64,000 nt of DNA from Candidatus Micrarchaeota archaeon (GTDB lineage Archaea; Micrarchaeota; Micrarchaeia; Norongarragalinales; Norongarragalinaceae). This document shows positions 1 through 64,000 of this stretch, one piece after another. The notes under the pieces were generated by a model. The model did no database searches, had not been told where the DNA came from, and saw only the letters and a program-made list of their open reading frames with translations. Within the stretch, counting starts at the first letter, position 1. Each line of letters starts with the position of its first letter. The position numbers and the translations under genes are program-made. Where the stretch lies: the NCBI GenBank assembly GCA_016207165.1, contig JACQQD010000011.1, forward strand, positions 6,515 to 70,514, in the 5' to 3' direction.

Positions 1-20
1 GAAAAGGTGAACCGCCCATA

Positions 21-380
21 ATGCATCAAGAGCTTTGGATCGAAAAAAAAGGAGTACATGAATTGAACACCGACCACCCCGAAGCCCGACATGAATTGAT
101 CAAAGCCGCCACGTTTGACCCAAGGCAAACCCCGGAAACCGATCCGCGAATCATCGTTTACTTGAAAGGCAGCCGGCAAGCCAGCATCATTCTAAACCGC
201 ACACGCGGAGAAAGAGCGGAGTTCCAAGTCAAACGGGGTTCCGAAGTAGACGGAGACGAACAAATCGAAATCTTTAGGGCGGTTGAAGGATGGTTTGAAC
301 CCCACGCTGAAAAACATCCCCATTTCGCCCAATCCATCCAGTTGGCCCGCGAATACTACGAAAAACAATTCAGGAAGTGA
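21..380 (+). CDS. hypothetical protein (119 aa)
   Basis: Intact ORF. No recognisable motif. Overlaps start of next ORF. Confidence 0.3.
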   Translation: MHQELWIEKKGVHELNTDHPEARHELIKAATFDPRQTPETDPRIIVYLKGSRQASIILNRTRGERAEFQVKRGSEVDGDEQIEIFRAVEGWFEPHAEKHPHFAQSIQLAREYYEKQFRK

Positions 381-384
381 AACC

Positions 385-858
385 GTGAAACCCAAAGAAC
401 CCCTGCCGCAACGCCGCGGGCTTTTGCCCCTGACTCAACACGAAAAAGCGCGATACGAAGAAGAGGAGGGGCTACCCACACCAGCCCTGAAACACGCGTC
501 CGGATCCGACGACGCCATCTTGGAAATCGAATGGCTTTCAAACCAAGACGAACCCCACATCTACGCCAAAATCCGGTCACCGGAAGGAAACGTGCACGCG
601 TACCACTTCAACCGGCAAGTCGTCCACGCCGAACAAGGCCCAAGAAACCGTACCCCGTTCTTGCAGGTCAGACCCTTCGGCTCCACGAACCCGTCCCGCG
701 AAGAAATCCGTCACGCCATCCGAGCCGTCTCAAAAGCATTTCAAGAAGCCAAACAAAACGCACCAAAATGGCCGACGGACGTTAACGCCGAAGAACTCGC
801 TGCCGTCGCCAAAGCCATGAAAAACCTCGAAAGAGTCCACGCCCAAAGACCCAAGTGA
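385..858 (+). CDS. hypothetical protein
   Basis: ORF 283..858 trimmed to an in-frame GTG at 385, just after the upstream stop at 380. No recognisable domain. Confidence 0.3.
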   Translation: MKPKEPLPQRRGLLPLTQHEKARYEEEEGLPTPALKHASGSDDAILEIEWLSNQDEPHIYAKIRSPEGNVHAYHFNRQVVHAEQGPRNRTPFLQVRPFGSTNPSREEIRHAIRAVSKAFQEAKQNAPKWPTDVNAEELAAVAKAMKNLERVHAQRPK

Positions 859-868
859 ACCCAAAGGC

Positions 869-2065
869 ATGAACGCCAAAAAAGACTACTACAAAGCCTC
901 CATGGACATGCACCAAAAGTTCCACGGCAAACTCTCCACCGAATCCAAAGTCCCGCTTTTGACGCGCGATGACTTGAGTACCGCGTACACGCCGGGCGTG
1001 GCGGAACCCTGCCGCGCCATCGCCAAAAACCCAGAACTTGCCTTTGAATTGACCATCCGGGCCAACACCATCGCGGTGGTGTCCGACGGCTCCGCGGTTT
1101 TGGGCTTGGGCAACATCGGCGGCCAGGCGGCCTTGCCGGTCATGGAAGGAAAGGCCTTGTTGTTCAAGGAATTCGGAGGCGTCAACGCGTTTCCCATCTG
1201 CGTTCGCACCCAAGACCCCAAAAAAATCGCGGACATCGTCATGCAAATCGCGCCGAACTTCGGCGGCATCAACCTGGAAGACATCGCGTCTCCCAACTGT
1301 TTTGAAGTTGAACGAATCCTCAAGGAAAACCTGGACATCCCCGTTTTCCACGACGACCAGCACGGCACCGCCATCGTGGTTCTAGCCGCGCTCATGAACG
1401 CCTCGAAAGTCGTCAGCAAACCCTTGGGCGAAATGAACGTCGCCTTCAGCGGAGCCGGAGCCGCGGGCCTGGCCGTATCCAAATTTTTGTTGGGTGAAGG
1501 CCGAAAAAGCGACGAATTCGCGGCCAACGACATCGTTTTGTGCGACTCCAAAGGCATCGTTTCTTCCAATAGAACCGACTTGAATTGGGCCAAAAAGGAA
1601 ATCGCGAAAGTCACCAACCAAACCAACAAGACCGGCTCCATGATCAACGCCTTCAAAGGCGCCGACGTATTCATCGGCGTGTCCGTAGCTGGAACCGTCT
1701 CCAAAGACATGGTCCGCCAAATGAATTCGGATGCCATCGTTTTGGCCATGGCCAACCCCGAACCCGAAATCTGGCCCGATGACGCGAAAGCCGCGGGAGC
1801 CCGAATCGTTGGCACCGGACGCTCCGATCTTCCAAACCAAATCAACAACGTGCTCGCGTTTCCCGGCGTCCTACGCGGGGCGCTTGACGCGAAAGCCACG
1901 CAAATCAACGAGGAAATGAAGCTGGCCGCCGCGAAAGCCATCGCGTCCTGCATCCCGAATCCCTCGGAAAACCAAATCGTGCCGGATCCCTTGGACCGAA
2001 CCGTTGGAAAGAAGGTCGCGCACGCCGTCGCCGACGCCGCCAGGAAAACCGGCGTGACGCGATAA
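869..2065 (+). CDS. NAD(P)-dependent malic enzyme (short form)
   Basis: 398 aa. Malic-enzyme N-terminal and NAD-binding signatures (e.g. 'VVSDGSAVLGLGNIG', 'GAGAAG'). Confidence 0.8.
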   Translation: MNAKKDYYKASMDMHQKFHGKLSTESKVPLLTRDDLSTAYTPGVAEPCRAIAKNPELAFELTIRANTIAVVSDGSAVLGLGNIGGQAALPVMEGKALLFKEFGGVNAFPICVRTQDPKKIADIVMQIAPNFGGINLEDIASPNCFEVERILKENLDIPVFHDDQHGTAIVVLAALMNASKVVSKPLGEMNVAFSGAGAAGLAVSKFLLGEGRKSDEFAANDIVLCDSKGIVSSNRTDLNWAKKEIAKVTNQTNKTGSMINAFKGADVFIGVSVAGTVSKDMVRQMNSDAIVLAMANPEPEIWPDDAKAAGARIVGTGRSDLPNQINNVLAFPGVLRGALDAKATQINEEMKLAAAKAIASCIPNPSENQIVPDPLDRTVGKKVAHAVADAARKTGVTR

Positions 2066-2071
2066 CCAAAA

Positions 2072-2524
2072 CTAAAGCGGCTTGACGTACAGCAGAATCT
2101 CCTTCCCCCAAAGCTTTTGCTGGAGTTTGCCGTGTTTCTTGAAGCCGGCCCGCTGATACAAAAAAATCGCCTTTGAGTTGGATTCCTCCACCAAGATCAC
2201 GGCCTGCCCGCACGACTTTTTGGCCTCGTGCAAGACGGCGTCCAACAATTTTTTGCCAAAGCCTTTGCCTTGAAGCGATTCGTCCACGCACAAACCCAAA
2301 ATCTTCACGCTTTTTCCTTCAATCGCCGGAGAGTCGGTCTGGTGGCGGGCGGGCGACGCGTCGTAGTATTCAAAGTCGACAAAGCCCAAAAGCGTGGCGT
2401 CTTTCTCCAGCACGAAGTACTGAACCCCGGACTTTATGCGGTCGTAAATGGCGTCGGCCGACAAGTGGATGTAAGGGAAAAAGCGTTTCGACAGCGCCGC
2501 CAACGCCACGCAGTCCGACCCCAT
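2072..2524 (-). CDS. GNAT family N-acetyltransferase
   Basis: C-terminal GNAT motif ('...VILVEESNSKAIFLYQRAGF'). Start trimmed to the internal Met at 2524; the long ORF extension is Gly/Arg-rich low-complexity. Confidence 0.55.
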   Translation of the reverse strand: MGSDCVALAALSKRFFPYIHLSADAIYDRIKSGVQYFVLEKDATLLGFVDFEYYDASPARHQTDSPAIEGKSVKILGLCVDESLQGKGFGKKLLDAVLHEAKKSCGQAVILVEESNSKAIFLYQRAGFKKHGKLQQKLWGKEILLYVKPL

Positions 2525-2535
2525 GCCGGGCCGAA

Positions 2536-3075
2536 TCAGGACGTCTTCCAATCCGATCCCGCCGCAAAATCCGATTCGAACACGTCTAAAAACCGTTGCG
2601 CCACCGCCGAATCCTGGATGAGCACGGCCGCCTCGCGGTTGAGTTTCATGGCGTGACGCGACCAATTCGTGGAACCCACGAAAACCTGGACTCCGTCCAC
2701 CACCATGAATTTGGCGTGCGTGGACGCAAAATCGCGGGACGCCCACCGCACCGCCACGCCGGACAACGCCAGTTTTTCCGCGGTGAACAAATTGGACTCG
2801 ATCTGCGGATCCAAAACGACGCGAACCATGGCTCCCCGATTGGACGCGTCAATAAGGGCGTCCAAAAGAGGCGCGTACGAAAACTGGTAAAGCTGGACGT
2901 TCACGGAATGGCGTGCCGAAGCAATCAACCCCAACAAAACGGGTTCGGAGGCTTCCGGGGAAAAAACGGGCTGCACCAGGGCGGAATCCACGGCAACCGG
3001 GGACAAAAATCCGTGCACGAAAAAACCGGCGGCAAATGCGGCGGCCGCCAGAACCAGGAAAAACGCGTCCCGCAA
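2536..3075 (-). CDS. phospholipase D/nuclease-like protein (HKD motif), membrane-anchored
   Basis: HxK(x4)D motif 'HAKFMVVDG...GSTNWS'. N-terminal hydrophobic helix. Confidence 0.6.
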   Translation of the reverse strand: MRDAFFLVLAAAAFAAGFFVHGFLSPVAVDSALVQPVFSPEASEPVLLGLIASARHSVNVQLYQFSYAPLLDALIDASNRGAMVRVVLDPQIESNLFTAEKLALSGVAVRWASRDFASTHAKFMVVDGVQVFVGSTNWSRHAMKLNREAAVLIQDSAVAQRFLDVFESDFAAGSDWKTS

Positions 3076-3086
3076 ACAAAACCGCC

Positions 3087-3956
3087 TTAATACGACGCTT
3101 CAATGAAGGCGCCGACAACCAGAAGCAACACGGAAATGCCCAAAAGCACGAAGGAGACCTTGAACACGTGGCGGAACAAAACGGGCTTGGACAACCCGTT
3201 CTTCATGAGTTCCATGGAAAACAATCCGCCGGCGATGCTCGCCAAAAAGTACGCGCCCAACTCGAAGATGCCGTGAGGCAACAACACCAAAAAACCCTGC
3301 ACCACACCCAAAGGCCCAATGACCTGCATTTTCTTGCCGACCACGACCCCAATGATGGACGCGTTCCAAAGCAGCAAGTAAATCGAGCCGATGCCGTACA
3401 CCAAACTGAACACCAACATCAACCCCAAAACCTGGAGGTTGTGCGTGAACAAAAACAAGAACAAGTCGCCGGACACGTCGCCCATGGGCGTGGTGACGCG
3501 GCCCTGGAGTACGGAGGACTGAATCAGATCGACTTCCCGCAATTGGTCGGCGAACAATTCCGACGAGCCCGGCACCGATTGGCCGAACAACTGGAAGGGT
3601 TCCGGGGGAAGCACGGCAAACCAGAACGTGTACGCCAACGCGGCCCCCAAAAAGAAGAAGCCGAAGACTTCCAGCATGTCGGCGTGATGCGTCCGAAGGT
3701 GCCCCAACACCGACGTCAGAGGAACGTGGTGGTTCTTGAACTCCTCCACTTCCTTTTCCTCGTCTTCCTCTTCTTCCAACAGCAGCCGCCAAACCACGGG
3801 AATCAACGGCACCATGGTAAAGACGATGATGGACCCCCGAATCGGTAAAAACAATTCCACCAAAACGCCAAACGAGACGAAAACGAAGGTGGCCAGAACC
3901 ATGGCCCACGGGTCCCTGCGCACCTGGCTGGGCGAAACCAGAAAATCCAAGACCAT
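3087..3956 (-). CDS. DUF95/SpoIIM-like polytopic membrane protein
   Basis: Multiple TM helices, acidic loop and 'AYFLASIAGG' segment typical of the SpoIIM/DUF95 family. Confidence 0.4.
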   Translation of the reverse strand: MVLDFLVSPSQVRRDPWAMVLATFVFVSFGVLVELFLPIRGSIIVFTMVPLIPVVWRLLLEEEEDEEKEVEEFKNHHVPLTSVLGHLRTHHADMLEVFGFFFLGAALAYTFWFAVLPPEPFQLFGQSVPGSSELFADQLREVDLIQSSVLQGRVTTPMGDVSGDLFLFLFTHNLQVLGLMLVFSLVYGIGSIYLLLWNASIIGVVVGKKMQVIGPLGVVQGFLVLLPHGIFELGAYFLASIAGGLFSMELMKNGLSKPVLFRHVFKVSFVLLGISVLLLVVGAFIEASY

Positions 3957-4007
3957 GAAAAAGCATAGTGCGCCGAGCGCTTTAAACCCGGCGGGTGCGC
4001 ATGCCGC

Positions 4008-5036
4008 CTAAGCCCGCGAAAACCCGGCCAGCGTCTTCTGTTTCTCGCCCAACGATTCCAGAGGCTGGGCATCAAAGCCTCGTTTCCGAAGCTCAGACGC
4101 GAACTTGGCCGACGGGCCGTGCGTGCAAAACACTTTTTTGGGGTTGCACGCGGACACGAACTCAACCAGTCCCGGAAAATCGTTGTGGTCGCTCAAGCAA
4201 AACGCTTGGTCCACGCCAAAACCGTTCGTCAGCGACCAGCCGGTGGCCACGGAAAGAGACACCTTCCTTCCATACGCCCGGTATAGCCCCTCCGCCAAAA
4301 ACGGCTTGACGTTGTGCATCGGCAGAACCGCGGCAAAACCGCCTTTGAGCGCCGACGGGTCGTTGCACGTATAATCCAACGCCACGCCGTGCCGCTGGTA
4401 GACTTCGTTGACGGCGGCAATGGATTGATCCACCACAGGACAAATCCCCGCCTCGTTGAGCGCGGAAACGACTTCTTGCGCTTTACCCAACGCGTAAGCG
4501 CCAAACACCGCAATTCTTCCCATTGCGAGCTTTTCGTTCGCCCACCGCCCCATGTCGGCGTACACCTCGCTTCGATCCGGAAAAACGTACTCGGGGGAAC
4601 CGTACGTACACTCCAAAAGCAACGTGTCGCACTCTACGGGCTTGGCGGCTTTTTGCGTCAACGAGTCCTCCGACAAAAAGTCGCCCGTGTACAAGAACGA
4701 CTCGCTTCCCTGAACGAAAAGCATGCGCGAACCCAGCACGTGGCCGGCATTCAAAAGCGTGAACCGCGCGGAGACGCCTTGGTGGAAAGACTGCGTTTTT
4801 TCGGGCACCGCTTTGCCGCGCGCCAAGAGCAAGTCCATGGTTTCCCTGCTTGAAAGCACCAATTCGGCGTTCCGAAGGGAACGGTAATGGTCAAAGTGGG
4901 CGTGGGAAACGAACGCCTTGGAGCCTTTGGAATCCAGCGCGAAGCGGTCGCTGCCGCTTTGCACAAAGGCGTTGGGTGGGTCAAACGCCAACATCCCACC
5001 CACTACACCCCCAATTGATTTAAACTCTTGGTTCAA
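4008..5036 (-). CDS. beta-CASP family metallo-beta-lactamase nuclease (~340 aa)
   Basis: MBL motif 'HAHFDH'. beta-CASP motifs 'DTLLLECTYG', 'LSDHND', 'CTHG'. 4-bp ATGA overlap with the upstream gene indicates co-transcription with the transfer-like operon. Confidence 0.7.
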   Translation of the reverse strand: MNQEFKSIGGVVGGMLAFDPPNAFVQSGSDRFALDSKGSKAFVSHAHFDHYRSLRNAELVLSSRETMDLLLARGKAVPEKTQSFHQGVSARFTLLNAGHVLGSRMLFVQGSESFLYTGDFLSEDSLTQKAAKPVECDTLLLECTYGSPEYVFPDRSEVYADMGRWANEKLAMGRIAVFGAYALGKAQEVVSALNEAGICPVVDQSIAAVNEVYQRHGVALDYTCNDPSALKGGFAAVLPMHNVKPFLAEGLYRAYGRKVSLSVATGWSLTNGFGVDQAFCLSDHNDFPGLVEFVSACNPKKVFCTHGPSAKFASELRKRGFDAQPLESLGEKQKTLAGFSRA

Positions 5037-6517
5037 ACCGGCCGCACCATGGCCAAACCCAGCACGAACACCAACGCCAAAAGCAGGCCGTCGTACCCAC
5101 GGATGACGTCAAAAGAAAAACCGGGCGCTGATTCGACGTACACGGCGGCGGCACTGGATACGGGTGCAAAACCTTCCGAACCCAGAAACGAGACCGTCAC
5201 CCGGTGAATGCCTGGTTCCGAAAAGGAAATTCGCTCCACTACCCAGCCCTCGTCATTGGTCACTGAATCCCACGCGGATTCGGGCGTCTGGATGCGCACC
5301 ATGGCACCGGAAAGCGGACCTCCGGTCACGCGTTCAAGTCGGGCCAACACGTCCACCGATTCCCCGGGCCGGATGGCGTCGTGGGAAACGTTGACAGCCA
5401 ACCGAGCCGCGTCAAAGGTTTCCATTCTGACGGCTTTGGAAGCCACGTGGCCGAATACGTCGCGGGCCTCAAAAACCACGTCGTGCGCGCCCAAAATCCG
5501 GGAAGAAAACACGTTTTGCTCCAGGGCGTACCCCCGTACATAGGATTCCGGCGAAAACACATGCGCCTTCAACGTCACGTCGGAATCCGCGTCCAGCCGG
5601 TCATCCGCACGGGTTTCAACGTATTGGACACCCCGCGCATTTTCTTTGACGTCGAAAGCCAAGCGGTTCCACTCCGACACCCGCTTTCCGTCCAGCCTCG
5701 TCTCCACGTAGTAAACCGAGGCGTTGGACAACCAGTAAAAACGCATCCATGGAAGCAGAATGCTTCGCTTGAGGGTCCACGGAGCCAACAAAACGCCTTC
5801 GAAAACCGGGTTGACCACCGGCGAGGATACGACGTTGGATTTCCCGGAATACGGGTAGGAATCCACGCGATGCGAGTACTCCATGTAGGGAACCGTCCAG
5901 CAATACCAGGGCCCGCATTCCTCGCGGCATTTTTGCTCCTGAGTGCTCGTGGTGTAGTACAGCTTCAATTCCCCCTCCAGCCATGCCTGAAGAGGACTTT
6001 GGGCCGCGGCCAGTTCCTCGGCGTTAAACGGAGTGCGCAACGGGTTGGAAGGGTTTTGGATGGTTTTACGCACGCCGTCCAAATCAAAGTGGGCGGTAAA
6101 CGTCGGAACCGCGCTGGAAAACACGGTCTGCGACTGGCTCGTCCCACAGCCATCAACTCGCCCCACCGGGGGAAAACGGGGGTACGCGTCGTACGACCAA
6201 CCCCACACCCACGCCGGCACATCCACCGCGGACACGTTGCCGTCCACCGACGGAAACGGGGGATGCAGTTGAATGGAAAACAAAAGCAGGGGATTGGACG
6301 GCGCGGCATAGCCCCCCGTATCGACGCGGACACCTTGGAGAGATGAAGCCATGGCCAAGTTGTGCTGCGCCACGGCGTCATGAGGCGGCTGAACGACGGC
6401 CGAACACGCGCCCAACAACAAGGCCAAAAGCAAAACGCTACGCACGAAGCAACCGCTCCAAATCCAAGAGAGAAAGCCAGTTGCCGCAACCCGCTTTGAC
6501 GCGTTCGCGGGCGGCAT
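5033..6517 (-). CDS. secreted lipoprotein-like protein with C-terminal TM anchor
   Basis: N-terminal hydrophobic signal with a lipobox-like 'LLGAC'. C-terminal 'PGF..' followed by a TM segment. Overlaps both neighbours. Confidence 0.45.
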   Translation of the reverse strand: MPPANASKRVAATGFLSWIWSGCFVRSVLLLALLLGACSAVVQPPHDAVAQHNLAMASSLQGVRVDTGGYAAPSNPLLLFSIQLHPPFPSVDGNVSAVDVPAWVWGWSYDAYPRFPPVGRVDGCGTSQSQTVFSSAVPTFTAHFDLDGVRKTIQNPSNPLRTPFNAEELAAAQSPLQAWLEGELKLYYTTSTQEQKCREECGPWYCWTVPYMEYSHRVDSYPYSGKSNVVSSPVVNPVFEGVLLAPWTLKRSILLPWMRFYWLSNASVYYVETRLDGKRVSEWNRLAFDVKENARGVQYVETRADDRLDADSDVTLKAHVFSPESYVRGYALEQNVFSSRILGAHDVVFEARDVFGHVASKAVRMETFDAARLAVNVSHDAIRPGESVDVLARLERVTGGPLSGAMVRIQTPESAWDSVTNDEGWVVERISFSEPGIHRVTVSFLGSEGFAPVSSAAAVYVESAPGFSFDVIRGYDGLLLALVFVLGLAMVRPV

Positions 6518-8486
6518 CCAACCGGAAGACCAAAACCTTTTTACCTTTCCTCGCCCGGATGCCCTCGTTGACCCAAGAAATCAGCCAACCCGAGGTGACG
6601 AAAACGTCCAACAACCGCCTCCTGAAAAACGCCGCACGCAACCCCGACTCATCCGGATACCATGAACGACACGCTACCAGGCCTCCTCCATCCATGGCCA
6701 GTTGAGCGGATGCGCCAGCCACAGCCCTTGAAAGGCTCTCCGGAAGAACCACGGCGTGGGGGTCCCCCAAACCGCGCTCCAAATGCGTTTTCAGTTCAGC
6801 CAACCGCACCGGCATGCGCGTCCAACCAAAAACGCGGTTAACGTGCAGGACGGCATCCACCAAAAATCCGGCGTCCACCGTTTGCCGCAACGCGTGAAGC
6901 TTTTCCGGAGGATCCACGCGTACGAATTGACCCATCCGGCTTGAAAGCCCAAAGGCCACAGCAAAAAACGCCAAGGCCCCGACGCCCATCAAGCGATCCG
7001 GCCAAGAGGACAAAAAACCCGCCGTGGACTGGACGCGCGCATTCACGGCCACAGGCCCCACTTCAACGACATACGTCTTGCCGTCCCCATGAAAAGAAAG
7101 GTCCTCAAAACGGATTGCGCCGCCAGCATCCGTGTAAAACACCGAACCGTTCCAGTACACGGGCTGGCGGGCGTACGCCACGCCGTCCACCAAAACCATG
7201 GCCGAAATGCGCTTGGTGCCAGGGTCGGCTTTGGCGATGCGGACCTCCGGCGCTTGCACGTGGACCGCGGAATAGGAAGACGCCCCGCCGTCCGAAAACG
7301 AAATCAAAAAATCGCCGGACTTGTTGAACCCAATGCTCTTGGACAAAAGAAAAAGGCCGGACGAAACCTGGCCGAACTCCCGGGATTCAAGCACGCGCCC
7401 GTCTTGAACCAGAGAATACGTGAACCGGGAGCCACGGGAACGGTTGGAGAAAAGCGATACGGAAAGCGATTCGTTGATCCACGCCACAGCCGGATTCAGC
7501 ACACGCAGATCCGAACGGTTCAAGGAAAAGTGCAGACGACGGGAAGCGTTTCCGCCATCCAGCCACACCAACGCGTGCGTGGCTGAAGTGGAAAACGGTT
7601 GCGAGAAAATCGTTTGCGGCAAAAAAAAGTTCCCCTCGAATTCCGTCAACGGGTCCTGCCACGACGCATTCAAAACAAAGTCCGCCACGGCATCCCCCGC
7701 CGAAAAGCCTGAAGAAAAACCCCGGTCCAAAGGTCTGGGGTACGCCGCCAAGTAGCCCCCGTTTTTGAAGACCTGCCAAGAACCCCTGCGGTACGCCGAA
7801 CCGTTTTTGGCCTCCAACCGGTACCCCGACAACGCGTCATCCGAAACAAAGTCCACGCCCAAGCCCTCTTTTTGGATCTCCCAATCCGGGTTGGCCGCCA
7901 AGCCTTTGGAGTCCCAAACATACGAAAAAGGAAGGCCCACGTGCACCACCACGCCCCCGCCTCGAATCCACTGAACCAAACCACCTGAAGAAATAAACTC
8001 GCGAGGAAACGCGGACGAAGCCACCACCAAAATCCCAGGCGTTAAGAGCGTAAGCCCGCGAAGCGGCACGCGCGACACGGAAACATCCCACGAATCAAGG
8101 CGTTTTTCCAAGCGCTCCAAAAATTCGGGGAAAAACTGCTGGTCGGATTCCGACAATACGTACACTCGGCTTGGAACGGCATCCCGAAACAACGCCACCC
8201 GCACGCGGGCCCGGCCGCTTCCATCCACGAAGAAAAACGCCTTGGACGCGTTGCCCTCAAACCACGCCAGGCCAGCGTCTTGCACGGAAGCCGGAATACC
8301 CTCCGTGGATTCAACGACGTCCCCGTACAGAAAGTACACCGAAAACGATGCAACCGCCAAGGCGACCAACACGAAAAACCGCTTCACGGCCGCACATCCA
8401 CCTCCACCAACCGCGCTGATTTCGGCAGAAAAGACGCAAAAGAAGCGGCAAACGAGTCGGACACCTGTTCGTCGGAGAAACCGCAT
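6438..8486 (-). CDS. large membrane protein with N-glycosylation-sequon-rich extracellular domain
   Basis: 682-aa ORF. N-terminal TM, then ~450 aa with many N-x-S/T sequons, a second TM ('GVGALAFFAVAFGL') and a C-terminal cytoplasmic domain. True start uncertain. Confidence 0.45.
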   Translation of the reverse strand: MRFLRRTGVRLVCRFFCVFSAEISAVGGGGCAAVKRFFVLVALAVASFSVYFLYGDVVESTEGIPASVQDAGLAWFEGNASKAFFFVDGSGRARVRVALFRDAVPSRVYVLSESDQQFFPEFLERLEKRLDSWDVSVSRVPLRGLTLLTPGILVVASSAFPREFISSGGLVQWIRGGGVVVHVGLPFSYVWDSKGLAANPDWEIQKEGLGVDFVSDDALSGYRLEAKNGSAYRRGSWQVFKNGGYLAAYPRPLDRGFSSGFSAGDAVADFVLNASWQDPLTEFEGNFFLPQTIFSQPFSTSATHALVWLDGGNASRRLHFSLNRSDLRVLNPAVAWINESLSVSLFSNRSRGSRFTYSLVQDGRVLESREFGQVSSGLFLLSKSIGFNKSGDFLISFSDGGASSYSAVHVQAPEVRIAKADPGTKRISAMVLVDGVAYARQPVYWNGSVFYTDAGGAIRFEDLSFHGDGKTYVVEVGPVAVNARVQSTAGFLSSWPDRLMGVGALAFFAVAFGLSSRMGQFVRVDPPEKLHALRQTVDAGFLVDAVLHVNRVFGWTRMPVRLAELKTHLERGLGDPHAVVLPESLSRAVAGASAQLAMDGGGLVACRSWYPDESGLRAAFFRRRLLDVFVTSGWLISWVNEGIRARKGKKVLVFRLDAARERVKAGCGNWLSLLDLERLLRA

Positions 8487-9886
8487 TGCTTGAGGTGCCG
8501 GCGAACGGCGTCATCCGCCAAGCCCACATCGGAAAGCTTGGCCACCCACGACCCGGCATCCACCGCATTTGATTTTCCCGAAAGCCAGGCCTCCAACTCC
8601 AAAGCCTTGGAAGCGGAGACCCCCAATTTTTGCAGTTCCGAAAGAAACTTTTTCTTTTCAAACGAAAACGCCACGCTTTTCACCTCCAACGACACCCATT
8701 CCAACAACGCCTCGCCGTCCACCCGCTCCAAGAAAAACGCGTCACCCTGCGAAAAACCGGCCCACTGCAAGTTCACCGCGCAACAACCCACCGGCAACAA
8801 GCCTATGCGCCGCCGAACCGCATCGGAAAACCCGAGGGTCTTCTGCAAATAGTCCAAGCTGTCCGAAAACGCGGTGCGAAACATGAACAGCGACCCCACA
8901 TTGGAAAAAATGGCGGAATGCACGTCCATGGGATTCTGGGAAGCGATGACCAAACCGAAGGCGTACTTCCGCCCCTCCCGAACGATGGCCACCGGGTCGC
9001 CGTCTTCTCGGCAGATCTTCCAAGCCTCATCCAACACCACCCACCACTTCAAGCGCCGCCCCTCACCCGGCCCGCACGCCCGCATCTTCTCCGCAACGAA
9101 CTGAAGCAACGACAGCCCCGCCAAGCTTCGAAAGGACTCCGACGGCAAGGCCGTCAAGTCCACGCACACCAAACCCGCTTCCAAGAGCTTTTCCAACGCA
9201 AACGAACTGGGCTTGGCGAAAAAATCGGATCCCCCTATGACCAGGGGGCGAAGCAGAAGCACCGCGTTTTCCATCTCGCGCTTGTCCCACGCCGACGCCC
9301 TCCTGGACTTCGCCTTCAGCCACGCCGACACGTCTTTGAGCGTCGGCGGCCTCTTGGAAAACTTCCGCATCGCATAACACTGTTCAATGGCAAAACGCAC
9401 CCACTGGCGTTCCCGAGCAAACTGGCCCAAGTCCGTCAACAACGCCAACGCCTCCACCACCTGACGCGTGCGCTGAGAAGGCGTCATGCCTCCCAAATCC
9501 AGCAAGTTCAATGACGCCTCCCCCAACCGGATGACGTGACCCCCGGACTGCTTAACCCAAGAAGCGTACTCGCCGGACCAATCCAAAATCAAGGCATGAG
9601 TACCCCACACCAAATTCGAGCGCGTCAAAAACGACTTGACGAAAAAACTCTTGCCCGAACCCGTCATGCCCACCACCGCCACGTGCGGATTGGCCAAGTG
9701 AGCAAACGACCAGCAAAACGGCACGCCGAACGCCTTGGCTTTCGACACCCAGATGCCGTCCGTCGGATCCGAAAACAAGAGCCTTGACGGCGGCTGGGAC
9801 GGCCGGACAAACAAGGGCCTGGACCGAAGCGCTCCGGACAAAACGGGCCTGGACTCTGGAAACCCCAACCACGGCCACGCGTTCAT
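8384..9886 (-). CDS. VirB4/TraC/HerA-superfamily (DUF87-like) secretion ATPase
   Basis: Walker A 'GMTGSGKS', Walker B 'VVLDEAWK' and arginine finger 'REGRKYAFGLVIASQNP', characteristic of FtsK-HerA/VirB4 ATPases. Start overlaps the upstream stop (ATGA). Confidence 0.7.
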   Translation of the reverse strand: MNAWPWLGFPESRPVLSGALRSRPLFVRPSQPPSRLLFSDPTDGIWVSKAKAFGVPFCWSFAHLANPHVAVVGMTGSGKSFFVKSFLTRSNLVWGTHALILDWSGEYASWVKQSGGHVIRLGEASLNLLDLGGMTPSQRTRQVVEALALLTDLGQFARERQWVRFAIEQCYAMRKFSKRPPTLKDVSAWLKAKSRRASAWDKREMENAVLLLRPLVIGGSDFFAKPSSFALEKLLEAGLVCVDLTALPSESFRSLAGLSLLQFVAEKMRACGPGEGRRLKWWVVLDEAWKICREDGDPVAIVREGRKYAFGLVIASQNPMDVHSAIFSNVGSLFMFRTAFSDSLDYLQKTLGFSDAVRRRIGLLPVGCCAVNLQWAGFSQGDAFFLERVDGEALLEWVSLEVKSVAFSFEKKKFLSELQKLGVSASKALELEAWLSGKSNAVDAGSWVAKLSDVGLADDAVRRHLKQCGFSDEQVSDSFAASFASFLPKSARLVEVDVRP

Positions 9887-10671
9887 GAAACCCGCCCCAG
9901 AAACGATTCATGCGACACGGGTATAGCGGCTTTCCAGTCCAAGCACCGCTTGACTTCGTCCCCGCGAAGCAACCGCACCGGCGCGTTGAGCGCATTGGCC
10001 ACCACGGCCTTCAATTCCCTTGCCTGCAAACGCACCCGCTCCGCGGCCTGGGCCTCCGAAAAACCCGAAGCCGTAGTCGAGACAAAGTACACCACGTCCA
10101 ACGGCTTCTGCCCCTGCGCCAACTTGTCCAACAACCCCGAAAACATGGAGAGTTTCCGCTCCTCACGCGCCACCGCCGACACGTCGGGTTTCGGCGACTT
10201 CTTTAACCGGCTCAACAAAAGCTCCGACTCCAAGCGCTTGGTCAAAACCGATTCCCGGTACTTTTCCACGTCCAAGCCGAACACCAATACGCTAAACTGC
10301 GCCGGAAACGTCAACGCCGACAGCGCCTGCTCAAACGACGCGGCATACGACGCCGTCTTCTCGGGCGAAGCAGACGACGGGCAATGCGACACGTCCACCT
10401 CCAAGAACGCGGACGACAAGAAACGGTCGCCATCCGGCAAAACGGCGACTTCGTCCAGCAACCGCCACGAACCCCGCGTCTCCACCACATGCGCTTTCTT
10501 CAGAAACGCCGGAAGCAGCACATCGCCAAACCGCTGCACCGCCACCGCGAAGAAAAACAAGAGTGATGAAAAAACCAAGGCGACAAGGCTACCGGCGACC
10601 AGGGCCAACACCACGCACAGCCCTCCCCCTCCAAGGCACGCCAACAGCGCGTCCTTGGGCTTCAACTCCAT
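9883..10671 (-). CDS. membrane-anchored protein of transfer-like operon
   Basis: N-terminal TM helix, then ~200 aa soluble domain. In-operon overlap with both neighbours. Confidence 0.4.
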   Translation of the reverse strand: MELKPKDALLACLGGGGLCVVLALVAGSLVALVFSSLLFFFAVAVQRFGDVLLPAFLKKAHVVETRGSWRLLDEVAVLPDGDRFLSSAFLEVDVSHCPSSASPEKTASYAASFEQALSALTFPAQFSVLVFGLDVEKYRESVLTKRLESELLLSRLKKSPKPDVSAVAREERKLSMFSGLLDKLAQGQKPLDVVYFVSTTASGFSEAQAAERVRLQARELKAVVANALNAPVRLLRGDEVKRCLDWKAAIPVSHESFLGRVS

Positions 10672-11606
10672 AACACGACCTCCGACGCGAGCGCCTTATA
10701 GAGAGAGCGCACGAACAGGAACACGACTCCCAAATTGAACAACGGAAAAAACGTCGTCTGCACCACCAACTCGGCGACCAGCTTAGCCAAGTTGGACAAC
10801 GCGTCCACGGCCTGGTTCCACAACGAATTCGCCGCCGACGTCAACAAACTGACCACGAAGTTGCCCAGCGACGCCGCATCCAAGAAATTCAGGGTCTCCA
10901 AGGGAAACGCTTCGTTGAACTCTTTGAGCGACTCCGTGTACACGTCGATGGAGGACGCCATTTTTTCCATGGCCGCCGCGTTGAATACGAACGTCAACGG
11001 GAAAACGAAATACAGCCCCACAGCCAACGCCATCATGAACGCGCCCACCGGACGCGTCAAAGAAAAAGAGCGAAGCACCACGCCCACGGGCAAAAAGTAG
11101 TACATCATGGTCGCTTGAATGAAAACCAGCAAGTAGATTTGAACCAGGTTCGTCAGCGACACGAACGACAACGCACTCAAAATGAATTTGGCCTGGCCCA
11201 ACTGGGCATCCAAGCCCGCCAACGGCCTGCCCGAAATCCCCACCCCCACCGGAGCGATGCTGACTTGCACGTCCTGCAACGCCGCCAACATCAACGTGAA
11301 CACCGTCAACTGGGCAGAGGCCTGGGCAATGTTCTGGTTCACGCCATTGAGATACGTGCCCGCAAACACGATGGGCTCCTGGCCGCCGGCGAGGTCCGTG
11401 GAGAGCGACTGCAACGCCAGGGAACCGGCCAAAAGCCCGCCCACCAAAACACCGGAGACCACGACCTGCATGAACTCCGCCCGCGCCCACACACGCAACC
11501 GGCGGAGGTCAAACACGCTGGCAAAAGCAAACAGGACCCCAACAACCAAAAGACTCAACGTGACGGCGGAGACGGCCACCGGCTGCCAACCGGACACGAA
11601 CTCCAT
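10662..11606 (-). CDS. polytopic membrane protein (VirB6/TrbL/CedA-like topology)
   Basis: 314 aa with about six predicted TM helices. Located between the small 2-TM protein and the ATPase. Confidence 0.45.
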   Translation of the reverse strand: MEFVSGWQPVAVSAVTLSLLVVGVLFAFASVFDLRRLRVWARAEFMQVVVSGVLVGGLLAGSLALQSLSTDLAGGQEPIVFAGTYLNGVNQNIAQASAQLTVFTLMLAALQDVQVSIAPVGVGISGRPLAGLDAQLGQAKFILSALSFVSLTNLVQIYLLVFIQATMMYYFLPVGVVLRSFSLTRPVGAFMMALAVGLYFVFPLTFVFNAAAMEKMASSIDVYTESLKEFNEAFPLETLNFLDAASLGNFVVSLLTSAANSLWNQAVDALSNLAKLVAELVVQTTFFPLFNLGVVFLFVRSLYKALASEVVLWS

Positions 11607-11607
11607 G

Positions 11608-11922
11608 TCAGATGCCCGTCAACCACGACACCAGCGTCGGCGCCACGTTGCCCACGATCACGGCGATGGCGCCCCCTACGCCCACGCGCTGGGCCCATGA
11701 CTTCATGCGCGCGTTCAATTCGTACGAGCCGGCCATCGCGCCAAAAGCGTACAAGCCTCCAGCCAACAAAATGGCGAACAACCCCAACGTCGGCAGAACC
11801 GTCTGCAACAACGACACCAATTCCTGAATCTGCGTTTCCACGGCCATTCCAAGACCACCTCGGTCTTGGTCAGCCGAAAAGCCGTAAAAAACGTTGGGTG
11901 GAAAAAAAATCAACTGATACAT
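11608..11922 (-). CDS. small 2-TM hairpin protein (VirB2/CedA1-like)
   Basis: 104 aa with two hydrophobic helices separated by a short loop. First gene of the operon. Confidence 0.4.
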   Translation of the reverse strand: MYQLIFFPPNVFYGFSADQDRGGLGMAVETQIQELVSLLQTVLPTLGLFAILLAGGLYAFGAMAGSYELNARMKSWAQRVGVGGAIAVIVGNVAPTLVSWLTGI

Positions 11923-11961
11923 CCGGAACCTGTTTTTAGAAGAAAAAGAGGATGCGGAAAT

Positions 11962-12372
11962 TCAAAGCATGGCTGCGAGATCCTTGGTCTTAAATACGCG
12001 GACCAGGCGTTGCCGCTCAAAATGCCGGTCATCCGACCATATACCGTCCACCCTGACCGCTAAGGCCGCCGCCAAAAACGGCGAGTCCTTTGGATCAACT
12101 GCATCCAAAGCAGCGCGGGCGGCTCCCATGAATGGCTTTAACTCGGAGGCCTCCAGAAACAAAAGCCGAGAAAACATGAGTTCACGCAGGGCCTCAAAAT
12201 CAGGTCGGGACAGCCCCGATTTTCGCCGCAGCTCTTGCTCATACTTAGACAACTCCGAGCGCATCAAGCCAATCGAGAAAAACCGAAACTTCTTCGAGAA
12301 CAAAACCCGCCGCGAAAACGAATCGCGTAGAAGCGCCGCGATGAACCGGTTTGAATCAACGACGAGCCTCAT
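11962..12372 (-). CDS. PIN-domain ribonuclease (VapC-like toxin)
   Basis: N-terminal 'LVVDSN' acidic motif typical of PIN. 136 aa. Overlaps the upstream small gene. Confidence 0.55.
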   Translation of the reverse strand: MRLVVDSNRFIAALLRDSFSRRVLFSKKFRFFSIGLMRSELSKYEQELRRKSGLSRPDFEALRELMFSRLLFLEASELKPFMGAARAALDAVDPKDSPFLAAALAVRVDGIWSDDRHFERQRLVRVFKTKDLAAML

Positions 12373-12596
12373 TCCAAACGCTTCCGGATGTCCGCCTTCA
12401 GCTTGTTGCCAATTCGCTCCACATCGGCCTCCGTCAGCGTGCTTTTCTCCAGCAACTGGTCCATCATGTCCAAGACCTCAATTTCCTTGGCAAACGCGCG
12501 GCGGGCGATCTCGCTCCATTTAATTTCCGAATGCGGCCGCATTTTCGCCAGCAAATCATCCGGAATCGACAACGTCATGTTACCCATTTCAAACAC
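12369..12596 (-). CDS. putative antitoxin (VapB-like)
   Basis: 75 aa. 4-bp overlap with the PIN gene. Small DNA-binding-like N-terminus. Confidence 0.4.
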   Translation of the reverse strand: MFEMGNMTLSIPDDLLAKMRPHSEIKWSEIARRAFAKEIEVLDMMDQLLEKSTLTEADVERIGNKLKADIRKRLE

Positions 12597-12731
12597 CCTA
12601 TATTTGAATTACGTGTTTACACATAAATACGTTTTGGGCGTTTGAGTGAAACGGGATTTGCAACGGAAAAAACGTTCGGTAGAAAAAAAATCAACTCGAA
12701 TACAGGAAACGGCCCGGCCGAAGAAGAAAAA

Positions 12732-14075
12732 TCAGTTTCCCAATTCGGCGTCAATAACGGATTTGAACGCCGAATACGGCTGCGCGCCCACCAGGGTCTG
12801 GCCATTGATGACGAAGCTGGGAGTGCCAGAAATTCCGGCGGAAACGCCTTCGCGGTAATCCGCGGCTACCGAATCCTTGTACTTGCCCGAATCCAGGCAC
12901 GCGTCAAAAGCCGTGCCGTCCAAACCGATTTCGCGCGCCCATGCCTTCAAATCGTCCACCGAGTAATTCACGGTAGTAGTACCTGAACTGTCCGCATTCT
13001 GTTCGCCAAACATTTTGTCATGCATCTGCCAATACTTGCCCTGGTCGCCGGCACACCGCGCCGCTTCGGAGGAGACGTGCGCCATGGGATGAAAACTCAA
13101 GGGAAAGTCCTTGAAGTAAAAACGAACTTTGCCGGAATCAATGTAATCGCCTTGAATCAGCGGAAGCGTTTCCGCGTAAAACCTCCGGCAAAAAGGACAT
13201 TGGTAATCCGAAAACTCCACCACGATGACGGGTGCATCCGCACGCCCCCTCATCCCGGCGTACGTCGAAATCAAGTCACGGGCGTGAACCGAAGGGCGAA
13301 GCGTGGGACTGGGCGTTGGCGTCGGGGAAACCGGCAACCCCAGTTCCCGGCGAATCGCGGCGTCAAACGCCTCGGAAGGCTGGGCGCCCACCAAGGCCTT
13401 TGCGTTGATGTAAAACGTCGGCGTCCCCGATATTCCGAGGTCAACCGCTTCCTCAACCTGCTGCTCCACGCGGCCCGCGTACTTGCCGGAATCAAAACAG
13501 GAATCAAACAATTCCCGGTTCAAGCCCAACTCGGACGCGAAGTCCTTGAAAACGGTTCGGGCGTTCAACCGCGACTGGTCCCTGAGGACCTTGTCGTGGT
13601 AATCCCAAAACCGGGTTTGTTCGTGAGCGCAGTACGCCGCTTCGGCGGCTTCGCGGGCGCGTTCATGGAACGACAACGGAAAGGGACGGTATTGGAACCG
13701 GACTTGGCCGGATTGAATGTACGTTCCCACCACCGAGTAAAACGACGCGTCATAGAATTGCTTGGTGAACCGGTCCTGCAAATCCTCGTACGCCACGATG
13801 ACCACCGGCGCTTGATCGCTTCCCAACTCCGGCTCGACCCAATCGGATTCGGAAAGCACGGGACGCGGCGTTGAAGTGGTGGAAGGCGACCCGGCCGCCG
13901 AAGGCGTTTCCTCGGTTATCGGCACCGGCGTTTGGGTGGCCGCCGAAGGCGTGGACGTGCCTTGCGGCAGGACGAAGTCCGTTCGCGCCACGTCCAACGG
14001 GTCCGGACGGCCGGACTCGATGCAACCCAATAGCAATACGGCCAACACGAGACTGGCCAGCATGAAAAAACGCAT
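12732..14075 (-). CDS. tandem DsbA-like thioredoxin-fold lipoprotein
   Basis: Lipobox 'LLLGC' after a signal peptide. Two DsbA-like domains: the first has CxxC ('CPFCRRFY'), the second has a degenerate active site. Thr/Pro-rich linker. Start trimmed to an internal Met. Confidence 0.6.
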   Translation of the reverse strand: MRFFMLASLVLAVLLLGCIESGRPDPLDVARTDFVLPQGTSTPSAATQTPVPITEETPSAAGSPSTTSTPRPVLSESDWVEPELGSDQAPVVIVAYEDLQDRFTKQFYDASFYSVVGTYIQSGQVRFQYRPFPLSFHERAREAAEAAYCAHEQTRFWDYHDKVLRDQSRLNARTVFKDFASELGLNRELFDSCFDSGKYAGRVEQQVEEAVDLGISGTPTFYINAKALVGAQPSEAFDAAIRRELGLPVSPTPTPSPTLRPSVHARDLISTYAGMRGRADAPVIVVEFSDYQCPFCRRFYAETLPLIQGDYIDSGKVRFYFKDFPLSFHPMAHVSSEAARCAGDQGKYWQMHDKMFGEQNADSSGTTTVNYSVDDLKAWAREIGLDGTAFDACLDSGKYKDSVAADYREGVSAGISGTPSFVINGQTLVGAQPYSAFKSVIDAELGN

Positions 14076-14226
14076 ACGCAAAATCTCGGAGTTCCACTCT
14101 TTTAAAGCCTTCAACGCCCTGTTTGTCCCCCAGCCTAAATCTTTAAATGAATTCCCAGCCCAAATGCCAACGCCATATAGCAATCCGGGAAACTTTCTTG
14201 GTTTGCTATAACGAAGAGACATTTTC

Positions 14227-15180
14227 TTGAGGTGGATGAAATTCATGCAAGCGCAAATGCTCCAAACCAGGCCCAAACCCGCATGGCCCCGGGAACTATT
14301 GATTTTGGCTTTTGACCACCGCGGCTCCTTCAAGCAAAAACTCCTCGGCTTTCCGGAACCCCTTTCACCGGAACAACTCCAGAAAGCCATTGACCTGAAA
14401 ACCATGATTTACGAAGGCTTCCAGAAAGCCATCCAGATGGGCGTACCCAAACATAAAGCCGGAATGCTGTTGGACGAAGAAATGGGCGAGAAAAACCTCA
14501 AAGACGCCAAAACCAAAGGCTACACCGTGATTTGCCCCGCCGAGAAAAGCGGGCAAGACGAATTCGATTTCGAATACGAGAACTGGAAGGACCACATCCG
14601 CCAAATCGACGCCACCTTCTGCAAGGTTTTGGTGCGGTACAACCCCGAATCCGACTCCAAACTTAACGCTCGCCAAGCCGCCCGCCTCAAAGAACTTGGC
14701 GCGTTTCTGAAATCCATCGGCAAACTCTACCTCATTGAACCCCTGGTGCCGGCCACCGACTCGCAACTCAAGCAACTGGGAGGAGACAAAGCCAAATACG
14801 ACTCGGAACTCCGCCCCAAACTCATGGTTGAAATGATGCGCGAACTCCAAGACTTCGGGGTGGAGCCGGACGTGTGGAAACTGGAGGGCGTCGACCGGCC
14901 TCAAGACGCCCAAGCGTTAGTCAACCAAGCCCGGTTCGGCGGACGCAACGCCGGCATCGTGACGCTTGGGAGAGGCGAATCCAAGGAAAAAGTCGCGGAA
15001 TGGCTGAAAGTGGGGGCCCACATCGAAGGCATCAACGGATTTGCCATTGGTCGAACCATCTTCATGGACGCCTTGAAAGGCTTTTTGGAAGGCAAACTCA
15101 GCCGCCAGCAAGCCGTCCAAAAAATCGCTTCCACCTACAAGGAATTCGTGGATTTGTGGGAAAGCGAGAGAAAAAAATAA
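14227..15180 (+). CDS. DUF2090-type TIM-barrel aldolase-like protein (candidate class I aldolase)
   Basis: 'LAFDHRGSF' N-terminal motif of the DUF2090 family, which is fused to IolC kinases in bacteria. Adjacent to fbp. Confidence 0.4.
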   Translation: MRWMKFMQAQMLQTRPKPAWPRELLILAFDHRGSFKQKLLGFPEPLSPEQLQKAIDLKTMIYEGFQKAIQMGVPKHKAGMLLDEEMGEKNLKDAKTKGYTVICPAEKSGQDEFDFEYENWKDHIRQIDATFCKVLVRYNPESDSKLNARQAARLKELGAFLKSIGKLYLIEPLVPATDSQLKQLGGDKAKYDSELRPKLMVEMMRELQDFGVEPDVWKLEGVDRPQDAQALVNQARFGGRNAGIVTLGRGESKEKVAEWLKVGAHIEGINGFAIGRTIFMDALKGFLEGKLSRQQAVQKIASTYKEFVDLWESERKK

Positions 15181-15275
15181 CCGCCGATTAAAGCGCACGC
15201 CCCGCTTCCCAGAGCCCCGTAAATCCCTCACCTATTTAAAAGCGTGCATCCGGTACACCCTCGGGAAAACCAAGC

Positions 15276-16157
15276 ATGGGCGGATTGGACGGATTGAAAA
15301 AGGCATTGAAGGGCCAAAACCCACAAATGACGTTCATCACAGAAACGCCGCAAACCCAAGACGAATGGATTGACTTTTCCAACCGGGAAAAAATCACGTT
15401 ACTCTCCAATCGCGCATTCGACGAAAAAGTCGTCCAAACCGACGCGTGGACCCGCCAATTCTACGGCAAAGAAATCCCGTTCAACCCCAGTTACCGCGGA
15501 GACTCTGTGTGGACCGGCACGCTTCTGGCCTACACCAAACCCGATATCTCCTTTGCCGCGGCCACGCAGGACGACGTGAACGCCCAATCCATCCTGGAAG
15601 CCTCCAAGAAACGCGACGGCACGTACCTGACGCACGTGGACCGCGACAGCCGCACGGCGTACCTCATGAAAATTCCGGAAAAACACGAAAACCTCCGGAA
15701 CGCCGCACTATCCGTCGACCACGGCTTTGACGCACAACGCCCGAACTTTGAACTCAAGGAATTGGGTCGCACCGTAATCCGGAGATACTTTGAAAACCCG
15801 GAATCCTACCGGGAACTGGACCGCGACATCCCGCAACCCGAAGACCCCCACATCCGATACATCCGGTATACCCTCAAAGAGATACGCGTAACAGACGAAT
15901 CTCAAATCCGAGCCACCGCCTTCCCAAAAGAGGATGGATGGTACTTTTGCGATGAAAAGACGGGCATCCCCACGGGCACGCCCCAAGACCACAACGACCC
16001 GAAGACGCGTTACTTGAAGAGGAAAGAACACCGAATCGGGTTGGTGGCCCGCACCGGCCATTACCTGCGTCCAGAGGAAATGCGCGTGGTTTACTGCGAC
16101 GCCTTGACGTGGGACAAGAAAAAGGCGTTGGCGGAAGCCCGGCCAAGCAAAAACTAA
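15276..16157 (+). CDS. hypothetical protein (293 aa)
   Basis: Intact ORF between the aldolase-like gene and fbp. No motif recognised. Confidence 0.35.
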   Translation: MGGLDGLKKALKGQNPQMTFITETPQTQDEWIDFSNREKITLLSNRAFDEKVVQTDAWTRQFYGKEIPFNPSYRGDSVWTGTLLAYTKPDISFAAATQDDVNAQSILEASKKRDGTYLTHVDRDSRTAYLMKIPEKHENLRNAALSVDHGFDAQRPNFELKELGRTVIRRYFENPESYRELDRDIPQPEDPHIRYIRYTLKEIRVTDESQIRATAFPKEDGWYFCDEKTGIPTGTPQDHNDPKTRYLKRKEHRIGLVARTGHYLRPEEMRVVYCDALTWDKKKALAEARPSKN

Positions 16158-16169
16158 ATAGGCCACCCC

Positions 16170-17072
16170 TTGCACAAACACCCTTACGTGATAAACCCCA
16201 TGCAGGAACTCTTCGACCACATTCAAAAGGACTCCAACGAAAAACTCGCCAAACTCCTAACCGCCATCGCCAAAACCTCGATTGATTTCCGCATCGAGTT
16301 CCCACACCGGCTGGGTTTTTCCGAAGGCGAAAACAAGTACGGCGAACAACAACTCAAACTGGACGCCTGGAGCAACCAGTACCTCGTCGACCGGCTCAAC
16401 GAAACAGGACTGGTCAAGAAAATGTACTCCGAGGAACTGGACGAACCCGTGTCCGGAATGCCGAACGCGCCTTACGTGGTCTGCTTCGACCCGCTGGACG
16501 GCTCCTCGAACATCAAATCCAACAACACCTGCGGCACCATTGTTTCGATTTACGAAAACGACCTCGGCAAAGGATCCGAGCAAGTCGCCGCCCTCTACAA
16601 ATTGTACGGACCGGTCACGTCCCTGACGTACACCGTCGGCCAGGGAGTCCACGAATTCGTTCTCCAACAAAAGACCGGTGAAGACCACTTCGTGCTATCC
16701 AAAGAAAACATGAAATTGCCAGAGCCCGGAAAAGTCTACGGAATTGGTGGAAAGAAAGCCGAGTGGACGCCCAAACTCCGGCAATGGGTGGACGGATTGG
16801 AATCAAAAGGATTGAAACTCCGCTACTCGGGCACGTTAGTCGCGGACTTCAACCAAGTCATGCACTACGGCGGCCTATTCGCCTACCCGAAAGCCAAACT
16901 CCGCTTGACGTACGAAGCCAAACCCATGGCGCTTCTTATCGAACAGGCCGGCGGTTCATCCACAAACGGCGTCAAGAGCATCTTGGACGTGGTGGACGAA
17001 GTCGACGCGCGCACGCCCCTGTTCTTGGGCAACAAGAACCTCATCGCGGAAGTCGAAAAACTCAACGAATAA
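16170..17072 (+). CDS. fbp: fructose-1,6-bisphosphatase class I
   Basis: FBPase class 1 motifs 'VCFDPLDGSSNI' and 'GTIVSIY'. ~300 aa. Confidence 0.8.
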   Translation: MHKHPYVINPMQELFDHIQKDSNEKLAKLLTAIAKTSIDFRIEFPHRLGFSEGENKYGEQQLKLDAWSNQYLVDRLNETGLVKKMYSEELDEPVSGMPNAPYVVCFDPLDGSSNIKSNNTCGTIVSIYENDLGKGSEQVAALYKLYGPVTSLTYTVGQGVHEFVLQQKTGEDHFVLSKENMKLPEPGKVYGIGGKKAEWTPKLRQWVDGLESKGLKLRYSGTLVADFNQVMHYGGLFAYPKAKLRLTYEAKPMALLIEQAGGSSTNGVKSILDVVDEVDARTPLFLGNKNLIAEVEKLNE

Positions 17073-17098
17073 AACCATTCCCCCGCCCAAACCCATTC

Positions 17099-17617
17099 GT
17101 GAACCACCTGGAATCCGCCCACGCCCGCCGGCTGGATGAACCCATTCCCGAACTGGTCCGACGCCGCGACCACCTCCTACTTAAAACCCGGTTGGCTACT
17201 GGAGCGAAAGCCAGCGAAACCGGGGCCAAAAAACAAACCGGCCTGCACGTGGCCGCGGAAACCGGTGACACCATCGCCGCCGACCACCTGCTTAAACACG
17301 GCGGAGACGCCAACCAACGCGACGAAAACGACGACACGCCCTTGCTGATTGCTGTACAACAAGGGCACGTCCCGCTTGTCGAACGATTCAGGGACCACAA
17401 AGGAAACCCGACACTGGCCAACAAACAGGGATTGAACGCCTACGACTTAGCCAAAAAACACCCGTTGCCCAAGCGCTTGAAACTTTTAGCCGCCCTGTCA
17501 CCCCGCGACCCCCGGCCATCCCGCCTGGTGTTGGCCATGACGCGGCCCGCCATCGCGGCCCTGGTAAGCCTTGACAAGAAAATCAGCGCGCTGCGCCGGC
17601 GCATCAAGAACCGCTAG
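17099..17617 (+). CDS. ankyrin-repeat protein
   Basis: Ankyrin-repeat consensus ('TGLHVAAETGDTIAADHLLKHGGDANQRDENDDTPLLIAVQQGHVPLVE'). Start set at an in-frame GTG after the fbp stop; the upstream ORF extension overlaps fbp. Confidence 0.45.
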   Translation: MNHLESAHARRLDEPIPELVRRRDHLLLKTRLATGAKASETGAKKQTGLHVAAETGDTIAADHLLKHGGDANQRDENDDTPLLIAVQQGHVPLVERFRDHKGNPTLANKQGLNAYDLAKKHPLPKRLKLLAALSPRDPRPSRLVLAMTRPAIAALVSLDKKISALRRRIKNR

Positions 17618-18263
17618 ACTGCAGGCCCTCGATCTTGAACCACCCATGCTCCCGCGCGTGCGAAGCCAAGTCCAAAACCATTTTCCCGAGCACCAAAACC
17701 AACGCCGGCAAACCCAAAATCGCGCCGAAAATCACGGCCACGTGCATGAGGATGACCCGCGGGTACGGTGCCGCCATCAACGACTTGGGTTCCGCCTCCA
17801 AATACTCCCGCCGGTCCAAAAAGTTGACCACGAACGAATATCCGTGGCTCAAAAAGTACGCGGCACCCCCAACGACTACCGACGCCAAAACGCCAAACGG
17901 GTCCGCATCGGACACCAAGAAAAACAACAAGAACATGAGGTGCACCAGCATGAAGATGCCGAAGTGAATGACGAAAAAACCGATGGAAAACAAACGCGAC
18001 GCCTGAAACACGGCAAACGCCGCGCCCGCGAAAAACGTACCCGCCAAGCCGTCCGGCGCGTCAAAGCGTTCCGGCTTGGCCAACAACATCTTCAGAACGG
18101 TGTAAAAGCCGATGACCGCGGACTCCGCCCAAAACAGAAGCAAAACGCTGGCCTGCGACCAGCCCAAGAAAAGCACGCCAAACAAAGGAACCACGTTGGC
18201 CGCCAGAAGCACCCACACGGACGGCTTCTGCGAAACTCCCTTCAACAACGACGCGACGTCCAT
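17604..18263 (-). CDS. polytopic membrane protein (hypothetical)
   Basis: 219 aa with about six hydrophobic helices. Confidence 0.4.
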   Translation of the reverse strand: MDVASLLKGVSQKPSVWVLLAANVVPLFGVLFLGWSQASVLLLFWAESAVIGFYTVLKMLLAKPERFDAPDGLAGTFFAGAAFAVFQASRLFSIGFFVIHFGIFMLVHLMFLLFFLVSDADPFGVLASVVVGGAAYFLSHGYSFVVNFLDRREYLEAEPKSLMAAPYPRVILMHVAVIFGAILGLPALVLVLGKMVLDLASHAREHGWFKIEGLQSSGS

Positions 18264-18347
18264 CAGCCAAAAAACCTACGCAACGGAAGAAAATAAATCA
18301 ACCCAATCCTTAAATATTGCAATAATTAATTGCAATAACGAGTCACC

Positions 18348-18563
18348 ATGGCAACCTACATCAACCTGCCGGTAACGCCGGACGTCAAGCAGATCATCGA
18401 CGAATACCGACGCGAGCACGGCCTGAAAAGCTACAGTGAAACCCTTCGGAAAATCTTCAAGAAAACACGAAAAGGAAACATCTTTCTGATGGACGACATG
18501 CGAGGCATACTCAAAGGCACACCCGATTTTGTGAGGGACAAGCGTGACCGTCATTTTGATTGA
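18348..18563 (+). CDS. putative antitoxin (VapB-like)
   Basis: 71 aa. Overlaps the downstream PIN gene. Preceded by an ATTGCAAT-AATTA-ATTGCAAT operator-like repeat. Confidence 0.45.
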   Translation: MATYINLPVTPDVKQIIDEYRREHGLKSYSETLRKIFKKTRKGNIFLMDDMRGILKGTPDFVRDKRDRHFD

Positions 18564-18948
18564 CACCAGTACCCTCATTCGCTTCTACAAAAACGAACTG
18601 GACGAAAAAACCGAAGGAGCGCTCAGGAAAGGCATTTCCGGCATCAGCATCATGACCTACTTCGAAATCATTCGTTGGCTGCTGAAAGTCCACCGCGCCA
18701 ACGAAAGACCGTACTTCATCCAACGAATGCAAGAAACATTCGACATCATTCCGCTGAGCCTGGCCATCTGCGAACACGCCGCCCAAATCGCGCACTCCGA
18801 TTCATTTTCCACCGCCGACGCCCTCATCTACGCCACCGCCCTTGAAAACGGCATAAAACTGATGACTTCCGATACCGACTTGAAAGGCAAACCCGGCGTC
18901 ATCTTTGCCCCCCGCAGGAACCGAACTCCAGTATCGGACGCCCAATAA
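18544..18948 (+). CDS. PIN-domain toxin (VapC-like)
   Basis: 'ILIDTSTLI' N-terminal PIN motif. 134 aa. Confidence 0.6.
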   Translation: MTVILIDTSTLIRFYKNELDEKTEGALRKGISGISIMTYFEIIRWLLKVHRANERPYFIQRMQETFDIIPLSLAICEHAAQIAHSDSFSTADALIYATALENGIKLMTSDTDLKGKPGVIFAPRRNRTPVSDAQ

Positions 18949-19001
18949 GCCTTTAATAAGGGCATTGGCCACAAGCCGTAAAACGCGTTTTTTCGGTTCT
19001 C

Positions 19002-20189
19002 ATGACGCTACTGGAATCCGCACTCGACCAACTGGCCCACTCCCAGAAAAAACACGTCAAAACCTGGCTTCTGGCCATCCTGTTGGTCACCGCCGTTCTG
19101 TCGTTTGGCATCACCAAACTGCGTCTTGAAAGCAACCTCGCCAACGAAATGCCGCAGGACCTGCCCATCTTCCAACTCAACGACCGCCTGGCGGATGAGT
19201 TCGGCGGACAAGACACCGTTTTGCTCGTAGTGGAATTGGACGACCAGGACAACGCGTTGAATTCAATCAAGGACATTCGAGACCCCCGCATCCTGACGTT
19301 CCTCTCGAACCTGCAGACCGAACTCCAGAAAGAAAGCCTGGTGGATGAAACGTTTTCCGCGGCCACCATCGCCCAACCCTTTCCAGGACAAACCATTCAA
19401 GACGTCATCGCCTTGGGCAAAATCGTGCCGGATCTGGACGCATTCTACAACCCCGCGTACACCAAGACCATCGTCTTCATCCGAGCGGACGTCGGCGGCG
19501 GCGAAGACAAAGTCCTGGCACTGGAGAACCTCATCCAACAACGCGTCAACGACGTAGAACGCCCGCCCGGCATTTCCTTGTTCGTCACCGGCAACCCCTC
19601 CATCCAGAAACTCATCTTTTCGTTCCTAACCAGCGACGCGGCCTACACGCTCAGCCTGACGGTGACCGCCATTTTCCTATTGCTCTTGATCCTGGAGCGC
19701 TCGATTACCAAATCAATGTTGGTCATGGTGCCCACGCTGCTGGGCGTGTTTTGGGCCATGGGGCTCATGGGCTGGTTTGACATTCCGCTGAGCATCGCAA
19801 CCGTTGGATTGGGCGCCATTTTGGTTGGACTAGGAGTCGAATACGGCGTGTTCATGGTCACCCGATACAAGGAACAACGAGAACTTGGAAAAAGCCAAAG
19901 CGAATCCCTGTACATTGCGGTGCCGGGCGTGGGAACGGCCATCATGGGCTCCGGCCTGACCACCGTCGCCGGCTTTGGCGCCCTGAGTTTTTCGTTTTTC
20001 CCCATGATGCAACACCTCGGCCAAAGCCTGGCGCTAGGAATCCTGTGCAGTCTGTCGGCGGCCTTGTTTGCCGCTCCGGTCGTCATCCTGCTTGAAGAAG
20101 AACTGGAATACCGCTGGACGCACAGCCAATGGGCCAAGCTGGAAAAGAAAGCGCAACAACTCGCCTTGAAAGGGTTTGAACGACCGTGA
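19002..20189 (+). CDS. RND/MMPL-superfamily exporter, N-terminal half
   Basis: One TM, a large extracytoplasmic loop, then a 5-TM bundle. The pair resembles a split RND/MMPL transporter. Confidence 0.5.
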   Translation: MTLLESALDQLAHSQKKHVKTWLLAILLVTAVLSFGITKLRLESNLANEMPQDLPIFQLNDRLADEFGGQDTVLLVVELDDQDNALNSIKDIRDPRILTFLSNLQTELQKESLVDETFSAATIAQPFPGQTIQDVIALGKIVPDLDAFYNPAYTKTIVFIRADVGGGEDKVLALENLIQQRVNDVERPPGISLFVTGNPSIQKLIFSFLTSDAAYTLSLTVTAIFLLLLILERSITKSMLVMVPTLLGVFWAMGLMGWFDIPLSIATVGLGAILVGLGVEYGVFMVTRYKEQRELGKSQSESLYIAVPGVGTAIMGSGLTTVAGFGALSFSFFPMMQHLGQSLALGILCSLSAALFAAPVVILLEEELEYRWTHSQWAKLEKKAQQLALKGFERP

Positions 20190-21316
20190 ACGCCATCCAA
20201 AAAATTGCGGACCGATACGCGGGCTTCGTCTCCTCCAAACCCTGGACCGTGCTGGCCATTGCCCTACTCTTCTTCGTCCTCGCCGGCCTATCGGCCAGCC
20301 ACCTACAATTTTCCACCTTCCAAAACAAAGACATTTTGCCCGACGGCCAGCCGGCGGTGGAAGCGTTGCAAGTCATCAACGACGAGTTCGGCGGCGCCGA
20401 ATTTGCCACCCTCGTCGTCCAAGTCGACCCCCAGAGCGCCAATTCCACGGAGCCCCGCGACGCCCGCGACCCTCAAGTCATGAAGTACGTTCACGCCCTC
20501 GGAGCGTTCGCGAAAACCGATGACTGCGTCCAACGCGTGGACTCCGCCACCACCGCGTACCAAGACCGGTTCGGCGGTTTGCCCAAGACCACGCAAGACG
20601 TCATTGACGCCCAAAAAATGGTGCCGGGCATCAACGGCTATCTCAACCCCTCCTACAGTTTAGCCACCATCCGCATTCAAACCTTGGAGAGTTGCGAATC
20701 CGGGGAAGTCTATTCCACCATGACCACCCTCTTAAAAGAAAATCCGGCTCCGCCTGGGGTGACGGCCCACGTGGCCGGCGCATCCCTGGCCTTTGCCTCC
20801 ATTGAGCCGTTGATTTCAAAAGACAGCAACTTTACTTCCATCATATCCATGGCCGCCATCATCGCCATTCTCGTTTTGATTTTCGGCTCCCTGCGCCGCG
20901 GCCTCATTCCCTTGACCACCATCGTCTTCGGCTTGGTCTGGGGCATGGGATTCGTCGCCTTCATCGGACTGAAAATCACGCCCCTGACAGCCGGAGTCAT
21001 GTCCATGATCATGGGAATCGGAATCGATTTCGGCATCCAAGTCATCACGCGCTTCAAATACGAATTCAACGCCGCCAACCCCGAAGCCGCCATGCACACC
21101 ACATTATCGCACGTCCTGATTCCCATGACAACCACCACCCTGGCGGCCGCCATCGGCTTTGCCGCCATGAATTTGGGAACGCTTACCATGATGGGCCAAC
21201 TCGGCCAAATGATGGCCTACGGCGTGACCGCCTCGTTCTTGGCCGCCATCACCGCGGTTCCCGCGTTAACGATCATCGAAGCACGGATTCGTGCCAAGCA
21301 ACCCGCATGGAGGTAA
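20186..21316 (+). CDS. RND/MMPL-superfamily exporter, C-terminal half
   Basis: Same architecture as the preceding gene. 4-bp overlap with it. Confidence 0.5.
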   Translation: MNAIQKIADRYAGFVSSKPWTVLAIALLFFVLAGLSASHLQFSTFQNKDILPDGQPAVEALQVINDEFGGAEFATLVVQVDPQSANSTEPRDARDPQVMKYVHALGAFAKTDDCVQRVDSATTAYQDRFGGLPKTTQDVIDAQKMVPGINGYLNPSYSLATIRIQTLESCESGEVYSTMTTLLKENPAPPGVTAHVAGASLAFASIEPLISKDSNFTSIISMAAIIAILVLIFGSLRRGLIPLTTIVFGLVWGMGFVAFIGLKITPLTAGVMSMIMGIGIDFGIQVITRFKYEFNAANPEAAMHTTLSHVLIPMTTTTLAAAIGFAAMNLGTLTMMGQLGQMMAYGVTASFLAAITAVPALTIIEARIRAKQPAWR

Positions 21317-22701
21317 AAAAAATGAAAAACTGGATTACAGTGATTGGATTTTTGGCCTTGCTCTCCGTAAGCCTCTCCGCCAACGTGCGCCCCATCTTCC
21401 TGAACCAAGACCCCGACCCAGCTGCCCCGGGACACTACGTGGAACTCCGCTTCAAAGTCGAGAAAACTACGACCGCCGAAATCCGGGACATGCAATTCCG
21501 ATTGGACGTGGTTTACCCCTTCTCCTTTGACGGCTCCGACACGCCCACCCGATCTTTCGGAAGCTTCACCGGCGCCACCATCGGCTCCGACAACCAATTC
21601 ATCTTGAAGTACAAAGTCTTCGTGGCTCCCGGCGCGCAAACCGACAAAGCCGAAGTCAAGCTCTACTACCGCGACAGCGCGCAGGACTGGACGGAATTCA
21701 AGTTCAACATCGCGGTGGACGACAGCCAACCCAACCTGGTGTTAGGATCCGTGAAAACAACGCCTGACGCACTCTTTGGCGACTTTGACGGCGCCAAAGT
21801 CAGCATCGCCTTAACCAACATCGGCGACAAAGACGCCCAAAACGTGCAAGCCACACTGAGACTGCCTGAAGGCTTTGAGCCGTCTTTTGGCTATTCCGAC
21901 CAAAGCGTGTACGGCACCATCACCCAAGGATCCAGCCAATCCGCCGACTTTTACGTGGACTTGAATGAATCCGTGGCCAAAGGATCCTACCCTGCACAAC
22001 TATTCATCCAATTCAAGCACGTCAACGACCCGCAAACCGACTACCGAAACGCCTCCATTCCCGTCAACCTGCAAGTCAAAGGCCGGCCGCAATTCAAAGT
22101 CGTCTCCGTCAAAACCACTCCCGACGCGTTGCACCCCGGCACGAAAGCCACCGTCAACGTCGTGATAGAAAACGTTGGAAGCGACGAAGGAAAATCCACT
22201 TCGCTTAAAGCCTTCAAGGAATCCACGCAACCCTTTGAATTCGACGACAAATCCGACTTCATCGGCAATTTGAAACCCGGAGAAAAAGGCGAAGCCGTTC
22301 TTTCCGTCAACGTGGCCCAAAACGCGGACCCAAAAATCTACCGACTCAACGTGGAAGCCCGATCCATCTACAACGACCAAGTCGTTTTGAGCACCGACAC
22401 CATCCAATTGGACGTGCAACCCGGCGGAGCAACCGGATTTGAGGGCAAAGACATTCTTCTGGTCCTGCTCTTGGCGGCCACCGCCTTTCTTGCCTACCGC
22501 CAATTCGGGCCCAAAACCAAGGGCGGACAAATCGAAAGCAAAGATGAAAAGACTGGAAAAGACGGAGGAGACCACTCCGGGCACGGCGGACATAGGACCA
22601 GCGGCCATGAAGAAAGCACTTCAACGGGTTCCAAAACCGAGGCCGAAGAAACCACCGAACCCAAACGCAAGGTCCACGTCGTGTTGGGGAAGAAAAAATA
22701 G
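21307..22701 (+). CDS. COG1361-like cell-surface (S-layer domain) protein with C-terminal TM
   Basis: Signal peptide, repeated beta-rich CARDB-like domains and a C-terminal TM with a basic tail. The archaeal COG1361/RND exporter gene pairing is known. Confidence 0.45.
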   Translation: MEVKKMKNWITVIGFLALLSVSLSANVRPIFLNQDPDPAAPGHYVELRFKVEKTTTAEIRDMQFRLDVVYPFSFDGSDTPTRSFGSFTGATIGSDNQFILKYKVFVAPGAQTDKAEVKLYYRDSAQDWTEFKFNIAVDDSQPNLVLGSVKTTPDALFGDFDGAKVSIALTNIGDKDAQNVQATLRLPEGFEPSFGYSDQSVYGTITQGSSQSADFYVDLNESVAKGSYPAQLFIQFKHVNDPQTDYRNASIPVNLQVKGRPQFKVVSVKTTPDALHPGTKATVNVVIENVGSDEGKSTSLKAFKESTQPFEFDDKSDFIGNLKPGEKGEAVLSVNVAQNADPKIYRLNVEARSIYNDQVVLSTDTIQLDVQPGGATGFEGKDILLVLLLAATAFLAYRQFGPKTKGGQIESKDEKTGKDGGDHSGHGGHRTSGHEESTSTGSKTEAEETTEPKRKVHVVLGKKK

Positions 22702-22806
22702 CTCGAAACCTTCGTTTTTTAGGGGCCGGTTGGGCTCCTTCGTCTTCTTTTTACCCGCTGGAAACGACCAGTCCGACCTCAAGCCAAAGCACCAACCAAT
22801 TACTTT

Positions 22807-23304
22807 TCAAATTACTTTTACTTCATTTCCTTTAGGTTTACGATTGATTAACTCTAGATGAATTGCGGTAACACCTTGAATTGCTTGAAGACGATGGGCA
22901 TCCACGTTCTTGACAAGTTCGTCAGTGACTTCCAATCGCTCGTCGTGATAAACAATACGTTTTTTCGGTCGTAAAATAATCTGCCCTATCCGGGGGTCTT
23001 CAATTGCTGCTTCTTCGTGGGCAACGCGATTTCCAATGTTCTTTACGTAGTCAATCGCCGTCAAAGTTCGCTTGCGGAGTTCTTCGTCGATTTTTTCCTT
23101 TTTACAAATTTTACAAAAAACCTGTTTTTTTGCCTCAAACGTTAAACGTTCGGATAACACGAAATCTCTTAAGGTAAAGGTCTTTTCATCTTGAGGCCAT
23201 ACAAAGTAGTTTGCCAAAAAAAACTCCAAGCCTTGTTCCAAACCAGCCCTCATCCGCAGTATTTCACCGCACCTGCGATGAAAAAGAGTAACGTTTTCTG
23301 ACAT
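22807..23304 (-). CDS. hypothetical protein (cassette A of TA/defence island)
   Basis: Start trimmed to a Met that sits ~25 bp downstream of a TATAAATT box. Lower GC than the flanks. No confident domain; 'NIGNRVAHEE' is only weakly HEPN-like. Confidence 0.35.
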   Translation of the reverse strand: MSENVTLFHRRCGEILRMRAGLEQGLEFFLANYFVWPQDEKTFTLRDFVLSERLTFEAKKQVFCKICKKEKIDEELRKRTLTAIDYVKNIGNRVAHEEAAIEDPRIGQIILRPKKRIVYHDERLEVTDELVKNVDAHRLQAIQGVTAIHLELINRKPKGNEVKVI

Positions 23305-23327
23305 GGACAAAAAAATAGGGAGGGTGT

Positions 23328-23335
23328 AATTTATA
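23328..23335 (-). promoter_or_regulatory. TATA-box-like element upstream of cassette A start
   Basis: Minus-strand 'GCTATAAATTAC' ~25 bp upstream of the ATG at 23304. Confidence 0.35.
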
Positions 23336-23447
23336 GCTAAACTGGGTGACCGTGAGAAAGGTAATTTGGGAACACGCTCACGCGTACTATCTCCGGGTGC
23401 GTTCCAATCCAGTGCCACGAGTCAAGCGTTTAAAAACGTGGGGAGGG

Positions 23448-23463
23448 GTCGTGGCCGGTGAAC
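23448..23463. repeat. conserved island motif copy 1 (GTCGTGGCCGGTGAAC)
   Basis: One of four near-identical 16-mers in the intergenic gaps of the cassette island. Confidence 0.7.
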
Positions 23464-23488
23464 CGTTGGGGGCGTTTTGTTGAAGGCA

Positions 23489-23845
23489 TTATTTTTTCTT
23501 GTAGCCGAAGCGTTTGTCGTAGGCGGGGTGCGGTTCGATGTTCAAGACGAACGAAATGATTTCGATTTCCGAGTCGCCGGCTTTCAGCGTGTAAAGCATT
23601 CGCCAAAATTGGGGCAATTCCACGCGGAACAAGTTCTTTACGTCATAGCGTTGGACGTATTCCTTCGGGATTTTCTCCTTGGAAATCGGGTCGCCGTAAT
23701 GGATGTTGGCCTTGATCAATTCGACTTTCTTGTTTACGGCGTTCAGGATGCTGCGCTCGAGTTTCGACGAGGGCGCGCGCTCGTTGAGGTACCGGTAGAC
23801 GTCCTCGGCTTCCGGCGAAAGGATGACGCGGACGGCCTTGTTCAA
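23489..23845 (-). CDS. RelE/ParE-family toxin
   Basis: 'NLFRVELPQFWRMLYTLKAGDSEIEIISFVLNIEPHPAYDKRFGY' fits the RelE/ParE C-terminal consensus. 118 aa. Confidence 0.55.
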   Translation of the reverse strand: MNKAVRVILSPEAEDVYRYLNERAPSSKLERSILNAVNKKVELIKANIHYGDPISKEKIPKEYVQRYDVKNLFRVELPQFWRMLYTLKAGDSEIEIISFVLNIEPHPAYDKRFGYKKK

Positions 23846-24114
23846 AGTTCAAGACCCCGGGCAATCGCCTTTTTCAATTCCGGGTCGTCGTTTGCAATCC
23901 AGGAAATGCCTTTCAAGGAAACGGCGATCTTGTTGCTGGCCTCCAAGTACTCCAAAATCGCCTTCAGCGTGTAATGGTTGACTTGACGCGGCAACAACCG
24001 CTTCAACTCCGCCACGGTGACCACGCTTTCTTTCATGTCCGCCAACACGTTCTCGACCATGATGACGGTCTTGAGGTTCGGGGCACGCCCCACGTTTTTG
24101 TACATAAAAATCAC
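23842..24114 (-). CDS. antitoxin of RelE/ParE pair
   Basis: 90 aa. 4-bp overlap with the toxin. Preceded by a TAGTTAC/GTAACTA inverted-repeat operator. Confidence 0.45.
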   Translation of the reverse strand: MIFMYKNVGRAPNLKTVIMVENVLADMKESVVTVAELKRLLPRQVNHYTLKAILEYLEASNKIAVSLKGISWIANDDPELKKAIARGLEL

Positions 24115-24115
24115 C

Positions 24116-24145
24116 TTTAGTTACTAAGTCGTAACTATTAGTTAC
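24116..24145. promoter_or_regulatory. inverted-repeat operator-like element (TAGTTAC..GTAACTA..TAGTTAC)
   Basis: Seen directly at the 5' end of the antitoxin gene. Confidence 0.35.
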
Positions 24146-24244
24146 AAAATAGTACTTAAAGGCGTGGTTTCCAGAAAAACCAGAGCGATTCAAGCCGTGC
24201 ATGCCGATCTCGAGGAAAAACGAGGTTCTTAAGGGCGAGGAAGG

Positions 24245-24260
24245 GTGCTGGCCGGTGAGC
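24245..24260. repeat. conserved island motif copy 2 (GTGCTGGCCGGTGAGC)
   Basis: Shares the core TGGCCGGTGA with the other copies. Confidence 0.7.
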
Positions 24261-24280
24261 AAATGGGATCGCGAATGGAT

Positions 24281-24748
24281 TTAGGAAAACTTGTTTTTCA
24301 GGAAGCCGATGGCTGCGCGGACTTGGTCTTCGGTGAACTTGGGTTTCTTGAGTTTGAGTATGGACACCAGTTTCTTTGGGTCGAATTGGCAGGAAAACTC
24401 GTCGTTGACGTAAAGCAGGCTAGCGTAAAGCTCCAAGGCGTCGGGGTCTTCTAGACTGTTGCCGAAAAAGGATTTGAAGGCGTTAAGTTTGTCGGCGTCC
24501 ATGGGTTGGGACATTGTTTCGTGTTGGTAATGCGTGTAATAGTCAAAGTGCAAGTCGTAGGAGAAGGGGCCCGCGTAATGCCATACGAAAGAATAACCGG
24601 TGTCAACGCCCCATTTTTCAAGCAAGTAGGCGATTTTCTGTAAGTGCTTGCGGCTGACGTAGTCCAAAAAGGAAAGACGGCGGCCCAACAAGGATTGGAC
24701 GTCGGCGTGCAGCCGGTCCAACCGCTCTGGCACGTTCACGAAAGCCAT
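24281..24748 (-). CDS. Panacea-domain (DUF4065/SocA-like) protein, putative antitoxin
   Basis: 'KHLQKIAYLLEKWGVDTGYSFVWHYAGPFSYDL' matches the Panacea consensus (KLqKLlY...W.yGP). Confidence 0.45.
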   Translation of the reverse strand: MAFVNVPERLDRLHADVQSLLGRRLSFLDYVSRKHLQKIAYLLEKWGVDTGYSFVWHYAGPFSYDLHFDYYTHYQHETMSQPMDADKLNAFKSFFGNSLEDPDALELYASLLYVNDEFSCQFDPKKLVSILKLKKPKFTEDQVRAAIGFLKNKFS

Positions 24749-25524
24749 TACGAATCCCTCTTTTTTAACCCGTTTGGCGGGCTTAATTCGTCCAGCAACG
24801 CCTTGATTTTCCCGGGAAGTTCGAAAATGATTTCGGTTTCAACGTCCGCGTAGTTGGGTGTCGAGGAAGTCAGTATCAAGGCGTCGACGCACGAGTTGTA
24901 GACGGTGACCAAGTGCGCCATTTCGGAAATGGCTTGCACCAGCGGCATGTCTTTTTCCTCGAAGGCTTCCAGATTGTTCAACAGCGCGTGGCAAGCCACA
25001 CCCGTTAACCGAATGCGTCCAACGAGTTTCTTGTTCTTGGGGTCGTGCTGGAGGATTTGGAGGTTGTTTGAGAGTTCCGTCTGGAAAGCACGGATGAGGG
25101 CGCGTTTTTTTCGTTGGTCTCTTTCGGCAAATTTCTTGAGGTTCTTTCCAATGCGTGCAAACTGTCTTCCGGCGCCTTTCAGCGCCCAAACCGTTTCCGT
25201 GGCGTCATCTTCCCGAACGACTTCGATGCGACGCTGGGAATTAAAGGACAACTCCCGATCTTCTAGGACCGGTTGCTTGACAACCACCGACTTCAAATCG
25301 ACAAGCTCTGGCAAAAGTTCTCGGATGGCATCCAGAAACGCTTGATTGCGGTCCAAGTCGCCTTCCAAAAGAAGTTCCACGTGGCCGTCGTGCTTGAGGT
25401 TGCGGACCTGGCCCTTGACGGAAAAATCGCCGTTCTCGGCCAGCTCCTGAATAGATTCACGCAAGTTCACGCCCTGGACGTGTTCGGGCGTGTGCCCTTG
25501 GAAAACGATTTTGAGTATCTTCAT
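24748..25524 (-). CDS. acylphosphatase-like domain fused to an unknown C-terminal domain (putative toxin/effector)
   Basis: N-terminus 'LKIVFQGHTPEHVQGVNLRESIQELAENGDFSVKGQVRNLKHDGHVELLLEGD' aligns with the acylphosphatase VQGV...GxVRNxxDGSVE...EGD fold. Start set to 'MKILKIV', which sits ~29 bp downstream of a TTTTATA box. 1-bp overlap with the Panacea gene. Confidence 0.5.
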   Translation of the reverse strand: MKILKIVFQGHTPEHVQGVNLRESIQELAENGDFSVKGQVRNLKHDGHVELLLEGDLDRNQAFLDAIRELLPELVDLKSVVVKQPVLEDRELSFNSQRRIEVVREDDATETVWALKGAGRQFARIGKNLKKFAERDQRKKRALIRAFQTELSNNLQILQHDPKNKKLVGRIRLTGVACHALLNNLEAFEEKDMPLVQAISEMAHLVTVYNSCVDALILTSSTPNYADVETEIIFELPGKIKALLDELSPPNGLKKRDS

Positions 25525-25549
25525 ATCCAAGAACCCGTCCGTTGATGAG

Positions 25550-25557
25550 TATAAAAG
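25550..25557 (-). promoter_or_regulatory. TATA box (minus-strand CTTTTATAC) for the cassette C operon
   Basis: ~29 bp upstream of the ATG at 25524 and ~11 nt downstream of motif copy 3 in the gene orientation. Confidence 0.4.
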
Positions 25558-25568
25558 CATTCAGACAC

Positions 25569-25584
25569 GTCCTGGCCGGTGAAA
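25569..25584. repeat. conserved island motif copy 3 (GTCCTGGCCGGTGAAA)
   Basis: Identical 16-mer to copy 4. Confidence 0.75.
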
Positions 25585-25613
25585 ACAAAAAGAAAAGCGC
25601 CGGGGGGAGAATG

Positions 25614-25877
25614 CTAAAAGTAACTCGAATACCATTTTTCGTATTGTTTGTGGTCGCCGACGAAGTAAAAGCGGACTTGATTTGATTCGTCAAAGACGCG
25701 GTACGTGATGCGGTGTTGGCCGGCTTCGTCCACGAAAAACCGAGTGTTCTTTCCCATGTGGCGCTTCTTGGGATACTCCAAGATTTTCCGGATTTTTTTG
25801 ACGACGCGTTCCTTGGTGACGGAATCCAAGGCCTCAAAGTATTTCGGCCAATCCTCGTCGAAGCTTTCGACAAACAT
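25614..25877 (-). CDS. RelE/ParE-family toxin
   Basis: 88 aa from an internal Met. 'HRITYRVFDESNQVRFYFVGDHKQY' is the RelE/ParE C-terminal signature. Confidence 0.55.
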   Translation of the reverse strand: MFVESFDEDWPKYFEALDSVTKERVVKKIRKILEYPKKRHMGKNTRFFVDEAGQHRITYRVFDESNQVRFYFVGDHKQYEKWYSSYF

Positions 25878-25893
25878 GGTTTTGGACAGGTGA

Positions 25894-26166
25894 TTACTTG
25901 AGGTGCGTGGCGTAAGAGCCCAGGGCTTGGTCCGCTGCCAAGAGTTTCCGCTTGCCGGAGGCAATATCACGGTCGATGCGGTCCAGTTTCGCGTTGACCA
26001 ACGCCGTTTCGTCCAAAAAGCGCTTTTCGCCAAACGAGATGATGGCAAGTCGAATGGCTTCGGACTGCGAATTGGCAAAGCCTTTGGCCACCATGTCTTT
26101 CACGATGTCCTTGGTTTTGCCACGCAGAATCACGTTCATGTCGCTCAATACAATTACCTCCACCAT
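25894..26166 (-). CDS. ribbon-helix-helix-like antitoxin
   Basis: 90 aa. 'SEAIRLAI' RHH-like helix. 17 bp upstream of the toxin. Confidence 0.5.
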   Translation of the reverse strand: MVEVIVLSDMNVILRGKTKDIVKDMVAKGFANSQSEAIRLAIISFGEKRFLDETALVNAKLDRIDRDIASGKRKLLAADQALGSYATHLK

Positions 26167-26187
26167 GCATTAAATATGCTTCGTTAA

Positions 26188-26204
26188 TGATCCAATTTGG
26201 ATCA
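26188..26204. promoter_or_regulatory. perfect 17-bp palindrome TGATCCAATTTGGATCA (putative antitoxin operator)
   Basis: Lies ~25 bp upstream of the antitoxin start. Confidence 0.45.
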
Positions 26205-26281
26205 TTTACATGTAGGATCTCGGACTTTTGCATTTCAGCTTCATGATAGACACGATTGGTTGTTCTTTAATGTGGAGAGGC

Positions 26282-26297
26282 GTCCTGGCCGGTGAAA
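26282..26297. repeat. conserved island motif copy 4 (GTCCTGGCCGGTGAAA)
   Basis: Identical to copy 3. Confidence 0.75.
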
Positions 26298-26358
26298 GGG
26301 GGACGCGTTGGGTCTTACCCGTCAATTGCGGCAAAAAAGGATACAAAAAGAGGGGGGG

Positions 26359-27669
26359 TTAGAAGCGGTTTCTGGGCTTGAATCGAGAGGTTCCGGATGG
26401 GCGACGGCTGAAGTGTTGACGTGGACCGTGCCCGCCAAACCCTCCGCGGTGGCCGCCCCGTCCACCAAAGCCTCCCCGTCCACGGCCCCGTCCTCTTGGA
26501 GGCGGTCTTGCCGCGGCTCCGGTCGCGTTTTTCGCGGTTTCAGAATGCAAGGCGTGGTCCATGACTTGGATTTGTTCGCCGATGAGGCGTTGGATGTCGT
26601 TGAGGTAAGAGCGCTCGTCAGCCGCGCAGAAGGAATAAGCGGTGCCGTCGGCTCCGGCTCGTGCCGTTCTTCCGATCCGGTGGACATAAATCTCGGGTTC
26701 GTTGGGCAAGTCGTAGTTGATGACGTGGGAAATGTCGTCGATGTCGATGCCTCTTGCCGCAATGTCGGTGGCGACGAGGACTTGGACGCGGTTTTTCTTG
26801 AAGTTGTCCAGCGCCTTGATGCGTTGGTTCTGGCTTTTGTTGCCGTGGATGGCATCCGCCCGAATCCCGTGGTGGGTGAGCATGTAGGCCACCTTGTTGG
26901 CCTTGTGCTTCATCAGCGTGAAGACCAAGACGCGCGTCAAGTGGCTTTGCTTGAGTAGGGAGACCAATAACTCGTCTTTTTTGTCGGAGTCGACGAAGAA
27001 GAGGCGTTGCTCGATTTTTTCCACGGTTTTGCATTCCGGCGTGACTTCCACGCGCACCGGATCCTTCAACAAAGAGTTGGCCAGTTCCCCGATTTGGGGG
27101 GACATGGTGGCGGAAAAGAAAAGCGAATGGCGTTTGGGGGGAAGCAAAGCGATGATTTTTCGGACGTCGCGGTAAAAACCCATGTCCAGCATCCGGTCGG
27201 CCTCATCCAAGACGAAGTATTGCACGCCGTCCAATCGGATGTGGCGTTGTTGGATCAAGTCCAACAACCGGCCCGGAGTCGCGGTGAGGAAATCGACGCC
27301 GTGGTACAAGGCGCGCACTTGCGGGCCTTGGCCCACGCCGCCAAACACGACGGCGCGCCGCACGCGAAGGAATTGGGCGTAGGCGGCAATGCTTTCGTCG
27401 ATTTGGAGAGCCAACTCGCGGGTGGGCGTCAAAATCAGGACTTTCGGGGTTTTTGAAACCAGGGACGTGGGGCGATTAGTCAAGTGCTGGAGGATGGGCA
27501 ACGTAAAGGCGGCGGTCTTGCCGGTGCCGGTTTGAGCGATGCCCAACAAATCGCGGCCGTCAAGTAAAGGCGGAATGGCTTTGGCTTGGATGGGAGTGGG
27601 TGTGACGTAGCCTTGGTGCTTTAAGGCGCGAAGGATGGGTTCGATGAGGTGGAGTTGGGCAAACGGCAT
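26359..27669 (-). CDS. DEAD-box ATP-dependent RNA helicase with C-terminal RGG/Gly-Arg-rich tail
   Basis: Q-motif, 'AQTGTGKT', 'DEAD', 'SAT', 'HRIGRTARAG'. Start trimmed to 'MPFAQL'. Confidence 0.85.
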   Translation of the reverse strand: MPFAQLHLIEPILRALKHQGYVTPTPIQAKAIPPLLDGRDLLGIAQTGTGKTAAFTLPILQHLTNRPTSLVSKTPKVLILTPTRELALQIDESIAAYAQFLRVRRAVVFGGVGQGPQVRALYHGVDFLTATPGRLLDLIQQRHIRLDGVQYFVLDEADRMLDMGFYRDVRKIIALLPPKRHSLFFSATMSPQIGELANSLLKDPVRVEVTPECKTVEKIEQRLFFVDSDKKDELLVSLLKQSHLTRVLVFTLMKHKANKVAYMLTHHGIRADAIHGNKSQNQRIKALDNFKKNRVQVLVATDIAARGIDIDDISHVINYDLPNEPEIYVHRIGRTARAGADGTAYSFCAADERSYLNDIQRLIGEQIQVMDHALHSETAKNATGAAARPPPRGRGRGRGGFGGRGGHRGGFGGHGPRQHFSRRPSGTSRFKPRNRF

Positions 27670-27778
27670 GGTTTGGTTCCTGGTAAAGATTAAAGGTAGT
27701 TGCAATAAAAGTGGACGGCAGGGTTTATTTAGGTCCCAGGTTGGGCAGGCACCCGTTAACGGGTCCTCTCAATAAGAA

Positions 27779-27980
27779 CGCCGGGGCCGAGATTTGAACT
27801 CGGAAGGACCGAAGTCCACTAGATGGCTCGGACTAGAACCCTTTTCTCCCTCAAAAATGCGCAAGCATTTTTGGGGCCCCGCAAACCCTAAAGGTTTGCG
27901 CTGGTTTCATGGAAGTTTTCTTTTCGGGAAAAGAAAAGTTCCCTCGAGTCTAGCGCGTTACCGGATTCCGCCACCCCGGC
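27779..27980 (-). tRNA. tRNA-Ser(CGA) with ~117-nt intron between positions 37 and 38
   Basis: Hand-folded. 7-bp acceptor GCCGGGG/CCCCGGC with discriminator G. 3-bp D-stem with an 11-nt loop. Anticodon stem CTAGA/TCTAG with loop CTCGA(G|intron)A. Long variable arm GGAC-TTCG-GTCC. T-arm CCGAG-TTCAAAT-CTCGG. No encoded CCA. Intron boundaries are approximate. Confidence 0.5.
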
Positions 27981-28153
27981 AGGATGGAGTAATTGGTTGG
28001 TTGAAAAGACCTAAAAAGGCTTTCAGAATAGAAATGGACTACGAACTTGAACGCATATTGTCTGAATTTATCGAAAAGCACGAGAAGGCTTTGAAAGTCT
28101 TGGCCAAATACTAGTTTTGACTCGGTTCGGAAATCTATTTCTTTGCATTTGTT

Positions 28154-29152
28154 TTGAATGCTATATCCATGGGAATCGTCGAAGCGCGGGTGAACGGGGG
28201 AAAGCACCGAATCGTCATTCAGCTGGGGTTGCACCAAGGGGAGTCGCGGCTTGACAGACCCGGTGGATTGGTGACGTTCTCTGATTTTGAGCCGGAAATC
28301 CGGGGCGAGCAAAGGATTTTCGTCGAGGGAGCGACGGTATTTGACGGCGGCGTGTGGAAAAAACCGGAGTCCGAGAAGGTCGAGGCGTACAAGCGGTTCC
28401 GGGACAAGGCGGCATTGAACGTCAATGCGTTGTTTGAACCGGGAGCAAAAGCCGCGCATCGGCCGGTGGACGCGTTCATTGTCGAGCAAAGACCGGTGCT
28501 CTTGTTTCCGGATGTGTACCCCAAGCCAAAGTCAAGGCGCTTGCATGAAGAGCAAGTTGACCGCCACGATTCCTGGGTGAACCGGTTTAGTTTGGCGCTT
28601 AAAGGCGTTGGAGCCGTCGCGCTTGGGGCTACGGGCCTCCATGGATTTTTGGACTTGGCGGTACCCAAGGAAAAGCGCATGACCCGCCGCACGTTTCTGA
28701 AGGGATTGTTTGCCGGCTTGGGCGCGCTGGGACTTGGGTACGTGGCGGCTAAAACATTTACGTGGCATCGGGCGAATTGGGTGGATCGGGAACTGGCAAA
28801 ACCCGGAAGAATCACGGGGGTGCGGGATTGGCTTCGGCGGATTCACGCGAACATGAAAAACCCGTTGACCATCGTGCACCTTCGCAACGCGATTCTGGCT
28901 GAAAAAATCGAGCGCGCCATGCGACGCGAATTCGGGGAAAAAGAGGGCTCAGCCGGATTGGTCATCGGAGCGGCGCATGCCGGCATCGTGGAATACCTGG
29001 AGGACCCGGAGTTGCGGCGCCACGTCATCGCGCAATACGAGAATCTCAATGAACTGATGGACGAACAACTCAGCGGATTCGTTCGGCACGTCCGATACGA
29101 CGCCAAGAAAAAAATGTACTTGGTTTCAGACATGGACGAAGGGTTTCGCTGA
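28154..29152 (+). CDS. hypothetical protein with internal twin-arginine-like motif
   Basis: 332-aa ORF. A mid-protein 'MTRRTFLKGLFAGLGALGLG' looks like a Tat signal. The real product may start there (~28679). Confidence 0.3.
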   Translation: MNAISMGIVEARVNGGKHRIVIQLGLHQGESRLDRPGGLVTFSDFEPEIRGEQRIFVEGATVFDGGVWKKPESEKVEAYKRFRDKAALNVNALFEPGAKAAHRPVDAFIVEQRPVLLFPDVYPKPKSRRLHEEQVDRHDSWVNRFSLALKGVGAVALGATGLHGFLDLAVPKEKRMTRRTFLKGLFAGLGALGLGYVAAKTFTWHRANWVDRELAKPGRITGVRDWLRRIHANMKNPLTIVHLRNAILAEKIERAMRREFGEKEGSAGLVIGAAHAGIVEYLEDPELRRHVIAQYENLNELMDEQLSGFVRHVRYDAKKKMYLVSDMDEGFR

Positions 29153-29659
29153 CTAGTACACGCTGAGTTTCTTCACGGAGGATAAGTCCGCCAATTGTTT
29201 GAGGACATTCGCCGAAGGCTTTTTGGATAAAAGCAGGAACAACTTGGGGTTCTCAAAGAGTTCGGGGTCCTCCGTCAGAATCTGGCGGATGGGGACGTGG
29301 TGTTCGGCAAGCACGCGCGTGACGTCCGCCACGATTCCGGGCTTGGCGGCGTTGGGCGGCTCGATTTCCAAGACTTGGATCTTGAAGACCGACGCCGACT
29401 TCAAAAAAAGCGGGCCGGCGGGCTGAACGGTTTCAAACACCGGCTTCAAAAAGGCGTCGTCCTGGATTCGGGACACAGTGGCCCGGACGACTCTTCGGTC
29501 CACGCCGCACGAATCCGCCAAGGACACGTCCTTGACTTGCACGTCGCCGCAATAAACCTTCCCTTGGGAAACGCGAAGACCCAAGCCCAAGAGTTTCTTG
29601 GCCACCCTTTCTTGGGCGGGAAAACCGGCAAAGGAGTCCTTCAAGCGCTGCCAAATCAT
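29153..29659 (-). CDS. ACT-domain regulator-like protein
   Basis: N-terminal HTH-like region plus C-terminal ACT-like fold ('IVADVTRVLAEHHVPIRQI'). Divergent from the trp operon. Start trimmed to 'MIWQ'. Confidence 0.4.
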   Translation of the reverse strand: MIWQRLKDSFAGFPAQERVAKKLLGLGLRVSQGKVYCGDVQVKDVSLADSCGVDRRVVRATVSRIQDDAFLKPVFETVQPAGPLFLKSASVFKIQVLEIEPPNAAKPGIVADVTRVLAEHHVPIRQILTEDPELFENPKLFLLLSKKPSANVLKQLADLSSVKKLSVY

Positions 29660-29838
29660 GATGTACTTTTTTGTACTACAAAGATATAAATAGTGCACTG
29701 GGTAAGGATGGAACCGGTTAGATATGGGAGTCGGTTTTCTTTGGCCACAGCCAAACCAAGTCGCAGTCGCTGGACACGAAACTGGATCCGCTGCAGGCCT
29801 TTGAGCGCGTCTACGTCAACTCCGAGCATTGCTTCTTA

Positions 29839-31065
29839 TTGGAATCCTTTGAAAAGGACGGAACCCTCGGGAGGTACTCGTTTTTGGGTTTCAATCCAAA
29901 GCACCACATCCGCGTCAAAAACGGCGTCACGCACTTTGACGACGAGGAACGCGACGAAGACCCGTTTTTGTTTTTGAAATCCTTTTGCATCTCTTCCAAA
30001 GCCCAAGGCTTTCGCGGCGGGGCGGTGGGCTACGTGTCGCATGACGCCATCCAGTACATCGAGGACTTCAAGCCAAAAACCGGAAGCTTTCCAGACTTGG
30101 AGTTCGGCGTGTATTTGGACGGCGTGATTTTCGACCACCAAAACCATTCCACCCGCTATGTGTACCACGACGAAAACCGGGTGGACGAATTGGAGGCGTT
30201 GTTGCGGGAGGAACCCGGCGAACAAAAAACAAGCGTCAAAGTCTCGGAACCGTTTTTCGGAGAGGAAGAGTTCTGCGAGGCCGTGGGTAAAGCCAAGGAA
30301 CGCATTGCCGCCGGCGACGCGTTTCAAATCGTTTTATCCAGGAAGTATCCCGTCAAATTCGAGGGCTCGAAAATGCCGTTCTACAAAGCCCTCCGGAAAA
30401 CCAACCCGTCGCCGTACCAGTACGTGTTGAAAATGGGGGACCGGGAAATCGTGGGTTCCAGCCCCGAACAGTTGGTCCGCGTGGAGAACGGCGAGGCGAC
30501 CACGTTTCCCATCGCCGGCACCCGTCCCAGAGGCAAGACCCCGGAATTGGATGAAGCCCTGGAAAAAGAGTTGGTTTCGGATCCCAAAGAACAAGCCGAA
30601 CACGCCATGTTGGTGGATTTGGCGCGCAACGACATCGGCCGGATTTCAAAGGCAGGCACGGTAACCGTCAAGCGATACGCGGAAGTCAAGAAGTTCAGCC
30701 ACGTCCAGCACCTCGTCTCGGAAGTCTCTGGAAAACTCAATGGGTCGGCGGTGGACGCGCTTAAATCCGTGTTTCCCGCGGGCACGCTTTCCGGAGCGCC
30801 CAAGCTTTCGGCATTGAAAATCATTGACCAACTGGAGCCCCAGCCGCGGGGGCCCTACGGCGGAGCCGTCGGATTTTTGTCTTTGGATGGAGCCTGCGAT
30901 TTCGCGATTTCCATCCGAACGCTTTTCTGCGACGGCAACCAAGGATTCGTCCAGGCTGGCGCCGGAATCGTCCAGGACTCCGTGGCCGAAAAAGAATTCT
31001 TGGAAACCCAGCACAAGGCGCAAGCGCTCTTGGACTGCTTGAAACAACAAACCGATTTGGCGTGA
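29839..31065 (+). CDS. trpE: anthranilate synthase component I
   Basis: Chorismate-binding family motifs throughout. The ORF track starts at a TTG, but TrpE-like sequence continues ~35 codons upstream in frame with no canonical start. Confidence 0.8.
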   Translation: MESFEKDGTLGRYSFLGFNPKHHIRVKNGVTHFDDEERDEDPFLFLKSFCISSKAQGFRGGAVGYVSHDAIQYIEDFKPKTGSFPDLEFGVYLDGVIFDHQNHSTRYVYHDENRVDELEALLREEPGEQKTSVKVSEPFFGEEEFCEAVGKAKERIAAGDAFQIVLSRKYPVKFEGSKMPFYKALRKTNPSPYQYVLKMGDREIVGSSPEQLVRVENGEATTFPIAGTRPRGKTPELDEALEKELVSDPKEQAEHAMLVDLARNDIGRISKAGTVTVKRYAEVKKFSHVQHLVSEVSGKLNGSAVDALKSVFPAGTLSGAPKLSALKIIDQLEPQPRGPYGGAVGFLSLDGACDFAISIRTLFCDGNQGFVQAGAGIVQDSVAEKEFLETQHKAQALLDCLKQQTDLA

Positions 31066-31640
31066 AGAAAAAAATGAAACTATTGGTTTTGGATAACTTC
31101 GACTCGTTCACCTACAACCTCGTCCAACTCTTCCAAGCGCAAGGGGCGGATTGCCTGGTGTTTAGAAACAACGCATCCATGCACCAAATCGAGAAACTGC
31201 GGCCTGACGCCGTCTTGATTTCGCCGGGACCTGGAACCGTGGAGAACCCCAAGGACTTCGGCGTGTGCGCGCACGTTTTGAAGGCGCTGGACGTGCCGCA
31301 GTTGGGCGTGTGCTTGGGGCACCAGGGCTTGGCCTACGTCTTCGGAGGAAAAATCAGGCGGGACACACCGGTACACGGCAAGACGAGTTTGGTCACGCAC
31401 AACGGCAAAGACGTTTTCAAGAACGTCAAGAACCCTTTTCGGGCCGCCCGCTACCACTCGCTGGTCGTGGACGCAAAAACCGTGCCGGATTGTCTGGAAG
31501 TCACGGCGCACGGGCCCAATCAGGAAATCATGGGGCTAAAGCATAAAGAAAAGCCGTTGTTTGGCGTGCAATTCCACCCCGAGTCCTTCATCACCGAAGA
31601 CGGAGTAAAAATGGCGAGAAACTTTTTGGACTTGATTTGA
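31062..31640 (+). CDS. trpG: anthranilate synthase component II (glutamine amidotransferase)
   Basis: Class I GATase with 'GVCLGHQ' catalytic cysteine and a 'HPES' box. Overlaps trpE. Confidence 0.8.
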   Translation: MKKKMKLLVLDNFDSFTYNLVQLFQAQGADCLVFRNNASMHQIEKLRPDAVLISPGPGTVENPKDFGVCAHVLKALDVPQLGVCLGHQGLAYVFGGKIRRDTPVHGKTSLVTHNGKDVFKNVKNPFRAARYHSLVVDAKTVPDCLEVTAHGPNQEIMGLKHKEKPLFGVQFHPESFITEDGVKMARNFLDLI

Positions 31641-32633
31641 ATGGATGAATTGATCACCGCATTGGAAACCCGGGAAAACCTTTCCGAAAACCAATCGGAA
31701 CAGCTGGCCGACGGGTTCCTGGACAACACGATGAAGCATGAAGACATCAAGCGCGTGCTTTTGGCGTTGAACGCCAAAGGGCCTTGCGTTGAAGAAGTCG
31801 TGGGCTTTGCGAAAAGCATGCGGAAGCATTCCATCAAAATCCACCCTCAACGCCAAGTCGTGGACACGTGCGGCACCGGAGGCGACGGCGCCAGTACGTT
31901 TAACATTTCGACTACCGCGGCGTTCATTGTCGCGGCCTGCGGCCAGGCCGTTGCCAAACACGGCAACAAAAGCGTTTCAAGCCAAAGCGGGTCCGCCGAC
32001 GTCTTGGATGCGCTTGGATTGAACATCCACGTGCCGCCTGAAAAAACGCAGGACATGATTGACGAAACGGATTTTGGCTTCCTCTTTGCGCCGTTGTACC
32101 ATCCGGCCATGAAGCACGTGGCGCCGGTGAGAAAAGAGTTGGGCGTGAAAACCATCTTCAATCTATTGGGCCCGCTGACGAACCCAGCCAGCGCCCAATT
32201 TCAAGTCATCGGCGCGTACGATGCCAAAACGCAGGCGTTGCTGGCGGAAGCCGTAAAACGGTTGGGCACGCAACGGACGTTGGTGGTGAAAGGCGAGAAG
32301 CTAGACGAAGCCGGTTTTGGTAAAACCCAGGTCTTGGATGTGACCAAAAAGGGCATTGATGCATTTGAATTGCATTCCGAGGAATTCGGGCTGAAAGGCG
32401 CCGTTGCGGATTTAGTGGTTGAAAACGCCAAGCAAAGCGCCTTGTTTGTCCGCCAGGCGCTGCAGGATGACGGGGTCAAAAGCAGGGTGGCGGCACTTAA
32501 CGCCGCGTTGGCGTTGTATGCGGCCGGGAAGGCGGAAACCGTTCAAGAGGGGTTCACCAAAGCCAAAAACGTCTTGAATTCGGGCCGCGCCATGTTCAAA
32601 CTCCAGGAAGCCGTGTCGGTGTCCAAGCTATGA
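31641..32633 (+). CDS. trpD: anthranilate phosphoribosyltransferase
   Basis: 'GTGGDG' and 'KHGN' motifs. 330 aa. Confidence 0.8.
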   Translation: MDELITALETRENLSENQSEQLADGFLDNTMKHEDIKRVLLALNAKGPCVEEVVGFAKSMRKHSIKIHPQRQVVDTCGTGGDGASTFNISTTAAFIVAACGQAVAKHGNKSVSSQSGSADVLDALGLNIHVPPEKTQDMIDETDFGFLFAPLYHPAMKHVAPVRKELGVKTIFNLLGPLTNPASAQFQVIGAYDAKTQALLAEAVKRLGTQRTLVVKGEKLDEAGFGKTQVLDVTKKGIDAFELHSEEFGLKGAVADLVVENAKQSALFVRQALQDDGVKSRVAALNAALALYAAGKAETVQEGFTKAKNVLNSGRAMFKLQEAVSVSKL

Positions 32634-33388
32634 CGTTTTTGGACGACGTGTTGCAAGAAGTTGAAGAAAACGTTTTGACGGGTTACTACAAGAAGCGTCC
32701 GGGAAAACCCGTGAATGCAGGACAAGTCTCTCTGGAAGGACGGCTTGAATCCTCGTTTACGATCATCGCGGAAATCAAGCCCCAATCCCCCACGCACGGA
32801 ACGCTTTTTGAAGGCGACGCGGCCGAGTTGGCGGAAACCTACAAAAAAAACGGCGCGGGAGCCATTAGCGTGTTGTGCGAGCCGAACCGTTTTGGCGGTT
32901 CGCTGGAAAACCTCTCCAAAGCCAAGAAAACGGGTTTGCCGGTTCTAGCCAAGGACTTCGTCCTTTCGTTCCATCAATTGGACGCGTACAAGGCGTTTGG
33001 CGCGGACGCCGTGCTTCTGATCCACGAATTGTTTGACGTGAAAAAAACCGAGGGAAGTCTTGACGAATTCATTGCCGCCGCCCACGAAAAAAAGTTGGAA
33101 GTCGTCTTGGAAGTGCATGCCCGGCACGGCTTGGAGGAAGCGGTGCAGACAAAAGCGGACGTGATTGGCATCAACAACCGGGACCTGTACACCCTGGCGC
33201 TAAACCCCTTGCATTACCAAAACGTGTTAGGCGACATTCAACCGGACCGGCCCATCATTGCCGAAAGCGGGTTTAAGTCCAAAGAAGACCTGGAAATAGC
33301 CAAAGCCGTGGGCATCAACGGCGTGCTGGTGGGAACGGCGCTCCTGGAAAGCGGCGACCCCGGCAAATCATTGAGGGAATTGTTGTGA
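32630..33388 (+). CDS. trpC: indole-3-glycerol-phosphate synthase
   Basis: IGPS TIM-barrel motifs ('[10 protein letters not shown]', 'ISVLCEP'). Confidence 0.75.
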
Positions 33389-34521
33389 CGTACTTCGGCT
33401 CGTTTGGCGGCATGTACGTGCCGGAAACCTTGGTCGCGCCGCTGCAGCGCATCCAGCGCGAGTACGCCAAACGCAAAAACGATTCCCTGTTTCAAACCAA
33501 GTTCCAGCAACTGTTGCGCGAATACGCGGGAAGGCCTTCGCCCCTGTATTTCGCGGAAAAACTGTCGAAAGCCTACGGCTGCAAGATTTACCTGAAACGC
33601 GAGGACCAGCTTTACACCGGCTCGCACAAAATCAACAACGCCTTGGGCCAAAGCCTGTTTGCCAAATCACTTGGCGCAGAGCGGGTGATTGCAGAAACTG
33701 GGGCGGGACAGCATGGCGTGGCAACAGCCACCGCGTGCGCGCTGTTGGGATTGAAGTGCGTGGTGTACATGGGGTCGGAAGACGTCAAGCGCCAGTACTT
33801 GAACGTTCAACGCATGAAGTTGCTTGGAGCGGAAGTTCGGCCCGTGGATTCGGGGTCCAAGACGCTGAAAGACGCCATCAACGAAGCGCTTCGCGACTGG
33901 GTGGCACAACCGGAAAGCTATTACTTGATTGGTTCCGTCGTTGGGCCGTCGCCTTACCCTGAAATGGTGCGGGACTTTCAACGCGTGATTGGCGACGAGA
34001 CCCGAGAACAAGTCATGCAACGCGAGGGAAAGCTTCCCGACGTGTTGGTGGCGTGCGTGGGTGGCGGCTCGAATGCCATGGGCTTGTTTTATCCGTTCAA
34101 AGACGAGCATACCGTCAAGAAAATCGGGGTGGAAGCCTACGGCGCCGCATCGCTTTGCTTTGGAAAAACAGGCGTGCTGCACGGCGCGAAAACCAAGGTG
34201 CTCCAAGACGCCGACGGACAAATCATGGAGACGCACAGCATTTCAGCGGGGTTGGACTACTCGGCCGTAGGCCCCGAACATGCATTCTTTCAGGAAACCG
34301 GGATCGCGGACTACTCGGCGGTCAACGACGAACAGGCACTCGCCGCATTCCGGGAATTATCCATTCAAGAAGGCATCATTCCGGCGTTGGAATCCGCGCA
34401 CGCCGTAGCCAAAGGCCTGGATTTGGCGCAGATCCTGGACAAGGACCAAATCATGGTCATCAACTTGAGCGGCCGCGGCGACAAAGATACCCATGCCCTT
34501 GAAGCGCTTGGACTGAAATGA
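33385..34521 (+). CDS. trpB: tryptophan synthase beta subunit
   Basis: '[11 protein letters not shown]' PLP-lysine motif, 'GGGSNAMG'. Confidence 0.85.
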
Positions 34522-34579
34522 AACGAAAAAATCGGAAATAGATTGGGCGACGAAAAAAATCAAAAAAAAATAAGAAAAA

Positions 34580-35338
34580 ATGGTTTTGAAGAAAATGAAG
34601 TTCACGCGTCTTTTTGAATCCAAGAAATTCGTCTTTTTGCCCTACGTGTGCTTGGGCTACCCCACCCTTCAAGAAAGCATCCAAATCGTGAAAACCCTGG
34701 AACCCTTTGCCGACGGGTTCGAACTGGGCATACCGTTCTCCGACCCGGTGGCGGACGGCCCAGTGCTTCAAGCCGCCACGCAAGCCGCATTGAAAAACGG
34801 CTTCCACGTAACAGACGCGTTTCGGGCCATCAGGGAAATCCGTTCGTTCACGCAAAAGCCTCTGGCCGTCATGACGTACCTCAATCCGGTGCTGGCCTAC
34901 GGCTTGGAAAAATTCGCTTCCGATGCGCAAAACGCGGGCGCGGATGCCGTCATTGTGCCGGATTCGCCCATGGAGGAAAACGATTCGCTTCAGGCCGCGT
35001 GTTCCGGGAAACTGGAAGTGCCGCTGTTCGTTTCCCCTACCACGCCGGATTCGCGGGCCGCCAAGATTTCGGAAAAAGCGCAAGGCTTCGTGTACGGCAT
35101 TGCCGTGAAAGGCGTGACTGGCGCACGAGAAAACGCCGCAAAGGACATGCAGGCGTTAGTCGGCAAAGTCAAAAACAAGCCCGTCGCCATCGGTTTCGGC
35201 ATTTCGAAAGCCGAACACGTCCAAGCCGTAAAAAATTCAGGCGCGAGAGGATTCATCGTGGGCAGCCAAATCGTGAAAGCGTACAACGAATCCAAACTGG
35301 ACGGGGTAAAACAATTCGCAAAATCCCTATCGCCATAG
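34580..35338 (+). CDS. trpA: tryptophan synthase alpha subunit
   Basis: 'LGIPFSDPVADGP' motif. 252 aa. Confidence 0.8.
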   Translation: MVLKKMKFTRLFESKKFVFLPYVCLGYPTLQESIQIVKTLEPFADGFELGIPFSDPVADGPVLQAATQAALKNGFHVTDAFRAIREIRSFTQKPLAVMTYLNPVLAYGLEKFASDAQNAGADAVIVPDSPMEENDSLQAACSGKLEVPLFVSPTTPDSRAAKISEKAQGFVYGIAVKGVTGARENAAKDMQALVGKVKNKPVAIGFGISKAEHVQAVKNSGARGFIVGSQIVKAYNESKLDGVKQFAKSLSP

Positions 35339-35743
35339 GGAAAACTTTTTCGTCAATTCCGAGACGTCGCTCCAGGAGCCAAACAGGCAGATGCCGAAAT
35401 ACGCCAAATCCGCTTCCCTGGTTTCTTGGGTTCGGGCCACTTGCGCTTCCCAGGAGTCTTGGATGAGCGTGTGCGGAAAATCCGAAAACGCAATGCCTCG
35501 TTCCAATGCACATTGGCGGAGTTTTCGGATCTGCGTGGAATTGCCTTCCAAGACGATGAATGGAATCTTGGAGATGAGCTTGTGCGAGCCGCCGTCGGCA
35601 TCTTGGTAGTCGATGAGTTCCAACTTGGACGCGTCGGAAACCACGTGCCCCAAGCCCAACGCCATGTGCGCCAACGCGTTCATGGTTCGTCCAGCTGGAA
35701 TTTTGGGATTGAGCACGGCCACCAACTTGTTTTCAAAGGCCAT
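35327..35743 (-). CDS. DUF2000-like small protein
   Basis: ~138 aa from an internal Met ('MAFENKLVAVL...NALAHMALGLG'), resembling the DUF2000 family. The long N-terminal ORF extension is implausible. Confidence 0.35.
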   Translation of the reverse strand: MAFENKLVAVLNPKIPAGRTMNALAHMALGLGHVVSDASKLELIDYQDADGGSHKLISKIPFIVLEGNSTQIRKLRQCALERGIAFSDFPHTLIQDSWEAQVARTQETREADLAYFGICLFGSWSDVSELTKKFSLWR

Positions 35744-35790
35744 GACGGTTTTGATGCGAAACCCAGCTTGAAGATTGAGTAGTCCATGGA

Positions 35791-36417
35791 CTACTTTGTT
35801 TGGGAAAGAATCTTGGCTTCGGCTTTGCGCAAGTGGGAGAGGAACACGGTTTTGGGAATGCCCAACAGTTTTGCGGCGCGCGTGGCGGTGATGCGGCGGG
35901 GCCACGCGTAATAGCCGAGGTGCCTTGCCGCTTGGAAGGCTTCGCGCTGCTTGGCCGTGAGGCTCTCGGTAAAACCGGTTTGCTTGAGGTAACGCACCAA
36001 CACGGGAAAGCGCTTTTGGAGGTGGGCCAAGACGCGGGCCAGGTTTTGTTTTTCGGAGGACGCCAGCGTCCAGACTTCAAAGAGTCCCTCAAAGCGGGTG
36101 GGGGCCGCGGAAAAACAGTGGTTGTCAAAAAAGACGTCGGAAAAGTGCTCTAGGTTCCGGGTGGCTTTGGTCAGCACGCGGAGAAAAAGCGCTTCACCAC
36201 GCGAGAGTTCCTCCACGCGCGACACGTCGCCTCTTTTCTTGAAGTAAGCCAGAACCGCATCGAAAAATTCAGGCGGCCCGTCCACGCGCACGACGTGGGC
36301 GACCTGTTTTTTGATCCAACGGCAGTCCACGGACGAAAAAGTGTTGCGAGGAAAACGAGGGGACACGTCGGAGCCCCAACACCCTCGGTGTTCGATGGAG
36401 AACTCGGCTTGAAACAT
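35791..36417 (-). CDS. Bat-like HTH_10 transcriptional regulator
   Basis: C-terminal 'LTAKQREAFQAARHLGYYAWPRRITATRAAKLLGIPKTVFLSHLRKAEAKI' is the HTH_10/bacterio-opsin-activator motif. Divergent from the DAHP synthase gene. Confidence 0.55.
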   Translation of the reverse strand: MFQAEFSIEHRGCWGSDVSPRFPRNTFSSVDCRWIKKQVAHVVRVDGPPEFFDAVLAYFKKRGDVSRVEELSRGEALFLRVLTKATRNLEHFSDVFFDNHCFSAAPTRFEGLFEVWTLASSEKQNLARVLAHLQKRFPVLVRYLKQTGFTESLTAKQREAFQAARHLGYYAWPRRITATRAAKLLGIPKTVFLSHLRKAEAKILSQTK

Positions 36418-36524
36418 GAAAAGGCAATGGGAAGCGCGGGATTTAAAAACAGGGAACGGGACAAGAAAGTAAGCAAGGGTTAGCTCCCATGACTGAAGTT
36501 AAAGCAAACCAACAGAATTGGTCG

Positions 36525-36561
36525 TTTGGCTTTAGCTTTGGCTATTTTGGCTGACTTTGGG
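36525..36561. promoter_or_regulatory. four phased TTTGGC/TTTGGG direct repeats (9-12 bp spacing) in the divergent aro promoter region
   Basis: TTTGGC at 36525, 36537 and 36546; TTTGGG at 36556. Confidence 0.35.
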
Positions 36562-36694
36562 AAAAACCCTTGCAAGCTGTTTTTGGTTGAAGTTCTCCGG
36601 CTTGCAGCCGGCGGCGGGTTTTTCCCTTGACGTTCAATCGGGAGGGAAGGGAAATGACGAAGGTAAATAAAAGCAAAGACGCGGTGAAAAAATC

Positions 36695-37705
36695 GTGATC
36701 ATTGTTTTCGAGCCTAAGGCCACCGAAGCCCAAGTCCAGCACGTGTTCGAGCGGCTCCAGGAATGGGGTTTCACGCCGGTACTGCAGGAAGGCGAACAGA
36801 TTTCCATTGCGATTACCGGCGACTCCTCGGCACTAAGAACCCAAACCCTGGAGGCCTTTGACGGCGTGCAGAAAGCCGTCCGCCTCAAGGAAGCCTACAA
36901 GCTGGTGTCCAAGGAATTCAAGCCCGAAGGCACCGTCATTGAGCTTGGGGACGTGAAAATCGGCGGCAAAAAATTGTTGATGATTGCCGGGCCCTGCAGC
37001 GTGGAAACCGAGGAACAATACGTGTCCACCGCGAGAGCCGTCAAAAAAGCGGGGGCCCAGGTGTTGCGCGCCGGCATCTACAAGCCAAGAACCTCGCCCT
37101 ACGACTTTCAAGGCGTGGGGGAACGGGGTTTTCCGTGGCTGAAAAAAGCCAAGGACGAAACCGGACTGCCGCTTTGCGCCGAAGTCTTGGACGTGGCCTC
37201 CATTGCCAAGACCAAGGACCACGTGGACATGTACCAAGTCGGCGCCCGCAACATGCAGAACTACGACCTGCTTAGAGCATTGGGAAAAGGCGGCAAGCCC
37301 GTGCTGCTTAAGCGAGGCTTGTCCGGCACCATCAAGGAACTCTTGTTGGCCGCGGAATACATCATGTCGTCTGGCAACCACGACGTGATGCTATGCGAGC
37401 GAGGCATTCGCACCTACGAAACGGCTACCCGATTCACGTTGGATATCGGAGCCGTTCCCGTGCTGCACCACGACACGCATTTGCCCGTCATCGTGGACCC
37501 GTCGCACCCGGCAGGGAAACGGTCTTTGGTTGGATCCATGGCGAAAGCCGGCGTGGCCGCGGGAGCGGACGGCTTGATCGTGGAAGTGCACCCCGAACCC
37601 GAGAAAGCCTGGTCCGACGCGGCCCAGCAGTTGACGTTCGACCAATTCGAACAGTTAATGGCGGAATTAAAGCCCGTGGCGCAGGCCGTGGGACGGGAGC
37701 TCTGA
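36695..37705 (+). CDS. 3-deoxy-7-phosphoheptulonate (DAHP) synthase, Thermotoga/KDO8PS-like class with N-terminal regulatory domain
   Basis: 'LLMIAGPCSVE', 'KPRTSPYDFQG', 'GARNMQN' and 'VDPSH' motifs. The N-terminal ~80-aa ferredoxin-like domain is typical of Tm-type DAHPS. GTG start. Confidence 0.8.
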   Translation: MIIVFEPKATEAQVQHVFERLQEWGFTPVLQEGEQISIAITGDSSALRTQTLEAFDGVQKAVRLKEAYKLVSKEFKPEGTVIELGDVKIGGKKLLMIAGPCSVETEEQYVSTARAVKKAGAQVLRAGIYKPRTSPYDFQGVGERGFPWLKKAKDETGLPLCAEVLDVASIAKTKDHVDMYQVGARNMQNYDLLRALGKGGKPVLLKRGLSGTIKELLLAAEYIMSSGNHDVMLCERGIRTYETATRFTLDIGAVPVLHHDTHLPVIVDPSHPAGKRSLVGSMAKAGVAAGADGLIVEVHPEPEKAWSDAAQQLTFDQFEQLMAELKPVAQAVGREL

Positions 37706-37706
37706 C

Positions 37707-38750
37707 ATGCAGACGATGAGCCTGGACTTGGGGAAAAGCCGCGTGCTGGTGGGAAGCGGAGCGTTAACCCAAGTCAAGGCCTTGGCGGAAACGGACGGCA
37801 AAGCGTTCATCGCGCACCAAAAAGCCACCAAAGCGTACGCCGAAACGTTAGCCAAACAAATGGACGGCAAGACGCACCTCGTTCAAATGCCGGACGGCGA
37901 GGCGGCCAAGACACTTGACCAGATTGCCGCCTTGTACCAGGAGGCGCTTGATTTCGGGTTGGAGCGCAGCGACACCGTTTTCGCGGTAGGCGGCGGGTGC
38001 CTGGGGGATGCCGTGGGATTCACGGCCGCCACGTACATGCGGGGCGTTTCGTTGATCCACGTGCCGACGACGTTGTTGGCGCAAGTGGATTCCGCCATCG
38101 GAGGAAAAGTCGGCATCAATTTCGCCGGCACCAAGAACATGGTCGGCGCCTTCCATTTTCCAAAACTCGTGGTCTGCGACATTGACACCCTGGAGAGCTT
38201 GCCGGGCGAACAGGTCAAAAACGGTTTGGCGGAAGTCGTCAAGTACGGCTTGATTTTGGACGAGGACTTGTTTTCCTTCGTGGAAGAAAACAAAGCGGGC
38301 CTGCTGCAGAAAAAACCGGAACGGCTTCAGCACGTGGTGTCGCAAAGCGTGCAAATCAAGGGAAAAGTCGTGGCCGAAGACGAGCGGGAAGCCGGAGAAA
38401 GAATGAAACTCAATTACGGCCACACCTTGGGGCACGGAATCGAGGCGGTGACGGCAATGCAGCACGGCAAAGCCATTTCCATCGGCATGCATGCCGCCGG
38501 CATCTTGGCCGTCAAGCGCGGCCTCTTGAAGCCGAAGGACTTGGATCGGCAAAACCAGCTGCTTATTGACGTGGGATTGCCCTTGACGGCCAGGTTTGAC
38601 GTAAGCGCCGTCATGGAAAAAGTCTCCCACGACAAGAAGAAAACTCAAGGCAAACTGCGCATGGTTTTGCTGGACGCCATTGGCTCGTGTGCGGTGCATG
38701 ACGTGAGCGACGACGAGGCCCGAAAAGCCTTGGAAGAGGTATTGAAATGA
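37707..38750 (+). CDS. aroB: 3-dehydroquinate synthase
   Basis: 'GGGCLGD' and metal-binding His motifs. 347 aa. Confidence 0.8.
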   Translation: MQTMSLDLGKSRVLVGSGALTQVKALAETDGKAFIAHQKATKAYAETLAKQMDGKTHLVQMPDGEAAKTLDQIAALYQEALDFGLERSDTVFAVGGGCLGDAVGFTAATYMRGVSLIHVPTTLLAQVDSAIGGKVGINFAGTKNMVGAFHFPKLVVCDIDTLESLPGEQVKNGLAEVVKYGLILDEDLFSFVEENKAGLLQKKPERLQHVVSQSVQIKGKVVAEDEREAGERMKLNYGHTLGHGIEAVTAMQHGKAISIGMHAAGILAVKRGLLKPKDLDRQNQLLIDVGLPLTARFDVSAVMEKVSHDKKKTQGKLRMVLLDAIGSCAVHDVSDDEARKALEEVLK

Positions 38751-39424
38751 TTCTGGTTCCCATCGTGGCAAGAACGGTGACGGAAGCCAAGCGCCAGCTT
38801 GCATCCGCGAAGAAAGCGGGAGCCGACGGCGTGGAAATACGGCTGGATGCGTTTGAACACGTCACCTCCGACGACGTACTGGAAATGGTAAAAAATAGTC
38901 GGCTGCCGGTGCTGGCCACTTGCCGCACCAAGAACGAAGGCGGATTCACGAGAAAGACCAGCGATGAACGAAAAAAACTGTTGTTGGCGGCCATCCAGGC
39001 CAAAGCGGCTATGGTGGACGTGGAATTGTCCAGCCCGCCGGCGTTTCGAAACGCCGTCAAGGCGGCATGCCGCAAAAACAAATGCAGGCTCGTCGTCTCC
39101 AAGCACGATTTTGACCGGACGCCGGAGCCCAAAACCTTGAATCAATGGGTCAAGGAGGCGTTGAAAGCCGGAGACATCGCGAAAATCGTGTGCTTGGCCC
39201 ACCACACCGTCGACCTGCTACGCCTGTTGGACCTCGTCAAGCACGGAAACGGCAACGTGGTGGCCTTTGCGATGGGGGAACAAAACAAGCAGAGCCGCGT
39301 GCTAAGCCTCTTGTACGGCGCGCCGTTTGGCTTTGCCGCCTTGCACCGCGAAAGCGCGCCCGGACAGATTCCACTGAAGCAGATGCGGTTGGCGTTGGAG
39401 GCCACCAAAGAGTGGGTCGCATGA
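38747..39424 (+). CDS. aroD: 3-dehydroquinate dehydratase type I
   Basis: 'VEIRLD' and TIM-barrel type I DHQase motifs. Overlaps both neighbours. Confidence 0.7.
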   Translation: MILVPIVARTVTEAKRQLASAKKAGADGVEIRLDAFEHVTSDDVLEMVKNSRLPVLATCRTKNEGGFTRKTSDERKKLLLAAIQAKAAMVDVELSSPPAFRNAVKAACRKNKCRLVVSKHDFDRTPEPKTLNQWVKEALKAGDIAKIVCLAHHTVDLLRLLDLVKHGNGNVVAFAMGEQNKQSRVLSLLYGAPFGFAALHRESAPGQIPLKQMRLALEATKEWVA

Positions 39425-40245
39425 TTACCGCGAAAACCAAGTTGCTGGCCATCATCGGAGACCCCGTCCAGCACTCGCTTTCTCCAGTTATGCGCAACGC
39501 GTCGTTTGAGGCGTTGGGTTTGGATTACGTCTACGTCGCCCTGAACGTCAAGAAAGAAGAGTTGGAAACGGCTGTGGCCGGCATGCAGGTTCTCGGGTTT
39601 CGGGGTTTCAACGCCACCATGCCGCACAAAAAAGCGCTCTGCGGCTTGGTGGATGAAATGGATGAGTTCGCCAAATTCTGCGACGCCGTCAATACCGTGG
39701 ACATCAACGAGACGCTTTACGGCTACAACACAGACGGACCCGGAGCCCTGGAGGCGCTCAAGCAAGCGCAAGCCGATATTTCCAAGTCCGTGGTGATTGG
39801 CGCCGGTGGGGCTGGACGAGCAATTGCCTACGCGTTGGCCAAAGGGGGATCGGAAGTAACGATTTTGAATCGCGACGAACGCAAGGCGGACGCCGTGGCT
39901 GAAAAAATCCGGAAGGCGGGACTCAAGGCGAAAAGCGGCGGGCTCAACGAATTGGAAGCCCAACTGAAAACCGCGTCGACGCTGTGCCACGCCACGCCGG
40001 TGGGCATGCACGGCCATGAAAGCGTGATTCCGGCGAAACGGCTCCACCCGGAACTGACGGTCATGGATGCCGTGTACAAGACCACGGAGACGAAACTCAT
40101 TGCCGACGCAAAAAAAGCGGGGTGCCAGATTGTTCCGGGATGGAAGATGCTCTTGCACCAAGGCCAGTTGAGCTTTGAACGCTGGACCGGAAAAAAAGCG
40201 CCCATGGACGTCATGGAGCAAGCCCTCAAAGAGGCCATGAAATGA
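39421..40245 (+). CDS. aroE: shikimate dehydrogenase
   Basis: 'IGDPVQHSLSP' N-terminal motif and 'GAGGAGRA' Rossmann. Start trimmed from the long ORF to 'MITAK'. Confidence 0.8.
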   Translation: MITAKTKLLAIIGDPVQHSLSPVMRNASFEALGLDYVYVALNVKKEELETAVAGMQVLGFRGFNATMPHKKALCGLVDEMDEFAKFCDAVNTVDINETLYGYNTDGPGALEALKQAQADISKSVVIGAGGAGRAIAYALAKGGSEVTILNRDERKADAVAEKIRKAGLKAKSGGLNELEAQLKTASTLCHATPVGMHGHESVIPAKRLHPELTVMDAVYKTTETKLIADAKKAGCQIVPGWKMLLHQGQLSFERWTGKKAPMDVMEQALKEAMK

Positions 40246-40742
40246 ACGTCGTGCTCATCGGATTCATGGGCTCCGGCAAAACCAGCGTAGGGAAAGCCCT
40301 GGCCAGAAAAAAGGAAATGGATTTCCTGGACATGGACGAAGAAATCGAAAAACAGGAAGGCCGGAAAATTTCGGACATCGTAAACGAAAACGGAATGGAT
40401 TTCTTTCGCGACAAGGAATCCGTGTTGCTTGAAGAAATCAGCCGGAAAAACCCGGAAAACACGGTGGTGGCCACCGGCGGCGGCGTCATCTTGTCCCAAG
40501 AAAATCGCGCGATTCTCAAAAAACTTGGACGCGTGGTTTGGTTGGACGTCAGCCCCCTCCACGCGCATGAAAGGACAAGAAACGACGACAACCGGCCTTT
40601 GCTGAACCATCCCAACCGCCGGGCCGTCATCGAGGAACTCCTCCGAAAAAGAAAGCCGTTTTACCAGGAAGCCGAACTGCACATCCAAGTCGACGGAAAG
40701 ACGCCGGAACAAGTCGCAAAAGAAATCGAGGGAAAACTGTGA
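40242..40742 (+). CDS. aroK: shikimate kinase
   Basis: Walker A 'GFMGSGKT'. 166 aa. Confidence 0.8.
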   Translation: MNVVLIGFMGSGKTSVGKALARKKEMDFLDMDEEIEKQEGRKISDIVNENGMDFFRDKESVLLEEISRKNPENTVVATGGGVILSQENRAILKKLGRVVWLDVSPLHAHERTRNDDNRPLLNHPNRRAVIEELLRKRKPFYQEAELHIQVDGKTPEQVAKEIEGKL

Positions 40743-41971
40743 AAATCATTCCCGGAAGCCTGGAAGGCGCCGTGCACGCGCCGGCATCCAAAAGCCACAC
40801 CCACCGCGCCTTGATCTGCGCGGCGCTGGCCAAAGGATCGTCGCAAATCAAGGGAGCCTTGGTCTCCGATGACACGCTTGCCACGGCGCGCGGTCTAAGC
40901 GTTTTGGGCGCGAAATTGGACAAGGACCACGTGGATGGAACGTACACCTTGGAAAAAGGCGGGACACTGCAATGCCAGGAATCCGGGTCCACCCTGCGCT
41001 TTTTGCTACCCGTCGCGTGCCTCTCCAAACAATCCTGCACGCTGGTGGGGACCGGCCAGTTGCCGCACCGACCCGTCAAACCGTTGGCCAACGCGCTCAA
41101 TGCGTTGGGTGCGGACGTGCAAACCCAGAACGGCGGACTGCCTGCACTCACGCAACCCGGATTGAAAGGCGGCCGCTGCACCCTTCCAGGACACCTCAGT
41201 TCGCAGTTTGTCTCCGGGTTATTGTTCGCCCTGCCGCTGTGCAAAAATGATTCCACCCTCAACATCACAGGCCCACTTCAGTCAAAGCCGTACGCGGACT
41301 TGACGAAGCAAACCATCCAAGCCTTCGGCGTTGACGTGAAGGAAGAAGACGGAAAATACCACGTGCCCGGCAACCAACAATACCAGCCCCAGAAAATCCA
41401 AGTCGAAGGCGACTGGTCGTCCGCCGCGTTCTGGATGGTGGCCGGAGCCGTTGGAGGCGACGTCCACGTCACGGGCCTTGAAAGCAAGTCGCTTCAAGGC
41501 GACAAGGCGGTTGCGGCGATACTGGAAAAAATGGGCGCCGACGTGCAAGAAACCGCCAACGGCGTGCGCGTCACGCAAAGCCCGCTTCAAGGCGTGGAAG
41601 TTGACGTATCCAACATCCCGGATTTGTTGCCCATCCTCAGCGTGGCGGCGTGCTTTGCGCAAGGAACCACCCGGTTTTACAACGCGGAGCGGCTGCGCTT
41701 AAAAGAAAGCGACCGATTGGGCGGAATGGCCGAAGAGCTTTCCGCCATGGGCGTTACCCTCCAGGAAAAACAAGACGAACTGGTCATCCGAGGCGGCAAA
41801 GCGTTGAAGGGAACAACCCTAAAAAGTCACGGCGACCACCGCATTGCCATGAGCCTGGTCATCGCCGCACTCCACGCGAAAGGGGAAAGCGAGTTGGACG
41901 ACGCGGACTGCGTCGCCAAGTCCTACCCCGGATTTTTCAGTGATTTAAGCAAGTTGAGGAGAACGACGTGA
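40739..41971 (+). CDS. aroA: 3-phosphoshikimate 1-carboxyvinyltransferase (EPSP synthase)
   Basis: 'PGSKS.THRAL' N-terminal motif. 410 aa. Confidence 0.85.
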   Translation: MKIIPGSLEGAVHAPASKSHTHRALICAALAKGSSQIKGALVSDDTLATARGLSVLGAKLDKDHVDGTYTLEKGGTLQCQESGSTLRFLLPVACLSKQSCTLVGTGQLPHRPVKPLANALNALGADVQTQNGGLPALTQPGLKGGRCTLPGHLSSQFVSGLLFALPLCKNDSTLNITGPLQSKPYADLTKQTIQAFGVDVKEEDGKYHVPGNQQYQPQKIQVEGDWSSAAFWMVAGAVGGDVHVTGLESKSLQGDKAVAAILEKMGADVQETANGVRVTQSPLQGVEVDVSNIPDLLPILSVAACFAQGTTRFYNAERLRLKESDRLGGMAEELSAMGVTLQEKQDELVIRGGKALKGTTLKSHGDHRIAMSLVIAALHAKGESELDDADCVAKSYPGFFSDLSKLRRTT

Positions 41972-43056
41972 ACCAGCATTACGGCAAAACATTTGAAGTG
42001 CAACTCGCCGGCGAATCCCATGGCCTTGGCGTGGGATGCATCATCCAGGGATGCCCAGCGGGACTGCCGCTGACGGAAGGCGACATCCAAAACGAGTTGG
42101 ACAAGCGAAAACCAGGACAGACGTTAACCACGCCCCGAAAAGAAGAAGACAAAGTGCAAATCAAGTCGGGCGTGTTTGAAGGAAAAACCACGGGCGCCCC
42201 GATTCTTTTGTGGATCGACAACCACGACGTGCAATCCCAATCCTACGGGAAACTCAACGAAGTCCCCCGACCAGGGCACGCCGACGTGACGGCCGCCGAA
42301 AAATACGGGGGATTCAACGACTACCGGGGCAGCGGCGCGTTTTCCGCGCGGCTGACCGCCGCCTTGGTGGCCGCGGGCGCCATTGCCAAAAAACTCCTGA
42401 AACGCCAAGGCATCGAGATTTTGGGCCACGTCCAGCAATTGCACGACGTGAAAGTCACCGACGCCACCGACGAGGCTATCCGGAAAAACGCGTATTCCAA
42501 CCCGGTGCGGTGCGCGGACCCCAAAGCCGCCAAAGCCATGCAACGGCGCTTGGACGAAGCGCTTTTGGACGGGGACTCGCTGGGGGCCGTAATCGAGTGC
42601 CGAGTCCTGAACGTTCCAAGCGGAGTGGGGGAGCCGAGGGCCCAATCCGTGGAAAGCGTGATTGGATCCAACTGTTTGGCGCTTCCAGCAGTCAAGGGCG
42701 TGGAATTCGGGGAAGGCTTTGCCGCCGCAACCATGAAAGGCAGCCAACACAACGACGCCTACCTGGAACAAGACGGCGGCATCGTCACGAAGACCAACCA
42801 CGCCGGCGGCACCCTCGGCGGCATCACCACCGGCATGCCGATCGTGTTCCGCGTCGCGTTCAAGCCCACGTCCAGCATCGCCAAAACCCAGACCACCCTG
42901 AACGTCGCCACCAAAAAACAAGAAAAACTCAACGTCGGCGGACGACACGACCCCTGCGTCGCGCTTCGAGCGGTTCCCATCGTTCAAGCCATGGCGGCAT
43001 TAAGCATCGTGGACTTAATGCTCCAAGCGCAAAAAATCCCGCGGGTGCTGAAATGA
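41968..43056 (+). CDS. aroC: chorismate synthase
   Basis: 'GESHG' N-terminal motif and 'RHDPCV' motifs. 362 aa. Confidence 0.85.
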   Translation: MNQHYGKTFEVQLAGESHGLGVGCIIQGCPAGLPLTEGDIQNELDKRKPGQTLTTPRKEEDKVQIKSGVFEGKTTGAPILLWIDNHDVQSQSYGKLNEVPRPGHADVTAAEKYGGFNDYRGSGAFSARLTAALVAAGAIAKKLLKRQGIEILGHVQQLHDVKVTDATDEAIRKNAYSNPVRCADPKAAKAMQRRLDEALLDGDSLGAVIECRVLNVPSGVGEPRAQSVESVIGSNCLALPAVKGVEFGEGFAAATMKGSQHNDAYLEQDGGIVTKTNHAGGTLGGITTGMPIVFRVAFKPTSSIAKTQTTLNVATKKQEKLNVGGRHDPCVALRAVPIVQAMAALSIVDLMLQAQKIPRVLK

Positions 43057-44153
43057 CGCTGGAAAAAAGCCGCGGACGCATCGACGAAATCGACGAACAG
43101 ATCACGAAACTCTTGGCCGAACGCGTGAACGTCGCCAAACGCACCCGCAAGGAAAAACAAGTCCAAGGCCAAGGGGTGACGGACGCCTCCCGCGAGAAGA
43201 ACGTCTTGGAGCACGTCGAACGCGTGGCCAAAGAACATGGACTGGACCCCAACTTGGCGCTGCGCGTCTTTGAGGAAATCATGGCCGCGTCCAAGGCCCA
43301 GCAATACATGGACCACGACGCGCCCACCACGGAACGCCTTGACATTCAAACCGTGGCCTTCCAAGGCGAACGCGGCGCGTACAGCGAAGAGGCGCTTCGG
43401 CAAATCCTTCCAAACGCCGACCCCGTGCCTCGGCCGGAACTTGGCGACGTGTTTGACGAAGTGCAAAAAGGAAAAGCGGATGCCGGACTGGTGCCTATTG
43501 AGAACAGTACGGAAGGCAGCATCAACTACACGTACGATCTTTTGTTGGACTCCCAATTGGGCATCGCCGGCGAGACGTTCTTGCGCGTGCGTCATTGCTT
43601 GCTGGCCAAATCAGGCACGAAAACGCGGGAGGGACTCCACGTGTACTCGCATCCCCAGGCGTTGGCCCAATGCCGGGATTTTTTGATTGGCAAAAAACTG
43701 CAGCCCGTGCAATACTACGACACCGCCGGCGCCGCCAAAGCCATTGCCGAAGGCAAAATCCAAGGGGCCGCCATTGCCTCCAAGACGGCGGCCGAACACT
43801 ACGGGTTGGACGTGTTGGCGGAAGGCATTGAAGACAACCGCAACAACTACACGCGATTTATACTGATTTCCAAGAACACGCCGACGCCCACCGACTCGGA
43901 CAAAACCTCCATCGTTTTTAGCACGCACCACCGGCCCGGCGCCTTGTTTGAAGTCATGAAAGTCTTTGCCAAAGCCGACATCAACCTGACCAAACTGGAG
44001 TCGCGGCCCACCAAGCAAAAACCCTGGGAGTACTTCTTCTATATGGATTTCGAGGGCACGGCATCCAAAGCCCCGTACCAGCAAGCCCTGGAAAACATCA
44101 AGCCCCACACGCTGTTCCTGAAGGTGCTGGGCAGCTATCCCCGGTCGCGGTGA
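43053..44153 (+). CDS. pheA: bifunctional chorismate mutase / prephenate dehydratase
   Basis: AroQ-type CM helix ('RIDEIDEQITKLLAER'), then a PDT domain ('VAFQGERGAYSEEA', 'ENSTEGS') and C-terminal ACT. Start at an ATG overlapping the aroC stop; the 647-aa alternative-frame ORF 42210..44153 was rejected. Confidence 0.8.
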   Translation: MTLEKSRGRIDEIDEQITKLLAERVNVAKRTRKEKQVQGQGVTDASREKNVLEHVERVAKEHGLDPNLALRVFEEIMAASKAQQYMDHDAPTTERLDIQTVAFQGERGAYSEEALRQILPNADPVPRPELGDVFDEVQKGKADAGLVPIENSTEGSINYTYDLLLDSQLGIAGETFLRVRHCLLAKSGTKTREGLHVYSHPQALAQCRDFLIGKKLQPVQYYDTAGAAKAIAEGKIQGAAIASKTAAEHYGLDVLAEGIEDNRNNYTRFILISKNTPTPTDSDKTSIVFSTHHRPGALFEVMKVFAKADINLTKLESRPTKQKPWEYFFYMDFEGTASKAPYQQALENIKPHTLFLKVLGSYPRSR

Positions 44154-44197
44154 AATCCAAAACCTTGAAAAGCCCCAAAGCGCCCTAAAAACAAGGA

Positions 44198-45298
44198 TTG
44201 CAAAACCGGTGGGAAAAAGTCATGGCCTTGACGCTGTACCAATTGTCGGAAAAAATCTTCGAACTTGAAAAACAGGGAAAAAAGATTCTGCGTTTGAACA
44301 TTGGCGACCCGGGCCTAGTCACCCCCGACGCACTACGCAACGCCGCCAAAAAGTCGTTGGACGCCGGAGAAACACGGTACGCGTCGGCCCAAGGCGAAAA
44401 GCCGTTGTTGGACAAAATCGCTTCGACGCACGGCGCGGAGGCGCAAAACGTTTCCGTCACCCCAGGAAGCAAGTGGGCGTGCTACGCCGTCCTCCAATTG
44501 ATGCTGAAACCCGGGGACAACATCGTCACCCCGGCGCCGTTTTGGTCGGCGTACGAATTAATGGCCAAAAGCTTCGGAGCCGAATGCCGACTGGTTAAAA
44601 CGGAAATGGAGGACCACTTCCAATTCGACCCTCAAGCCTTGTTCGAATTGGTGGACGCCAAGACGAAAGTCATCGTGCTGAACGACCCGTCCAACCCCAC
44701 GTCCACGGAATACGGCGCTGAAAGCGTGAAAGCCGTGCTGGAATACGCGCAAGACCAAAAAATCTTGGTGTTGCTGGACGAAGCATACCGCGACTTGTCG
44801 TTCAAGAAAAATGAGTTGATGACGTACCAGGAGGGATTGGCGATCACCACCACGTTTTCCAAAGCGTACTGCATGAGCGGCTGGCGCGCCGGCTACCTGG
44901 TCGCCGACGCCGACGTCATCAAAAAAGTCGTTTCCCTTAACCAAATCACGTTCACCAACGTGCCTCGCTTCACCCAAGCCGCCATGCTGGAGGGGCTGAC
45001 CCGCAGAGAGGAAGTCACGGGAGCCACGCGCAACGAATGCAAAAAGCGCTTGGCGGCTTGCGAACAAGTCTTTAAAGGAATTCAATACGCGAGGCCGGAC
45101 GCAGGATTCTACTTCTTCCCCAAAGTCTCCGACGGCGACTCGATCACGGAAAAAATCTTGGAACAAGGCATTGCCGTCACGCCGGGCTCCGTCTTCGGCG
45201 GGTACAAGCAATTCATCCGGTTGTCGCTCTCGCACCCCCTGGAAAAGCTCACGCCCGCCTTGCAGACGATCCGCCGCGTGATTGACGAGAACGCGTGA
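44198..45298 (+). CDS. class I PLP-dependent aminotransferase (aromatic/aspartate aminotransferase-like)
   Basis: Fold-type I aminotransferase motifs ('SKAYCMSGWRAGY'). Alternative start at 'MALTLY' (44222). Confidence 0.7.
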   Translation: MQNRWEKVMALTLYQLSEKIFELEKQGKKILRLNIGDPGLVTPDALRNAAKKSLDAGETRYASAQGEKPLLDKIASTHGAEAQNVSVTPGSKWACYAVLQLMLKPGDNIVTPAPFWSAYELMAKSFGAECRLVKTEMEDHFQFDPQALFELVDAKTKVIVLNDPSNPTSTEYGAESVKAVLEYAQDQKILVLLDEAYRDLSFKKNELMTYQEGLAITTTFSKAYCMSGWRAGYLVADADVIKKVVSLNQITFTNVPRFTQAAMLEGLTRREEVTGATRNECKKRLAACEQVFKGIQYARPDAGFYFFPKVSDGDSITEKILEQGIAVTPGSVFGGYKQFIRLSLSHPLEKLTPALQTIRRVIDENA

Positions 45299-45329
45299 CG
45301 GTTCCCATGAAGAAGAAGAAGGGAAAACA

Positions 45330-46058
45330 ATGAAAGCACTTGGCCTCGTTGGATTTGGCCAATTCGGAAAATTCGCCGCCCGACACCTCAAGGACCACTT
45401 CGACGTCACGGTGTCTGACGAGAAAGACGTCTCGGAATCCGCAAGAAAAATGGGTTTGAAGGCCGGCCCCCTCAAGCAAGCCGCGCAAAGCGACGTCGTG
45501 GTCCTGGCGGTTCCCGTGTCCAAACTGCGTTCCGTATTGAAAGCCATAGCGCCCCACCTCAAAAAAGGCGCGTGGGTGGCCGACGTAGGCTCAGTGAAGA
45601 TCGAGCCCGTGGAATGGATGGAAAAAATCCTTCCGAAAACCGTGAACGTCATCGGCACGCACCCCATTTTCGGGCCTCAAAGCGGGAGAAACGGCATTCA
45701 AGGCTTACCCATCATCGTATGCCCCGTGCGCGGGGATTCCGCCAAAGTGACAGCCTTTCTGGAAGGTACACTCAAACTCCACGTCGTCCAATCCACCCCC
45801 GAAAAACACGACGAAGACATGGCCTACAGCCAAGCGTTGGCCCATTTCGTGGGCCAGGCGCTCAAAGAAATGGATTTGCCGGACGTCAAGGAAAAAGCCG
45901 CCACGTATGAGGCCCTCTTGGCCATCCGGGACCTCGTGAAATACGACTCCCCGGAGTTGTTTGAAACCATTCAAAAAGAAAACCCGCACGCCGAAACGGT
46001 CCGCCAACGCTTCATGGACCAACTTGAAGAAATCCACAAGCGGTTGCGTAAAGCTTAA
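45330..46058 (+). CDS. tyrA: prephenate dehydrogenase
   Basis: Rossmann 'GLVGFGQFG' then a PDH helical domain. Start trimmed to 'MKALGL'. Confidence 0.7.
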   Translation: MKALGLVGFGQFGKFAARHLKDHFDVTVSDEKDVSESARKMGLKAGPLKQAAQSDVVVLAVPVSKLRSVLKAIAPHLKKGAWVADVGSVKIEPVEWMEKILPKTVNVIGTHPIFGPQSGRNGIQGLPIIVCPVRGDSAKVTAFLEGTLKLHVVQSTPEKHDEDMAYSQALAHFVGQALKEMDLPDVKEKAATYEALLAIRDLVKYDSPELFETIQKENPHAETVRQRFMDQLEEIHKRLRKA

Positions 46059-46083
46059 ACAACGCCTCCAACGTAACGAATCC

Positions 46084-47208
46084 ATGAAAAAAGAATTGGA
46101 CCCGTGGTCCACGCAACTCATTTCGGACTACGACTACTTGTTCAAAGAATTCGGGTTGCAGCACTTCGACGCCAAACTCCAAAAAAAACTCTCGGGCCAC
46201 CGCCTTTACCGAAGGGGCATCGTGTTTGCGCACCGGGACTTTGACCAATTCGTGCAAGCCTCGAAAAACAAACAGCCGACGGCCGTCATGACGGGCATCA
46301 AGCCCTCCGGGGAATTCCATTTGGGCTCCAAAATGACGGCCGAAGAAATCATTTTCCTCCAGAAACAGTTCAACAGCCGCTTGTTTTACGCCATTGCCGA
46401 CGTGGAAGCCTACGCCGACAACGGGCTGAATTTCCAGCAAAGCCACCAAAACGCGGTGGACAACGTCGCCGACTTGCTGGCCCTGGGCCTGGACCCCGAA
46501 AAGACGTTCGTCTACAAGCAATCCGAGAACATGCACGTCAACAACCTCGCCAACATTTTCGCCCGCAAAACCACGCTCAACACCCTGGAAGCCTTGTACG
46601 GCCACCAGAACCTGGCCCTGTATTTGGCGGTGCTCACGCAAGCCGGCGACATTCTGGCCCCTCAACTGGACGCCTTTGACGGCCCCAAACATACGGTGGT
46701 TCCCGTAGGCATCGACCAAGACCCCCACATCCGCTTCACCCGCGACTTGTCTGCCAAGTTCAAAGACGAATTCGGGTTCATCACGCCTGCGGCCACCTTC
46801 CACAAGTTCTTTCGAGCGTTAAACGGCGAGACGAAGATGTCCAAACGCGACCCCCTGAACATCATGACGCTCAACGACGACAACGTACTGCTCAAAAAGA
46901 AGTTGGCCAACGCGCTGACCGGCGGACGCGCCACCGCCGAAGAGCAAAGGCGGTTGGGCGCCAACCCGTACGTCTGCGTCGTGTTCGAGTTGATGAAGTA
47001 CCACTTCTACGACGACGACTCCGCGCTCAAGGACATGGAACAGGACTGCAAGAGCGGAAAACTGCTTTGCGGCGAGTGCAAGGCCATCCGCCTCAAACAC
47101 ATCCAAGAATACTACAAGAAGCACCAGGAAAAAAAGAAAAAAGCGCGCGCCCAAGCCGAACAAATCCTGGAACAACCCATCGCGTTCAAGAAGAAAAAGT
47201 CCAACTAA
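46084..47208 (+). CDS. trpS: tryptophanyl-tRNA synthetase, archaeal/eukaryotic type
   Basis: 'DPW', 'HRLYRRGIVFAHRD' and 'GIKPSGEFHLGS' (HIGH-region variant) align to the eukaryote/archaeal TrpRS N-terminus. 'KMSKRD' matches KMSKS. Lys-rich C-terminal tail. Confidence 0.7.
   Translation: MKKELDPWSTQLISDYDYLFKEFGLQHFDAKLQKKLSGHRLYRRGIVFAHRDFDQFVQASKNKQPTAVMTGIKPSGEFHLGSKMTAEEIIFLQKQFNSRLFYAIADVEAYADNGLNFQQSHQNAVDNVADLLALGLDPEKTFVYKQSENMHVNNLANIFARKTTLNTLEALYGHQNLALYLAVLTQAGDILAPQLDAFDGPKHTVVPVGIDQDPHIRFTRDLSAKFKDEFGFITPAATFHKFFRALNGETKMSKRDPLNIMTLNDDNVLLKKKLANALTGGRATAEEQRRLGANPYVCVVFELMKYHFYDDDSALKDMEQDCKSGKLLCGECKAIRLKHIQEYYKKHQEKKKKARAQAEQILEQPIAFKKKKSN
47155..47202. repeat. direct repeat copy 1 (3' end of trpS)
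   Basis: 48 nt repeated with 45/48 identity at 47279..47326. Confidence 0.7.
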
Positions 47209-47247
47209 CCCAACGGGGAAGGGGGATCCGGAGGAACGTAGAACTGA

Positions 47248-47269
47248 GGGGGAAACCGGGGTTTCCCCC
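47248..47269. other. 22-nt perfect hairpin GGGGGAAACC-GG-GGTTTCCCCC between the direct repeats
   Basis: Found between the two repeat copies. Confidence 0.6.
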
Positions 47270-47278
47270 GCGGTTTCG

Positions 47279-47326
47279 GCCGAGCAAATCCTGGAACAAC
47301 CCATCACGTTCAAGAAGAAAAAATAG
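47279..47326. repeat. direct repeat copy 2 (duplicate of trpS 3' end)
   Basis: Would encode '...ILEQPITFKKKK*', a copy of the trpS C-terminus. Confidence 0.7.
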
Positions 47327-47416
47327 CCACGCGGTTTGTGAGAACAAAGCTTAAAAGCGGAAACCAAGTCAACGTAGAGCCACGTTTTTTGTGGTGGGGA
47401 GTTTCAAGCACCGGAC

Positions 47417-48550
47417 ATGTTTCTCACGTTCCGCAACGCCAAGAAATTGGTGGCGCAACACGACACGCCGTTGATGGTCATCAGCAAATCACGCGTCCGC
47501 GCCAACTACCAGGCCCTCAAAAAAGCCTTGCCTCGCGTGCAAATCCATTACGCCTTGAAAGCCAACCCCCACAAAGGCATTTTGAACATTTTGCGCCAAG
47601 AAGGCTCCGAGTTTGACGTCGCGTCCTACCAGGAAATCAAGTGGCTCTTGGACATCGGCGTGGATTCCACGAAAATGATTTACGCCAACCCCATCAAGTC
47701 CGTACCCGACTTGGTGCGGGCGTACAACGTCGGCGTGGAAAAATTCGTGTTCGACAACGACACGGAACTCCAGAAGATGGCGCGGTACGCCAAAGACGCC
47801 GACGTGGTGCTGAGGCTGTTCGTGGACAACAACGCGGCGTACTACAAGTTGTCCGCCAAATACGGGGCGCAGCCCAAGCACGCCATCCGGTTGCTGAAAA
47901 AAGCCCAGAAACTGGGCCTGAACCCCGTCGGCCTCGCATTTCACGTGGGGTCCCAGAACACGCGGTCGGAAGACTACATCAACGCCATCAAGACCTCCGT
48001 GAAAATCTACAAGGAAGCCAAGAAAAAAGGCGTCGAACTTGAACTCTTGGACATCGGCGGCGGGTTTCCCGTCCGGTACGGCCACAAGAAAACCGACAAC
48101 GGGCACGTGGACGCCAAGCAAATCCTTTCCGACGTCAACGCCGCTTTAGAGGAGAACGTGCCGGAGTCGTTGGAGGTCATCGCCGAACCCGGACGCTTCA
48201 TCATCGGCGACGCCGCGATTCTGATTTCCCGCGTGATCGGCAAATCCAAGCGCAACCGCGTCATTTGGTATTACTTGGACGACGGCTACTACCACTCCTA
48301 CACCGACCTTCACGCCTCGAACTGGAAGTACGAATTCGTTCCCCAACGAAAGCAACGCAAACGCCACAAAATCCGCTCCGTGTTGGCGGGCCCCACGTGC
48401 GACTCGTACGACGTCATCGCGAAAAGCATTTGGCTTCCAGAGTTAGAAATCGGGGACCTCATCATGTCGCCCAACATGGGCGCGTACAGCACCGCCATTT
48501 CCAGCCAGTTCAACGGTTTTCCGCCCGCCAAAACCATCTACGTCGATTAA
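47417..48550 (+). CDS. PLP-dependent Orn/Lys/Arg decarboxylase family 2 (ODC-like)
   Basis: 'YALKANP' PLP-lysine motif, 'GGGFPV' and 'EPGRFIIGDAA' motifs of alanine-racemase-fold decarboxylases. Confidence 0.7.
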   Translation: MFLTFRNAKKLVAQHDTPLMVISKSRVRANYQALKKALPRVQIHYALKANPHKGILNILRQEGSEFDVASYQEIKWLLDIGVDSTKMIYANPIKSVPDLVRAYNVGVEKFVFDNDTELQKMARYAKDADVVLRLFVDNNAAYYKLSAKYGAQPKHAIRLLKKAQKLGLNPVGLAFHVGSQNTRSEDYINAIKTSVKIYKEAKKKGVELELLDIGGGFPVRYGHKKTDNGHVDAKQILSDVNAALEENVPESLEVIAEPGRFIIGDAAILISRVIGKSKRNRVIWYYLDDGYYHSYTDLHASNWKYEFVPQRKQRKRHKIRSVLAGPTCDSYDVIAKSIWLPELEIGDLIMSPNMGAYSTAISSQFNGFPPAKTIYVD

Positions 48551-48572
48551 AAACCGAGAAACGCATGGAACC

Positions 48573-50072
48573 GTGATGGCCAACAATGCAACGCGCTTCC
48601 GCGGGGCGCCGGCACTCAGCAAACAAGACGAATTCCAGCAGGCGTTGCGAAGCCTCATCTCCGAAGATCCCACGCGGGGCAATAAAGAACTCGTCGACGA
48701 ATTAAACCGGAGACTGGAAGACTACCTGGCCCAACACTACCAAGGCGGACGCGTGACCCGCGCCGATGTCCGATACGGAAGACGCCACGCGCTAAAACAA
48801 ATTCAGGACGCGCTGTACACCAAAGACCCAAAACAAGACCATTGGTCGCACGAAGAACTGAATCGGCTCACATTTCTGTGGGGACAACGGCCTTCGCCCG
48901 AGTGGCTTTCCCGCGTACAGCAATTTCACGCCAACAAAGCACTTCATTTGCTGTTCGAACCGCGGCTGCGGACACCCGTCCACTGGCGCGAAGTGCCCGC
49001 CAAACTCCACCAGAAGCGAAGGCAACGGGGCCTTGAAAGCGTGGCGGACTTAAGCGACAACGACATTGTTTCGGCCATACCGGAAAACGTGGCATTTCTT
49101 CGGCGAGTCAAAGGACTCAAAACAAGCAAGGCCTGCGATTTGATCATTCAACAAGTCGCTGAAATTCCGCGCAACCCAAGCACGACAAACTGGAAGGACG
49201 CGAAAACAAGGGAAACGTTTGCTCGAAGCCTCATGCACCGCTTTGGCCGCGTGAAAGATATCCCAATCCAAAGCGTTCCCAAAGCACTGATCCGGTTCTA
49301 CGGAACGCAGAAACGCGGAAAATACGTGGGGGCACTGGCCAGACTGCTCTCCGAATTCAACTTAATCACTCCCGAACAGTCCACTCGATTGACGGCGTAC
49401 CGGAGCCACAACCGCCGCCGACGCATCCTGCTTCAACACTTAAACCCAAACGCAGGCCAAGCCAAATACCGAGACCTGACCGGCATGGCCAAAGGACCCA
49501 TCAGCAGGACATTCGTCCAAATGGAAAGAGAACTGAGAGCCGCGTTTGCCGAAGTTCAAAAAGGACAAAGAACCCTGGCGGACGTCGCCAGAGAATTCGG
49601 AGTTGGAGCGCGGGGAATCCAGACGCTCTACAAACCATTTGAACAAGACGGTTCCCTAACGCTGTTCTCATACCGCGGAACCGCCAAACCCGAATTTCGC
49701 GAAGACATGAAAACAATGGGCGCGTTGAACAAAGACCTTGAAGAACACTGGCATGCACTGGGCGGCCGAAACCAAAACGGCAGAAGGCTTGCACCCGGAA
49801 GCCAAGTCAGCATGCCCCCTCAAATCAGACGACTGCGAACCCTGCTTCATAAACTCCGAAGAGCCAAAGAACTCAACGCAAGAACGGTCGGACGGCACGT
49901 CGCCGAGGCTCAAAGCATGTGCGAACGCCTAACCGAAAACGGGTCCGCCATCACCATCCGCCAACCGCGAGCCAAACTCGTCACCGAACGAACCATACCG
50001 GGCACCCGCTTTACGAACCTCCACCACACCCTGGAAGCCATCCGCCACGAACACCGGCTTTGGGCCGCGTGA
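48573..50072 (+). CDS. hypothetical Arg-rich protein (499 aa)
   Basis: Long intact ORF. No recognisable domain. Confidence 0.3.
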   Translation: MMANNATRFRGAPALSKQDEFQQALRSLISEDPTRGNKELVDELNRRLEDYLAQHYQGGRVTRADVRYGRRHALKQIQDALYTKDPKQDHWSHEELNRLTFLWGQRPSPEWLSRVQQFHANKALHLLFEPRLRTPVHWREVPAKLHQKRRQRGLESVADLSDNDIVSAIPENVAFLRRVKGLKTSKACDLIIQQVAEIPRNPSTTNWKDAKTRETFARSLMHRFGRVKDIPIQSVPKALIRFYGTQKRGKYVGALARLLSEFNLITPEQSTRLTAYRSHNRRRRILLQHLNPNAGQAKYRDLTGMAKGPISRTFVQMERELRAAFAEVQKGQRTLADVAREFGVGARGIQTLYKPFEQDGSLTLFSYRGTAKPEFREDMKTMGALNKDLEEHWHALGGRNQNGRRLAPGSQVSMPPQIRRLRTLLHKLRRAKELNARTVGRHVAEAQSMCERLTENGSAITIRQPRAKLVTERTIPGTRFTNLHHTLEAIRHEHRLWAA

Positions 50073-50115
50073 AAACCGCCGACGAAATTAAAAGCCGTGC
50101 AACCATACGTGTGCC

Positions 50116-52623
50116 ATGAAGGTCTTCTTGTTTTTCGCGCTCCTTCTTGCAACCGCTTCCGCCGTTGCCGTCGAAAGCGTGCAGGGGATTGGACCGAAAA
50201 ACCCCACCCTTTTTGAACCCGTTGAATTCAAGATCCGTTTTTCCGCCAACCTTGGAGATGAAGCACAAGGAACCACGCACAATTACTGGCTGATTCTTGA
50301 AGACCAAAACCATGAGCGTGCCGTGGTTCGCCCGTACGGCGACTTTAGCTACTACGAGGATTTCACCGGATACAAAACAATCACCCTCCGCGAATCCCTG
50401 AACATCGAACCCAAATACACGGGCAAGCCCCTGAAAGCCGCGATCGCGTGGAGCGTTCAAGACGACACACAAACCCAATCGGGAAAAGCGTATTGGGGAA
50501 ACGCCAACGACTTCAAAAACGACGTCATCGTCTTTCAAGCACCGGCTTCCGACCAAGAAACCGTTGGAGGCGTGTTGCTGGATTTCGTCCGAGAAAAATA
50601 CGCCCGGAGGGATTTTCAAGCCATTCATGACGCGTTGTTCTTGCGACCCATGGCCAAGTTGGACTCGCACGCGTGCGACATCAACGCGTACTGGGTCATG
50701 AGCCAGGTCGCCATCAAGAAAAACCCGTTTCAAGACGACGAATTCTACGACAACACGCGGCACCCGAAAACGGTTTTTGAAAACTGGGAGAACTGCCTCG
50801 AGGAAACCAAGAATCGGTTCACCCAGACGCTCTCCAGCGCCGTGATCCTGGACAAAAAAGAAAAGGATGAGTACGTGCTGGCGTTGAACACCCAAACCGG
50901 TTTTCCAACGAGCACTACGTTGAACGTCCGCAACTCCAAAAACCAGGAAGTGCGGATTCGCTTGGCGGACGTAGGCGCCCAGCAAGTCCGGTTGGAGCTT
51001 GACGCCAGCGGCGAGTCCCTTCCTTTGAACCAAGACGGCGTGCTGAAAACGGGTTTGACTCCCGAAGAACTTGAACAGCATCCGCTGAACAACCAAAACC
51101 TCGGATTGACGTTTGAACTGAAAGCCGTCAAAGCGCCCCTGGTTCTTCTATCCGTCAAGCGGGCTTCAGGACAACTTGACCGCAACGGCAACTGCCGTTT
51201 TTTCGCCGGCAAACCAGACGCCGCAATCCACGTGGCCGTGGCCCCCCACGAATACCGAGGCAACCAAGAAAAATTCGAAAAAGACCTGCAAAAAGCCGTG
51301 TGGCTCCTGGAGCAAACCCTTCAAGAACGGTTTGACCAAATCAAGATCAGCGTGCTGGAATCCGAAGTGCCCTGCGTGAAAAAAAACCGGCATCTGTTTT
51401 GCGACACGTCCTTCGCGCAAGCGGCCTGCAACACGGACTACGTGTACGTCCACGCCAACGAGCAACCCTTCCAAAAAGGCGACAAGACATTGTTGCGCGG
51501 CATACGGCAAGGCAATCAAGCCAACTGCCCGGCGAACGCCCCCGAATGCTTCCGCCACGAATTGGGCCACCTCTGGTTCGGCCTCTCCGACCGGTACTGC
51601 TGCGACGGCGGCTACTTTCCGCCCACCGTTTACGCCGACGAAGCGAAATGCCGCTCCACCGTGCAAAGATTGTACTCTAAAACATCTGCCGAACTTCAAA
51701 AAAAGTTCACCCGCCACCTGGCCAGCTTCCTGGACAAAGAAACCGCCCCCGACGGAGAGTCCGTCTTGAACCCCTACGGCTTGGACGCGACGCTGTTTTC
51801 CTTGTCCAGCCAACAACGCGCACCGCTGCTTAAAACCCCACAATGCAAGTCGTTCCAAGACGTCCACGAAAAAAAGCGATTCATTTTCAGTCAGGACTCC
51901 GTCATGAAAAAAAATGCGTACCCCGCGTTTTCCATCGACGAATTGGCCGCCGTGGACCGCGTCTTGAAGGACCCAGAAGGCAAAAAGACGGGACCAATCC
52001 AAGCGGAAAACGCAAAAAGCCTGGAATTCGATGGCCACCGAGCCAAAAAAGTCTTGCACGCGAAACTGGAATTCCACGACAACAAGCTCGCCATAACGGA
52101 CGCCATCCTGCAGTACGCCGACGCGCAACCCACCCTCATTTCGCAACCCGGAGGCATCCAAATCGCTTTTTTTGACGCCGACGGCCAAAGCGTGGTCGTA
52201 CACGCCATCCCGGATCCCCGGCACGTATTCATTGACGACTTTTCAAAAGAAGAATTGACGGGCGGTTTCTTCGTGGACCCCGACGCCTCTTTTTCGCTGC
52301 GCTTGCCGTTCCCGGAGGAAGCAAAAACCCTGGAGTTTTACGACGAAAGCGGCTTGCTTTTGCGCACGGACGTTGACGGCGTGACGTCCAATTTCTGTCA
52401 AACCAGGACCGTCAAAGAGGATGACTACTGCGAACCGTTGTGCCAAAGCGACGCGGACTGCACAACCGTCAACGCCGTTCCGGCATCGGTCGCGCCAACG
52501 CCTGCACCGCCTATCCAGCCCGCGTCAACGACGTCCGCCGACGCATTTCCAGTCTACGCCACGGCGTTTCTCGTGGTTCTGGTGCTAGCCTTCTACGCCG
52601 TGTTTTGGAGGAAAACGGCGTGA
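50116..52623 (+). CDS. large secreted surface protein with HExxH zinc-metalloprotease motif and C-terminal TM anchor
   Basis: Signal peptide 'MKVFLFFALLLATASAVA'. 'FRHELGHLWFG' HExxH motif. Thr/Pro-rich linker, then a C-terminal TM with a basic tail. Confidence 0.5.
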   Translation: MKVFLFFALLLATASAVAVESVQGIGPKNPTLFEPVEFKIRFSANLGDEAQGTTHNYWLILEDQNHERAVVRPYGDFSYYEDFTGYKTITLRESLNIEPKYTGKPLKAAIAWSVQDDTQTQSGKAYWGNANDFKNDVIVFQAPASDQETVGGVLLDFVREKYARRDFQAIHDALFLRPMAKLDSHACDINAYWVMSQVAIKKNPFQDDEFYDNTRHPKTVFENWENCLEETKNRFTQTLSSAVILDKKEKDEYVLALNTQTGFPTSTTLNVRNSKNQEVRIRLADVGAQQVRLELDASGESLPLNQDGVLKTGLTPEELEQHPLNNQNLGLTFELKAVKAPLVLLSVKRASGQLDRNGNCRFFAGKPDAAIHVAVAPHEYRGNQEKFEKDLQKAVWLLEQTLQERFDQIKISVLESEVPCVKKNRHLFCDTSFAQAACNTDYVYVHANEQPFQKGDKTLLRGIRQGNQANCPANAPECFRHELGHLWFGLSDRYCCDGGYFPPTVYADEAKCRSTVQRLYSKTSAELQKKFTRHLASFLDKETAPDGESVLNPYGLDATLFSLSSQQRAPLLKTPQCKSFQDVHEKKRFIFSQDSVMKKNAYPAFSIDELAAVDRVLKDPEGKKTGPIQAENAKSLEFDGHRAKKVLHAKLEFHDNKLAITDAILQYADAQPTLISQPGGIQIAFFDADGQSVVVHAIPDPRHVFIDDFSKEELTGGFFVDPDASFSLRLPFPEEAKTLEFYDESGLLLRTDVDGVTSNFCQTRTVKEDDYCEPLCQSDADCTTVNAVPASVAPTPAPPIQPASTTSADAFPVYATAFLVVLVLAFYAVFWRKTA

Positions 52624-53300
52624 CGCTCCAATTTCTGTACAACGAAGCCGCCGCCAAGCTTCACGACGCTCTTTTGTTGTCCGACCTGCATTTGGGCATC
52701 GAATACGACCTCCAAGAAAAAGGCTACCACGTGCCCCTCCAATTCAAGGCCGTGGCCGCCCACGTCAACGCGATAATCAAGCAATCCAGGGCCCGCCAAG
52801 TCATCTTTCTTGGAGACGTCAAGCACGACGTGTTCGGTTTGAAGGACAAGGAACACCGCATGCTCAACGCGTTTTTCCGCCGGCTTAAAACCAAGCGCAT
52901 CACCGTCTGCAAGGGCAACCACGACTCGGAAATCGAGGCCGTAAAAGGCATCACAGTCGCTGCACCGGAAGGATTTCTTTTCGAAGACACGCTCTTGTTT
53001 CACGGCCACGCGCAACCCGACCCTGAACTCGTCAAGAAGGCCGACGCGATTTGTTGCGGCCACGAGCACCCCTTGGCGCAAATCCGGGAAGGACGGCACA
53101 CGTGGACGGAGAAAGCCTGGATTCTCGGCTTGCAAGGCAAAAAGCGGTTCACCGTGTTCCCGCATTTCGGGCCCTTAGTGGGGGGACGCGTGTTTGACCC
53201 GGAAAAACACCTCGTGCGCTTTCTGTCCAATGCGTCTTGCCGCAACGCCTCGGCGCACCTGTTAAGCGGAGTCCGCCTGGGCAAAGTCAGGAACGTATAG
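52620..53300 (+). CDS. calcineurin-like metallophosphoesterase
   Basis: 'SDLHLG', 'GDVKHD', 'GNHD', 'FHGH' and 'CCGHEHP' motifs. GTG start overlapping the upstream stop. Confidence 0.6.
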   Translation: MTLQFLYNEAAAKLHDALLLSDLHLGIEYDLQEKGYHVPLQFKAVAAHVNAIIKQSRARQVIFLGDVKHDVFGLKDKEHRMLNAFFRRLKTKRITVCKGNHDSEIEAVKGITVAAPEGFLFEDTLLFHGHAQPDPELVKKADAICCGHEHPLAQIREGRHTWTEKAWILGLQGKKRFTVFPHFGPLVGGRVFDPEKHLVRFLSNASCRNASAHLLSGVRLGKVRNV

Positions 53301-53304
53301 TCCC

Positions 53305-54144
53305 TTAATACAAACCGAATTCCCGATCGTGCCGCTGAATCGCTTTCAAGCGGGTGGGCCAATCCGCATCCCAAGCCTGGACGGAAGCGTATTCGGATGT
53401 CGGACGCAAGACGAGCAACGGTACCGCCCGGCCCAAGATATTCCCTGCATGAACCTGCAACTGGCGACCGTATTCTTCCTGGCCTTCAAGACAATAAACC
53501 GCATTCACGCCCATGGCTTGGTGCCCTCCGAAAAATAATTCGTTGTACGTTGACTTGACGCGTTGGCGTAACATGTTCGCCGGCGACTTGACTTTCCCAG
53601 AGTGCCGTTGGAGATACGCGTCCGTGCGCGCCGCATTGTGCTCGGTGCCCGAATCGGTGGGCCAGGCCACATGCAGGATGTCGGCGTTCTCCGGCACCCC
53701 CGAAAAATCCAAGACCAAGCCCGCCAAGCGAGCGGAAAGCACGTGATCCAAGGGCTCGGAAACGCCCAAGACGCCGGAAGCATGCCTCGCATCTAGCCGC
53801 GCGACCAGCGAAGAGGAAAACGTCCGGCGGGGGTCGCGCAGCAACGCGATTTCCTCCCGCACGAAGTCCTCGGGATAAAACGAGGCGCGTTGATCCTTGA
53901 GTGCAACGCCTCTGGATTTCCAGTACCGGTGTCCAGAGTCTGGCAACCCCAACCCCCGAAGCACATACACAAAATTCTCCGGGGTTTGGGGATTCTGCGC
54001 CAACACCCGCTTGTAATTGGAAAAACGCGCCTCGGCAAAGCGCTTTCGTAAGCCCAAGCGAGCCGCCATCCATCGAAGGGGATTAAACAAGACATGCACC
54101 TTGCACGGAAAAAGAGCCAAGCATCCAGATAAACCAGCCGCCAA
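53305..54144 (-). CDS. hypothetical protein (279 aa)
   Basis: Intact ORF. No confident family assignment. Confidence 0.35.
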   Translation of the reverse strand: MAAGLSGCLALFPCKVHVLFNPLRWMAARLGLRKRFAEARFSNYKRVLAQNPQTPENFVYVLRGLGLPDSGHRYWKSRGVALKDQRASFYPEDFVREEIALLRDPRRTFSSSLVARLDARHASGVLGVSEPLDHVLSARLAGLVLDFSGVPENADILHVAWPTDSGTEHNAARTDAYLQRHSGKVKSPANMLRQRVKSTYNELFFGGHQAMGVNAVYCLEGQEEYGRQLQVHAGNILGRAVPLLVLRPTSEYASVQAWDADWPTRLKAIQRHDREFGLY

Positions 54145-54250
54145 GCCCCGTGAGAAAGGCTTTTTTAAGTGTTTCCGACAACCATTCTACCCGTTAGTCA
54201 AACCATTCAACCAGTCAATGGAAAGTCTGCAACGTCATAGGTGATTTCAG

Positions 54251-54745
54251 ATGGGTAGGGGCCGAGAACGCTTGATCAACTGCGCGCAGTGCGGCCGGCA
54301 AGTGCGCCGCGACAAGGCGGTGACCATCGAAAAACCCGTGTTCACCAACCCCCTGGACCGCGACGAAGTCTACGACGAGCAATACACCCGCATGCTGACG
54401 CGCGAATTCTCGTACTGTCCTTCGTGCGGCAAGCACTTCCGCATCTACCAGAAGAAGACGCAGCAAAACGAACGCGCCCGCGAGCGCGAACGCAGCCGCC
54501 AATTCTTCCAACGCCGCCCCATGCGGCCCCGCGAACCCCAGGGCCAGAAACCCACGGCCCCGGCGGTCGCCGTCACCCAGGAGACCAACGCCGAAGAAGC
54601 GGAAGCAACCGTCGCACAAGACCGCATTCAGACGCAGGCCGAGGAAAAAGAGTTGGAAGTCGGCGAACAAGTCGACCAAGAGCAAGAAGAAGCGCTCAAG
54701 GAAGAATCCGAGGGAACGGATTCCGACGAAGAGAAAAACGCGTGA
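54251..54745 (+). CDS. zinc-ribbon protein, possibly ribosomal protein S26e-like, with Lys/Glu-rich tail
   Basis: 'MGRGRERLINCAQCGRQVRRDKAV...CPSCGKH' resembles the S26e C..C / C..C layout and 'KDKA' box. Low-complexity acidic/basic C-terminus. Confidence 0.35.
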   Translation: MGRGRERLINCAQCGRQVRRDKAVTIEKPVFTNPLDRDEVYDEQYTRMLTREFSYCPSCGKHFRIYQKKTQQNERARERERSRQFFQRRPMRPREPQGQKPTAPAVAVTQETNAEEAEATVAQDRIQTQAEEKELEVGEQVDQEQEEALKEESEGTDSDEEKNA

Positions 54746-54771
54746 AGCGCTAGGGGCACACGCTCTTAGCC

Positions 54772-54844
54772 GGGCCCGTAGTCGAATGGCCAAGACGCCA
54801 CTCTCACACAGTGGAGACTGCCGGTTCGATTCCGGCCGGGCCCA
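54772..54844 (+). tRNA. tRNA-Val(CAC)
   Basis: Hand-folded cloverleaf. Acceptor GGGCCCG/CGGGCCC+A. Anticodon stem CCACT/AGTGG with loop CTCACAC. T-arm GCCGG-TTCGATT-CCGGC. No encoded CCA. Confidence 0.75.
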
Positions 54845-54889
54845 CTCCCTCCTTCTTTTAATAGGAGAACTTCGAAGACGACATACGGT

Positions 54890-55777
54890 ATGCCTGAAGA
54901 AAGGATTCACGCCATCGGGGTTCATTCCGTTGCCAACACGTACGAGGCCCGGCCCCACCCCTCCGCCGTTACCCAGCAGGACATCGACCTCAAACTACCG
55001 GGGGTATCGGTAAGGCCAACGACCAACCTAGCGCTTTTGGAAAGTCACTTGAAGGAACTCAGGGACCAAAACGTCACGCGCATCGGGTTTGAACGCCTGG
55101 CAACAGGCCATCCCAGCCCCGATAGCGATGAAGCCGAATACTGGAGGGAAGCGGAAGCCCTGGCCAAAAAACACGGCATGACCGTCTACGGACTGCACAA
55201 AAAATCGCCAATCGCCGAGTTGGATGCCTTCAGCCGCTTGATTACAACCGCCATGAAACTCGGCCGCTACCAGTGGAACGAAATCAGCGTGTTGTACCAA
55301 GAACAAGCCCGACAAGACCGCGGAAAACCCCAGAGATTTCACGACAAAATCCAAACCATGCTTAAAGCCGTCCTGACCCACGCAAGCGAAACTGGAACGC
55401 ATTGGTTCAGCCGGGAAGGCCTTGAACGCCTCCGGCACGCCATTGAATTTGAGAAATCCGTTTGGATGCGCCTAGACGCCGTGACCCAAAAGTTAAGCCA
55501 CGTCGTGATGAACACGCACCACGTGGAAAACCTGGAGGCCTTGAATTTTGCGGAGCCCACCTACGTGGGAGCCGTCAACGCGGAGGAAATCGATGAGGCC
55601 GAACGTCAACGAAGAGCGCAACGATTGAGGAAAACAGAGCTGAAAAAAGCGAAGAAAGGCGAAACCCCCAATTACCTTGAAGAAGCCGAAAAACGAAGAG
55701 ACGACCACTACAACCTCCAACAACTCACAGCCAAATTAAGCGCGATTACGCTCGGGCAAACGCACAAGCGCCCATAA
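54890..55777 (+). CDS. hypothetical protein (295 aa)
   Basis: Intact ORF. No motif recognised. Confidence 0.3.
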   Translation: MPEERIHAIGVHSVANTYEARPHPSAVTQQDIDLKLPGVSVRPTTNLALLESHLKELRDQNVTRIGFERLATGHPSPDSDEAEYWREAEALAKKHGMTVYGLHKKSPIAELDAFSRLITTAMKLGRYQWNEISVLYQEQARQDRGKPQRFHDKIQTMLKAVLTHASETGTHWFSREGLERLRHAIEFEKSVWMRLDAVTQKLSHVVMNTHHVENLEALNFAEPTYVGAVNAEEIDEAERQRRAQRLRKTELKKAKKGETPNYLEEAEKRRDDHYNLQQLTAKLSAITLGQTHKRP

Positions 55778-55847
55778 GCGAAATCGTCCCACCGCCTTCC
55801 AAAGCAAAGAATTAAAGAATTGGATTCCCGCTACAGTCCTACGTCGT

Positions 55848-56834
55848 ATGGTCCTCTTCGAACTGGCCCTGCTTGTCGCCGGAATGGCGCTCCTGTTTAA
55901 AGGCGCGGAATGGGTCACGGATTCCGCGTCGCACGTCGCCGAACAATTCCACACCACCAGCGTGGCCGTCGGCCTCATCATCGTCTCCGTCGTGTTGAGC
56001 CTGCCGGAACTCTTGGTCGCCGCCACATCCATCTTCAAAGCCCACCCCCAAATCGGGTTGGGCACGATTTTGGGCTCCGTCATCGTCAACATCGGCCTCA
56101 TCGCGGGCCTCTGCAGCATGATCCGCCCGCTGAAGCTTTCCCGCGTCATCCTGCTTCGAGACACCATCTTCATGATCGTGGCCACCATCATCGTGGCCGT
56201 GTTGGCGTTGGAGGACAACAAACTCAGCCACGTCGAAGGCATTGTTTTCTTGTTGCTGTTCGTGCCGTACCTCATCAACGTCTACCAGCAAGAACACGAA
56301 ATGGGCAAGAAGAAGGCGAGAGCCGAAGGAAAACGCATCGTGCACACGCTTCAAATGGTGGGATACATCCCGTGGCTGCCGTTCCGCGTCCGCGACGGCA
56401 TGGGCGTGTTCGTCTTAGGCACCTTCGTTTTGTTGGTCGGCGCGCAACTGTTCACCGACGCCCTTATTGGCTTGTCCACCCAATTCCAGATTCCCGACTT
56501 GGTCATCGGCATCACCCTGGGAGCCCTGGGGCCATCGCTTCCGAACCTCGCCGCGGCCCTGCAAGCCACCCGCCGCGGCATGGAGGAACTCGCGATTTCC
56601 GAAACCATTGGCTCCAACATCTTCACGCTCCTGGTCAGCGTGGGACTCTTCGCACTAACCAGCCCCATCACGTTGGAGGCCTCCAGCCGCGTCATCACCG
56701 TGCCCGCGCTTTTACTGATCACCTTTCTGTTCATGGGGTTCACCATCAAAGGCAGAATCACGCGCGTGGAAGGAGGCATCCTGCTGTTCATGTACTTGGC
56801 CTCCGTGGCCGCCGAAATCTTGTACCGGGCGTGA
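55848..56834 (+). CDS. Na+/Ca2+ (CaCA-family) cation antiporter
   Basis: Two alpha-repeat regions ('GAEWVTDSASHVA', 'GTILGSVIVNIGL' / 'GSNIFTLLV'). ~10 TM. Confidence 0.7.
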   Translation: MVLFELALLVAGMALLFKGAEWVTDSASHVAEQFHTTSVAVGLIIVSVVLSLPELLVAATSIFKAHPQIGLGTILGSVIVNIGLIAGLCSMIRPLKLSRVILLRDTIFMIVATIIVAVLALEDNKLSHVEGIVFLLLFVPYLINVYQQEHEMGKKKARAEGKRIVHTLQMVGYIPWLPFRVRDGMGVFVLGTFVLLVGAQLFTDALIGLSTQFQIPDLVIGITLGALGPSLPNLAAALQATRRGMEELAISETIGSNIFTLLVSVGLFALTSPITLEASSRVITVPALLLITFLFMGFTIKGRITRVEGGILLFMYLASVAAEILYRA

Positions 56835-56897
56835 ATCGACTAGCCCCCCTGCGCATCACACCGCCGTTAATATAGGGCCCCTGCGTTGAGTACATTC

Positions 56898-57755
56898 ATG
56901 AAATGGGTTACCGCCACGTTCGTGTTGCTCGCGCTCTTCGGATTGGGTGCGAATGCCCTGTTTCAAAACGTGCCCTGCAGCAAGACGTTCGACTCCGGAG
57001 ACGTGACTCTGGAAATCGGCCAATGCGTCAAAACGCAAAGCGGGTGGACGGTCCGCCTGGAATCCGCGTTTTATGACCCCAGTTCGGCCGCCTTCAAACT
57101 GTTCAACCAAGACGGCGCGGAAGTCACCGATAAAAATTTAGCCATCCAAAGCGAAACCAAAGCGTTGGTCCAGGAAGCCGCCATCGAGCTTTTCGGCGTC
57201 ACGAAACCCCAAGGCACCCTCCGGGTTTCCGCCCACATCCAAAGCTGGAATTACCTTCCCGGCGGAGAAAGCCTCCAGGATTACCCGCAACCCCAGAAAT
57301 CCATTCCCACCGCCAACCTCAAAAACGAGTTCACCCTGCCGGACGGAAGCCAAGTCATCTTGGACGCGTACAAGAACAACCGAATGTACTTCTTGATTAA
57401 GAAAGCCAATTCCCTCCAATCCACGGATTTAGGAATTGGACAACGCTTCACGGACGGTTTGCTTGAACTCCAGTTCTTCGGCCCCCGCGAAACCGTGGGC
57501 GGCAACACGGGCTACGTCGTGGGACTTTACGCACCGCCGCAAAAAGCCACGGCCACGCCGGAAGCGGCAACCGCCAAACCAACCGGGCTATCCACGGTCA
57601 CGCCAAAACCCACCCAATCACCCAGCGCCACGCCCGTAACGCAACCCACGCAGGAAACGCCGACGGCCACGCAAAGCCCACCACCCCAAAACGGGGGACT
57701 GCAAGGGTTAATCGACGCCATCGCCGCATTTTTTAGGAACTTGTTGGGCGGATGA
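56898..57755 (+). CDS. secreted protein with Thr/Pro-rich C-terminal region
   Basis: Signal peptide 'MKWVTATFVLLALFGLGANA'. TATA-like 'TTAATATA' ~30 bp upstream. Confidence 0.4.
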   Translation: MKWVTATFVLLALFGLGANALFQNVPCSKTFDSGDVTLEIGQCVKTQSGWTVRLESAFYDPSSAAFKLFNQDGAEVTDKNLAIQSETKALVQEAAIELFGVTKPQGTLRVSAHIQSWNYLPGGESLQDYPQPQKSIPTANLKNEFTLPDGSQVILDAYKNNRMYFLIKKANSLQSTDLGIGQRFTDGLLELQFFGPRETVGGNTGYVVGLYAPPQKATATPEAATAKPTGLSTVTPKPTQSPSATPVTQPTQETPTATQSPPPQNGGLQGLIDAIAAFFRNLLGG

Positions 57756-59271
57756 AACCCGAAACGGTTTCACCAAACAATTGAATGCTTGACCAATTCG
57801 TCCACACCAAATAAGCGGCCGCCAACAAAAGCAAGAAGTAAACCAGCCTCCGCGGCTTTTTGAAAAGCCATTGGCCGAACCGCACCAGCATGGCCAACCC
57901 CTTTTTCGCCAGCCACCCAAGTCCACGCAACAACAACGAAAAAAACCGCCAAAGATACGGCGACACGACGCCCCAGAAACGCGAAACCGCCGAAACCCCT
58001 CGAACTGGAGTGGCCGGACTCTCAAACCGCGCGCGAGCGCTTCGTTTCTTGGCGGTCCTCCGGTATTTTTCCCGGAGCCTTCCTTGGCCCGCTTTTTTGA
58101 GTTCCTCAATAGTCAAAGCCGCCATCGCGCTTTGCGGCGCAAACCACTGGACCTTCAACGGAGGCAACTGATGGCCGGACGCATCCAAAAAAGACACCAC
58201 GCTCTGCCCCACGCCCATGCCGCCCATTTCCTGCGACAACGCGTAAAAATCGCTTTTCGGAAAACCCTGCGACAACGCCCGCACGTCCGCCAACCCCGCT
58301 TTCGTAAACGCCTTGGTCGCAAAAACGATTTTCGTGTTGAGCAACCCCAGGATCCGGTCCGGAATATCCGACACGCTTTGCGTCACGAAAAAAACGCCGA
58401 CGCCTTGCGACCGAATCTGCCGCAAAATGCGTTCCACCAACTCCACCAACGACTTGTTGGAACCCAAAAACAGCGTGTGCGCCTCATCCAAAAAAACAAC
58501 GATTTTCAGGGAACTGGATTGAGGCAATTCCACGAACAACCGGTACAACAAGAACACCGGCAAAACGGAGGCAATCGACGCATGCTTTCTGACGTCCCCC
58601 AAGTACACCACGTGGTGGCCGGAACCCAGCAAGTCATTCAAATCCAAAGCGGGATGGCCGAACAAGTCGGAAAGCCCCTTGTGCTCCAACTCCACGATCT
58701 TGCGCAAAACCACGTTGACGGCTTGAGCGGAGACGCCCGGCGACTTTTCCGAAACCAGCTTCTCCAACAGCGCGGCCAAGTCGTCCAAGTCATGCAAGTC
58801 GATTCTATCCTTTCTCGCCCGGACATGAGCCAAGACCACGTGGCTTTCCTGCGTCGGATTCAATTCCAGCAACCGCGAAACCAAGGCCGGGTCCACGTCC
58901 TGAAGACTGAAACGCATGGATGCCAACAAATCCGACGCACTCCAAAAATGCGTTTCAAAACTTTTTGCTTCCTCGCTCCACGCCAACGCCTCCGACGACG
59001 GCTTTCCGGGTTTGACAAACCCCGTCACGTCCCCCTTCGCATCCGACAACAACGACGGCACGCCATGCCTGGAAAGCTGTTCCATCAAACGCTGGACTAC
59101 CCGGCTCTTTCCAGTTCCAGTAGTCCCGGACACCAAGCCGTGGCGCGTAAGCGAAGACAGCGGCAACTTGACGGTCTCGTGGTTGAACGGCTTTCCAAAA
59201 ACCGGTCGGCCGCACGTCAAGCCATCCAACCGGCCGTACGTCCCGTCAAAAAACGCCTCAAAGTCCGCCAT
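57733..59271 (-). CDS. DUF853-family HerA/FtsK-like NTPase with C-terminal TM
   Basis: 'HGLVSGTTGTGKSRVVQRL...GVPSLLSDAKGDV' and 'VVFLDEAHTLF' match the YjgR/DUF853 P-loop NTPase family. C-terminal hydrophobic segment. Confidence 0.6.
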   Translation of the reverse strand: MADFEAFFDGTYGRLDGLTCGRPVFGKPFNHETVKLPLSSLTRHGLVSGTTGTGKSRVVQRLMEQLSRHGVPSLLSDAKGDVTGFVKPGKPSSEALAWSEEAKSFETHFWSASDLLASMRFSLQDVDPALVSRLLELNPTQESHVVLAHVRARKDRIDLHDLDDLAALLEKLVSEKSPGVSAQAVNVVLRKIVELEHKGLSDLFGHPALDLNDLLGSGHHVVYLGDVRKHASIASVLPVFLLYRLFVELPQSSSLKIVVFLDEAHTLFLGSNKSLVELVERILRQIRSQGVGVFFVTQSVSDIPDRILGLLNTKIVFATKAFTKAGLADVRALSQGFPKSDFYALSQEMGGMGVGQSVVSFLDASGHQLPPLKVQWFAPQSAMAALTIEELKKAGQGRLREKYRRTAKKRSARARFESPATPVRGVSAVSRFWGVVSPYLWRFFSLLLRGLGWLAKKGLAMLVRFGQWLFKKPRRLVYFLLLLAAAYLVWTNWSSIQLFGETVSGFIRPTSS

Positions 59272-59330
59272 GGCAAGCCAAGGGAAAGAAAGCCTATAAA
59301 ACGGGCGGCCCCATTAGAAAAAGTCCTTTC

Positions 59331-59356
59331 GCTCTAGTCGTCTAGACCGGTCAAGG
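59331..59356 (+). repeat. duplicate of the first 26 nt of tRNA-Glu (acceptor+D-arm), 200 bp upstream of the intact gene
   Basis: Exact 26-mer GCTCTAGTCGTCTAGACCGGTCAAGG. Confidence 0.7.
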
Positions 59357-59465
59357 GCACCGTGACCGGATCCCCGGGGGCGGAGCGCCTCCCCCTGGAA
59401 ATCCGTCTTCCTCGCCCCCTCCCGAACGGGTTAAAAAACAAAACTAGCCACAAGACTCTTCTTCT

Positions 59466-59477
59466 GCTCTAGTCGTC
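59466..59477 (+). repeat. second partial copy (12 nt) of tRNA-Glu 5' end
   Basis: GCTCTAGTCGTC, then divergence. Confidence 0.5.
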
Positions 59478-59530
59478 GAACCTTTCTTTAAGAAAGAAAG
59501 CTTCACCAAAGAAACGACAAACGCAGAAAC

Positions 59531-59605
59531 GCTCTAGTCGTCTAGACCGGTCAAGGATACCGGACTCTCAATCCGGCGACCCGGGTTCAAATCCCGGCTA
59601 GAGCA
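59531..59605 (+). tRNA. tRNA-Glu(CTC)
   Basis: Acceptor GCTCTAG/CTAGAGC+A. D-arm GTCT-AGACCGGTCAA-GGAT. Anticodon stem CCGGA/TCCGG with loop CTCTCAA. T-arm CCGGG-TTCAAAT-CCCGG. Architecture mirrors haloarchaeal tRNA-Glu. Confidence 0.8.
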
Positions 59606-59629
59606 CTACAAACGAAGAAGTGAAACCAC

Positions 59630-60433
59630 TTGGCAAAAGTTATTTGGGACAACGAATTCGGCTATATAGAAGATTCAAAGTACCTGCACCTCGGAAAAGG
59701 ACAATCGAGTTGTATAATTCCATATACTGGAAAACTGGCTTTAAAACAGGCAGAATCAAAACCAATCCTAGACACAATAGTGTACTACCAGGGAAAAACA
59801 AACCACCACCTCACATTGTTCAGAGAATTTGCTGGAGAATTTGAAAAAATACATGCAGAACGATTCGAAAAGGAGGTAAAAAAGCAACTCGAAAAGAAAA
59901 GCCTGAGCGATCCAAAAAAAGTGTATTTTTTTCAGGTAAATCTATCGGCAGAAACAACCCTACTGAATAAACACATTTACGAATTCGATTGTTGTTGCGG
60001 AACAATCAAACGCAGCAATGATTGTATTTTCAAACTTCTAAGTATTGTAGATGGAGTTGATATTAACCGACTCGGCGCAAAAAAGTACTCGCTAGTCAGT
60101 TATGCAGAAGCTCTAGCGACATCGACACGTAGCCAAAAAAAATACGACGTATTGAGTTCAAATACACGTAAGTTCGTCTCGACATACGCACAATGGATAC
60201 TAGACATAAGTCAATTCAGGACAAAATACGAGCATCAACATCTGCCAGAAAAAATTCAAATCAAAGCCAAGCTGACCGCCACAAAACCAGGTTGGACTAG
60301 CGAAGAGACCAAGTTTGGGGTAAACGTCAAAAGCTATGACAAAAAATACGAAATGACCGAAACTAATCTAAGAGCCCAGGTAACTAAGTCTCTTGAGTTT
60401 TTTGATAATGCGCTGGATATAATCACTAGCTAA
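59630..60433 (+). CDS. hypothetical protein, compositionally AT-rich (foreign-looking)
   Basis: 267-aa ORF directly downstream of tRNA-Glu. Markedly lower GC and different codon usage from the rest of the contig. Confidence 0.4.
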   Translation: MAKVIWDNEFGYIEDSKYLHLGKGQSSCIIPYTGKLALKQAESKPILDTIVYYQGKTNHHLTLFREFAGEFEKIHAERFEKEVKKQLEKKSLSDPKKVYFFQVNLSAETTLLNKHIYEFDCCCGTIKRSNDCIFKLLSIVDGVDINRLGAKKYSLVSYAEALATSTRSQKKYDVLSSNTRKFVSTYAQWILDISQFRTKYEHQHLPEKIQIKAKLTATKPGWTSEETKFGVNVKSYDKKYEMTETNLRAQVTKSLEFFDNALDIITS

Positions 60434-61922
60434 CTTTGCGAACCCAGCCTTCCGTAGCATTGACTTCGACTCGGTCCCCGTCTTTGAAGACTTTTGTAGC
60501 GATCTTGGTTCCGATCACGCATGGAACGTTCAGTTCACGGGAAACGATGGCGGCGTGCGACGTGATGCCACCCACATTCGTGACAATCGCCGAGGCTTTT
60601 TTCATGGCGGGCACGATGTCCGGCATGGTGGCCAGGGAAACCAACACGTCGCCGGCGTTGAACCTGGCCATGTCGGCAGGCGTGTCCACGATTTTCGCGA
60701 TTCCTTTTGCCTGGCCCGGGCACCCGCATTGGCCCCTTAATTCCAAGACGTCGCCCACGTCGGCTTCCTTCAAGTGGTTTTCAGAGAAGCGTTCGGCGGT
60801 ATCCCCTGAAAAAAGGATCACGCCTTCGTTTGCATCGTATTGGTACACGACCAGTCGCTTGCGGTCCGAAAGCTCCTTGGCATGAAGCGACCCTGAAAAA
60901 GCGGCTTCCAACTCAGAGGGACGCACGCCCCGCAAAAGCGACAGCGCCACGTCGGTGCGTTTGGAGACCTCCCGCAAAATCAAGTCCAAGGCGTACGCGG
61001 AGTGAAACATGGCGTCGCGGCGGATGGTTTTGAGGTAAAGACATTGACGGGCCAAAAAAACGTTCCACAACTGGTTTTCTGAGACGTCCAATTCCTTGCG
61101 GAAAGCGTCTTGCTGGGTCTTGAGTCTGGAGGGACGGGATGCCAGAGCGCCGCGTTGCGTTTTCAAATCGGGTTGCGAAGACAACGCCAAAACGTCCTGC
61201 AACGTTTTTTCCGGAGTCAACGCCGGACCCGAGTATCCAAAGTAAGTCCATGCAAACTCGCGGGCGTGGGCTTGAAGCCTGGAAAACAAATCGGGAAAAC
61301 GTTTTTCAAGCGATTTCTGGGACGTATCGGCGTCCACTTCCCTTTCCTGGAATTCCAGCGCCAAGGCCAGCGACGACAATTCCTCTTTTCGGGGCAGGGA
61401 TTCCTCCAACGGCGAAGTCAGAACGGAAAAGTACTCCCCCACCGGACGGGAGAGCTTTTTCTTGCGGGCGATGGTCGAAAGCTCGGCATTCGCCGCCAAA
61501 GTGATGCGCTCGGCACCTACGTCCACCAACGCCGGCACCAAACCCCAGCCTAAAAGGACTTGAAGGGAGTCGGACATGCGTTGGGCGTGGACGCACAAGG
61601 TTTGGTCTGACCACGAAGGCAGGCTGCGGACGGAAACCCGTTCAGCCAATGAATGAAGCGTTTCACAACCGGAATGGACTTCGCGCATGGTCTGCCTAAA
61701 AAAATCGGGTTCCGCCAAGCGGTGGAACACGTCGTCCAGGCGCTTGACGAAGGAATCATGCAAGAAGTAGCGCACGTGCTCACCCCGGATTTCCATGACG
61801 ACGTTCGGCTGAAAACCAAACCGGGGCACGAAGTGGCTTGGGTAAAAGTCGATGAACGGGTGGAGGAACGCCAGGTTCGCGCCGTCCTCTTCAACGATGT
61901 TGTGCCATTCCACGGAAATCAC
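60426..61922 (-). CDS. PEP-utilizing-enzyme mobile (phosphohistidine) domain protein
   Basis: C-terminal 'GGITSHAAIVSRELNVPCVIG' phospho-His swivel domain. ~400-aa N-terminal region of unknown fold, lacking the PEPS/PPDK catalytic TIM barrel. Confidence 0.5.
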   Translation of the reverse strand: MISVEWHNIVEEDGANLAFLHPFIDFYPSHFVPRFGFQPNVVMEIRGEHVRYFLHDSFVKRLDDVFHRLAEPDFFRQTMREVHSGCETLHSLAERVSVRSLPSWSDQTLCVHAQRMSDSLQVLLGWGLVPALVDVGAERITLAANAELSTIARKKKLSRPVGEYFSVLTSPLEESLPRKEELSSLALALEFQEREVDADTSQKSLEKRFPDLFSRLQAHAREFAWTYFGYSGPALTPEKTLQDVLALSSQPDLKTQRGALASRPSRLKTQQDAFRKELDVSENQLWNVFLARQCLYLKTIRRDAMFHSAYALDLILREVSKRTDVALSLLRGVRPSELEAAFSGSLHAKELSDRKRLVVYQYDANEGVILFSGDTAERFSENHLKEADVGDVLELRGQCGCPGQAKGIAKIVDTPADMARFNAGDVLVSLATMPDIVPAMKKASAIVTNVGGITSHAAIVSRELNVPCVIGTKIATKVFKDGDRVEVNATEGWVRKVS

Positions 61923-62086
61923 AAGTGAACCGGTGCCTGGGGTTTAGGCGGTTCCTGCGGCGCGCTTCTTTCCCGAGAAAAGATACGCCAAACCACCCAG
62001 AGGCCCAAGGCCACGGCCAACCATTCCCACATGGTTGAAAACCTAGAAAAAGACAGCCATATGGATTTTGTAGCGTTAACGCTATG

Positions 62087-62605
62087 CTATTTAATAGCGA
62101 CGTGCTGGAGCGGCCCGGGGGCCCGTTGTTCGCCTTGGTCGCGAAACGTCATGCCCAAACCGATGCCCACCAAAAGGGGAAGCATGTTGAGGTTGCCGGA
62201 AAACACGAAGCCGCTCAACAACAAAATCGCTCCAGCCAGAAACGCGGGCATGGGAATGAATTCGGCGAAACCCAGTTGGCCCGGGTTGCGCACCACGTGC
62301 ACGCCGAAAACAGCGAGCACTCCGGCGGCGCCTCCCGCCACGCCAAACACCGGGCTTTCCAGGAAGAGTCCCAAGTTGCCAACCACCGCCCCAAGCACGT
62401 AGACCAAGAAATAATGGGTGGAACCGATGTGTTGTTCCAAGTCTTCCATCAAGTGGATGAAAACCAGGTTCACGCCGAGTTCAAACACGCTGGCGTAAAG
62501 GAACAAAAAAAAGACCAGCGCCATGGGCGGCTGGGAAAACGATGGAAAGGCAAAAACCAGGCCGAACGTCAAAACCGACAAGCCCAGCACGTACCGCGAG
62601 AGCAT
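62087..62605 (-). CDS. polytopic membrane protein, possibly degenerate rhomboid-like
   Basis: 172 aa, ~5 TM. 'HLMEDL' and 'VAGGAAGVLAVFG' sit where rhomboid H..N and GxSG would be, but the catalytic Ser is absent. Confidence 0.3.
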   Translation of the reverse strand: MLSRYVLGLSVLTFGLVFAFPSFSQPPMALVFFLFLYASVFELGVNLVFIHLMEDLEQHIGSTHYFLVYVLGAVVGNLGLFLESPVFGVAGGAAGVLAVFGVHVVRNPGQLGFAEFIPMPAFLAGAILLLSGFVFSGNLNMLPLLVGIGLGMTFRDQGEQRAPGPLQHVAIK

Positions 62606-63292
62606 TCACACCACCAACGCCTGGCCCAGGGCAGGCATGAGCTTGGCTTCCGCTTTGCGAAGATGGATGCGCAACGTGGTCTCCGGCACGCTCAACCGAC
62701 TCGCAAGTTCCTTGAGGTTGGTTTGCCGTGGATACGTATAGTACCCGGAGGAAAGCGCGTGGACAAACGCCCACCGCTGGCGATCGCTTAACCGCTCAAA
62801 GGCATTGGGGTTGAACAAGTCCACGCGCATTTTCTTGAGGAAAACCCACTCGGCCCAAGCCTTGGGTTTCAACGCGTTGATCTTCTCGTACAGACGCTTC
62901 AAATCCGCTTTCCGATGCGACCCCACGGTCCAAAATTCCTCCCCTTTTTCCGCCAAAATCGGTTTGAGGAAAAAGACGCTGCGATCCATGACCAACGCAT
63001 GGAAGTTGTTCGTTACCGGAATGGTGAAGTACACCTGGCGGCCGTCCACGTCCTCCACGTGGATGCGCGCGTCGGCCTTGAATGCGGCGATGAGTTTTTC
63101 GGCGTCTGGGCCGGAGACCAACGCCACGCGCGACAAAAAACTTTGTCCGTTGACAAGGAAACTGTTCAAATAGCACGCGGAAAGCCGGGCGTCCAGCTTC
63201 CGCGTTTTCTCCATGACATAGGAGTGAGCGTGCCAGACGTTCAGCTTCGCCACCCACATGAAAACGTCACGCGAACCGAAAATAAAAACCAA
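62606..63292 (-). CDS. Bat-like HTH_10 transcriptional regulator (paralog of 35791..36417)
   Basis: 'LSDRQRWAFVHALSSGYYTYPRQTNLKELASRLSVPETTLRIHLRKAEAKL' HTH_10 motif. Same architecture as the other regulator. Confidence 0.5.
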   Translation of the reverse strand: MVFIFGSRDVFMWVAKLNVWHAHSYVMEKTRKLDARLSACYLNSFLVNGQSFLSRVALVSGPDAEKLIAAFKADARIHVEDVDGRQVYFTIPVTNNFHALVMDRSVFFLKPILAEKGEEFWTVGSHRKADLKRLYEKINALKPKAWAEWVFLKKMRVDLFNPNAFERLSDRQRWAFVHALSSGYYTYPRQTNLKELASRLSVPETTLRIHLRKAEAKLMPALGQALVV

Positions 63293-63328
63293 GTTATTTA
63301 ACCGGGGGCGCCGTGAACGTCAACGCGC

Positions 63329-64000
63329 ATGAAAAACGTTTGGCTGCTTTTCGCCGCATTGGCGTTGTTGGGTTGCGTCACGCAAACCCAGTACGTCTGC
63401 CCGGACCAACGCGTGGTGGATGACCCCAGCCTGTGCTTCCCGAAATCAAACGGCACGCCCACCCCGACGCCCAACGGACCCGAGATACTGCCAGCCCCCA
63501 CGTTGCCGGCCAACGGCAAACCCGAAATCCAGCCGCCAAGCTCCGAGGCCCTAGAGAAACTGGAGAAAGACATCCTCGAGGAAATCAACGTCGTGCGCGC
63601 CGTGGAAGCAATGAAGGCGTTACAGTGGAACGAACGCGCGGCCTCGGCGGCCAGAAAATACGCCCAGGAACTCGTGGAACAGGAGCGATTCGCGCATACC
63701 GGCTCCGAGGGGTCCAACATCCACGACCGCCTGCGCGCGGAAGGATTGTTTGAATTCGTTGCCAACGAGAACCTCGCGCAACTCTCCTTTGACGGAACCG
63801 TGCCGGAATCCAGCAAAGTAGTCAACGGCTGGCTCAAGAGCCCGGGCCACCGCTCCAACATCTTGGATGTGGACGGATTGTACAGCCACGCCGGAGTCGG
63901 CGCGTACTGTGCAAAAGAAGTATGCGTTTTCGCGTACACGGCCGTGGGGTTGCGGCGGAGCAACGCGTACACGCTGGGCAAGAACTTCTACTCCTTCGTA
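63329..64000 (+). CDS. CAP/SCP/PR-1-like (YkwD-type) secreted lipoprotein, 3'-partial at window edge
   Basis: Not in the ORF track (no stop before the window end). Translated by hand: lipobox 'LALLGC', Pro/Thr linker, CAP signature 'VVNGWLKSPGHRSNIL'. Confidence 0.55.
   Translation, partial: MKNVWLLFAALALLGCVTQTQYVCPDQRVVDDPSLCFPKSNGTPTPTPNGPEILPAPTLPANGKPEIQPPSSEALEKLEKDILEEINVVRAVEAMKALQWNERAASAARKYAQELVEQERFAHTGSEGSNIHDRLRAEGLFEFVANENLAQLSFDGTVPESSKVVNGWLKSPGHRSNILDVDGLYSHAGVGAYCAKEVCVFAYTAVGLRRSNAYTLGKNFYSFV

Follow-up and report, generated by a model that had tools for sequence, protein, structure and literature searches.

We propose that six genes, g1 to g6, at positions 5033 to 11847 on the minus strand of the window (the whole stretch of 64,000 nucleotides analyzed here, which comes from a groundwater Micrarchaeota MAG), probably encode a chromosomal, vertically inherited, Micrarchaeota-specific machine derived from a T4SS. 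A sequence-only reading of this DNA had described a reduced T4SS/Ced-like gene set co-transcribed with a beta-CASP nuclease. The reduced set is borne out by the pilin g1, the VirB4/CedB-like ATPase g4 and the VirB4-like fold in g3, and it is broader than that reading held: g3, g4 and g5 form a core that is spread across Micrarchaeota in hundreds of genomes, and the window version is a derived, compact variant of it, both of which had been missed. The features discussed below are as follows.

11848 to 11925, minus strand: upstream control region with T-rich boxes GATTTTTTTTCCACCCAACGTTTTTTAC and an AGGTGG Shine-Dalgarno motif
g1, 11608 to 11847, minus strand: VirB2/TrbC-type pilin, 79 aa (Pfam TrbC, Pfam matches of the family, TrwL match)
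g2, 10662 to 11606, minus strand: 314-aa polytopic membrane protein in the VirB6/CedA position
g3, 9883 to 10671, minus strand: 262-aa protein with a VirB3-like TM hairpin and a cytoplasmic domain like the VirB4 N-terminal domain (structure comparison)
g4, 8384 to 9886, minus strand: VirB4/CedB-like ATPase, motor domain only plus a C-terminal helical extension of ~100 aa (Pfam, NCBIfam, PDB)
g5, 6438 to 8387, minus strand: 649-aa surface protein with a TM, a glycosylated ectodomain, a TM and a ~160-aa cytoplasmic tail (homologues in ~66 loci)
g6, 5033 to 6517, minus strand: surface protein confined to the window clade; signal/LLGAC sequence at the N-terminus, weakly matched Ig-like domain, TM anchor at the C-terminus
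5019 to 5024, minus strand: TATA-like box TTTAAA of g7, ending 24 nt before ATG 4994
g7, 4008 to 4994, minus strand: predicted orphan beta-CASP exonuclease of the ligase/Lhr-associated repair family (TIGR04122)

All seven minus-strand open reading frames were found where the earlier reading had placed them, and since homologues of each exist elsewhere, they are real genes; in GenBank, all nine genes annotated here are hypothetical. They had been described as seven overlapping genes in one operon. Six of them are indeed tightly coupled, the junctions with corrected starts being +1 nt for g1-g2, −10 nt for g2-g3, −4 nt for g3-g4, −4 nt for g4-g5 and −80 nt for g5-g6, but g7 is a separate gene with a 38-nt spacer and a TATA-like box of its own. 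The first gene begins at ATG 11847, as in NCBI (MBI4361241.1) and in its three closest relatives, and the AGGTGG motif lies 7 to 8 nt 5′ of this codon. What had been taken for a 104-aa, VirB2/CedA1-like protein with two TM helices is thus a 79-aa protein, its topology and pilin family standing as described. The sequence of the upstream control region is kept in the window and in the related loci L082 and L001 despite the divergence of the proteins, which would fit a promoter of the operon.

Rather than the single-TM protein it had been thought to be, g3 consists of an N-terminal two-helix membrane hairpin followed by an alpha/beta domain of ~190 aa, and for this domain TrwK/VirB4 of plasmid R388 was the best structural match in two independent structure-comparison programs, a moderate one (Foldseek E about 1e-3, query-normalised TM-score 0.35) that leaves some room for doubt about the T4SS origin. 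The N-terminal domains of CedB and CedD superpose on that of VirB4 (PMC11868833). In the ATPase, the Walker A motif occupies residues 72-79; g4 starts only ~60 residues before it and so has no N-terminal domain of its own. Because g3 brings a hairpin and a TrwK/VirB4-matching domain and g4 is a motor domain only, the two together look like a split VirB4, which the sequence-only reading overlooked. The two genes are adjacent in ~75 loci and share a 4-nt overlap in the window. There are 215 clusters in the g3 family; those of its named members that we looked up belong to Micrarchaeia, and its best 150 matches are mostly standalone proteins of ~240-280 aa, along with fragments.

The motifs GMTGSGKS, VVLDEAWK and REGRKYAFGLVIASQNP, on which the ATPase had been recognized, are all present in g4 and invariant across its relatives, catalytic residues included. 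Its Pfam matches are DUF87, AAA_10 and P-loop_TraG, and the top NCBIfam models are CedB (8e-18), the best-scoring of all, and the VirB4-like CD1110 family (1e-16), each aligning in one continuous stretch, as does the TraC model. The match to the C-terminal-domain crystal structure of VirB4 (PDB 4AG5; 5e-9) spans the whole domain. A tblastn search for relatives on plasmids returned 152 records, 83 of them conjugative, and among the matches listed these are annotated as VirB4-like, TraC or DUF87. Together, these results agree with the earlier placement of g4 on the VirB4 side, all scores being below curated cut-offs: CedB NF041017, for example, is matched with about 64 bits (64.4) against a cut-off of 700 and over model positions 251-533 only, and the family HMM scores all lie far under the curated values, which also weighs against the T4SS reading.

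These scores bear on a different explanation, namely that the locus encodes a membrane-anchored HerA/FtsK-type machine functionally unrelated to T4SS (for example one that pumps DNA during division or segregation, or that serves defence or repair), the 2-TM protein not being a pilin. HerA models score about as well as CedB (63.6 bits for PADLOC HerA), some g4 homologues have been named "HerA" by annotators, and hhalign gave similar weak E-values to PrgJ, to TrwK and to the window's own HerA_C-type ATPase. The ATPase domain alone does not separate VirB4/CedB from HerA. The HerA matches, however, are split: the PADLOC match is not continuous, the NCBIfam HerA models align in two separated stretches with 20-37 bits against cut-offs of 800-970, and HerA-specific regions are left out. 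Neither NurA nor Sir2 nor another effector partner was found at the locus, where the neighbors are membrane and surface proteins. The VirB4-like fold of g3 also speaks against such a machine, as does the evidence on the pilin, and we regard it as unlikely.

The pilin evidence comes from several sides. In the g1 protein, a basic loop links two TM helices; the protein matches Pfam TrbC with E=1.8e-5 and 25.3 bits, just under the cut-off of 27.9. Independent Pfam pilin models recognize its family: 17 of 27 members match PF18895 T4SS_pilin (best 7.6e-7) and 10 of the 27 match TrbC. Against PDB, the family profile reached the R388 pilin TrwL weakly, at E=0.045. Most g1 relatives carry a signal peptide, like TedC, which is absent in the window clade, as in CedA1. 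Directly upstream of g3, pilin genes are found in several lineages, often as tandem arrays and including a Micrarchaeum MAG, an arrangement that counts against a HerA/FtsK-type machine. On the other hand, only 26 of 84 loci have a pilin gene at 10 kb or less from the ATPase, the pilin is non-adjacent in most, genes of the g2 type occur in only ~12 loci, and the commonest partners of the ATPase (a Zn-ribbon 2-TM protein, a coiled-coil/wHTH protein and g5) are no T4SS parts. The Zn-ribbon and coiled-coil/wHTH proteins are widely conserved, have no T4SS counterpart and are both missing from the window clade. These observations count against the T4SS-derived machine that we prefer, and those on pilin adjacency and on the commonest partners also favor the HerA/FtsK alternative.

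For g2, whose VirB6/CedA-like fold as read from the sequence is putative, no similarity to VirB6 was detected in a comparison with conjugative T4SSs of the R388/pCF10 type. The N-terminal part of its HMM matches pilins weakly (E 2e-4 to 6e-4 in a set of 8,102 ORFs), and hhalign of the g2 N-terminus with the pilin gave a similarly weak result (E 0.0026, probability 12%). The same pilin-like relation has been reported for CedA with CedA1 and for VirB6 with VirB2 (PMC9905601).

The two surface proteins differ in their distribution. Homologues of g5 lie downstream of the ATPase in ~66 loci. This protein had been described as a sequon-rich surface protein of 682 aa with a cytoplasmic tail; the nine N-glycosylation sequons and the tail are there, but the start is most likely GTG 8387, which gives 649 aa and a 4-nt overlap with the ATPase stop, as in L082. 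It has no match in Pfam or PDB and might be an adhesin or an envelope scaffold. The g6 protein is restricted to the window clade (five loci) and contains an Ig-like domain matched weakly by Pfam Big_3_5 (E=0.01). It had been called lipoprotein-like, which holds for its surface location and its signal-like N-terminus with LLGAC; with a further TM anchor at its C-terminus, it is more than a plain lipoprotein.

Across the species genomes of GTDB, we found 474 matching stretches, the best 80 of which are almost all from Micrarchaeota. The g3-g4-g5 core recurs in relatives, and the flanks are syntenic in L001, L002 and L082; malic enzyme, FBPase, SpoIIM-like and PLD genes flank the locus alike in relatives at only 55-56% ATPase identity. 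GC and GC3 of the locus equal those of its neighbors. The neighbors examined encode PIN, DsbA-like, SpoIIM-like, PLD nuclease, GNAT and malic enzyme proteins, the PLD-family nuclease being a secreted one encoded two genes beyond g7. Among them we saw neither a relaxase nor an integrase, and no replication gene or tRNA border either, in keeping with what had been read from the sequence, and no second T4SS ATPase or coupling protein was found in the operon or the flanks examined. No relatives were found in viral or provirus contigs of IMG/VR.

These data also address the idea that the locus is no host system but stems from an integrated conjugative element or plasmid, either as its transfer module or as a remnant in decay. 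The bacterial relatives closest to g4 reside on conjugative plasmids, a PIN toxin pair lies immediately upstream of the operon, and archaeal conjugative plasmids likewise have no recognizable relaxases (PMC12857230). Against this stand the housekeeping flanks shared at such low ATPase identity, the presence of the core in so many species genomes, a composition equal to that of the flanks, the missing integrase, replication gene and tRNA border, the lack of viral-contig relatives and the absence of the PIN pair from L082. We therefore consider a conjugative origin of this kind very improbable, and the earlier view of the system as chromosomal rather than mobile is upheld by the syntenic flanks, the lack of a relaxase or integrase and the lack of relatives in viral contigs.

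Among the known systems closest to the locus are Ced (CedA/CedA1/CedB, with CedD/E) and Ted (TedA/TedC/TedB) of Crenarchaeota, domesticated T4SSs that import DNA. They too are chromosomal and have neither relaxase nor coupling protein, and they share the triad of a VirB2-like pilin, a polytopic protein and a VirB4-like ATPase, the N-terminal domains being VirB4-like in both; the pilin-like N-terminus reported for CedA may have a counterpart in g2, where the likeness is weak. The similarity is marginal, the CedB score of 64 bits falling short of the cut-off of 700, and CedB combines TM, N-terminal domain and ATPase in one protein, whereas the locus has separate g3 and g4. Neither g5 nor the Zn-ribbon and wHTH proteins of most lineages have a counterpart in Ced/Ted, whose hosts are thermophilic Crenarchaeota, while the locus belongs to DPANN Micrarchaeota, in which UV induction and DNA import would be conjecture. 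Conjugative T4SSs of the MPF-FATA/VirB type (PrgJ of pCF10; TrwK, TrwL, TrwM and TrwI of R388) are related through the g4 domain, which belongs with the VirB4, TraC and CD1110 family, through the g3 fold, which matches TrwK, and weakly through the pilin profile, which matches TrwL. In contrast to them, the locus lies off mobile elements and is without VirD4, relaxase, VirB1, VirB8, VirB9, VirB10 and VirB11.

On this basis, the T4SS-derived machine might work as follows. The g3 protein would anchor the ATPase g4 to the membrane, and these two translationally coupled polypeptides would together reconstitute a split VirB4. Following the example of VirB4, Ced and Ted, the motor would extract the pilin g1 from the membrane and polymerize it, the polytopic g2 serving as the platform. 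The universal g5 and the clade-specific g6 could make up an envelope-spanning or adhesive part, with the cytoplasmic tail of g5 perhaps coupling to the motor. Pilus assembly and the roles of g2, g5 and g6 are what we infer from these likenesses. Since there is neither a relaxase nor a coupling protein, as in Ced/Ted, the most likely job of the machine would be contact-dependent transfer of macromolecules, most plausibly uptake of nucleic acid, between the reduced symbiont and a host or neighboring cell; what it transports, and in which direction, is speculative.

The T4SSs of Patescibacteria/CPR (PMC12102498) offer a further parallel. They are phylum-wide, chromosomal and relaxase-poor systems of ultrasmall, metabolically reduced episymbionts, with VirB2-like pilins that often form tandem arrays and match PF18895, and with VirB3/VirB4/VirB6-type inner-membrane parts only; in Southlakia epibionticum the chromosomal T4SS is essential. 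These systems are bacterial and fall within MPF-FATA, and although mostly relaxase-less too, they have an intact VirB4 and coupling-protein-type ATPases (TrsD/T4CP-like), whereas in the Micrarchaeota operon VirB4 is split and unaccompanied by a second ATPase; the likeness lies in lifestyle, chromosomal location, pilin arrays and the lack of a relaxase. A further possibility is that the machine is T4SS-derived but moves no nucleic acid, serving instead as an adhesive pilus or for the exchange of proteins or other molecules at host contact, as suggested for Patescibacteria. The conserved core without a DNA-processing gene and the size and variability of the surface proteins (g5, g6 and fusions with Ig domains) point this way, as does the finding that the essential role of the chromosomal T4SS in Patescibacteria is independent of DNA uptake via ComEC (PMC12857230). 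In the other direction, Ced, the sole functionally tested archaeal relatives, import DNA (PMC9905601, PMC11868833), a wHTH protein belongs to the core of most lineages, and two nucleases lie nearby in the window lineage, none of which is decisive. A role other than nucleic-acid transfer has a real, if minor, chance of being correct.

Pili-like connections have been seen between ARMAN cells and Thermoplasmatales. We tentatively suggest, as a possibility and not as the expected outcome, that Micrarchaeota share a phylum-wide, vertically inherited, T4SS-derived pilus and translocation machine, with a uniquely split VirB4 and partners specific to each lineage, that acts as a conduit between symbiont and host for uptake of host nucleic acids or other macromolecules. 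If so, those connections would be this machine, the long-sought symbiont-host conduit, and the system would be to Archaea (DPANN) what the essential chromosomal T4SS is to Patescibacteria. The SPEARE giant proteins of Nanohaloarchaeota (PMC10266531) resemble g5 and g4 in that a DPANN symbiont combines a large ectodomain, a TM and a cytoplasmic VirB4/TraG-like ATPase; there, ectodomain and ATPase form one giant polypeptide, with no pilin or split VirB4 described, and the likeness is one of architecture.

The last gene of the string, g7, had been assigned to the operon as a dedicated DNA processor, comparable to the MBL domain of ComEC, in a seven-gene DNA-import system. Just 38 nt separate it from g6, which precedes it on the minus strand, nothing resembling a terminator stands out in the gap, and the MBL and beta-CASP motifs of g7 are all present with the catalytic motifs intact. 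The g6-g7 adjacency is kept in L082, and the PLD-family nuclease two genes on implies that this lineage has gathered nucleic-acid enzymes beside the operon. The proposed overlap of its start with the preceding stop, however, needs a TTG start at 5036 that neither homology nor the NCBI annotation supports; NCBI starts the gene at ATG 4994, which is also where homology to L082 sets in, and this leaves the spacer with TTTAAA inside it. This hexamer has only 10 copies in the 64 kb, three of which (those of g7 and two other genes) precede a minus-strand start codon ATG at this same distance of 24 nt, and L082 has TTAAAT at the equivalent position. Furthermore, g7 is present in only two of the 84 related loci, the window and the 85%-identical L082, where ~650 bp separate g6 from the beta-CASP gene; in the next-closest relatives, L001 and L002, it is absent and the SpoIIM-like gene directly follows g6. 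A dedicated, co-transcribed nuclease is not supported by these data, and we judge the seven-gene model quite unlikely.

The family of g7 leads to the same view. The earlier reading had asked whether the nuclease groups with ligase-associated exonucleases or with aCPSF/RNase J, and it falls with the former: TIGR04122 is far the best family, matched over the full length with 3.3e-44 and 151 bits (under the curated cut-off of 325), compared with a partial match of 56 bits to aCPSF1. The genomic context of this family is ATP-dependent ligase and Lhr helicase, not T4SS. No ligase or Lhr partner was found in the 64-kb window; unlike TIGR04122 systems with their partners (ligase TIGR04120 and Lhr-type helicase TIGR04121), g7 is an orphan next to an operon for membrane proteins. 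Judged from its sequence and context, g7 is most probably a separately promoted, repair-type exonuclease that neighbors the operon only in this genus-level lineage. In its nearest relatives from metagenomes (L085 and L089; 32-34% identity), the nuclease forms a fusion with an ATP-dependent DNA ligase, next to an Lhr-type helicase.

The sequence-only reading had placed seven minus-strand genes in one T4SS/Ced-like DNA-transfer operon that included a co-transcribed beta-CASP nuclease. All seven open reading frames exist, but instead of one seven-gene unit we found six coupled genes and one separately promoted neighbor, and three gene starts and two topologies needed correction. With exact-sequence look-ups, all genes of the region (locus tags HY572_05680 to HY572_05720) were found to be annotated as "hypothetical protein" in GenBank. 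With the corrected starts, the genes are as follows:

11608 to 11847, minus strand: g1, pilin
10662 to 11606, minus strand: g2, polytopic protein
9883 to 10671, minus strand: g3, transmembrane (TM)-hairpin protein
8384 to 9886, minus strand: g4, ATPase
6438 to 8387, minus strand: g5, surface protein
5033 to 6517, minus strand: g6, surface protein
4008 to 4994, minus strand: g7, beta-CASP exonuclease

The start of g1 is ATG 11847, which is preceded by AGGTGG, yields a protein of 79 aa and is shared by NCBI and the three closest relatives. A start giving a 104-aa pilin was dropped, as the 5′ part of that frame is a conserved T-rich non-coding stretch. For g5, GTG 8387 (649 aa) is the most likely start, as in L082, the 85%-identical closest relative. 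The resulting junctions are +1 (g1-g2), -10 (g2-g3), -4 (g3-g4), -4 (g4-g5), and -80 nt (g5-g6), and g1 to g6 therefore form a tight, translationally coupled unit. The GC content stays even from the operon into the regions on either side. Directly upstream of the operon, both here and in L082, lies a gene for a membrane-anchored protein with two DsbA/thioredoxin domains (12732-14405, minus strand). Between this gene and g1, a PIN_2-domain gene and a small overlapping upstream gene (11962-12596, minus strand) are likely to be a toxin-antitoxin pair; the pair is absent from the same position in L082.

The pilin matched Pfam TrbC/VirB2 slightly below threshold (E = 1.8e-5). Among 27 g1 relatives from related loci, 17 matched T4SS_pilin PF18895 (best 7.6e-7) and 10 matched TrbC, and the family profile gave a weak match to TrwL, the pilin of R388, in the PDB. 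The family alignment shows two hydrophobic helices and a conserved basic loop, AGxxYAxGQxxGAExRA...W. Most lineages carry a cleavable signal peptide; the pilins of the window clade (the window and loci L001, L002, L038, and L082) have none, like CedA1 of the crenarchaeal Ced system. A C-terminal cysteine is conserved in most Micrarchaeota pilins outside the window clade and is missing within it.

The ATPase g4 carries the Pfam signatures DUF87, AAA_10, and TraG-P-loop. Its best NCBIfam models were CedB (8e-18) and the CD1110 VirB4-like family (1e-16), each matching in one continuous stretch confined to the C-terminal motor part of the model; HerA repair and defense models matched in two separate stretches. 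The protein also aligned with the VirB4 C-terminal domain (PDB 4AG5) across that domain. Relatives of g4 were found on 152 PLSDB plasmids, 83 of them typed as conjugative, and the plasmid genes at the listed matches were annotated as VirB4-like (CD1110 family), TraC, or DUF87. Using hhalign with single-sequence templates, g4 matched TrwK (the VirB4 of R388), PrgJ (the pCF10 ATPase), and the HerA_C protein of the window equally weakly, so that the motor domain alone is ambiguous between the VirB4 and HerA_C types. All family HMM scores of this system were far below the curated cut-offs and the CedB equivalog test failed, which places the system outside every curated family. The HerA_C protein (57733-59271, minus strand; Pfam 1.2e-75) is a second ATPase of the FtsK/HerA superfamily; it is of the HerA_C/DUF853 type and lies in a context unrelated to the operon.

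Sequence comparison found no relatives of g3 outside its own family in Pfam, NCBIfam, or PDB sequences. The g3 profile gave only noise against PDB sequences, hhalign against TrwK and PrgJ was nonsignificant (with single-sequence templates that are probably too weak), tblastn against plasmids found nothing, and NCBIfam and Pfam scans of the whole family returned no T4SS family except for one member with a CedB match at E = 0.16. In the AF2 model of g3 (pLDDT 78), two membrane helices form a hairpin, and an alpha/beta domain comes after them. As the hairpin has basic residues on either side, we read the domain as cytoplasmic. When this model was compared to the PDB using Foldseek, the six best matches were all TrwK/VirB4 chains of the R388 T4SS, with a clear drop thereafter (E 1.1e-3, probability 1.0, 170-193 columns). 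The predicted structure of g3 thus has a VirB4-like fold. The N terminus of g4 extends only about 60 residues ahead of the Walker A motif, the g3 stop overlaps the g4 start, and the two genes are adjacent in about 75 loci. The simplest reading is that g3 (a VirB3-like anchor plus N-terminal domain) and g4 (the motor) represent a split VirB4. Published precedent comes from CedB and CedD: on superposition, their N-terminal domains correspond to different portions of the N-terminal domain of VirB4 (PMC11868833). An exhaustive g3 profile search returned 215 clusters, and the best 150 matches were mostly standalone proteins of about 240-280 aa, together with shorter fragments; the named family members that we looked up belong to Micrarchaeia. 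As no g3-ATPase fusion was evident among these best 150 matches, the split appears to be fixed.

In its AF2 model (pLDDT 78), g2 has six long helices. At its N terminus, over ~100 positions, the g2 family HMM resembled pilins (E 2e-4 to 6e-4; hhalign E 0.0026), and this hints at the relation between polytopic N terminus and pilin described for CedA-CedA1 and VirB6-VirB2 (PMC9905601). No match to g2 was found among PDB sequences with its profile or on plasmids by tblastn, the NCBIfam and Pfam scans of the whole family returned no T4SS family, and hhalign against TrwI and PrgH was nonsignificant, again with single-sequence templates that are probably too weak. We treat g2 as a positional analogue of VirB6/CedA. 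For g5 and g6, no matches were found to Pfam families or PDB sequences; their topology and sequons would fit exposed, glycosylated envelope proteins.

Relatives of g4 fall into more than 880 clusters, almost all from Micrarchaeota where named, and the complete genome of Ca. Fermentimicrarchaeum limneticum is among their sources. When one genome per GTDB species was scanned, 474 matching stretches emerged, the best 80 of which were nearly all from Micrarchaeota, Micrarchaeia, or Anstonellaceae, with a few from ainarchaeum, Burarchaeum, and Woesearchaeota. Iterative HMM mapping of 84 related loci revealed a widespread core in which g3 and g4 are followed, in this order, by:

~99 aa: duplicate of the C-terminal helical extension of g4, in about half of the loci
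~130 aa: Zn-ribbon protein with two TM helices, in 75 loci
~255 aa: coiled-coil protein with a C-terminal winged helix (wHTH), in 71 loci
g5: last core gene, in about 66 loci

The three genes between the ATPase and g5 (11563-13016 in locus L004, with equivalents in about 70 loci) have no known T4SS counterpart. In 26 loci, the ATPase has pilin genes within 10 kb, often directly upstream of g3, and a Micrarchaeum MAG locus (L073) carries a tandem array of three. Fermentimicrarchaeum-type loci (L021/L081 1-15600; L019, L020, L046, L051, and L054) have a 14- to 16-gene version with one to three pilins, two g3 paralogues, and five to six tandem g2 paralogues, one of which is fused to an Ig-like ectodomain (882-902 aa). 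In these arrays of g2 and pilin genes, the loci resemble Rickettsiales, with their expanded sets of VirB6, and Patescibacteria, with their arrayed pilins. The window clade has a compact variant: one pilin gene and one g2 accompany g3 and g4, g5 is shorter, and g6 is specific to the clade. Genes for the Zn-ribbon and wHTH proteins are missing, and the ~99-aa domain survives only as the C-terminal extension of the ATPase itself. Its members share an FBPase and an aldolase-like gene on one flank and SpoIIM-like, PLD nuclease, GNAT, and malic enzyme genes on the other, and because these housekeeping flanks are the same, the chromosomal position appears stable. No g4 relatives were found in IMG/VR viral contigs. 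The view of the locus as a chromosomal T4SS/Ced-like system is thus upheld by the VirB2-type pilin, the VirB4-like ATPase, the constant flanks, and the lack of relatives in these viral contigs.

The beta-CASP gene g7 stands apart from this unit. Its overlap with g6 depended solely on a TTG start at 5036, which we dropped, as homology to L082 begins exactly at ATG 4994, the NCBI start (328 aa). The resulting 38-nt spacer holds a TTTAAA that ends 24 nt before this ATG. The hexamer is rare in the 64-kb window (10 copies versus about 19 expected by chance), and three of the 10 copies (3981-3986, 5019-5024, and 36442-36447) have their ends exactly 24 nt ahead of the ATG of a gene on the minus strand, namely, the SpoIIM-like gene, g7, and a gene at 35791-36417. 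At the equivalent positions, L082 carries TTAAAT and TTTAAA. This geometry is the one expected of a TATA box from which an archaeal leaderless mRNA is transcribed, and the pattern suggests that this organism may use TATA boxes at about -27 and leaderless mRNAs. Sigma-70 promoter and intrinsic-terminator scans, which are ill suited to archaea, gave counts at chance level.

Only two of the 84 related loci, the window and L082, contain g7. The L082 copy is some 650 bp away from g6, with two additional small genes after it; in L001 and L002 (ATPase identity 55-56%), the SpoIIM-like gene comes directly after g6. The distribution, the separate TATA-like box, and the distance in L082 argue against a dedicated nuclease co-transcribed with the operon. 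All MBL and beta-CASP motifs of g7 are readable in the sequence. Of the two affiliations considered in the sequence-only reading, ligase-associated exonucleases or aCPSF/RNase J, g7 groups with the former: it matched TIGR04122 (ligase-associated DNA damage response exonuclease) over its full length (3.3e-44; 151 bits against a cut-off of 325), while the match to aCPSF1 was partial (56 bits). The metagenomic proteins closest to g7 (32-34% identity) carry a fused ATP-dependent DNA ligase, as in L085 (4062-6821) and L089, where the exonuclease and a full ligase form a single polypeptide of 920 aa, and an Lhr-type DEXH helicase (1,032-1,039 bits to TIGR04121) adjoins these fused genes. No ligase or Lhr gene was found within the 64-kb window. 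g7 is an orphan copy; either it came to lie next to the operon by a genus-level accident, or it was recruited recently. The composition of g7 gives no ground for lateral acquisition, as its GC and GC3 match those of the neighbors. Two genes directly downstream of g7 (2536-3956, minus strand) encode a 7-TM protein resembling SpoIIM (Pfam SpoIIM, 1.3e-20) and a secreted nuclease of the PLD family (PLDc_2, 1.3e-26), the latter with a signal/TM segment at its N terminus; this pair is syntenic in the four closest relatives and not in other Micrarchaeota.

By analogy with VirB4, VirB2, and VirB6 and with the Ced and Ted pili (PMC9905601), g3 would tether a g4 hexamer to the membrane, and the g4 motor would drive extraction of g1 and its polymerization on a g2 platform, with g5 and g6 making up the surface-exposed part. 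In its mode of working, the system may be likened to Ced, Ted, and the chromosomal T4SS of Patescibacteria. Nucleic-acid uptake is a speculative role; in its favor, the system resembles Ced and Ted in having neither relaxase nor coupling protein, Ced imports DNA, and in this lineage the secreted PLD nuclease and the beta-CASP exonuclease are encoded nearby, although none of these points is decisive. A role in adhesion or in the transfer of proteins is a live alternative, and the same debate is under way for the T4SS of Patescibacteria (PMC12857230).

What sets the system apart is its split VirB4, the universal g5, the partners with Zn-ribbon and wHTH domains that most lineages have, and its restriction to a single DPANN phylum. 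To our knowledge, Crenarchaeota (Ced and Ted) are the only archaea for which domesticated conjugation machinery has been described to date. We found no earlier description of this Micrarchaeota/DPANN system in the literature searched, which was incomplete, so that a prior description is possible. In the genome paper on Mancarchaeum, only type IV pili and Sec components are listed, and a T4SS review of December 2025 covers, for archaea, only Sulfolobus and Thermococcus plasmids (PMC12857230). The means by which DPANN archaea hold on to their hosts and draw material from them is an open question, to which a T4SS-like machine would speak. We consider the system of above-average interest for the concrete candidates it offers at the DPANN-host interface: if a phylum-wide machine is confirmed, the pilin, the split VirB4, and g5 could be followed by cryo-ET, proteomics, and co-culture in organisms such as Micrarchaeum and Mancarchaeum. 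Such a machine would be a counterpart to the T4SS that is essential in ultrasmall Patescibacteria and would suggest that episymbionts of both domains had reached the same solution by convergence.

The rest of the window is chromosome-like, with two tRNAs, a class I Trp/Tyr-type aminoacyl-tRNA synthetase, malic enzyme, and a PEP-utilizing enzyme. Long co-directional runs of open reading frames at 29839-44153 (plus strand) may encode tryptophan-biosynthesis and shikimate-pathway enzymes, one example being the frame at 33385-34521, whose motif FGGMYVPE we take to be TrpB-like; if so, this would be a notable biosynthetic capacity in a DPANN archaeon. Around 22000-26000, the GC content drops to 0.49-0.51, compared to 0.55-0.59 elsewhere, the GC skew changes sign, and the open reading frames are small.

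Follow-up and report, generated by a model that had tools for sequence, protein, structure and literature searches.

Four adjacent toxin-antitoxin-type cassettes of a Candidatus Micrarchaeota archaeon (DPANN) are each headed by a copy of a 35-nt unit that is probably a portable archaeal promoter module, firing in the direction of the cassettes and placing them, together with an RNA, under one regulator site. The window, meaning the whole stretch of DNA analysed, is 64 kb in length. The 10-mer TGGCCGGTGA occurs exactly on its plus strand at 23452, 24249, 25573 and 26286, which amounts to four copies within 2.9 kb versus 0.18 expected; the window holds no further copy, and none of 100 shuffled sequences gave four. 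Scored with a position weight matrix for the 16-nt element, the four copies reach 24–27 bits and the runner-up site in the 64 kb 13 bits, a gap of ~ 11 bits. A repeat search returned the copies as an in-register 35-nt family with an A/T-rich box at constant distance. The first-pass annotation had described a 16-nt element repeated four times; the repetition, the register and the TATA-like box stand, but the full 16-mer GTCCTGGCCGGTGAAA is exact at 25569 and 26282 only, the remaining two copies being GTCGTGGCCGGTGAAC and GTGCTGGCCGGTGAGC. The four units are as follows.

23428..23462, minus strand: unit U1, motif TCACCGGCCAC at 23461-23452, TATA box GTTTTTAAAC at 23437-23428
24225..24259, minus strand: unit U2, motif at 24258-24249, TATA-like box CTTAAGAAC at 24233-24225
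25549..25583, minus strand: unit U3, motif at 25582-25573, TATA box CTTTTATAC at 25557-25549
26262..26296, minus strand: unit U4, motif TCACCGGCCA at 26295-26286, pyrimidine-rich spacer GGACGCCTCTCCAC, TATA-like box ATTAAAGAAC at 26271-26262

The boxes of U2 and U4 are weak as TATA boxes. In every copy the A/T-rich box lies 14–15 nt from the 10-mer, and the stop codon of the right-hand gene comes 63, 31, 22 or 27 nt before the 10-mer, in agreement with the placement first reported. From U4 to U1, the right-hand genes encode the helicase, the RelE-like protein, the 155-aa protein and the 118-aa protein. The sequence flanking U2, TTTGC/TCACCGGCCAGCACCC, almost matches the unit of related genomes. 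A degenerate fifth copy had been placed near 22725; that site does not reach the score threshold, is not correctly spaced from any A/T box and forms the stem of a terminator-like hairpin. The cassettes and their surroundings comprise the following features.

22721..22739, plus strand: terminator-like hairpin after a convergent CARDB gene, rejected as a unit copy
22807..23304, minus strand: cassette D, 165-aa protein of unknown function, weak DUF4145 match only, lowest-GC stretch
23489..23845, minus strand: cassette C gene 2, 118-aa protein with no family match
23842..24105, minus strand: cassette C gene 1, 87-aa small winged-helix-like protein
24281..24748, minus strand: cassette B gene 2, 155-aa protein with a DarG C-terminal-like fold
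24748..25524, minus strand: cassette B gene 1, 258-aa protein, N-terminal domain acylphosphatase-like, C-terminal part helical
25614..25877, minus strand: cassette A gene 2, 87-aa RelE/ParE-like toxin candidate (PF05016, E 2.8e-4, at 21.8 bits under the cut-off of 23; PHROG RelE-like, E 1.2e-4)
25894..26166, minus strand: cassette A gene 1, 90-aa RHH/ParD-like antitoxin candidate (TIGR02606, E 0.02, weak)
26359..27669, minus strand: DEAD-box helicase, context gene upstream of the island
27778..27981, minus strand: tRNA-Ser(CGA) with a 118-nt intron, found by ARAGORN with the intron option

Several of these assignments revise the earlier ones. A Panacea-acylphosphatase fusion had been proposed for cassette B; the acylphosphatase domain belongs to a separate 258-aa gene, with an overlap (ATGA) between its stop and the 155-aa start codon, and the Pfam DUF4065 model matches neither the 155-aa protein nor 61 of its homologues. 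Foldseek aligns the 155-aa protein with the toxin-binding C-terminal part of DarG at a probability of 1.0, so it is antitoxin-like, and the 258-aa protein is its putative toxin partner. The RelE/ParE label given to the 118-aa protein of cassette C could not be confirmed. The description of a lower-GC island holds for the 165-aa gene (0.40–0.42) and not for the remainder (0.48–0.53), the window overall being at 0.557. The intron-containing tRNA-Ser is real, although default ARAGORN and Rfam both miss it.

The relation of the units to the start codons falls into two classes. The TATA box of U3 lies 24 nt upstream of the ATG (25524) of the 258-aa gene and is the sole TATA box in the 89-nt intergenic region, which makes it the predicted promoter of a leaderless operon. 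The other units are farther away: U4 is 95 nt upstream of the ATG of the RHH gene, U2 is 119 nt upstream of the ATG at 24105, and U1 is 123 nt upstream of the ATG at 23304. Each of these three downstream genes has its own well-placed TATA box. Cassette A carries the box CATATTTAATG at 26168-26178 with a palindromic operator, ATGATCCAAATTGGATCAT, at 26187-26205; cassette C has its box at 24152-24162, then a palindrome (GTAACTAATAGTTAC, 24131-24145) and a site resembling a Shine-Dalgarno sequence (24110-24118); cassette D carries GCTATAAATTAC at 23326-23337, 23 nt upstream of its ATG. Given this distance and the gene-proximal boxes, U1, U2 and U4 could be redundant or inactive.

Related Micrarchaeota carry the same unit in another setting. 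Five lineages have one copy each, with the spacing seen in the window (L008, L013, L022-L026 and L031). There the TATA box of the unit is followed by ~ 24 non-conserved nt and then by the start of a conserved block of ~ 115 nt, a structured unannotated RNA with a conserved set of helices that include G-U pairs; in 5/5 lineages it folds 4–11 kcal/mol better than its complement. The 258-aa protein has a single homologue in 5.8 billion clusters, with 46% identity, in another genome (L028), where the ATG is preceded by CCCACCGGCCAG, 13 nt, TTTTTAAC and 22 nt. Every CACCGGCCAG site in ~ 190 kb of Micrarchaeota DNA falls between genes and has a TATA box after it, and a scan tolerating one mismatch gives 9 matches versus 1.2 expected, eight of them being these units. 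The unit is missing from all other genes of the window, among them a PIN toxin-antitoxin pair at a distance of 4 kb; it is therefore not a generic promoter element. Housekeeping genes of the window have a TATA box 22–29 nt before leaderless ATGs, often with C/T-rich sequence ahead of it.

These observations support the idea, already raised by the first-pass annotation, of a shared cis-regulatory element, and sharpen it to a promoter module that recurs with equal spacing in relatives. Each unit would be read on the minus strand of the window, in the orientation of the cassettes, and would be tripartite: first the invariant upstream element (T)CACCGGCCA(G), then pyrimidine-rich sequence resembling CCTCYCC at the position of the BRE, which is the TFB recognition element, and last the TATA box. 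Transcription is predicted to start ~ 23–25 nt downstream of the TATA box, which would put the 10-mer at about − 45 to − 57. In related Micrarchaeota the module appears to be used once per locus to transcribe the ~ 115-nt RNA, and in this genome it would have been copied in front of the four cassettes. The acylphosphatase/DarG-like pair would depend on it as its sole promoter; in cassettes A, C and D it may act as a distal promoter upstream of their own TATA box, A and C also having the palindromic operator. The 10-mer would most likely be recognised by a conserved DNA-binding protein of the host, as the site of a specific regulator or as a contact for a basal factor, although it has no dyad symmetry, which would be unusual for a dimeric regulator. 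If it binds such a protein, the RNA and the cassettes share one transcriptional input. The spread of four copies sharing 35 nt of homology needs a copying mechanism, and regulation alone does not explain it.

The opposite orientation was also considered, in which the unit is a plus-strand promoter with its start at the G of GGT/GA, so that the motif spans − 14 to + 3 and the short RNAs made are antisense to the right-hand gene at its 3′ end. Canonical-looking boxes do occur on that strand (TATAAAAGC and TTTAAAAAC, and TTTATAAAG in relatives), the distance of 23 nt to GGT/GA is that of housekeeping promoters, and ~ 13 nt past the motif (GACNTTNAGCAAA) are also conserved in relatives, with a covarying hairpin there in L008 and L013. 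We nevertheless regard this orientation as unlikely: past those 13 nt there is no downstream conservation among the five lineages or the four window copies, the transcript in L028 would enter a tRNA-Thr in antisense, and the cassette-strand reading fits the distances to the leaderless ATGs (U3 and L028) and to the 5′ end of the RNA.

It is less probable still that the unit is a recombination junction, integron-like but distinct from attC, with a recombinase encoded elsewhere taking up or reordering cassettes, a crossover in or beside CACCGGCCAG and a copy left by each insertion, so that the array builds up. Such a junction would account for four unrelated cassettes all headed by a homologous 35-nt unit and for the absence of the island from the helicase loci of related Micrarchaeota, where the helicase orthologues (78–80% identity) are accompanied by neither island nor unit. 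The units also look mosaic: U4 has its motif-proximal half in common with U3 and its spacer with U1, and U2 is similar to units from other genomes. L022 and L031 have the RNA-gene module in the opposite orientation to L008, L013 and L026, and an AbrB-PIN cassette beside it is present or absent among relatives. The properties of the unit itself argue against a junction and against the attC-like array first suggested. Its single-stranded folds are no better than those of shuffled sequence (z − 0.35 to + 0.78), the repeat search finds no hairpin-forming inverted repeat at the units, and the unit contains no GTTRRRY / RYYYAAC core. It is coupled to a TATA box and precedes the cassettes at their 5′ end, whereas an attC site follows a cassette at its 3′ end and such cassettes have no promoter; here cassettes A, C and D each possess a proximal promoter, in A and C with an operator. 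As first noted, no integrase homologue is found within the window, nor is a transposase homologue. Related genomes have a single unit that serves as the RNA-gene promoter and no cassette array, and the AbrB-PIN insertion (L008, L026) lies ~ 150 nt from the motif, past the RNA gene. The sole other assembly of the strain (L001, 99.97% identical) has an unchanged array. The tRNA-Ser gene is a doubtful integration target, as the relatives' helicase orthologues are not beside a tRNA-Ser and the unit has no match to the tRNA. A terminator, insulator or roadblock ending the upstream gene, with the nearby A/T box there by chance or belonging to an oligo-T terminator, would suit the position of every copy 22–63 nt past a stop codon and the C-runs and T-runs ahead of U4 and U3, but it is very improbable, given that the T-runs precede the motif outside the conserved unit, that the relatives' upstream sequence is variable non-coding DNA with no gene end, and that the A/T box keeps a constant spacing to the motif and a promoter-like spacing to the conserved starts downstream.

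Among known systems, archaeal integrons and integrase-less arrays (CALINs) are on record (PMC9668308), and the island resembles them in having a repeat at every boundary of co-oriented small accessory or toxin-antitoxin cassettes and no adjacent integrase. Unlike attC, the unit has no imperfect palindrome, hairpin or R′/R″ cores, is conserved over 35 nt only, carries a TATA box, stands 5′ of cassettes that have their own promoters and is used singly by relatives as an RNA-gene promoter. Cassettes A and C resemble type II toxin-antitoxin operons in combining a proximal TATA box with a palindrome, whereas the shared unit is additional to these and lies farther upstream; being common to unrelated cassettes, it is not an antitoxin-specific operator. 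With respect to the DarG C-terminal (toxin-binding) domain and Panacea/DUF4065 antitoxins (PMC8832971), the 155-aa protein shares the DarG C-terminal-like fold and a place in an operon of two genes that overlap at stop and start, but it has no macrodomain or DarT partner and is paired instead with the acylphosphatase-like fusion protein. The remaining comparison is with archaeal upstream activator sites, of which the Ptr2 UAS is one. Activator sites ahead of the BRE are established in archaea: haloarchaeal gvp promoters have the GvpE UAS (PMC2241852), and the fla promoter of Methanococcus has EarA sites (PMC5512572). The unit is like them in being a short conserved element, shared by several transcription units, that stands at a set distance immediately ahead of the BRE/TATA region and outside the core promoter. 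It differs in its unrelated sequence, in having no dyad or direct-repeat symmetry and in that its binding factor is putative; its targets are a small structured RNA and accessory toxin-antitoxin cassettes, with four copies in 3 kb.

Seven small minus-strand genes at 22.7-26.4 kb form four cassettes. The cassettes and the genes upstream of them are as follows.

Cassette A, minus strand: 90-aa RHH-like gene and 87-aa RelE/ParE-like gene
Cassette B, minus strand: 258-aa acylphosphatase-fusion gene and 155-aa gene, stop and start codons overlapping (ATGA)
Cassette C, minus strand: 87-aa small winged-helix-like gene and 118-aa gene
Cassette D, minus strand: single 165-aa gene
26359-27669: DEAD-box helicase, upstream of the cassette run
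Complement of 27778-27981: tRNA-Ser(CGA) with a 118-nt intron at position 39/40 (ARAGORN intron option)

The island is flanked by housekeeping genes (trp operon, FBPase and a DsbA-like gene). The tRNA-Ser was missed by ARAGORN with default settings and by Rfam, both at the gathering threshold and at E <= 1; its detection with the intron option bears out the first-pass annotation, which had placed an intron-containing tRNA-Ser beside the island. A perfect 14-nt inverted repeat, ACCAACCAATTACT (22791-22804 and 27988-28001), encloses the island, the helicase and the tRNA, one copy lying 3 nt past the stop of the last cassette and the other 7 nt ahead of the tRNA-Ser 5' end. The pair is probably at chance level, because the window contains 7 such pairs against 3.2 in shuffles. 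Elsewhere in the window, direct repeats of 21 and 16 nt (47161-47198 and 47285-47322) recur at a distance of 124 nt, first in the 3' end of a gene (45961-47208) and then in the spacer that follows it.

A 35-nt unit heads each cassette and is referred to as U4 (cassette A), U3 (B), U2 (C) or U1 (D). The repeat search aligned the four copies in register across 35 nt, with an A/T-rich box at constant distance from the motif. The core TGGCCGGTGA has exact sites at 23452, 24249, 25573 and 26286 and nowhere else in the 64-kb window; the expected count is 0.18, and four copies were reached in none of 100 shuffles. With a matrix of the 16-nt element, the four copies scored 24-27 bits in a scan of the 64-kb window and the next-best site 13 bits. 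The register, the fixed distance and the excess over expectation thus confirm the repeated element noticed earlier. What had been taken near 22725 for an additional copy closing the island belongs to the convergent CARDB gene, as the stem of its terminator-like hairpin.

A scan of about 190 kb of Micrarchaeota DNA placed all copies of CACCGGCCAG between genes, each with a TATA box after it. When one mismatch was allowed, 9 matches were obtained against 1.2 expected, and 8 of the 9 are the units described here. The motif was not found at the PIN pair at 18.3-18.9 kb of the window, nor at the HicAB, MazE/PIN and AbrB/PIN pairs of the relatives. On this evidence the element is not a general promoter feature, a case the first-pass annotation had raised against itself, nor is it general to toxin-antitoxin operons. 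The PIN pair of the window is a second toxin-antitoxin pair, made up of a 71-aa gene and a PIN gene (18348-18948, plus strand), that lies 4 kb from the island and has an ordinary promoter without the unit.

The putative toxin-antitoxin identity of the cassette proteins is supported unevenly. The 87-aa protein of cassette A matches PF05016 with an E value of 2.8e-4 and 21.8 bits, just below the cut-off of 23, and a PHROG RelE-like model with an E value of 1.2e-4. Its 90-aa RHH partner matches the ParD model TIGR02606 weakly (E 0.02), and a palindromic operator is present. The 118-aa protein of cassette C, previously labelled RelE/ParE, has no match of that or any other kind in Pfam, NCBIfam, PADLOC, PHROGs or PDB sequences, and the 165-aa protein has no family match. 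The 155-aa protein of cassette B had been described as a Panacea protein with a fused acylphosphatase-like domain. The acylphosphatase domain is not part of it and sits in a separate upstream gene. The family of the 155-aa protein (24281-24748, minus strand) numbers at least 339 clusters at 50% identity and is not covered by Pfam: the 62 members sampled, namely the protein itself and 61 homologues, gave no relevant Pfam match, DUF4065/Panacea included. The protein does match the PADLOC DarG model (E 6e-6). The sole clear structural neighbour of its alignment-based AlphaFold model (pLDDT 95) is DarG in the M. tuberculosis DarTG complex (7yk3), with a probability of 1.0 and a TM score of 0.55. 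The family shares the motif QK..YLL...G..GY.F.WY..GPYS..L and a fold like that of the DarG C-terminal region. Because of the PADLOC match and the modelled likeness to DarG, the 155-aa protein is predicted to be antitoxin-like.

A strict pattern of TATA box, spacing and motif was searched in reference genomes and metagenome contigs. Among 185,579 reference genomes it gave only four single, chance-like bacterial matches, and motif scans of the viral contigs gave nothing relevant. Two of the 10 matches in metagenome contigs are real; these are the Micrarchaeota contigs L008 and L013, which carry GTTTATAAAG..GGGAGAGGTGCTGGCCGGTGAC with identical spacing. A small zinc-ribbon gene that adjoins the unit in both contigs was then used as a handle and led to the same locus in three more lineages (L022-L025, L026 and L031). 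The new lineages are genuine relatives, since two of them share assemblies with orthologues of the window's helicase (78-80% identity). A single unit is present in the 7-20 kb of each lineage.

The order of elements was established by alignment of the lineages, to which the fifth, L031, was added separately. The unit of the relatives consists of a fully conserved TTTGCTNAANG-TCACCGGCCAGCAC, a pyrimidine-rich stretch and CTTTATAAA. About 24 nt without conservation follow CTTTATAAA, and these lead into a conserved block of about 115 nt in all five lineages, AAGCCGCNATAACGGCTTT ... GAAGGARGNAGCACCCGGAAATTCTGTA ... GGTGGGG ... GAATACGGAACCGCCGGGGGCTCTTTTCCCTTCTCCCC. The block folds into a 5' hairpin and a long, interrupted helix; the fold includes G-U pairs and a single compensatory change. 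An additional hairpin at the helix tip extends the RNA to about 170 nt in L022 and L031. The strand of the block folds 4-11 kcal/mol better than its complement in 5 of 5 lineages. Rfam has no family for the units, the window leaders or the ~115-nt RNA of the relatives. The blocks are located as follows.

L008, ~7363-7470, minus strand: RNA gene, conserved structured block
L013, ~6440-6560, minus strand: RNA gene, conserved structured block
L022, ~10270-10445, minus strand: RNA gene, conserved structured block
L026, ~2390-2510, plus strand: RNA gene, conserved structured block
L031, ~1790-1945, minus strand: RNA gene, conserved structured block

In each of the five lineages the block is unannotated and lies between the zinc-ribbon gene and a Fumble/PanK-like gene. 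A TATA box, a free spacer of about 24 nt and a conserved structured RNA are the signature of a putative archaeal RNA gene with its promoter. In this arrangement the motif would lie upstream of the promoter, at about -45 to -57. In L022 and L031, unlike in L008, L013 and L026, the module of promoter and RNA is inverted relative to its neighbours. In L008 and L026 the RNA is closely followed by an AbrB-PIN cassette, with the identical operator ACCAGTAGTACAAAAGTATTACTGG in both, which is absent from L013, L022 and L031; TrmB and haem-oxygenase-like genes are also inserted at the L026 locus. The inversions, the presence or absence of AbrB-PIN and the L026 insertions indicate that the spot is prone to rearrangement. 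The RNA core is absent from the 64-kb window, and the window leaders (95-123 nt) have no homology to the RNA of the relatives beyond the unit. A search for the genome's own RNA-gene locus extended to L029, a contig that runs beyond the right window edge; synteny is lost there and no unit was found.

Housekeeping genes in the window typically carry TTAAAAGC- or TTTATAGG-like boxes 22-29 nt ahead of a leaderless ATG, often after C/T-rich sequence. The U3 box, CTTTTATAC on the minus strand, lies 24 nt ahead of the ATG of the 258-aa gene and is the sole TATA box in the 89-nt spacer before that gene, so the unit appears to be the promoter of the cassette B operon. The 258-aa protein has one homologue only among 5.8 billion clusters (46% identity), on contig L028 of another assembly. 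There the gene is preceded by CCCACCGGCCAG, 13 nt, TTTTTAAC, 22 nt and the ATG, and the motif-TATA geometry has thus been retained with this cassette across deep divergence; the L028 unit directly follows a tRNA-Thr gene. The distances from TATA box to inferred start, that is, to the ATG at U3 and L028 and to the RNA block in five lineages, all fall within the 22-29 nt of the housekeeping genes. The gap between motif and TATA box is 13-15 nt in all 10 units: 14-15 nt in the window copies and the five RNA-gene units and 13 nt in L028. A fixed element upstream of TATA/BRE is therefore common to several separate transcription units, namely the four cassettes, the RNA gene of five lineages and the homologous cassette of L028.

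U1, U2 and U4 lie 95-123 nt from the start codons of genes that each possess a proximal TATA box of their own, and they would serve these three cassettes as a second, more distal promoter. In cassettes A and C the proximal TATA box adjoins a perfect palindrome, ATGATCCAAATTGGATCAT (26187-26205) and GTAACTAATAGTTAC (24131-24145) respectively; both are likely antitoxin operators. The description of the unit as a shared cis-regulatory promoter module is essentially right, although we infer its firing, its direction at U1, U2 and U4 and the factor that binds it. This was one of two readings put forward in the first-pass annotation, and it is upheld by the fixed geometry and by the occurrence of the same unit ahead of the RNA gene and the L028 cassette. 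Judged by sequence, the unit can now be traced to the promoter of a putative conserved small RNA. It is predicted to be an archaeal promoter with a putative upstream factor-binding element, and no such element has been described before in this lineage. In the literature searched, no paper was found that brings Micrarchaeota together with toxin-antitoxin systems and promoters.

Four unrelated cassettes have 35 nt of homologous promoter in common, so duplication or recombination must at some time have taken place at the unit; its copies also look like mosaics. These features favour a role of the unit in recombination, which is nonetheless of low probability. In its fullest form, the CACCGGCCAG-TATA unit would be both promoter and crossover site of an undescribed archaeal cassette-capture system that lacks an attC hairpin and has its recombinase elsewhere; every toxin-antitoxin or defence cassette, once captured, would bring or regenerate a promoter copy, and the single copy at the small-RNA gene of the relatives would be the ancestral 'empty' site. 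This scenario is considered very unlikely. The array is identical in L001, the only other assembly of the strain (99.97% identical). The orthologous helicase loci of relatives (L016-L021, ~80% helicase identity) contain neither the unit nor the island and do not conserve synteny, and they are for that reason silent on gain or loss delimited by the motif. In one of them, from GCA_016188965.1 (L019, 354-9548), the region directly upstream of the helicase orthologue holds a tyrosine integrase together with some 9 kb of family-less genes; this block is probably an integrated element.

The tRNA-Ser had been proposed as an integration target. The motif is not part of the tRNA-Ser or of the L028 tRNA-Thr, no tRNA end is duplicated in L028, and the helicase orthologues of the relatives are not adjacent to tRNA-Ser, so a tRNA-derived att site was rejected. 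At the tRNA-Glu of the window, a 26-nt direct copy of the 5' end (59331-59356 and 59531-59556) lies 200 nt upstream of the gene and may be a remnant of integration or of duplication. Origin recognition boxes were dismissed by eye, as the copies are co-directional, 0.7-1.3 kb apart between genes and far from orc/cdc6.

To our knowledge, almost nothing is known of transcription control in DPANN archaea, which do not grow in isolation. The promoter module offers a concrete, testable cis element with an invariant 10-mer and a fixed TATA distance, conserved across several Micrarchaeota lineages. Through it, accessory toxin-antitoxin cassettes are connected with a structured RNA that is conserved but unannotated. 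Were a single factor to bind the unit, its targets would be among the first regulons to be defined in the group, and the case would show how a copied host promoter brings newly acquired cassettes under host control.

The island had also been read as an integron-like array with attC-like sites at the cassette boundaries. An attC site is an imperfect inverted repeat, R''-L''...L'-R', of about 57-141 nt that forms a hairpin as single-stranded DNA. It has the integron core GTTRRRY in R' and the inverse core RYYYAAC at the cassette boundary, and its place is 3' of cassettes that for the most part lack promoters and depend on a shared Pc promoter for expression. DNA folds of the four intergenic regions, on both strands, gave z values of -0.35 to +0.78 against shuffles, and the repeat search found no inverted repeat at the units. 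The units start on the plus strand with GTTTAAA, GTTCTTA, GTATAAA and GTTCTTT, position 4 being a non-purine in 3 of 4, so the GTTRRRY core is absent, and no RYYYAAC is present at their other side. The unit lies 5' of each cassette and carries a TATA box; three cassettes have a proximal TATA box as well, two of these also a palindrome, and one uses the TATA box of the unit. The first-pass annotation had reported no integrase in the window, and tblastn searches of the window, with a tyrosine integrase from Micrarchaeota and with an rve transposase, found no homologue of either. The integron-like reading is thus not supported. It had been a reasonable idea, because archaeal integrons with canonical attC sites exist (PMC9668308), and with the present result a tempting false positive is struck from the candidates for 'archaeal integron-like arrays'.

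Follow-up and report, generated by a model that had tools for sequence, protein, structure and literature searches.

A candidate effector-neutraliser gene pair of DPANN archaea that combines an acylphosphatase-like fusion protein with a homologue of the DarG C-terminal domain

Introduction

The PanA-PanT systems (Kurata et al. 2022, PMC8832971) consist of a small helical neutraliser whose gene adjoins or overlaps that of a partner that varies among lineages, an arrangement shared by the archaeal gene pair described here. SocA contains the Panacea domain that gives the Pfam family PF13274 its name, and its gene likewise adjoins that of its toxin (PMC8832971). However, in the type VI SocA-SocB system of Caulobacter, SocA serves as a proteolytic adaptor for ClpXP rather than as an inhibitor, and no SocB-like partner is present at our locus. 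DPANN archaea, which are small symbionts, to our knowledge have no ClpXP. In DarTG, the ADP-ribosyltransferase DarT is paired with DarG, whose N-terminal macrodomain is accompanied by a C-terminal domain that binds and inhibits the toxin directly (PDB 7YK3; Deep et al. 2023, cited in PMC13621843). This C-terminal domain is a homologue of DUF4065 proteins (PMC13621843, 2026).

The gene pair under study encodes an acylphosphatase-like fusion protein (A) and a small all-helical protein (B), and was analysed within a 64,000-nucleotide stretch of DNA (the window) from Candidatus Micrarchaeota archaeon. Canonical acylphosphatases (AcyPs) are single-domain proteins of ~90 amino acids that have no partner gene. 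We judge it somewhat probable that A and B constitute a self-contained effector-neutraliser module of the type II toxin-antitoxin or PanAT-like kind, with a new partner domain.

Results

Two overlapping genes on the minus strand

The open reading frame listing of the window contains two minus-strand frames at 24748-25560 and 24281-24748. The true start of the first is the ATG at 25524 (258 amino acids) rather than position 25560, as established by its match to the deposited protein P0001 and by alignment with the N-terminus of the homologue P0002. A is identical to P0001, which is labelled 'acylphosphatase' and comes from Candidatus Micrarchaeota archaeon, and the 155-amino-acid start of B (MA...) is kept in P0004. 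The features of the locus are as follows.

25550 to 25556, minus strand: TATA-like element TTTTATA, 25 nt from the ATG of A, read from the sequence
24748 to 25524, minus strand: gene A, 258 amino acids, acylphosphatase-like fusion protein and candidate effector or toxin, with its stop codon at 24748-24750
25216 to 25524, minus strand: A residues 1-103, acylphosphatase-fold domain with a VQGVNLR phosphate-loop remnant and VRN kept; R22 and N42
25168 to 25215, minus strand: A residues 104-119, motif REDDATETVWALKGAG, with REDDLTEMVWALQGAG as the family consensus; conservation in the family peaks here
24751 to 25167, minus strand: A residues 120-258, remainder of the long helix plus three helices, a variable four-helix bundle
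24748, minus strand: A/B overlap of one shared base, TAATG, read from the sequence
24281 to 24748, minus strand: gene B, 155 amino acids, all-helical, candidate neutraliser

As the first-pass annotation had proposed, the stop codon of A (TAA, 24750-24748) and the start codon of B (ATG, 24748-24746) have a single base in common, and this overlap suggests that translation of the two genes may be coupled. The TATA box that had been assigned to the pair is also present. Its position would be compatible with the promoter of a leaderless transcript, and roughly half of the related loci have a TATA-like heptamer beginning between -27 and -32 relative to the predicted A start (~30 nt upstream).

A and B are obligately linked

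B lies directly 3' of full-length A, on the same strand, in all 37 loci that have room downstream (13/13 from genomes, 22/22 from metagenomes, locus L001 and the window). Dereplication of the loci at 90% identity yields 33 distinct pairs. The linkage of A and B is obligate, and its recurrence in every testable locus establishes that the adjacency is non-random. It also argues against the reading that these are two unrelated small frames brought together by chance or by an annotation artefact. That reading draws only on the general frequency of spurious frames in a six-frame listing, and we regard it as already refuted by the conservation data and thus extremely improbable. Because both A and B have deposited counterparts, homologues and confident structure models, each can be taken as a real gene.

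In 14 related loci, A and B are spaced by -4 to +68 bp, and pairwise distances among the A proteins correlate with those among the B proteins (Mantel r 0.76, reached in 0 of 5000 permutations), which points to co-inheritance and thereby favours an effector-neutraliser module. The pair has the layout of type II toxin-antitoxin systems, namely co-directional genes that are adjacent or overlapping and are conserved as a unit in variable contexts. The toxin-first order and short overlap are also found among PanA-PanT pairs.

The pair was recovered in several DPANN phyla, across which it retains only about 20-30% identity. Unlike PanA-PanT, the A-B family was recovered from DPANN archaea only. Among 185,579 species genomes, a scan with a pattern that catches 59 of 85 family representatives (~70% sensitivity) detected 14 loci.

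The head of A is an acylphosphatase-fold domain

The first-pass annotation had described A as an N-terminal acylphosphatase domain fused to a ~190-amino-acid region with no recognisable motif. The fusion was borne out, in that A exceeds the gathering score of the Pfam AcyP family (PF00708), its structure model (pLDDT 86.8, pTM 0.70) adopts the beta-alpha-beta-beta-alpha-beta AcyP fold, and R22 and N42 occupy the positions of the catalytic Arg and Asn and are invariant among 68 relatives. The head, which includes the peptide VQGVNLRES...GQVRNLKHDGHVELLLEGD, has in common with AcyP and with the N-domain of HypF the VQGVxxR phosphate loop, VRN and the catalytic Arg and Asn. In HypF, as in A, the acylphosphatase-like domain forms the N-terminal head of a larger protein. 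Canonical AcyPs lack three features of A, namely an insertion of 4-5 residues before the QGV loop, an invariant motif unique to A that follows strand beta-5, and a bundle of four helices spanning ~150 amino acids. Its best score against the NCBIfam AcyP equivalogs was 26.7 bits, compared with cut-offs of 86-131, so that A lies below equivalog level; its architecture also differs from the ~90-amino-acid single-domain form.

The A family comprises about 140 cluster representatives. From the invariance of R22 and N42 in sequences whose bundle varies, A looks like a candidate active enzyme, which speaks for its role as the effector of a module with B. PADLOC returned no match for A, which matches acylphosphatase only, and no DarT ADP-ribosyltransferase beside B; a PHROGs search for links to known systems gave only weak and uninformative matches. 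The 541-amino-acid P0042, with six matched stretches, was set aside as a translated tandem repeat rather than a relative.

A variable bundle follows an almost invariant junction

The description of the remainder of A held in part. No known enzyme domain was found there, and the C-terminal bundle resembles generic four-helix bundles only. However, the region does hold the most conserved element of the family, the almost invariant REDDLTEMVWALQGAG, located where strand beta-5 passes into a helix of 53 residues. In residues 100-121, the top residue has a mean frequency of 0.75, compared with 0.25 in the C-terminal bundle, which may be a docking or oligomerisation part. We also considered a HEPN toxin in the C-terminal half, which would require a helical domain that conserves an Rx4-6H motif. 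This was rejected, given that the candidate RLTGVACH (R-x6-H) is not conserved in P0002 or in the family, and that no HEPN match was obtained.

Foldseek aligns the head and long helix of A with BLUF photoactivated cyclases. In BLUF proteins, a sensor domain of the same fold signals to its output through a long helix. By analogy, A and B could form a toxin-antitoxin-like pair in which harm comes from the helical C-terminal half of A, through binding or sequestering of a target, with the AcyP-like head acting as a phosphate-ligand sensor that gates the bundle. We consider this quite unlikely. It would agree with the 53-residue helix that follows the junction motif and with one natural variant of A that keeps the head and motif and has lost both the bundle and B. 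However, the argument from this variant comes from a single element. Moreover, conservation in A is lowest in the bundle, an unusual property for an effector that acts on one fixed target in the cell, the similarity of the bundle extends only to generic bundles, and the invariant Arg and Asn of the head point to chemistry rather than to ligand sensing alone. For an effector-neutraliser module in general, the same variant speaks on both sides, since B is missing along with the bundle and since a truncated A persists without B, so that either this copy is dead or the head alone is harmless.

B is a stand-alone homologue of the DarG C-terminal domain

B had been annotated as a Panacea gene. The Panacea-like motif is present (KHLQKIAYLLEKWG...WHYAGPFSYDL), and the pattern QK..YLLQ ... 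W..GPYS is common to B and the PanA-PanT neutralisers. However, the assignment did not survive a profile search, as B from the window gives no match to PF13274 (Panacea/DUF4065; gathering score 25.7 bits, 113 model positions) at E<1. The best member of the B family, P0011, reaches 22.2 bits (E 2.9e-4, model positions 1-103), P0012-P0014 score 12.7-15.2 bits, and bacterial members align to positions 1-104, all below threshold, so that no B-family member tested attains the gathering score. The lack of a Pfam Panacea match for B from the window distinguishes the pair from PanA-PanT and counts against an effector-neutraliser module.

The best sequence-profile match and the best structural match of B are both to the C-terminal domain of DarG. 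The B family profile matches that domain of M. tuberculosis DarG (7yk3_B) with E 3.7e-7, the match covering profile positions 29-158 of 165. The structure of B was predicted from an alignment of 12 sequences (pLDDT 88.9, pTM 0.86), and its best Foldseek match is 7yk3_D/B (probability 1.0), although the similarity is modest (query TM-score 0.53). The PADLOC DarG profile detects B from the window (E 6.3e-6) and its relative P0012 (E 1e-17), with B matching positions 167-225 only, which correspond to the C-terminal domain in the PADLOC and NCBIfam DarG profiles. In a tblastn search with P0012, the plasmid matches fall in the C-terminal part of genes annotated as 'macro domain-containing'.

These matches demonstrate that B is homologous to the C-terminal antitoxin domain of DarG and exists as a separate protein. 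The significant profile and fold similarity, together with the sub-threshold Panacea scores, place it in the Panacea/DarG C-terminal domain superfamily rather than among the PanA proteins defined by Pfam. Unlike DarG, B has no Pfam macrodomain match and therefore would have no ADP-ribose-removing activity, and its partner is A in place of DarT.

Bacterial relatives of B have a different partner

Bacterial relatives of B adjoin SAMHD1/dGTPase-like HD phosphohydrolases instead of A, and one of these HD-B pairs adjoins GmrSD and an S24 peptidase gene. An HD-type partner class is thus common to the B relatives and to PanA-PanT. In the part of the PanAT dataset consulted, HD-domain (YdhJ-type) proteins are already among the predicted PanT partners, and the HD-PanA pairs there have the toxin-first order and a -4 overlap (PMC8832971). 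Both the resemblance of B to a known toxin-binding domain and the exchange of partners among its relatives favour an effector-neutraliser module. A docking domain for B common to A and the bacterial HD partners was sought with hhalign, which found nothing (probability 0.1).

Genomic surroundings and a non-toxic alternative

In the window, the A-B pair lies between a RelE/ParE-like pair and further small cassettes. In PDB searches with single sequences, 25614-25880 gave weak similarity to RelE and 23489-23845 gave no match. The cassette-island setting proposed by the first-pass annotation applies to the window, where proximity to the RelE/ParE-like pair supports an effector-neutraliser module. 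However, elsewhere the neighbours are the genes for EF-1alpha, SerRS, ribosomal protein L1, tRNase Z, RNase R, DNA ligase and GyrB. This housekeeping company, as opposed to defence or toxin-antitoxin islands, argues against such a module. Conserved housekeeping synteny, which had been named as a finding that would speak against the pair, is absent, as comparison of the flanking genes across 15 A-B loci revealed none in common. The unrelated flanks and the small number of loci in the genome scan form a mobility-like pattern that favours an effector-neutraliser module.

These surroundings bear on a serious rival explanation, which we rate as possible though on the unlikely side. According to this explanation, A is a specialised acylphosphatase-type enzyme or phospho-ligand sensor of DPANN archaea, to which B belongs as an obligate subunit with a structural, chaperone or regulatory function. 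The pair would have no role in addiction or defence, and the DarG-tail/Panacea fold would simply be a protein-binding module. The housekeeping neighbours in most other genomes agree with this explanation, as do the strong constraint on the catalytic residues of A and the low identity across several phyla, which fits old inheritance. The usual combination of a basic toxin with an acidic antitoxin is missing, as A is slightly acidic and B about neutral. No A was found in the viral contigs scanned or in plasmids searched with tblastn. The charge pattern and the lack of mobile-element or viral association are both consistent with an enzyme and its regulator, and both count against an effector and its neutraliser. 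However, a non-toxic enzyme with its subunit is at odds with the very patchy distribution of the pair, with the loss of synteny beyond it, and with the position of the window copy within a run of toxin-antitoxin-like cassettes. In addition, the fold of B has to date been described in antitoxins (the DarG C-terminal domain, PanA and SocA), and relatives of B change to a wholly different partner enzyme.

Discussion

Our preferred interpretation, that A and B are an effector and its neutraliser, would operate as follows. A would be the effector, with a phosphate-binding and phosphate-hydrolysing AcyP head whose catalytic Arg and Asn are intact and which would be rigidly coupled, through the helix start at REDDLTEMVWALQGAG, to the variable bundle. 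B would be produced by coupled translation from the leaderless transcript of A and would bind A directly, most likely at the fast-evolving bundle or the motif helix, to hold it inactive. Loss or displacement of B through proteolysis, stress or virus infection could then free A, which may hydrolyse an essential phosphorylated metabolite such as 1,3-bisphosphoglycerate, acetyl phosphate or carbamoyl phosphate, or possibly nucleotides, and thereby stop growth. The module would have spread patchily among DPANN archaea. We infer the physical binding of A and B, the toxicity of A, its substrate and the trigger.

A more specific proposal is that the AcyP-like head is the warhead of a new class of toxin, which upon release from a DarG-tail/Panacea-like inhibitor hydrolyses these high-energy acyl phosphates or nucleotides and so causes arrest. 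We hold this only tentatively and consider it unlikely. We know of no acylphosphatase that is a toxin, a circumstance that argues against A being an effector. The first-pass annotation knew of no acylphosphatase-like domain in a described toxin, and this agrees with the portion of the PanAT dataset consulted (PMC8832971), which contains no acylphosphatase-type partner. If the warhead proposal is correct, substrate-level ATP production would collapse in DPANN archaea that live by fermentation with reduced genomes. The bacterial HD/dNTPase-B pairs would then join A-B in defining a group of 'metabolite-depleting phosphohydrolase' effectors under one neutraliser family.

The two small genes, clear catalytic residues and simple phosphatase assays make the pair tractable. 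If A is not toxic, the pair would represent a regulated acylphosphatase-type enzyme specific to DPANN archaea, which is of narrower interest. If it is toxic, the acylphosphatase fold, never implicated in toxicity, would join the effectors of toxin-antitoxin or abortive-infection systems. This would take place in DPANN archaea, a group in which hardly any accessory or defence genes have been characterised. The DarG-tail/Panacea neutraliser superfamily reaches well past what the Pfam model detects, and surveys that used this model would therefore have missed the B family.

Gene A and gene B form an overlapping pair

The candidate module consists of gene A, which encodes an acylphosphatase-like fusion protein, and its downstream partner, gene B. 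The first-pass annotation had read these as a Panacea protein (Pfam PF13274, DUF4065) and its putative toxin, and both peptide strings it quoted are found in the translations of the listed ORFs:

24748-25560, minus strand: ORF of gene A
24281-24748, minus strand: ORF of gene B
25550-25556, minus strand: TTTTATA, read from the sequence, 25 nt upstream of the ATG of A

The start of A is most likely the ATG at 25524 (258 aa), because the same start is present in P0001, an identical protein deposited as 'acylphosphatase' from Candidatus Micrarchaeota archaeon, because it lines up with the N-terminus of P0002, a 46%-identical homologue, and because TTTTATA lies upstream at the distance expected for an archaeal TATA box preceding a leaderless transcript. 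A ends with a TAA (24750-24748) whose last base is also the first base of the ATG of B (24748-24746). Protein B is 155 aa long, and its MA... N-terminus is kept in the homologue P0004.

Protein A joins an acylphosphatase-like head to a variable helical bundle

Residues 15-84 of A match Pfam Acylphosphatase with 30.7 bits (gathering cut-off 22.5), and the predicted structure has the corresponding fold, in agreement with the N-terminal domain proposed initially. Scores against the NCBIfam acylphosphatase equivalogs fall far below their cut-offs, which sets A apart from the ordinary housekeeping acylphosphatases. When 1.84 billion representatives were searched exhaustively with HMMER, 140 proteins were recovered at E<=1e-3; most are 225-285 aa long, and their matches run from the N-terminus at least as far as position 135-190. 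In an alignment of 68 of these proteins, R22 and N42 never vary, and G18 and G38 hardly do. When A is aligned to the acylphosphatase of Pyrococcus horikoshii, R22 and N42 lie within VQGVGFR and VRN, the motifs that hold the catalytic Arg and Asn in this enzyme family.

The best-conserved block of the family, the motif REDDLTEMVWALQGAG, lies outside the acylphosphatase part; at residues 104-119 of the window protein it reads REDDATETVWALKGAG. Across residues 100-121 the commonest residue has a mean frequency of 0.75, whereas the value is 0.25 across the C-terminal 100 residues. AlphaFold models A with good confidence (pLDDT 86.8, pTM 0.70): the head folds as beta-alpha-beta-beta-alpha-beta, residues 100-103 add a fifth strand, and a 53-residue helix that begins at the motif is followed by three more helices. 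For the C-terminal half, the family profile found no sequence relative in the PDB except designed bundles. This region, initially described as 190 aa with no recognisable motif, consists of an invariant junction motif and a variable four-helix bundle, and no known enzyme domain is present. A HEPN nuclease was considered for the C-terminal half on the basis of a suggestive Rx6H string, but this string is not conserved in P0002 or in the family.

Protein B belongs to the DarG-tail/Panacea superfamily

The Panacea assignment of B did not hold in its strict form, as PF13274 gives no match to the window protein at E<1. Instead, B is matched by DarG profiles (PADLOC E 6.3e-6; NCBIfam E 0.003), in both cases only at the beginning of the C-terminal domain of this antitoxin. 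A profile search yielded ten more relatives, and another 13 came from DPANN genome loci. The family profile, built from 25 sequences, matches PDB 7YK3 chain B, the DarG C-terminal domain from M. tuberculosis as bound to the toxin DarT, with E 3.7e-7; the match covers positions 29-158 of the 165 in the profile. The predicted structure of B (pLDDT 88.9, pTM 0.86) has meaningful Foldseek matches only to 7YK3 chains D and B (probability 1.0, query TM-score 0.53).

Two bacterial relatives, P0011 and P0012, cover the whole DarG C-terminal domain (PADLOC profile positions 167-327 of 329; E 7.5e-13 and 1e-17), and tblastn with P0012 matches plasmid genes for a 'macro domain-containing protein' in their C-terminal parts. 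Both also align to positions 1-104 of 113 of the Panacea model, although below threshold (at best 22.2 versus 25.7 bits). Furthermore, a 2026 paper describes homology between DUF4065 proteins and the inhibitor domain at the C-terminus of DarG (PMC13621843). Given these profile, fold, tblastn and sub-threshold matches, together with the published homology, B is a stand-alone member of the DarG-tail/Panacea superfamily that lacks the macrodomain. The initial reading thus stands for the wider superfamily, but not within the Pfam family boundary.

A and B are linked across DPANN archaea

A genome scan identified A-family genes at 14 loci, each of them from a DPANN archaeon (Aenigmatarchaeota, Micrarchaeota, Iainarchaeum and Nanohalarchaeota) or an unclassified archaeal MAG. 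A same-strand B-family ORF directly follows A in each of the 13 loci that have downstream sequence. A metagenome scan added 29 loci: B is directly downstream in 22, five end at or just past A, and two represent the same element, with a truncated A and no B. Including the window and one further locus (L001), B follows full-length A in 37 of 37 cases, which correspond to 33 distinct pairs at 90% identity; another locus (L005) holds a further, partial pair. Spacing ranges from -4 to +68 bp, and the pairwise distances of A and B are correlated (Mantel r 0.76; 0 of 5000 permutations). One 541-aa protein, P0042, that matched the A profile in six stretches was rejected, as its roughly seven identical 70-residue repeats look like a translated tandem DNA repeat.

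The element without B carries the following features:

L040 166-627 and L054 3-194: truncated A, 153 aa, with the acylphosphatase-like head and the DDLQEMVWALQGA motif retained and the four-helix bundle absent
L054 1155-1466: RelE/ParE-like ORF, about 1 kb from the truncated A

The 14 loci come from 185,579 species genomes, of which presumably low thousands are DPANN, and the scan pattern matches 59 of 85 family representatives; this points to a patchy and accessory distribution. In the 60 nt upstream of the A-family genes of loci L013-L055, roughly every second locus has a TATA-like heptamer (TTTAWA, TTTTAAA or TTTATAT) starting 27-32 nt ahead of the predicted ATG. These sequences suggest leaderless transcripts from a module-borne promoter. 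The A-B unit thus seems to have its own promoter, in line with the TATA box initially noted in the window.

Genomic surroundings

In the window, the pair lies within a run of small minus-strand genes between the first and last of these features:

21307-22701, plus strand: probably a surface protein, 464 aa, judged from features in its translation
22807-23418, minus strand: last small gene of the run, 203 aa, downstream of B; faint DUF4145 match (E 0.12) around the string IGNRVAHEE
23489-23845 and 23842-24114, minus strand: small gene pair with a 4-bp overlap, downstream of B
~25614-25880, minus strand: RelE/ParE-like toxin ORF, between the ParD-like ORF and A
25894-26166, minus strand: probable RHH/ParD-like antitoxin, upstream of A (weak match to TIGR02606, E 0.02)
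26359-27705, minus strand: DEAD-box helicase-like ORF, 448 aa, with AQTGTGKT, DEAD, SAT and HRIGRTAR motifs in its translation

The RelE/ParE-like ORF matches Pfam ParE_toxin (E 0.0012), a PHROG RelE-like family (E 4.7e-4) and, over its full length, E. coli RelE (E 0.02); all matches in this ParD/RelE-like pair are below curated cut-offs. This ORF is listed as 154 aa, and its real start is probably later, at MFVESFDE. The 90-aa product of 23842-24114 has faint winged-helix matches (SelB-wing_2, E 0.055), and the 118-aa product of 23489-23845 has no match in Pfam, NCBIfam, PADLOC, PHROGs or PDB; their layout resembles that of another toxin-antitoxin cassette. In the probable surface protein, the N-terminal hydrophobic segment is signal- or anchor-like, beta-rich segments recur, and the C-terminal part has a hydrophobic stretch; there is also a charged tail rich in His, Gly and Ser. 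The helicase-like ORF ends in an Arg/Gly-rich tail, RGRGRGRGGFGGRGGHRGGFGG.

A 'cassette island' is a reasonable description of this genome, but it does not extend to the module in general. Elsewhere the pair directly adjoins various housekeeping genes (EF-1alpha, SerRS, L1, tRNase Z, RNase R, DNA ligase, GyrB) or uncharacterised genes, and no other gene family is common to more than three loci within 5 kb on each side. These housekeeping neighbourhoods help to sustain the main rival explanation, that A and B would be a non-toxic enzyme-regulator pair. Three further observations do the same: the A family was not found in a scan of viral contigs or by tblastn in plasmids, A and B lack a toxin-like charge asymmetry, and acylphosphatases are not known to be toxic.

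Relatives of B pair with HD-domain proteins

Distant bacterial and metagenomic B relatives (P0006-P0012) directly adjoin HD-domain proteins, mostly in the order HD then B, with the order reversed in L007 and L010:

L002 2823-4528: HD-B pair
L004 2674-4525: HD-B pair
L006 1-2324: HD-B pair
L007 24-1924: HD-B pair
L008 2703-4534: HD-B pair, adjoining a GmrSD restriction gene and an S24 peptidase gene
L010 533-2449: HD-B pair

The HD partners carry the HD...DxGH.PFSH...DxDRMDYLLRD pattern of SAMHD1/dGTPase-type dNTP hydrolases and match the PADLOC dGTPase profile (E 1e-6 to 4e-11). No similarity was found between them and A. In the portion of the PanAT dataset consulted (Kurata et al., PMC8832971), HD-domain (YdhJ-type) proteins are predicted Panacea partners; in these pairs the toxin precedes the antitoxin, with a -4 overlap. 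'Acylphosphatase' does not appear in that portion. The HD-B pair may represent a dNTPase-type module, for defence or of the toxin-antitoxin kind, that has so far gone uncharacterised and has a DarG-tail-like controller.

A candidate effector-neutraliser module

The anatomy of A-B agrees with a type II or PanAT-like effector-neutraliser module, because the two small genes appear to be translationally coupled and to have their own promoter, their linkage is obligate across unrelated genomic contexts, and their distribution is patchy. Moreover, B is homologous to a domain shown, with a solved structure, to bind and inhibit a toxin, and its family pairs with different enzymes in different lineages. 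An invariant catalytic head and junction motif next to a fast-evolving bundle would be expected if the head of A provided the chemistry and the bundle the partner specificity. The joint loss of bundle and B in the truncated element agrees with this role for the bundle, as a single case. Both partner classes known for the B family are phosphohydrolases, which suggests that the effector principle could be depletion of a phosphorylated metabolite.

Since Panacea-type neutralisers already have dozens of known, mutually unrelated partners, the addition of another is no conceptual surprise. The novelty lies in three points: the partner has an acylphosphatase fold, keeps its catalytic residues and carries a distinctive invariant motif; the family is DPANN-wide and comprises at least 33 distinct A-B pairs; and B belongs to a branch of the neutraliser superfamily that is nearer the DarG tail and is missed by the Pfam model.
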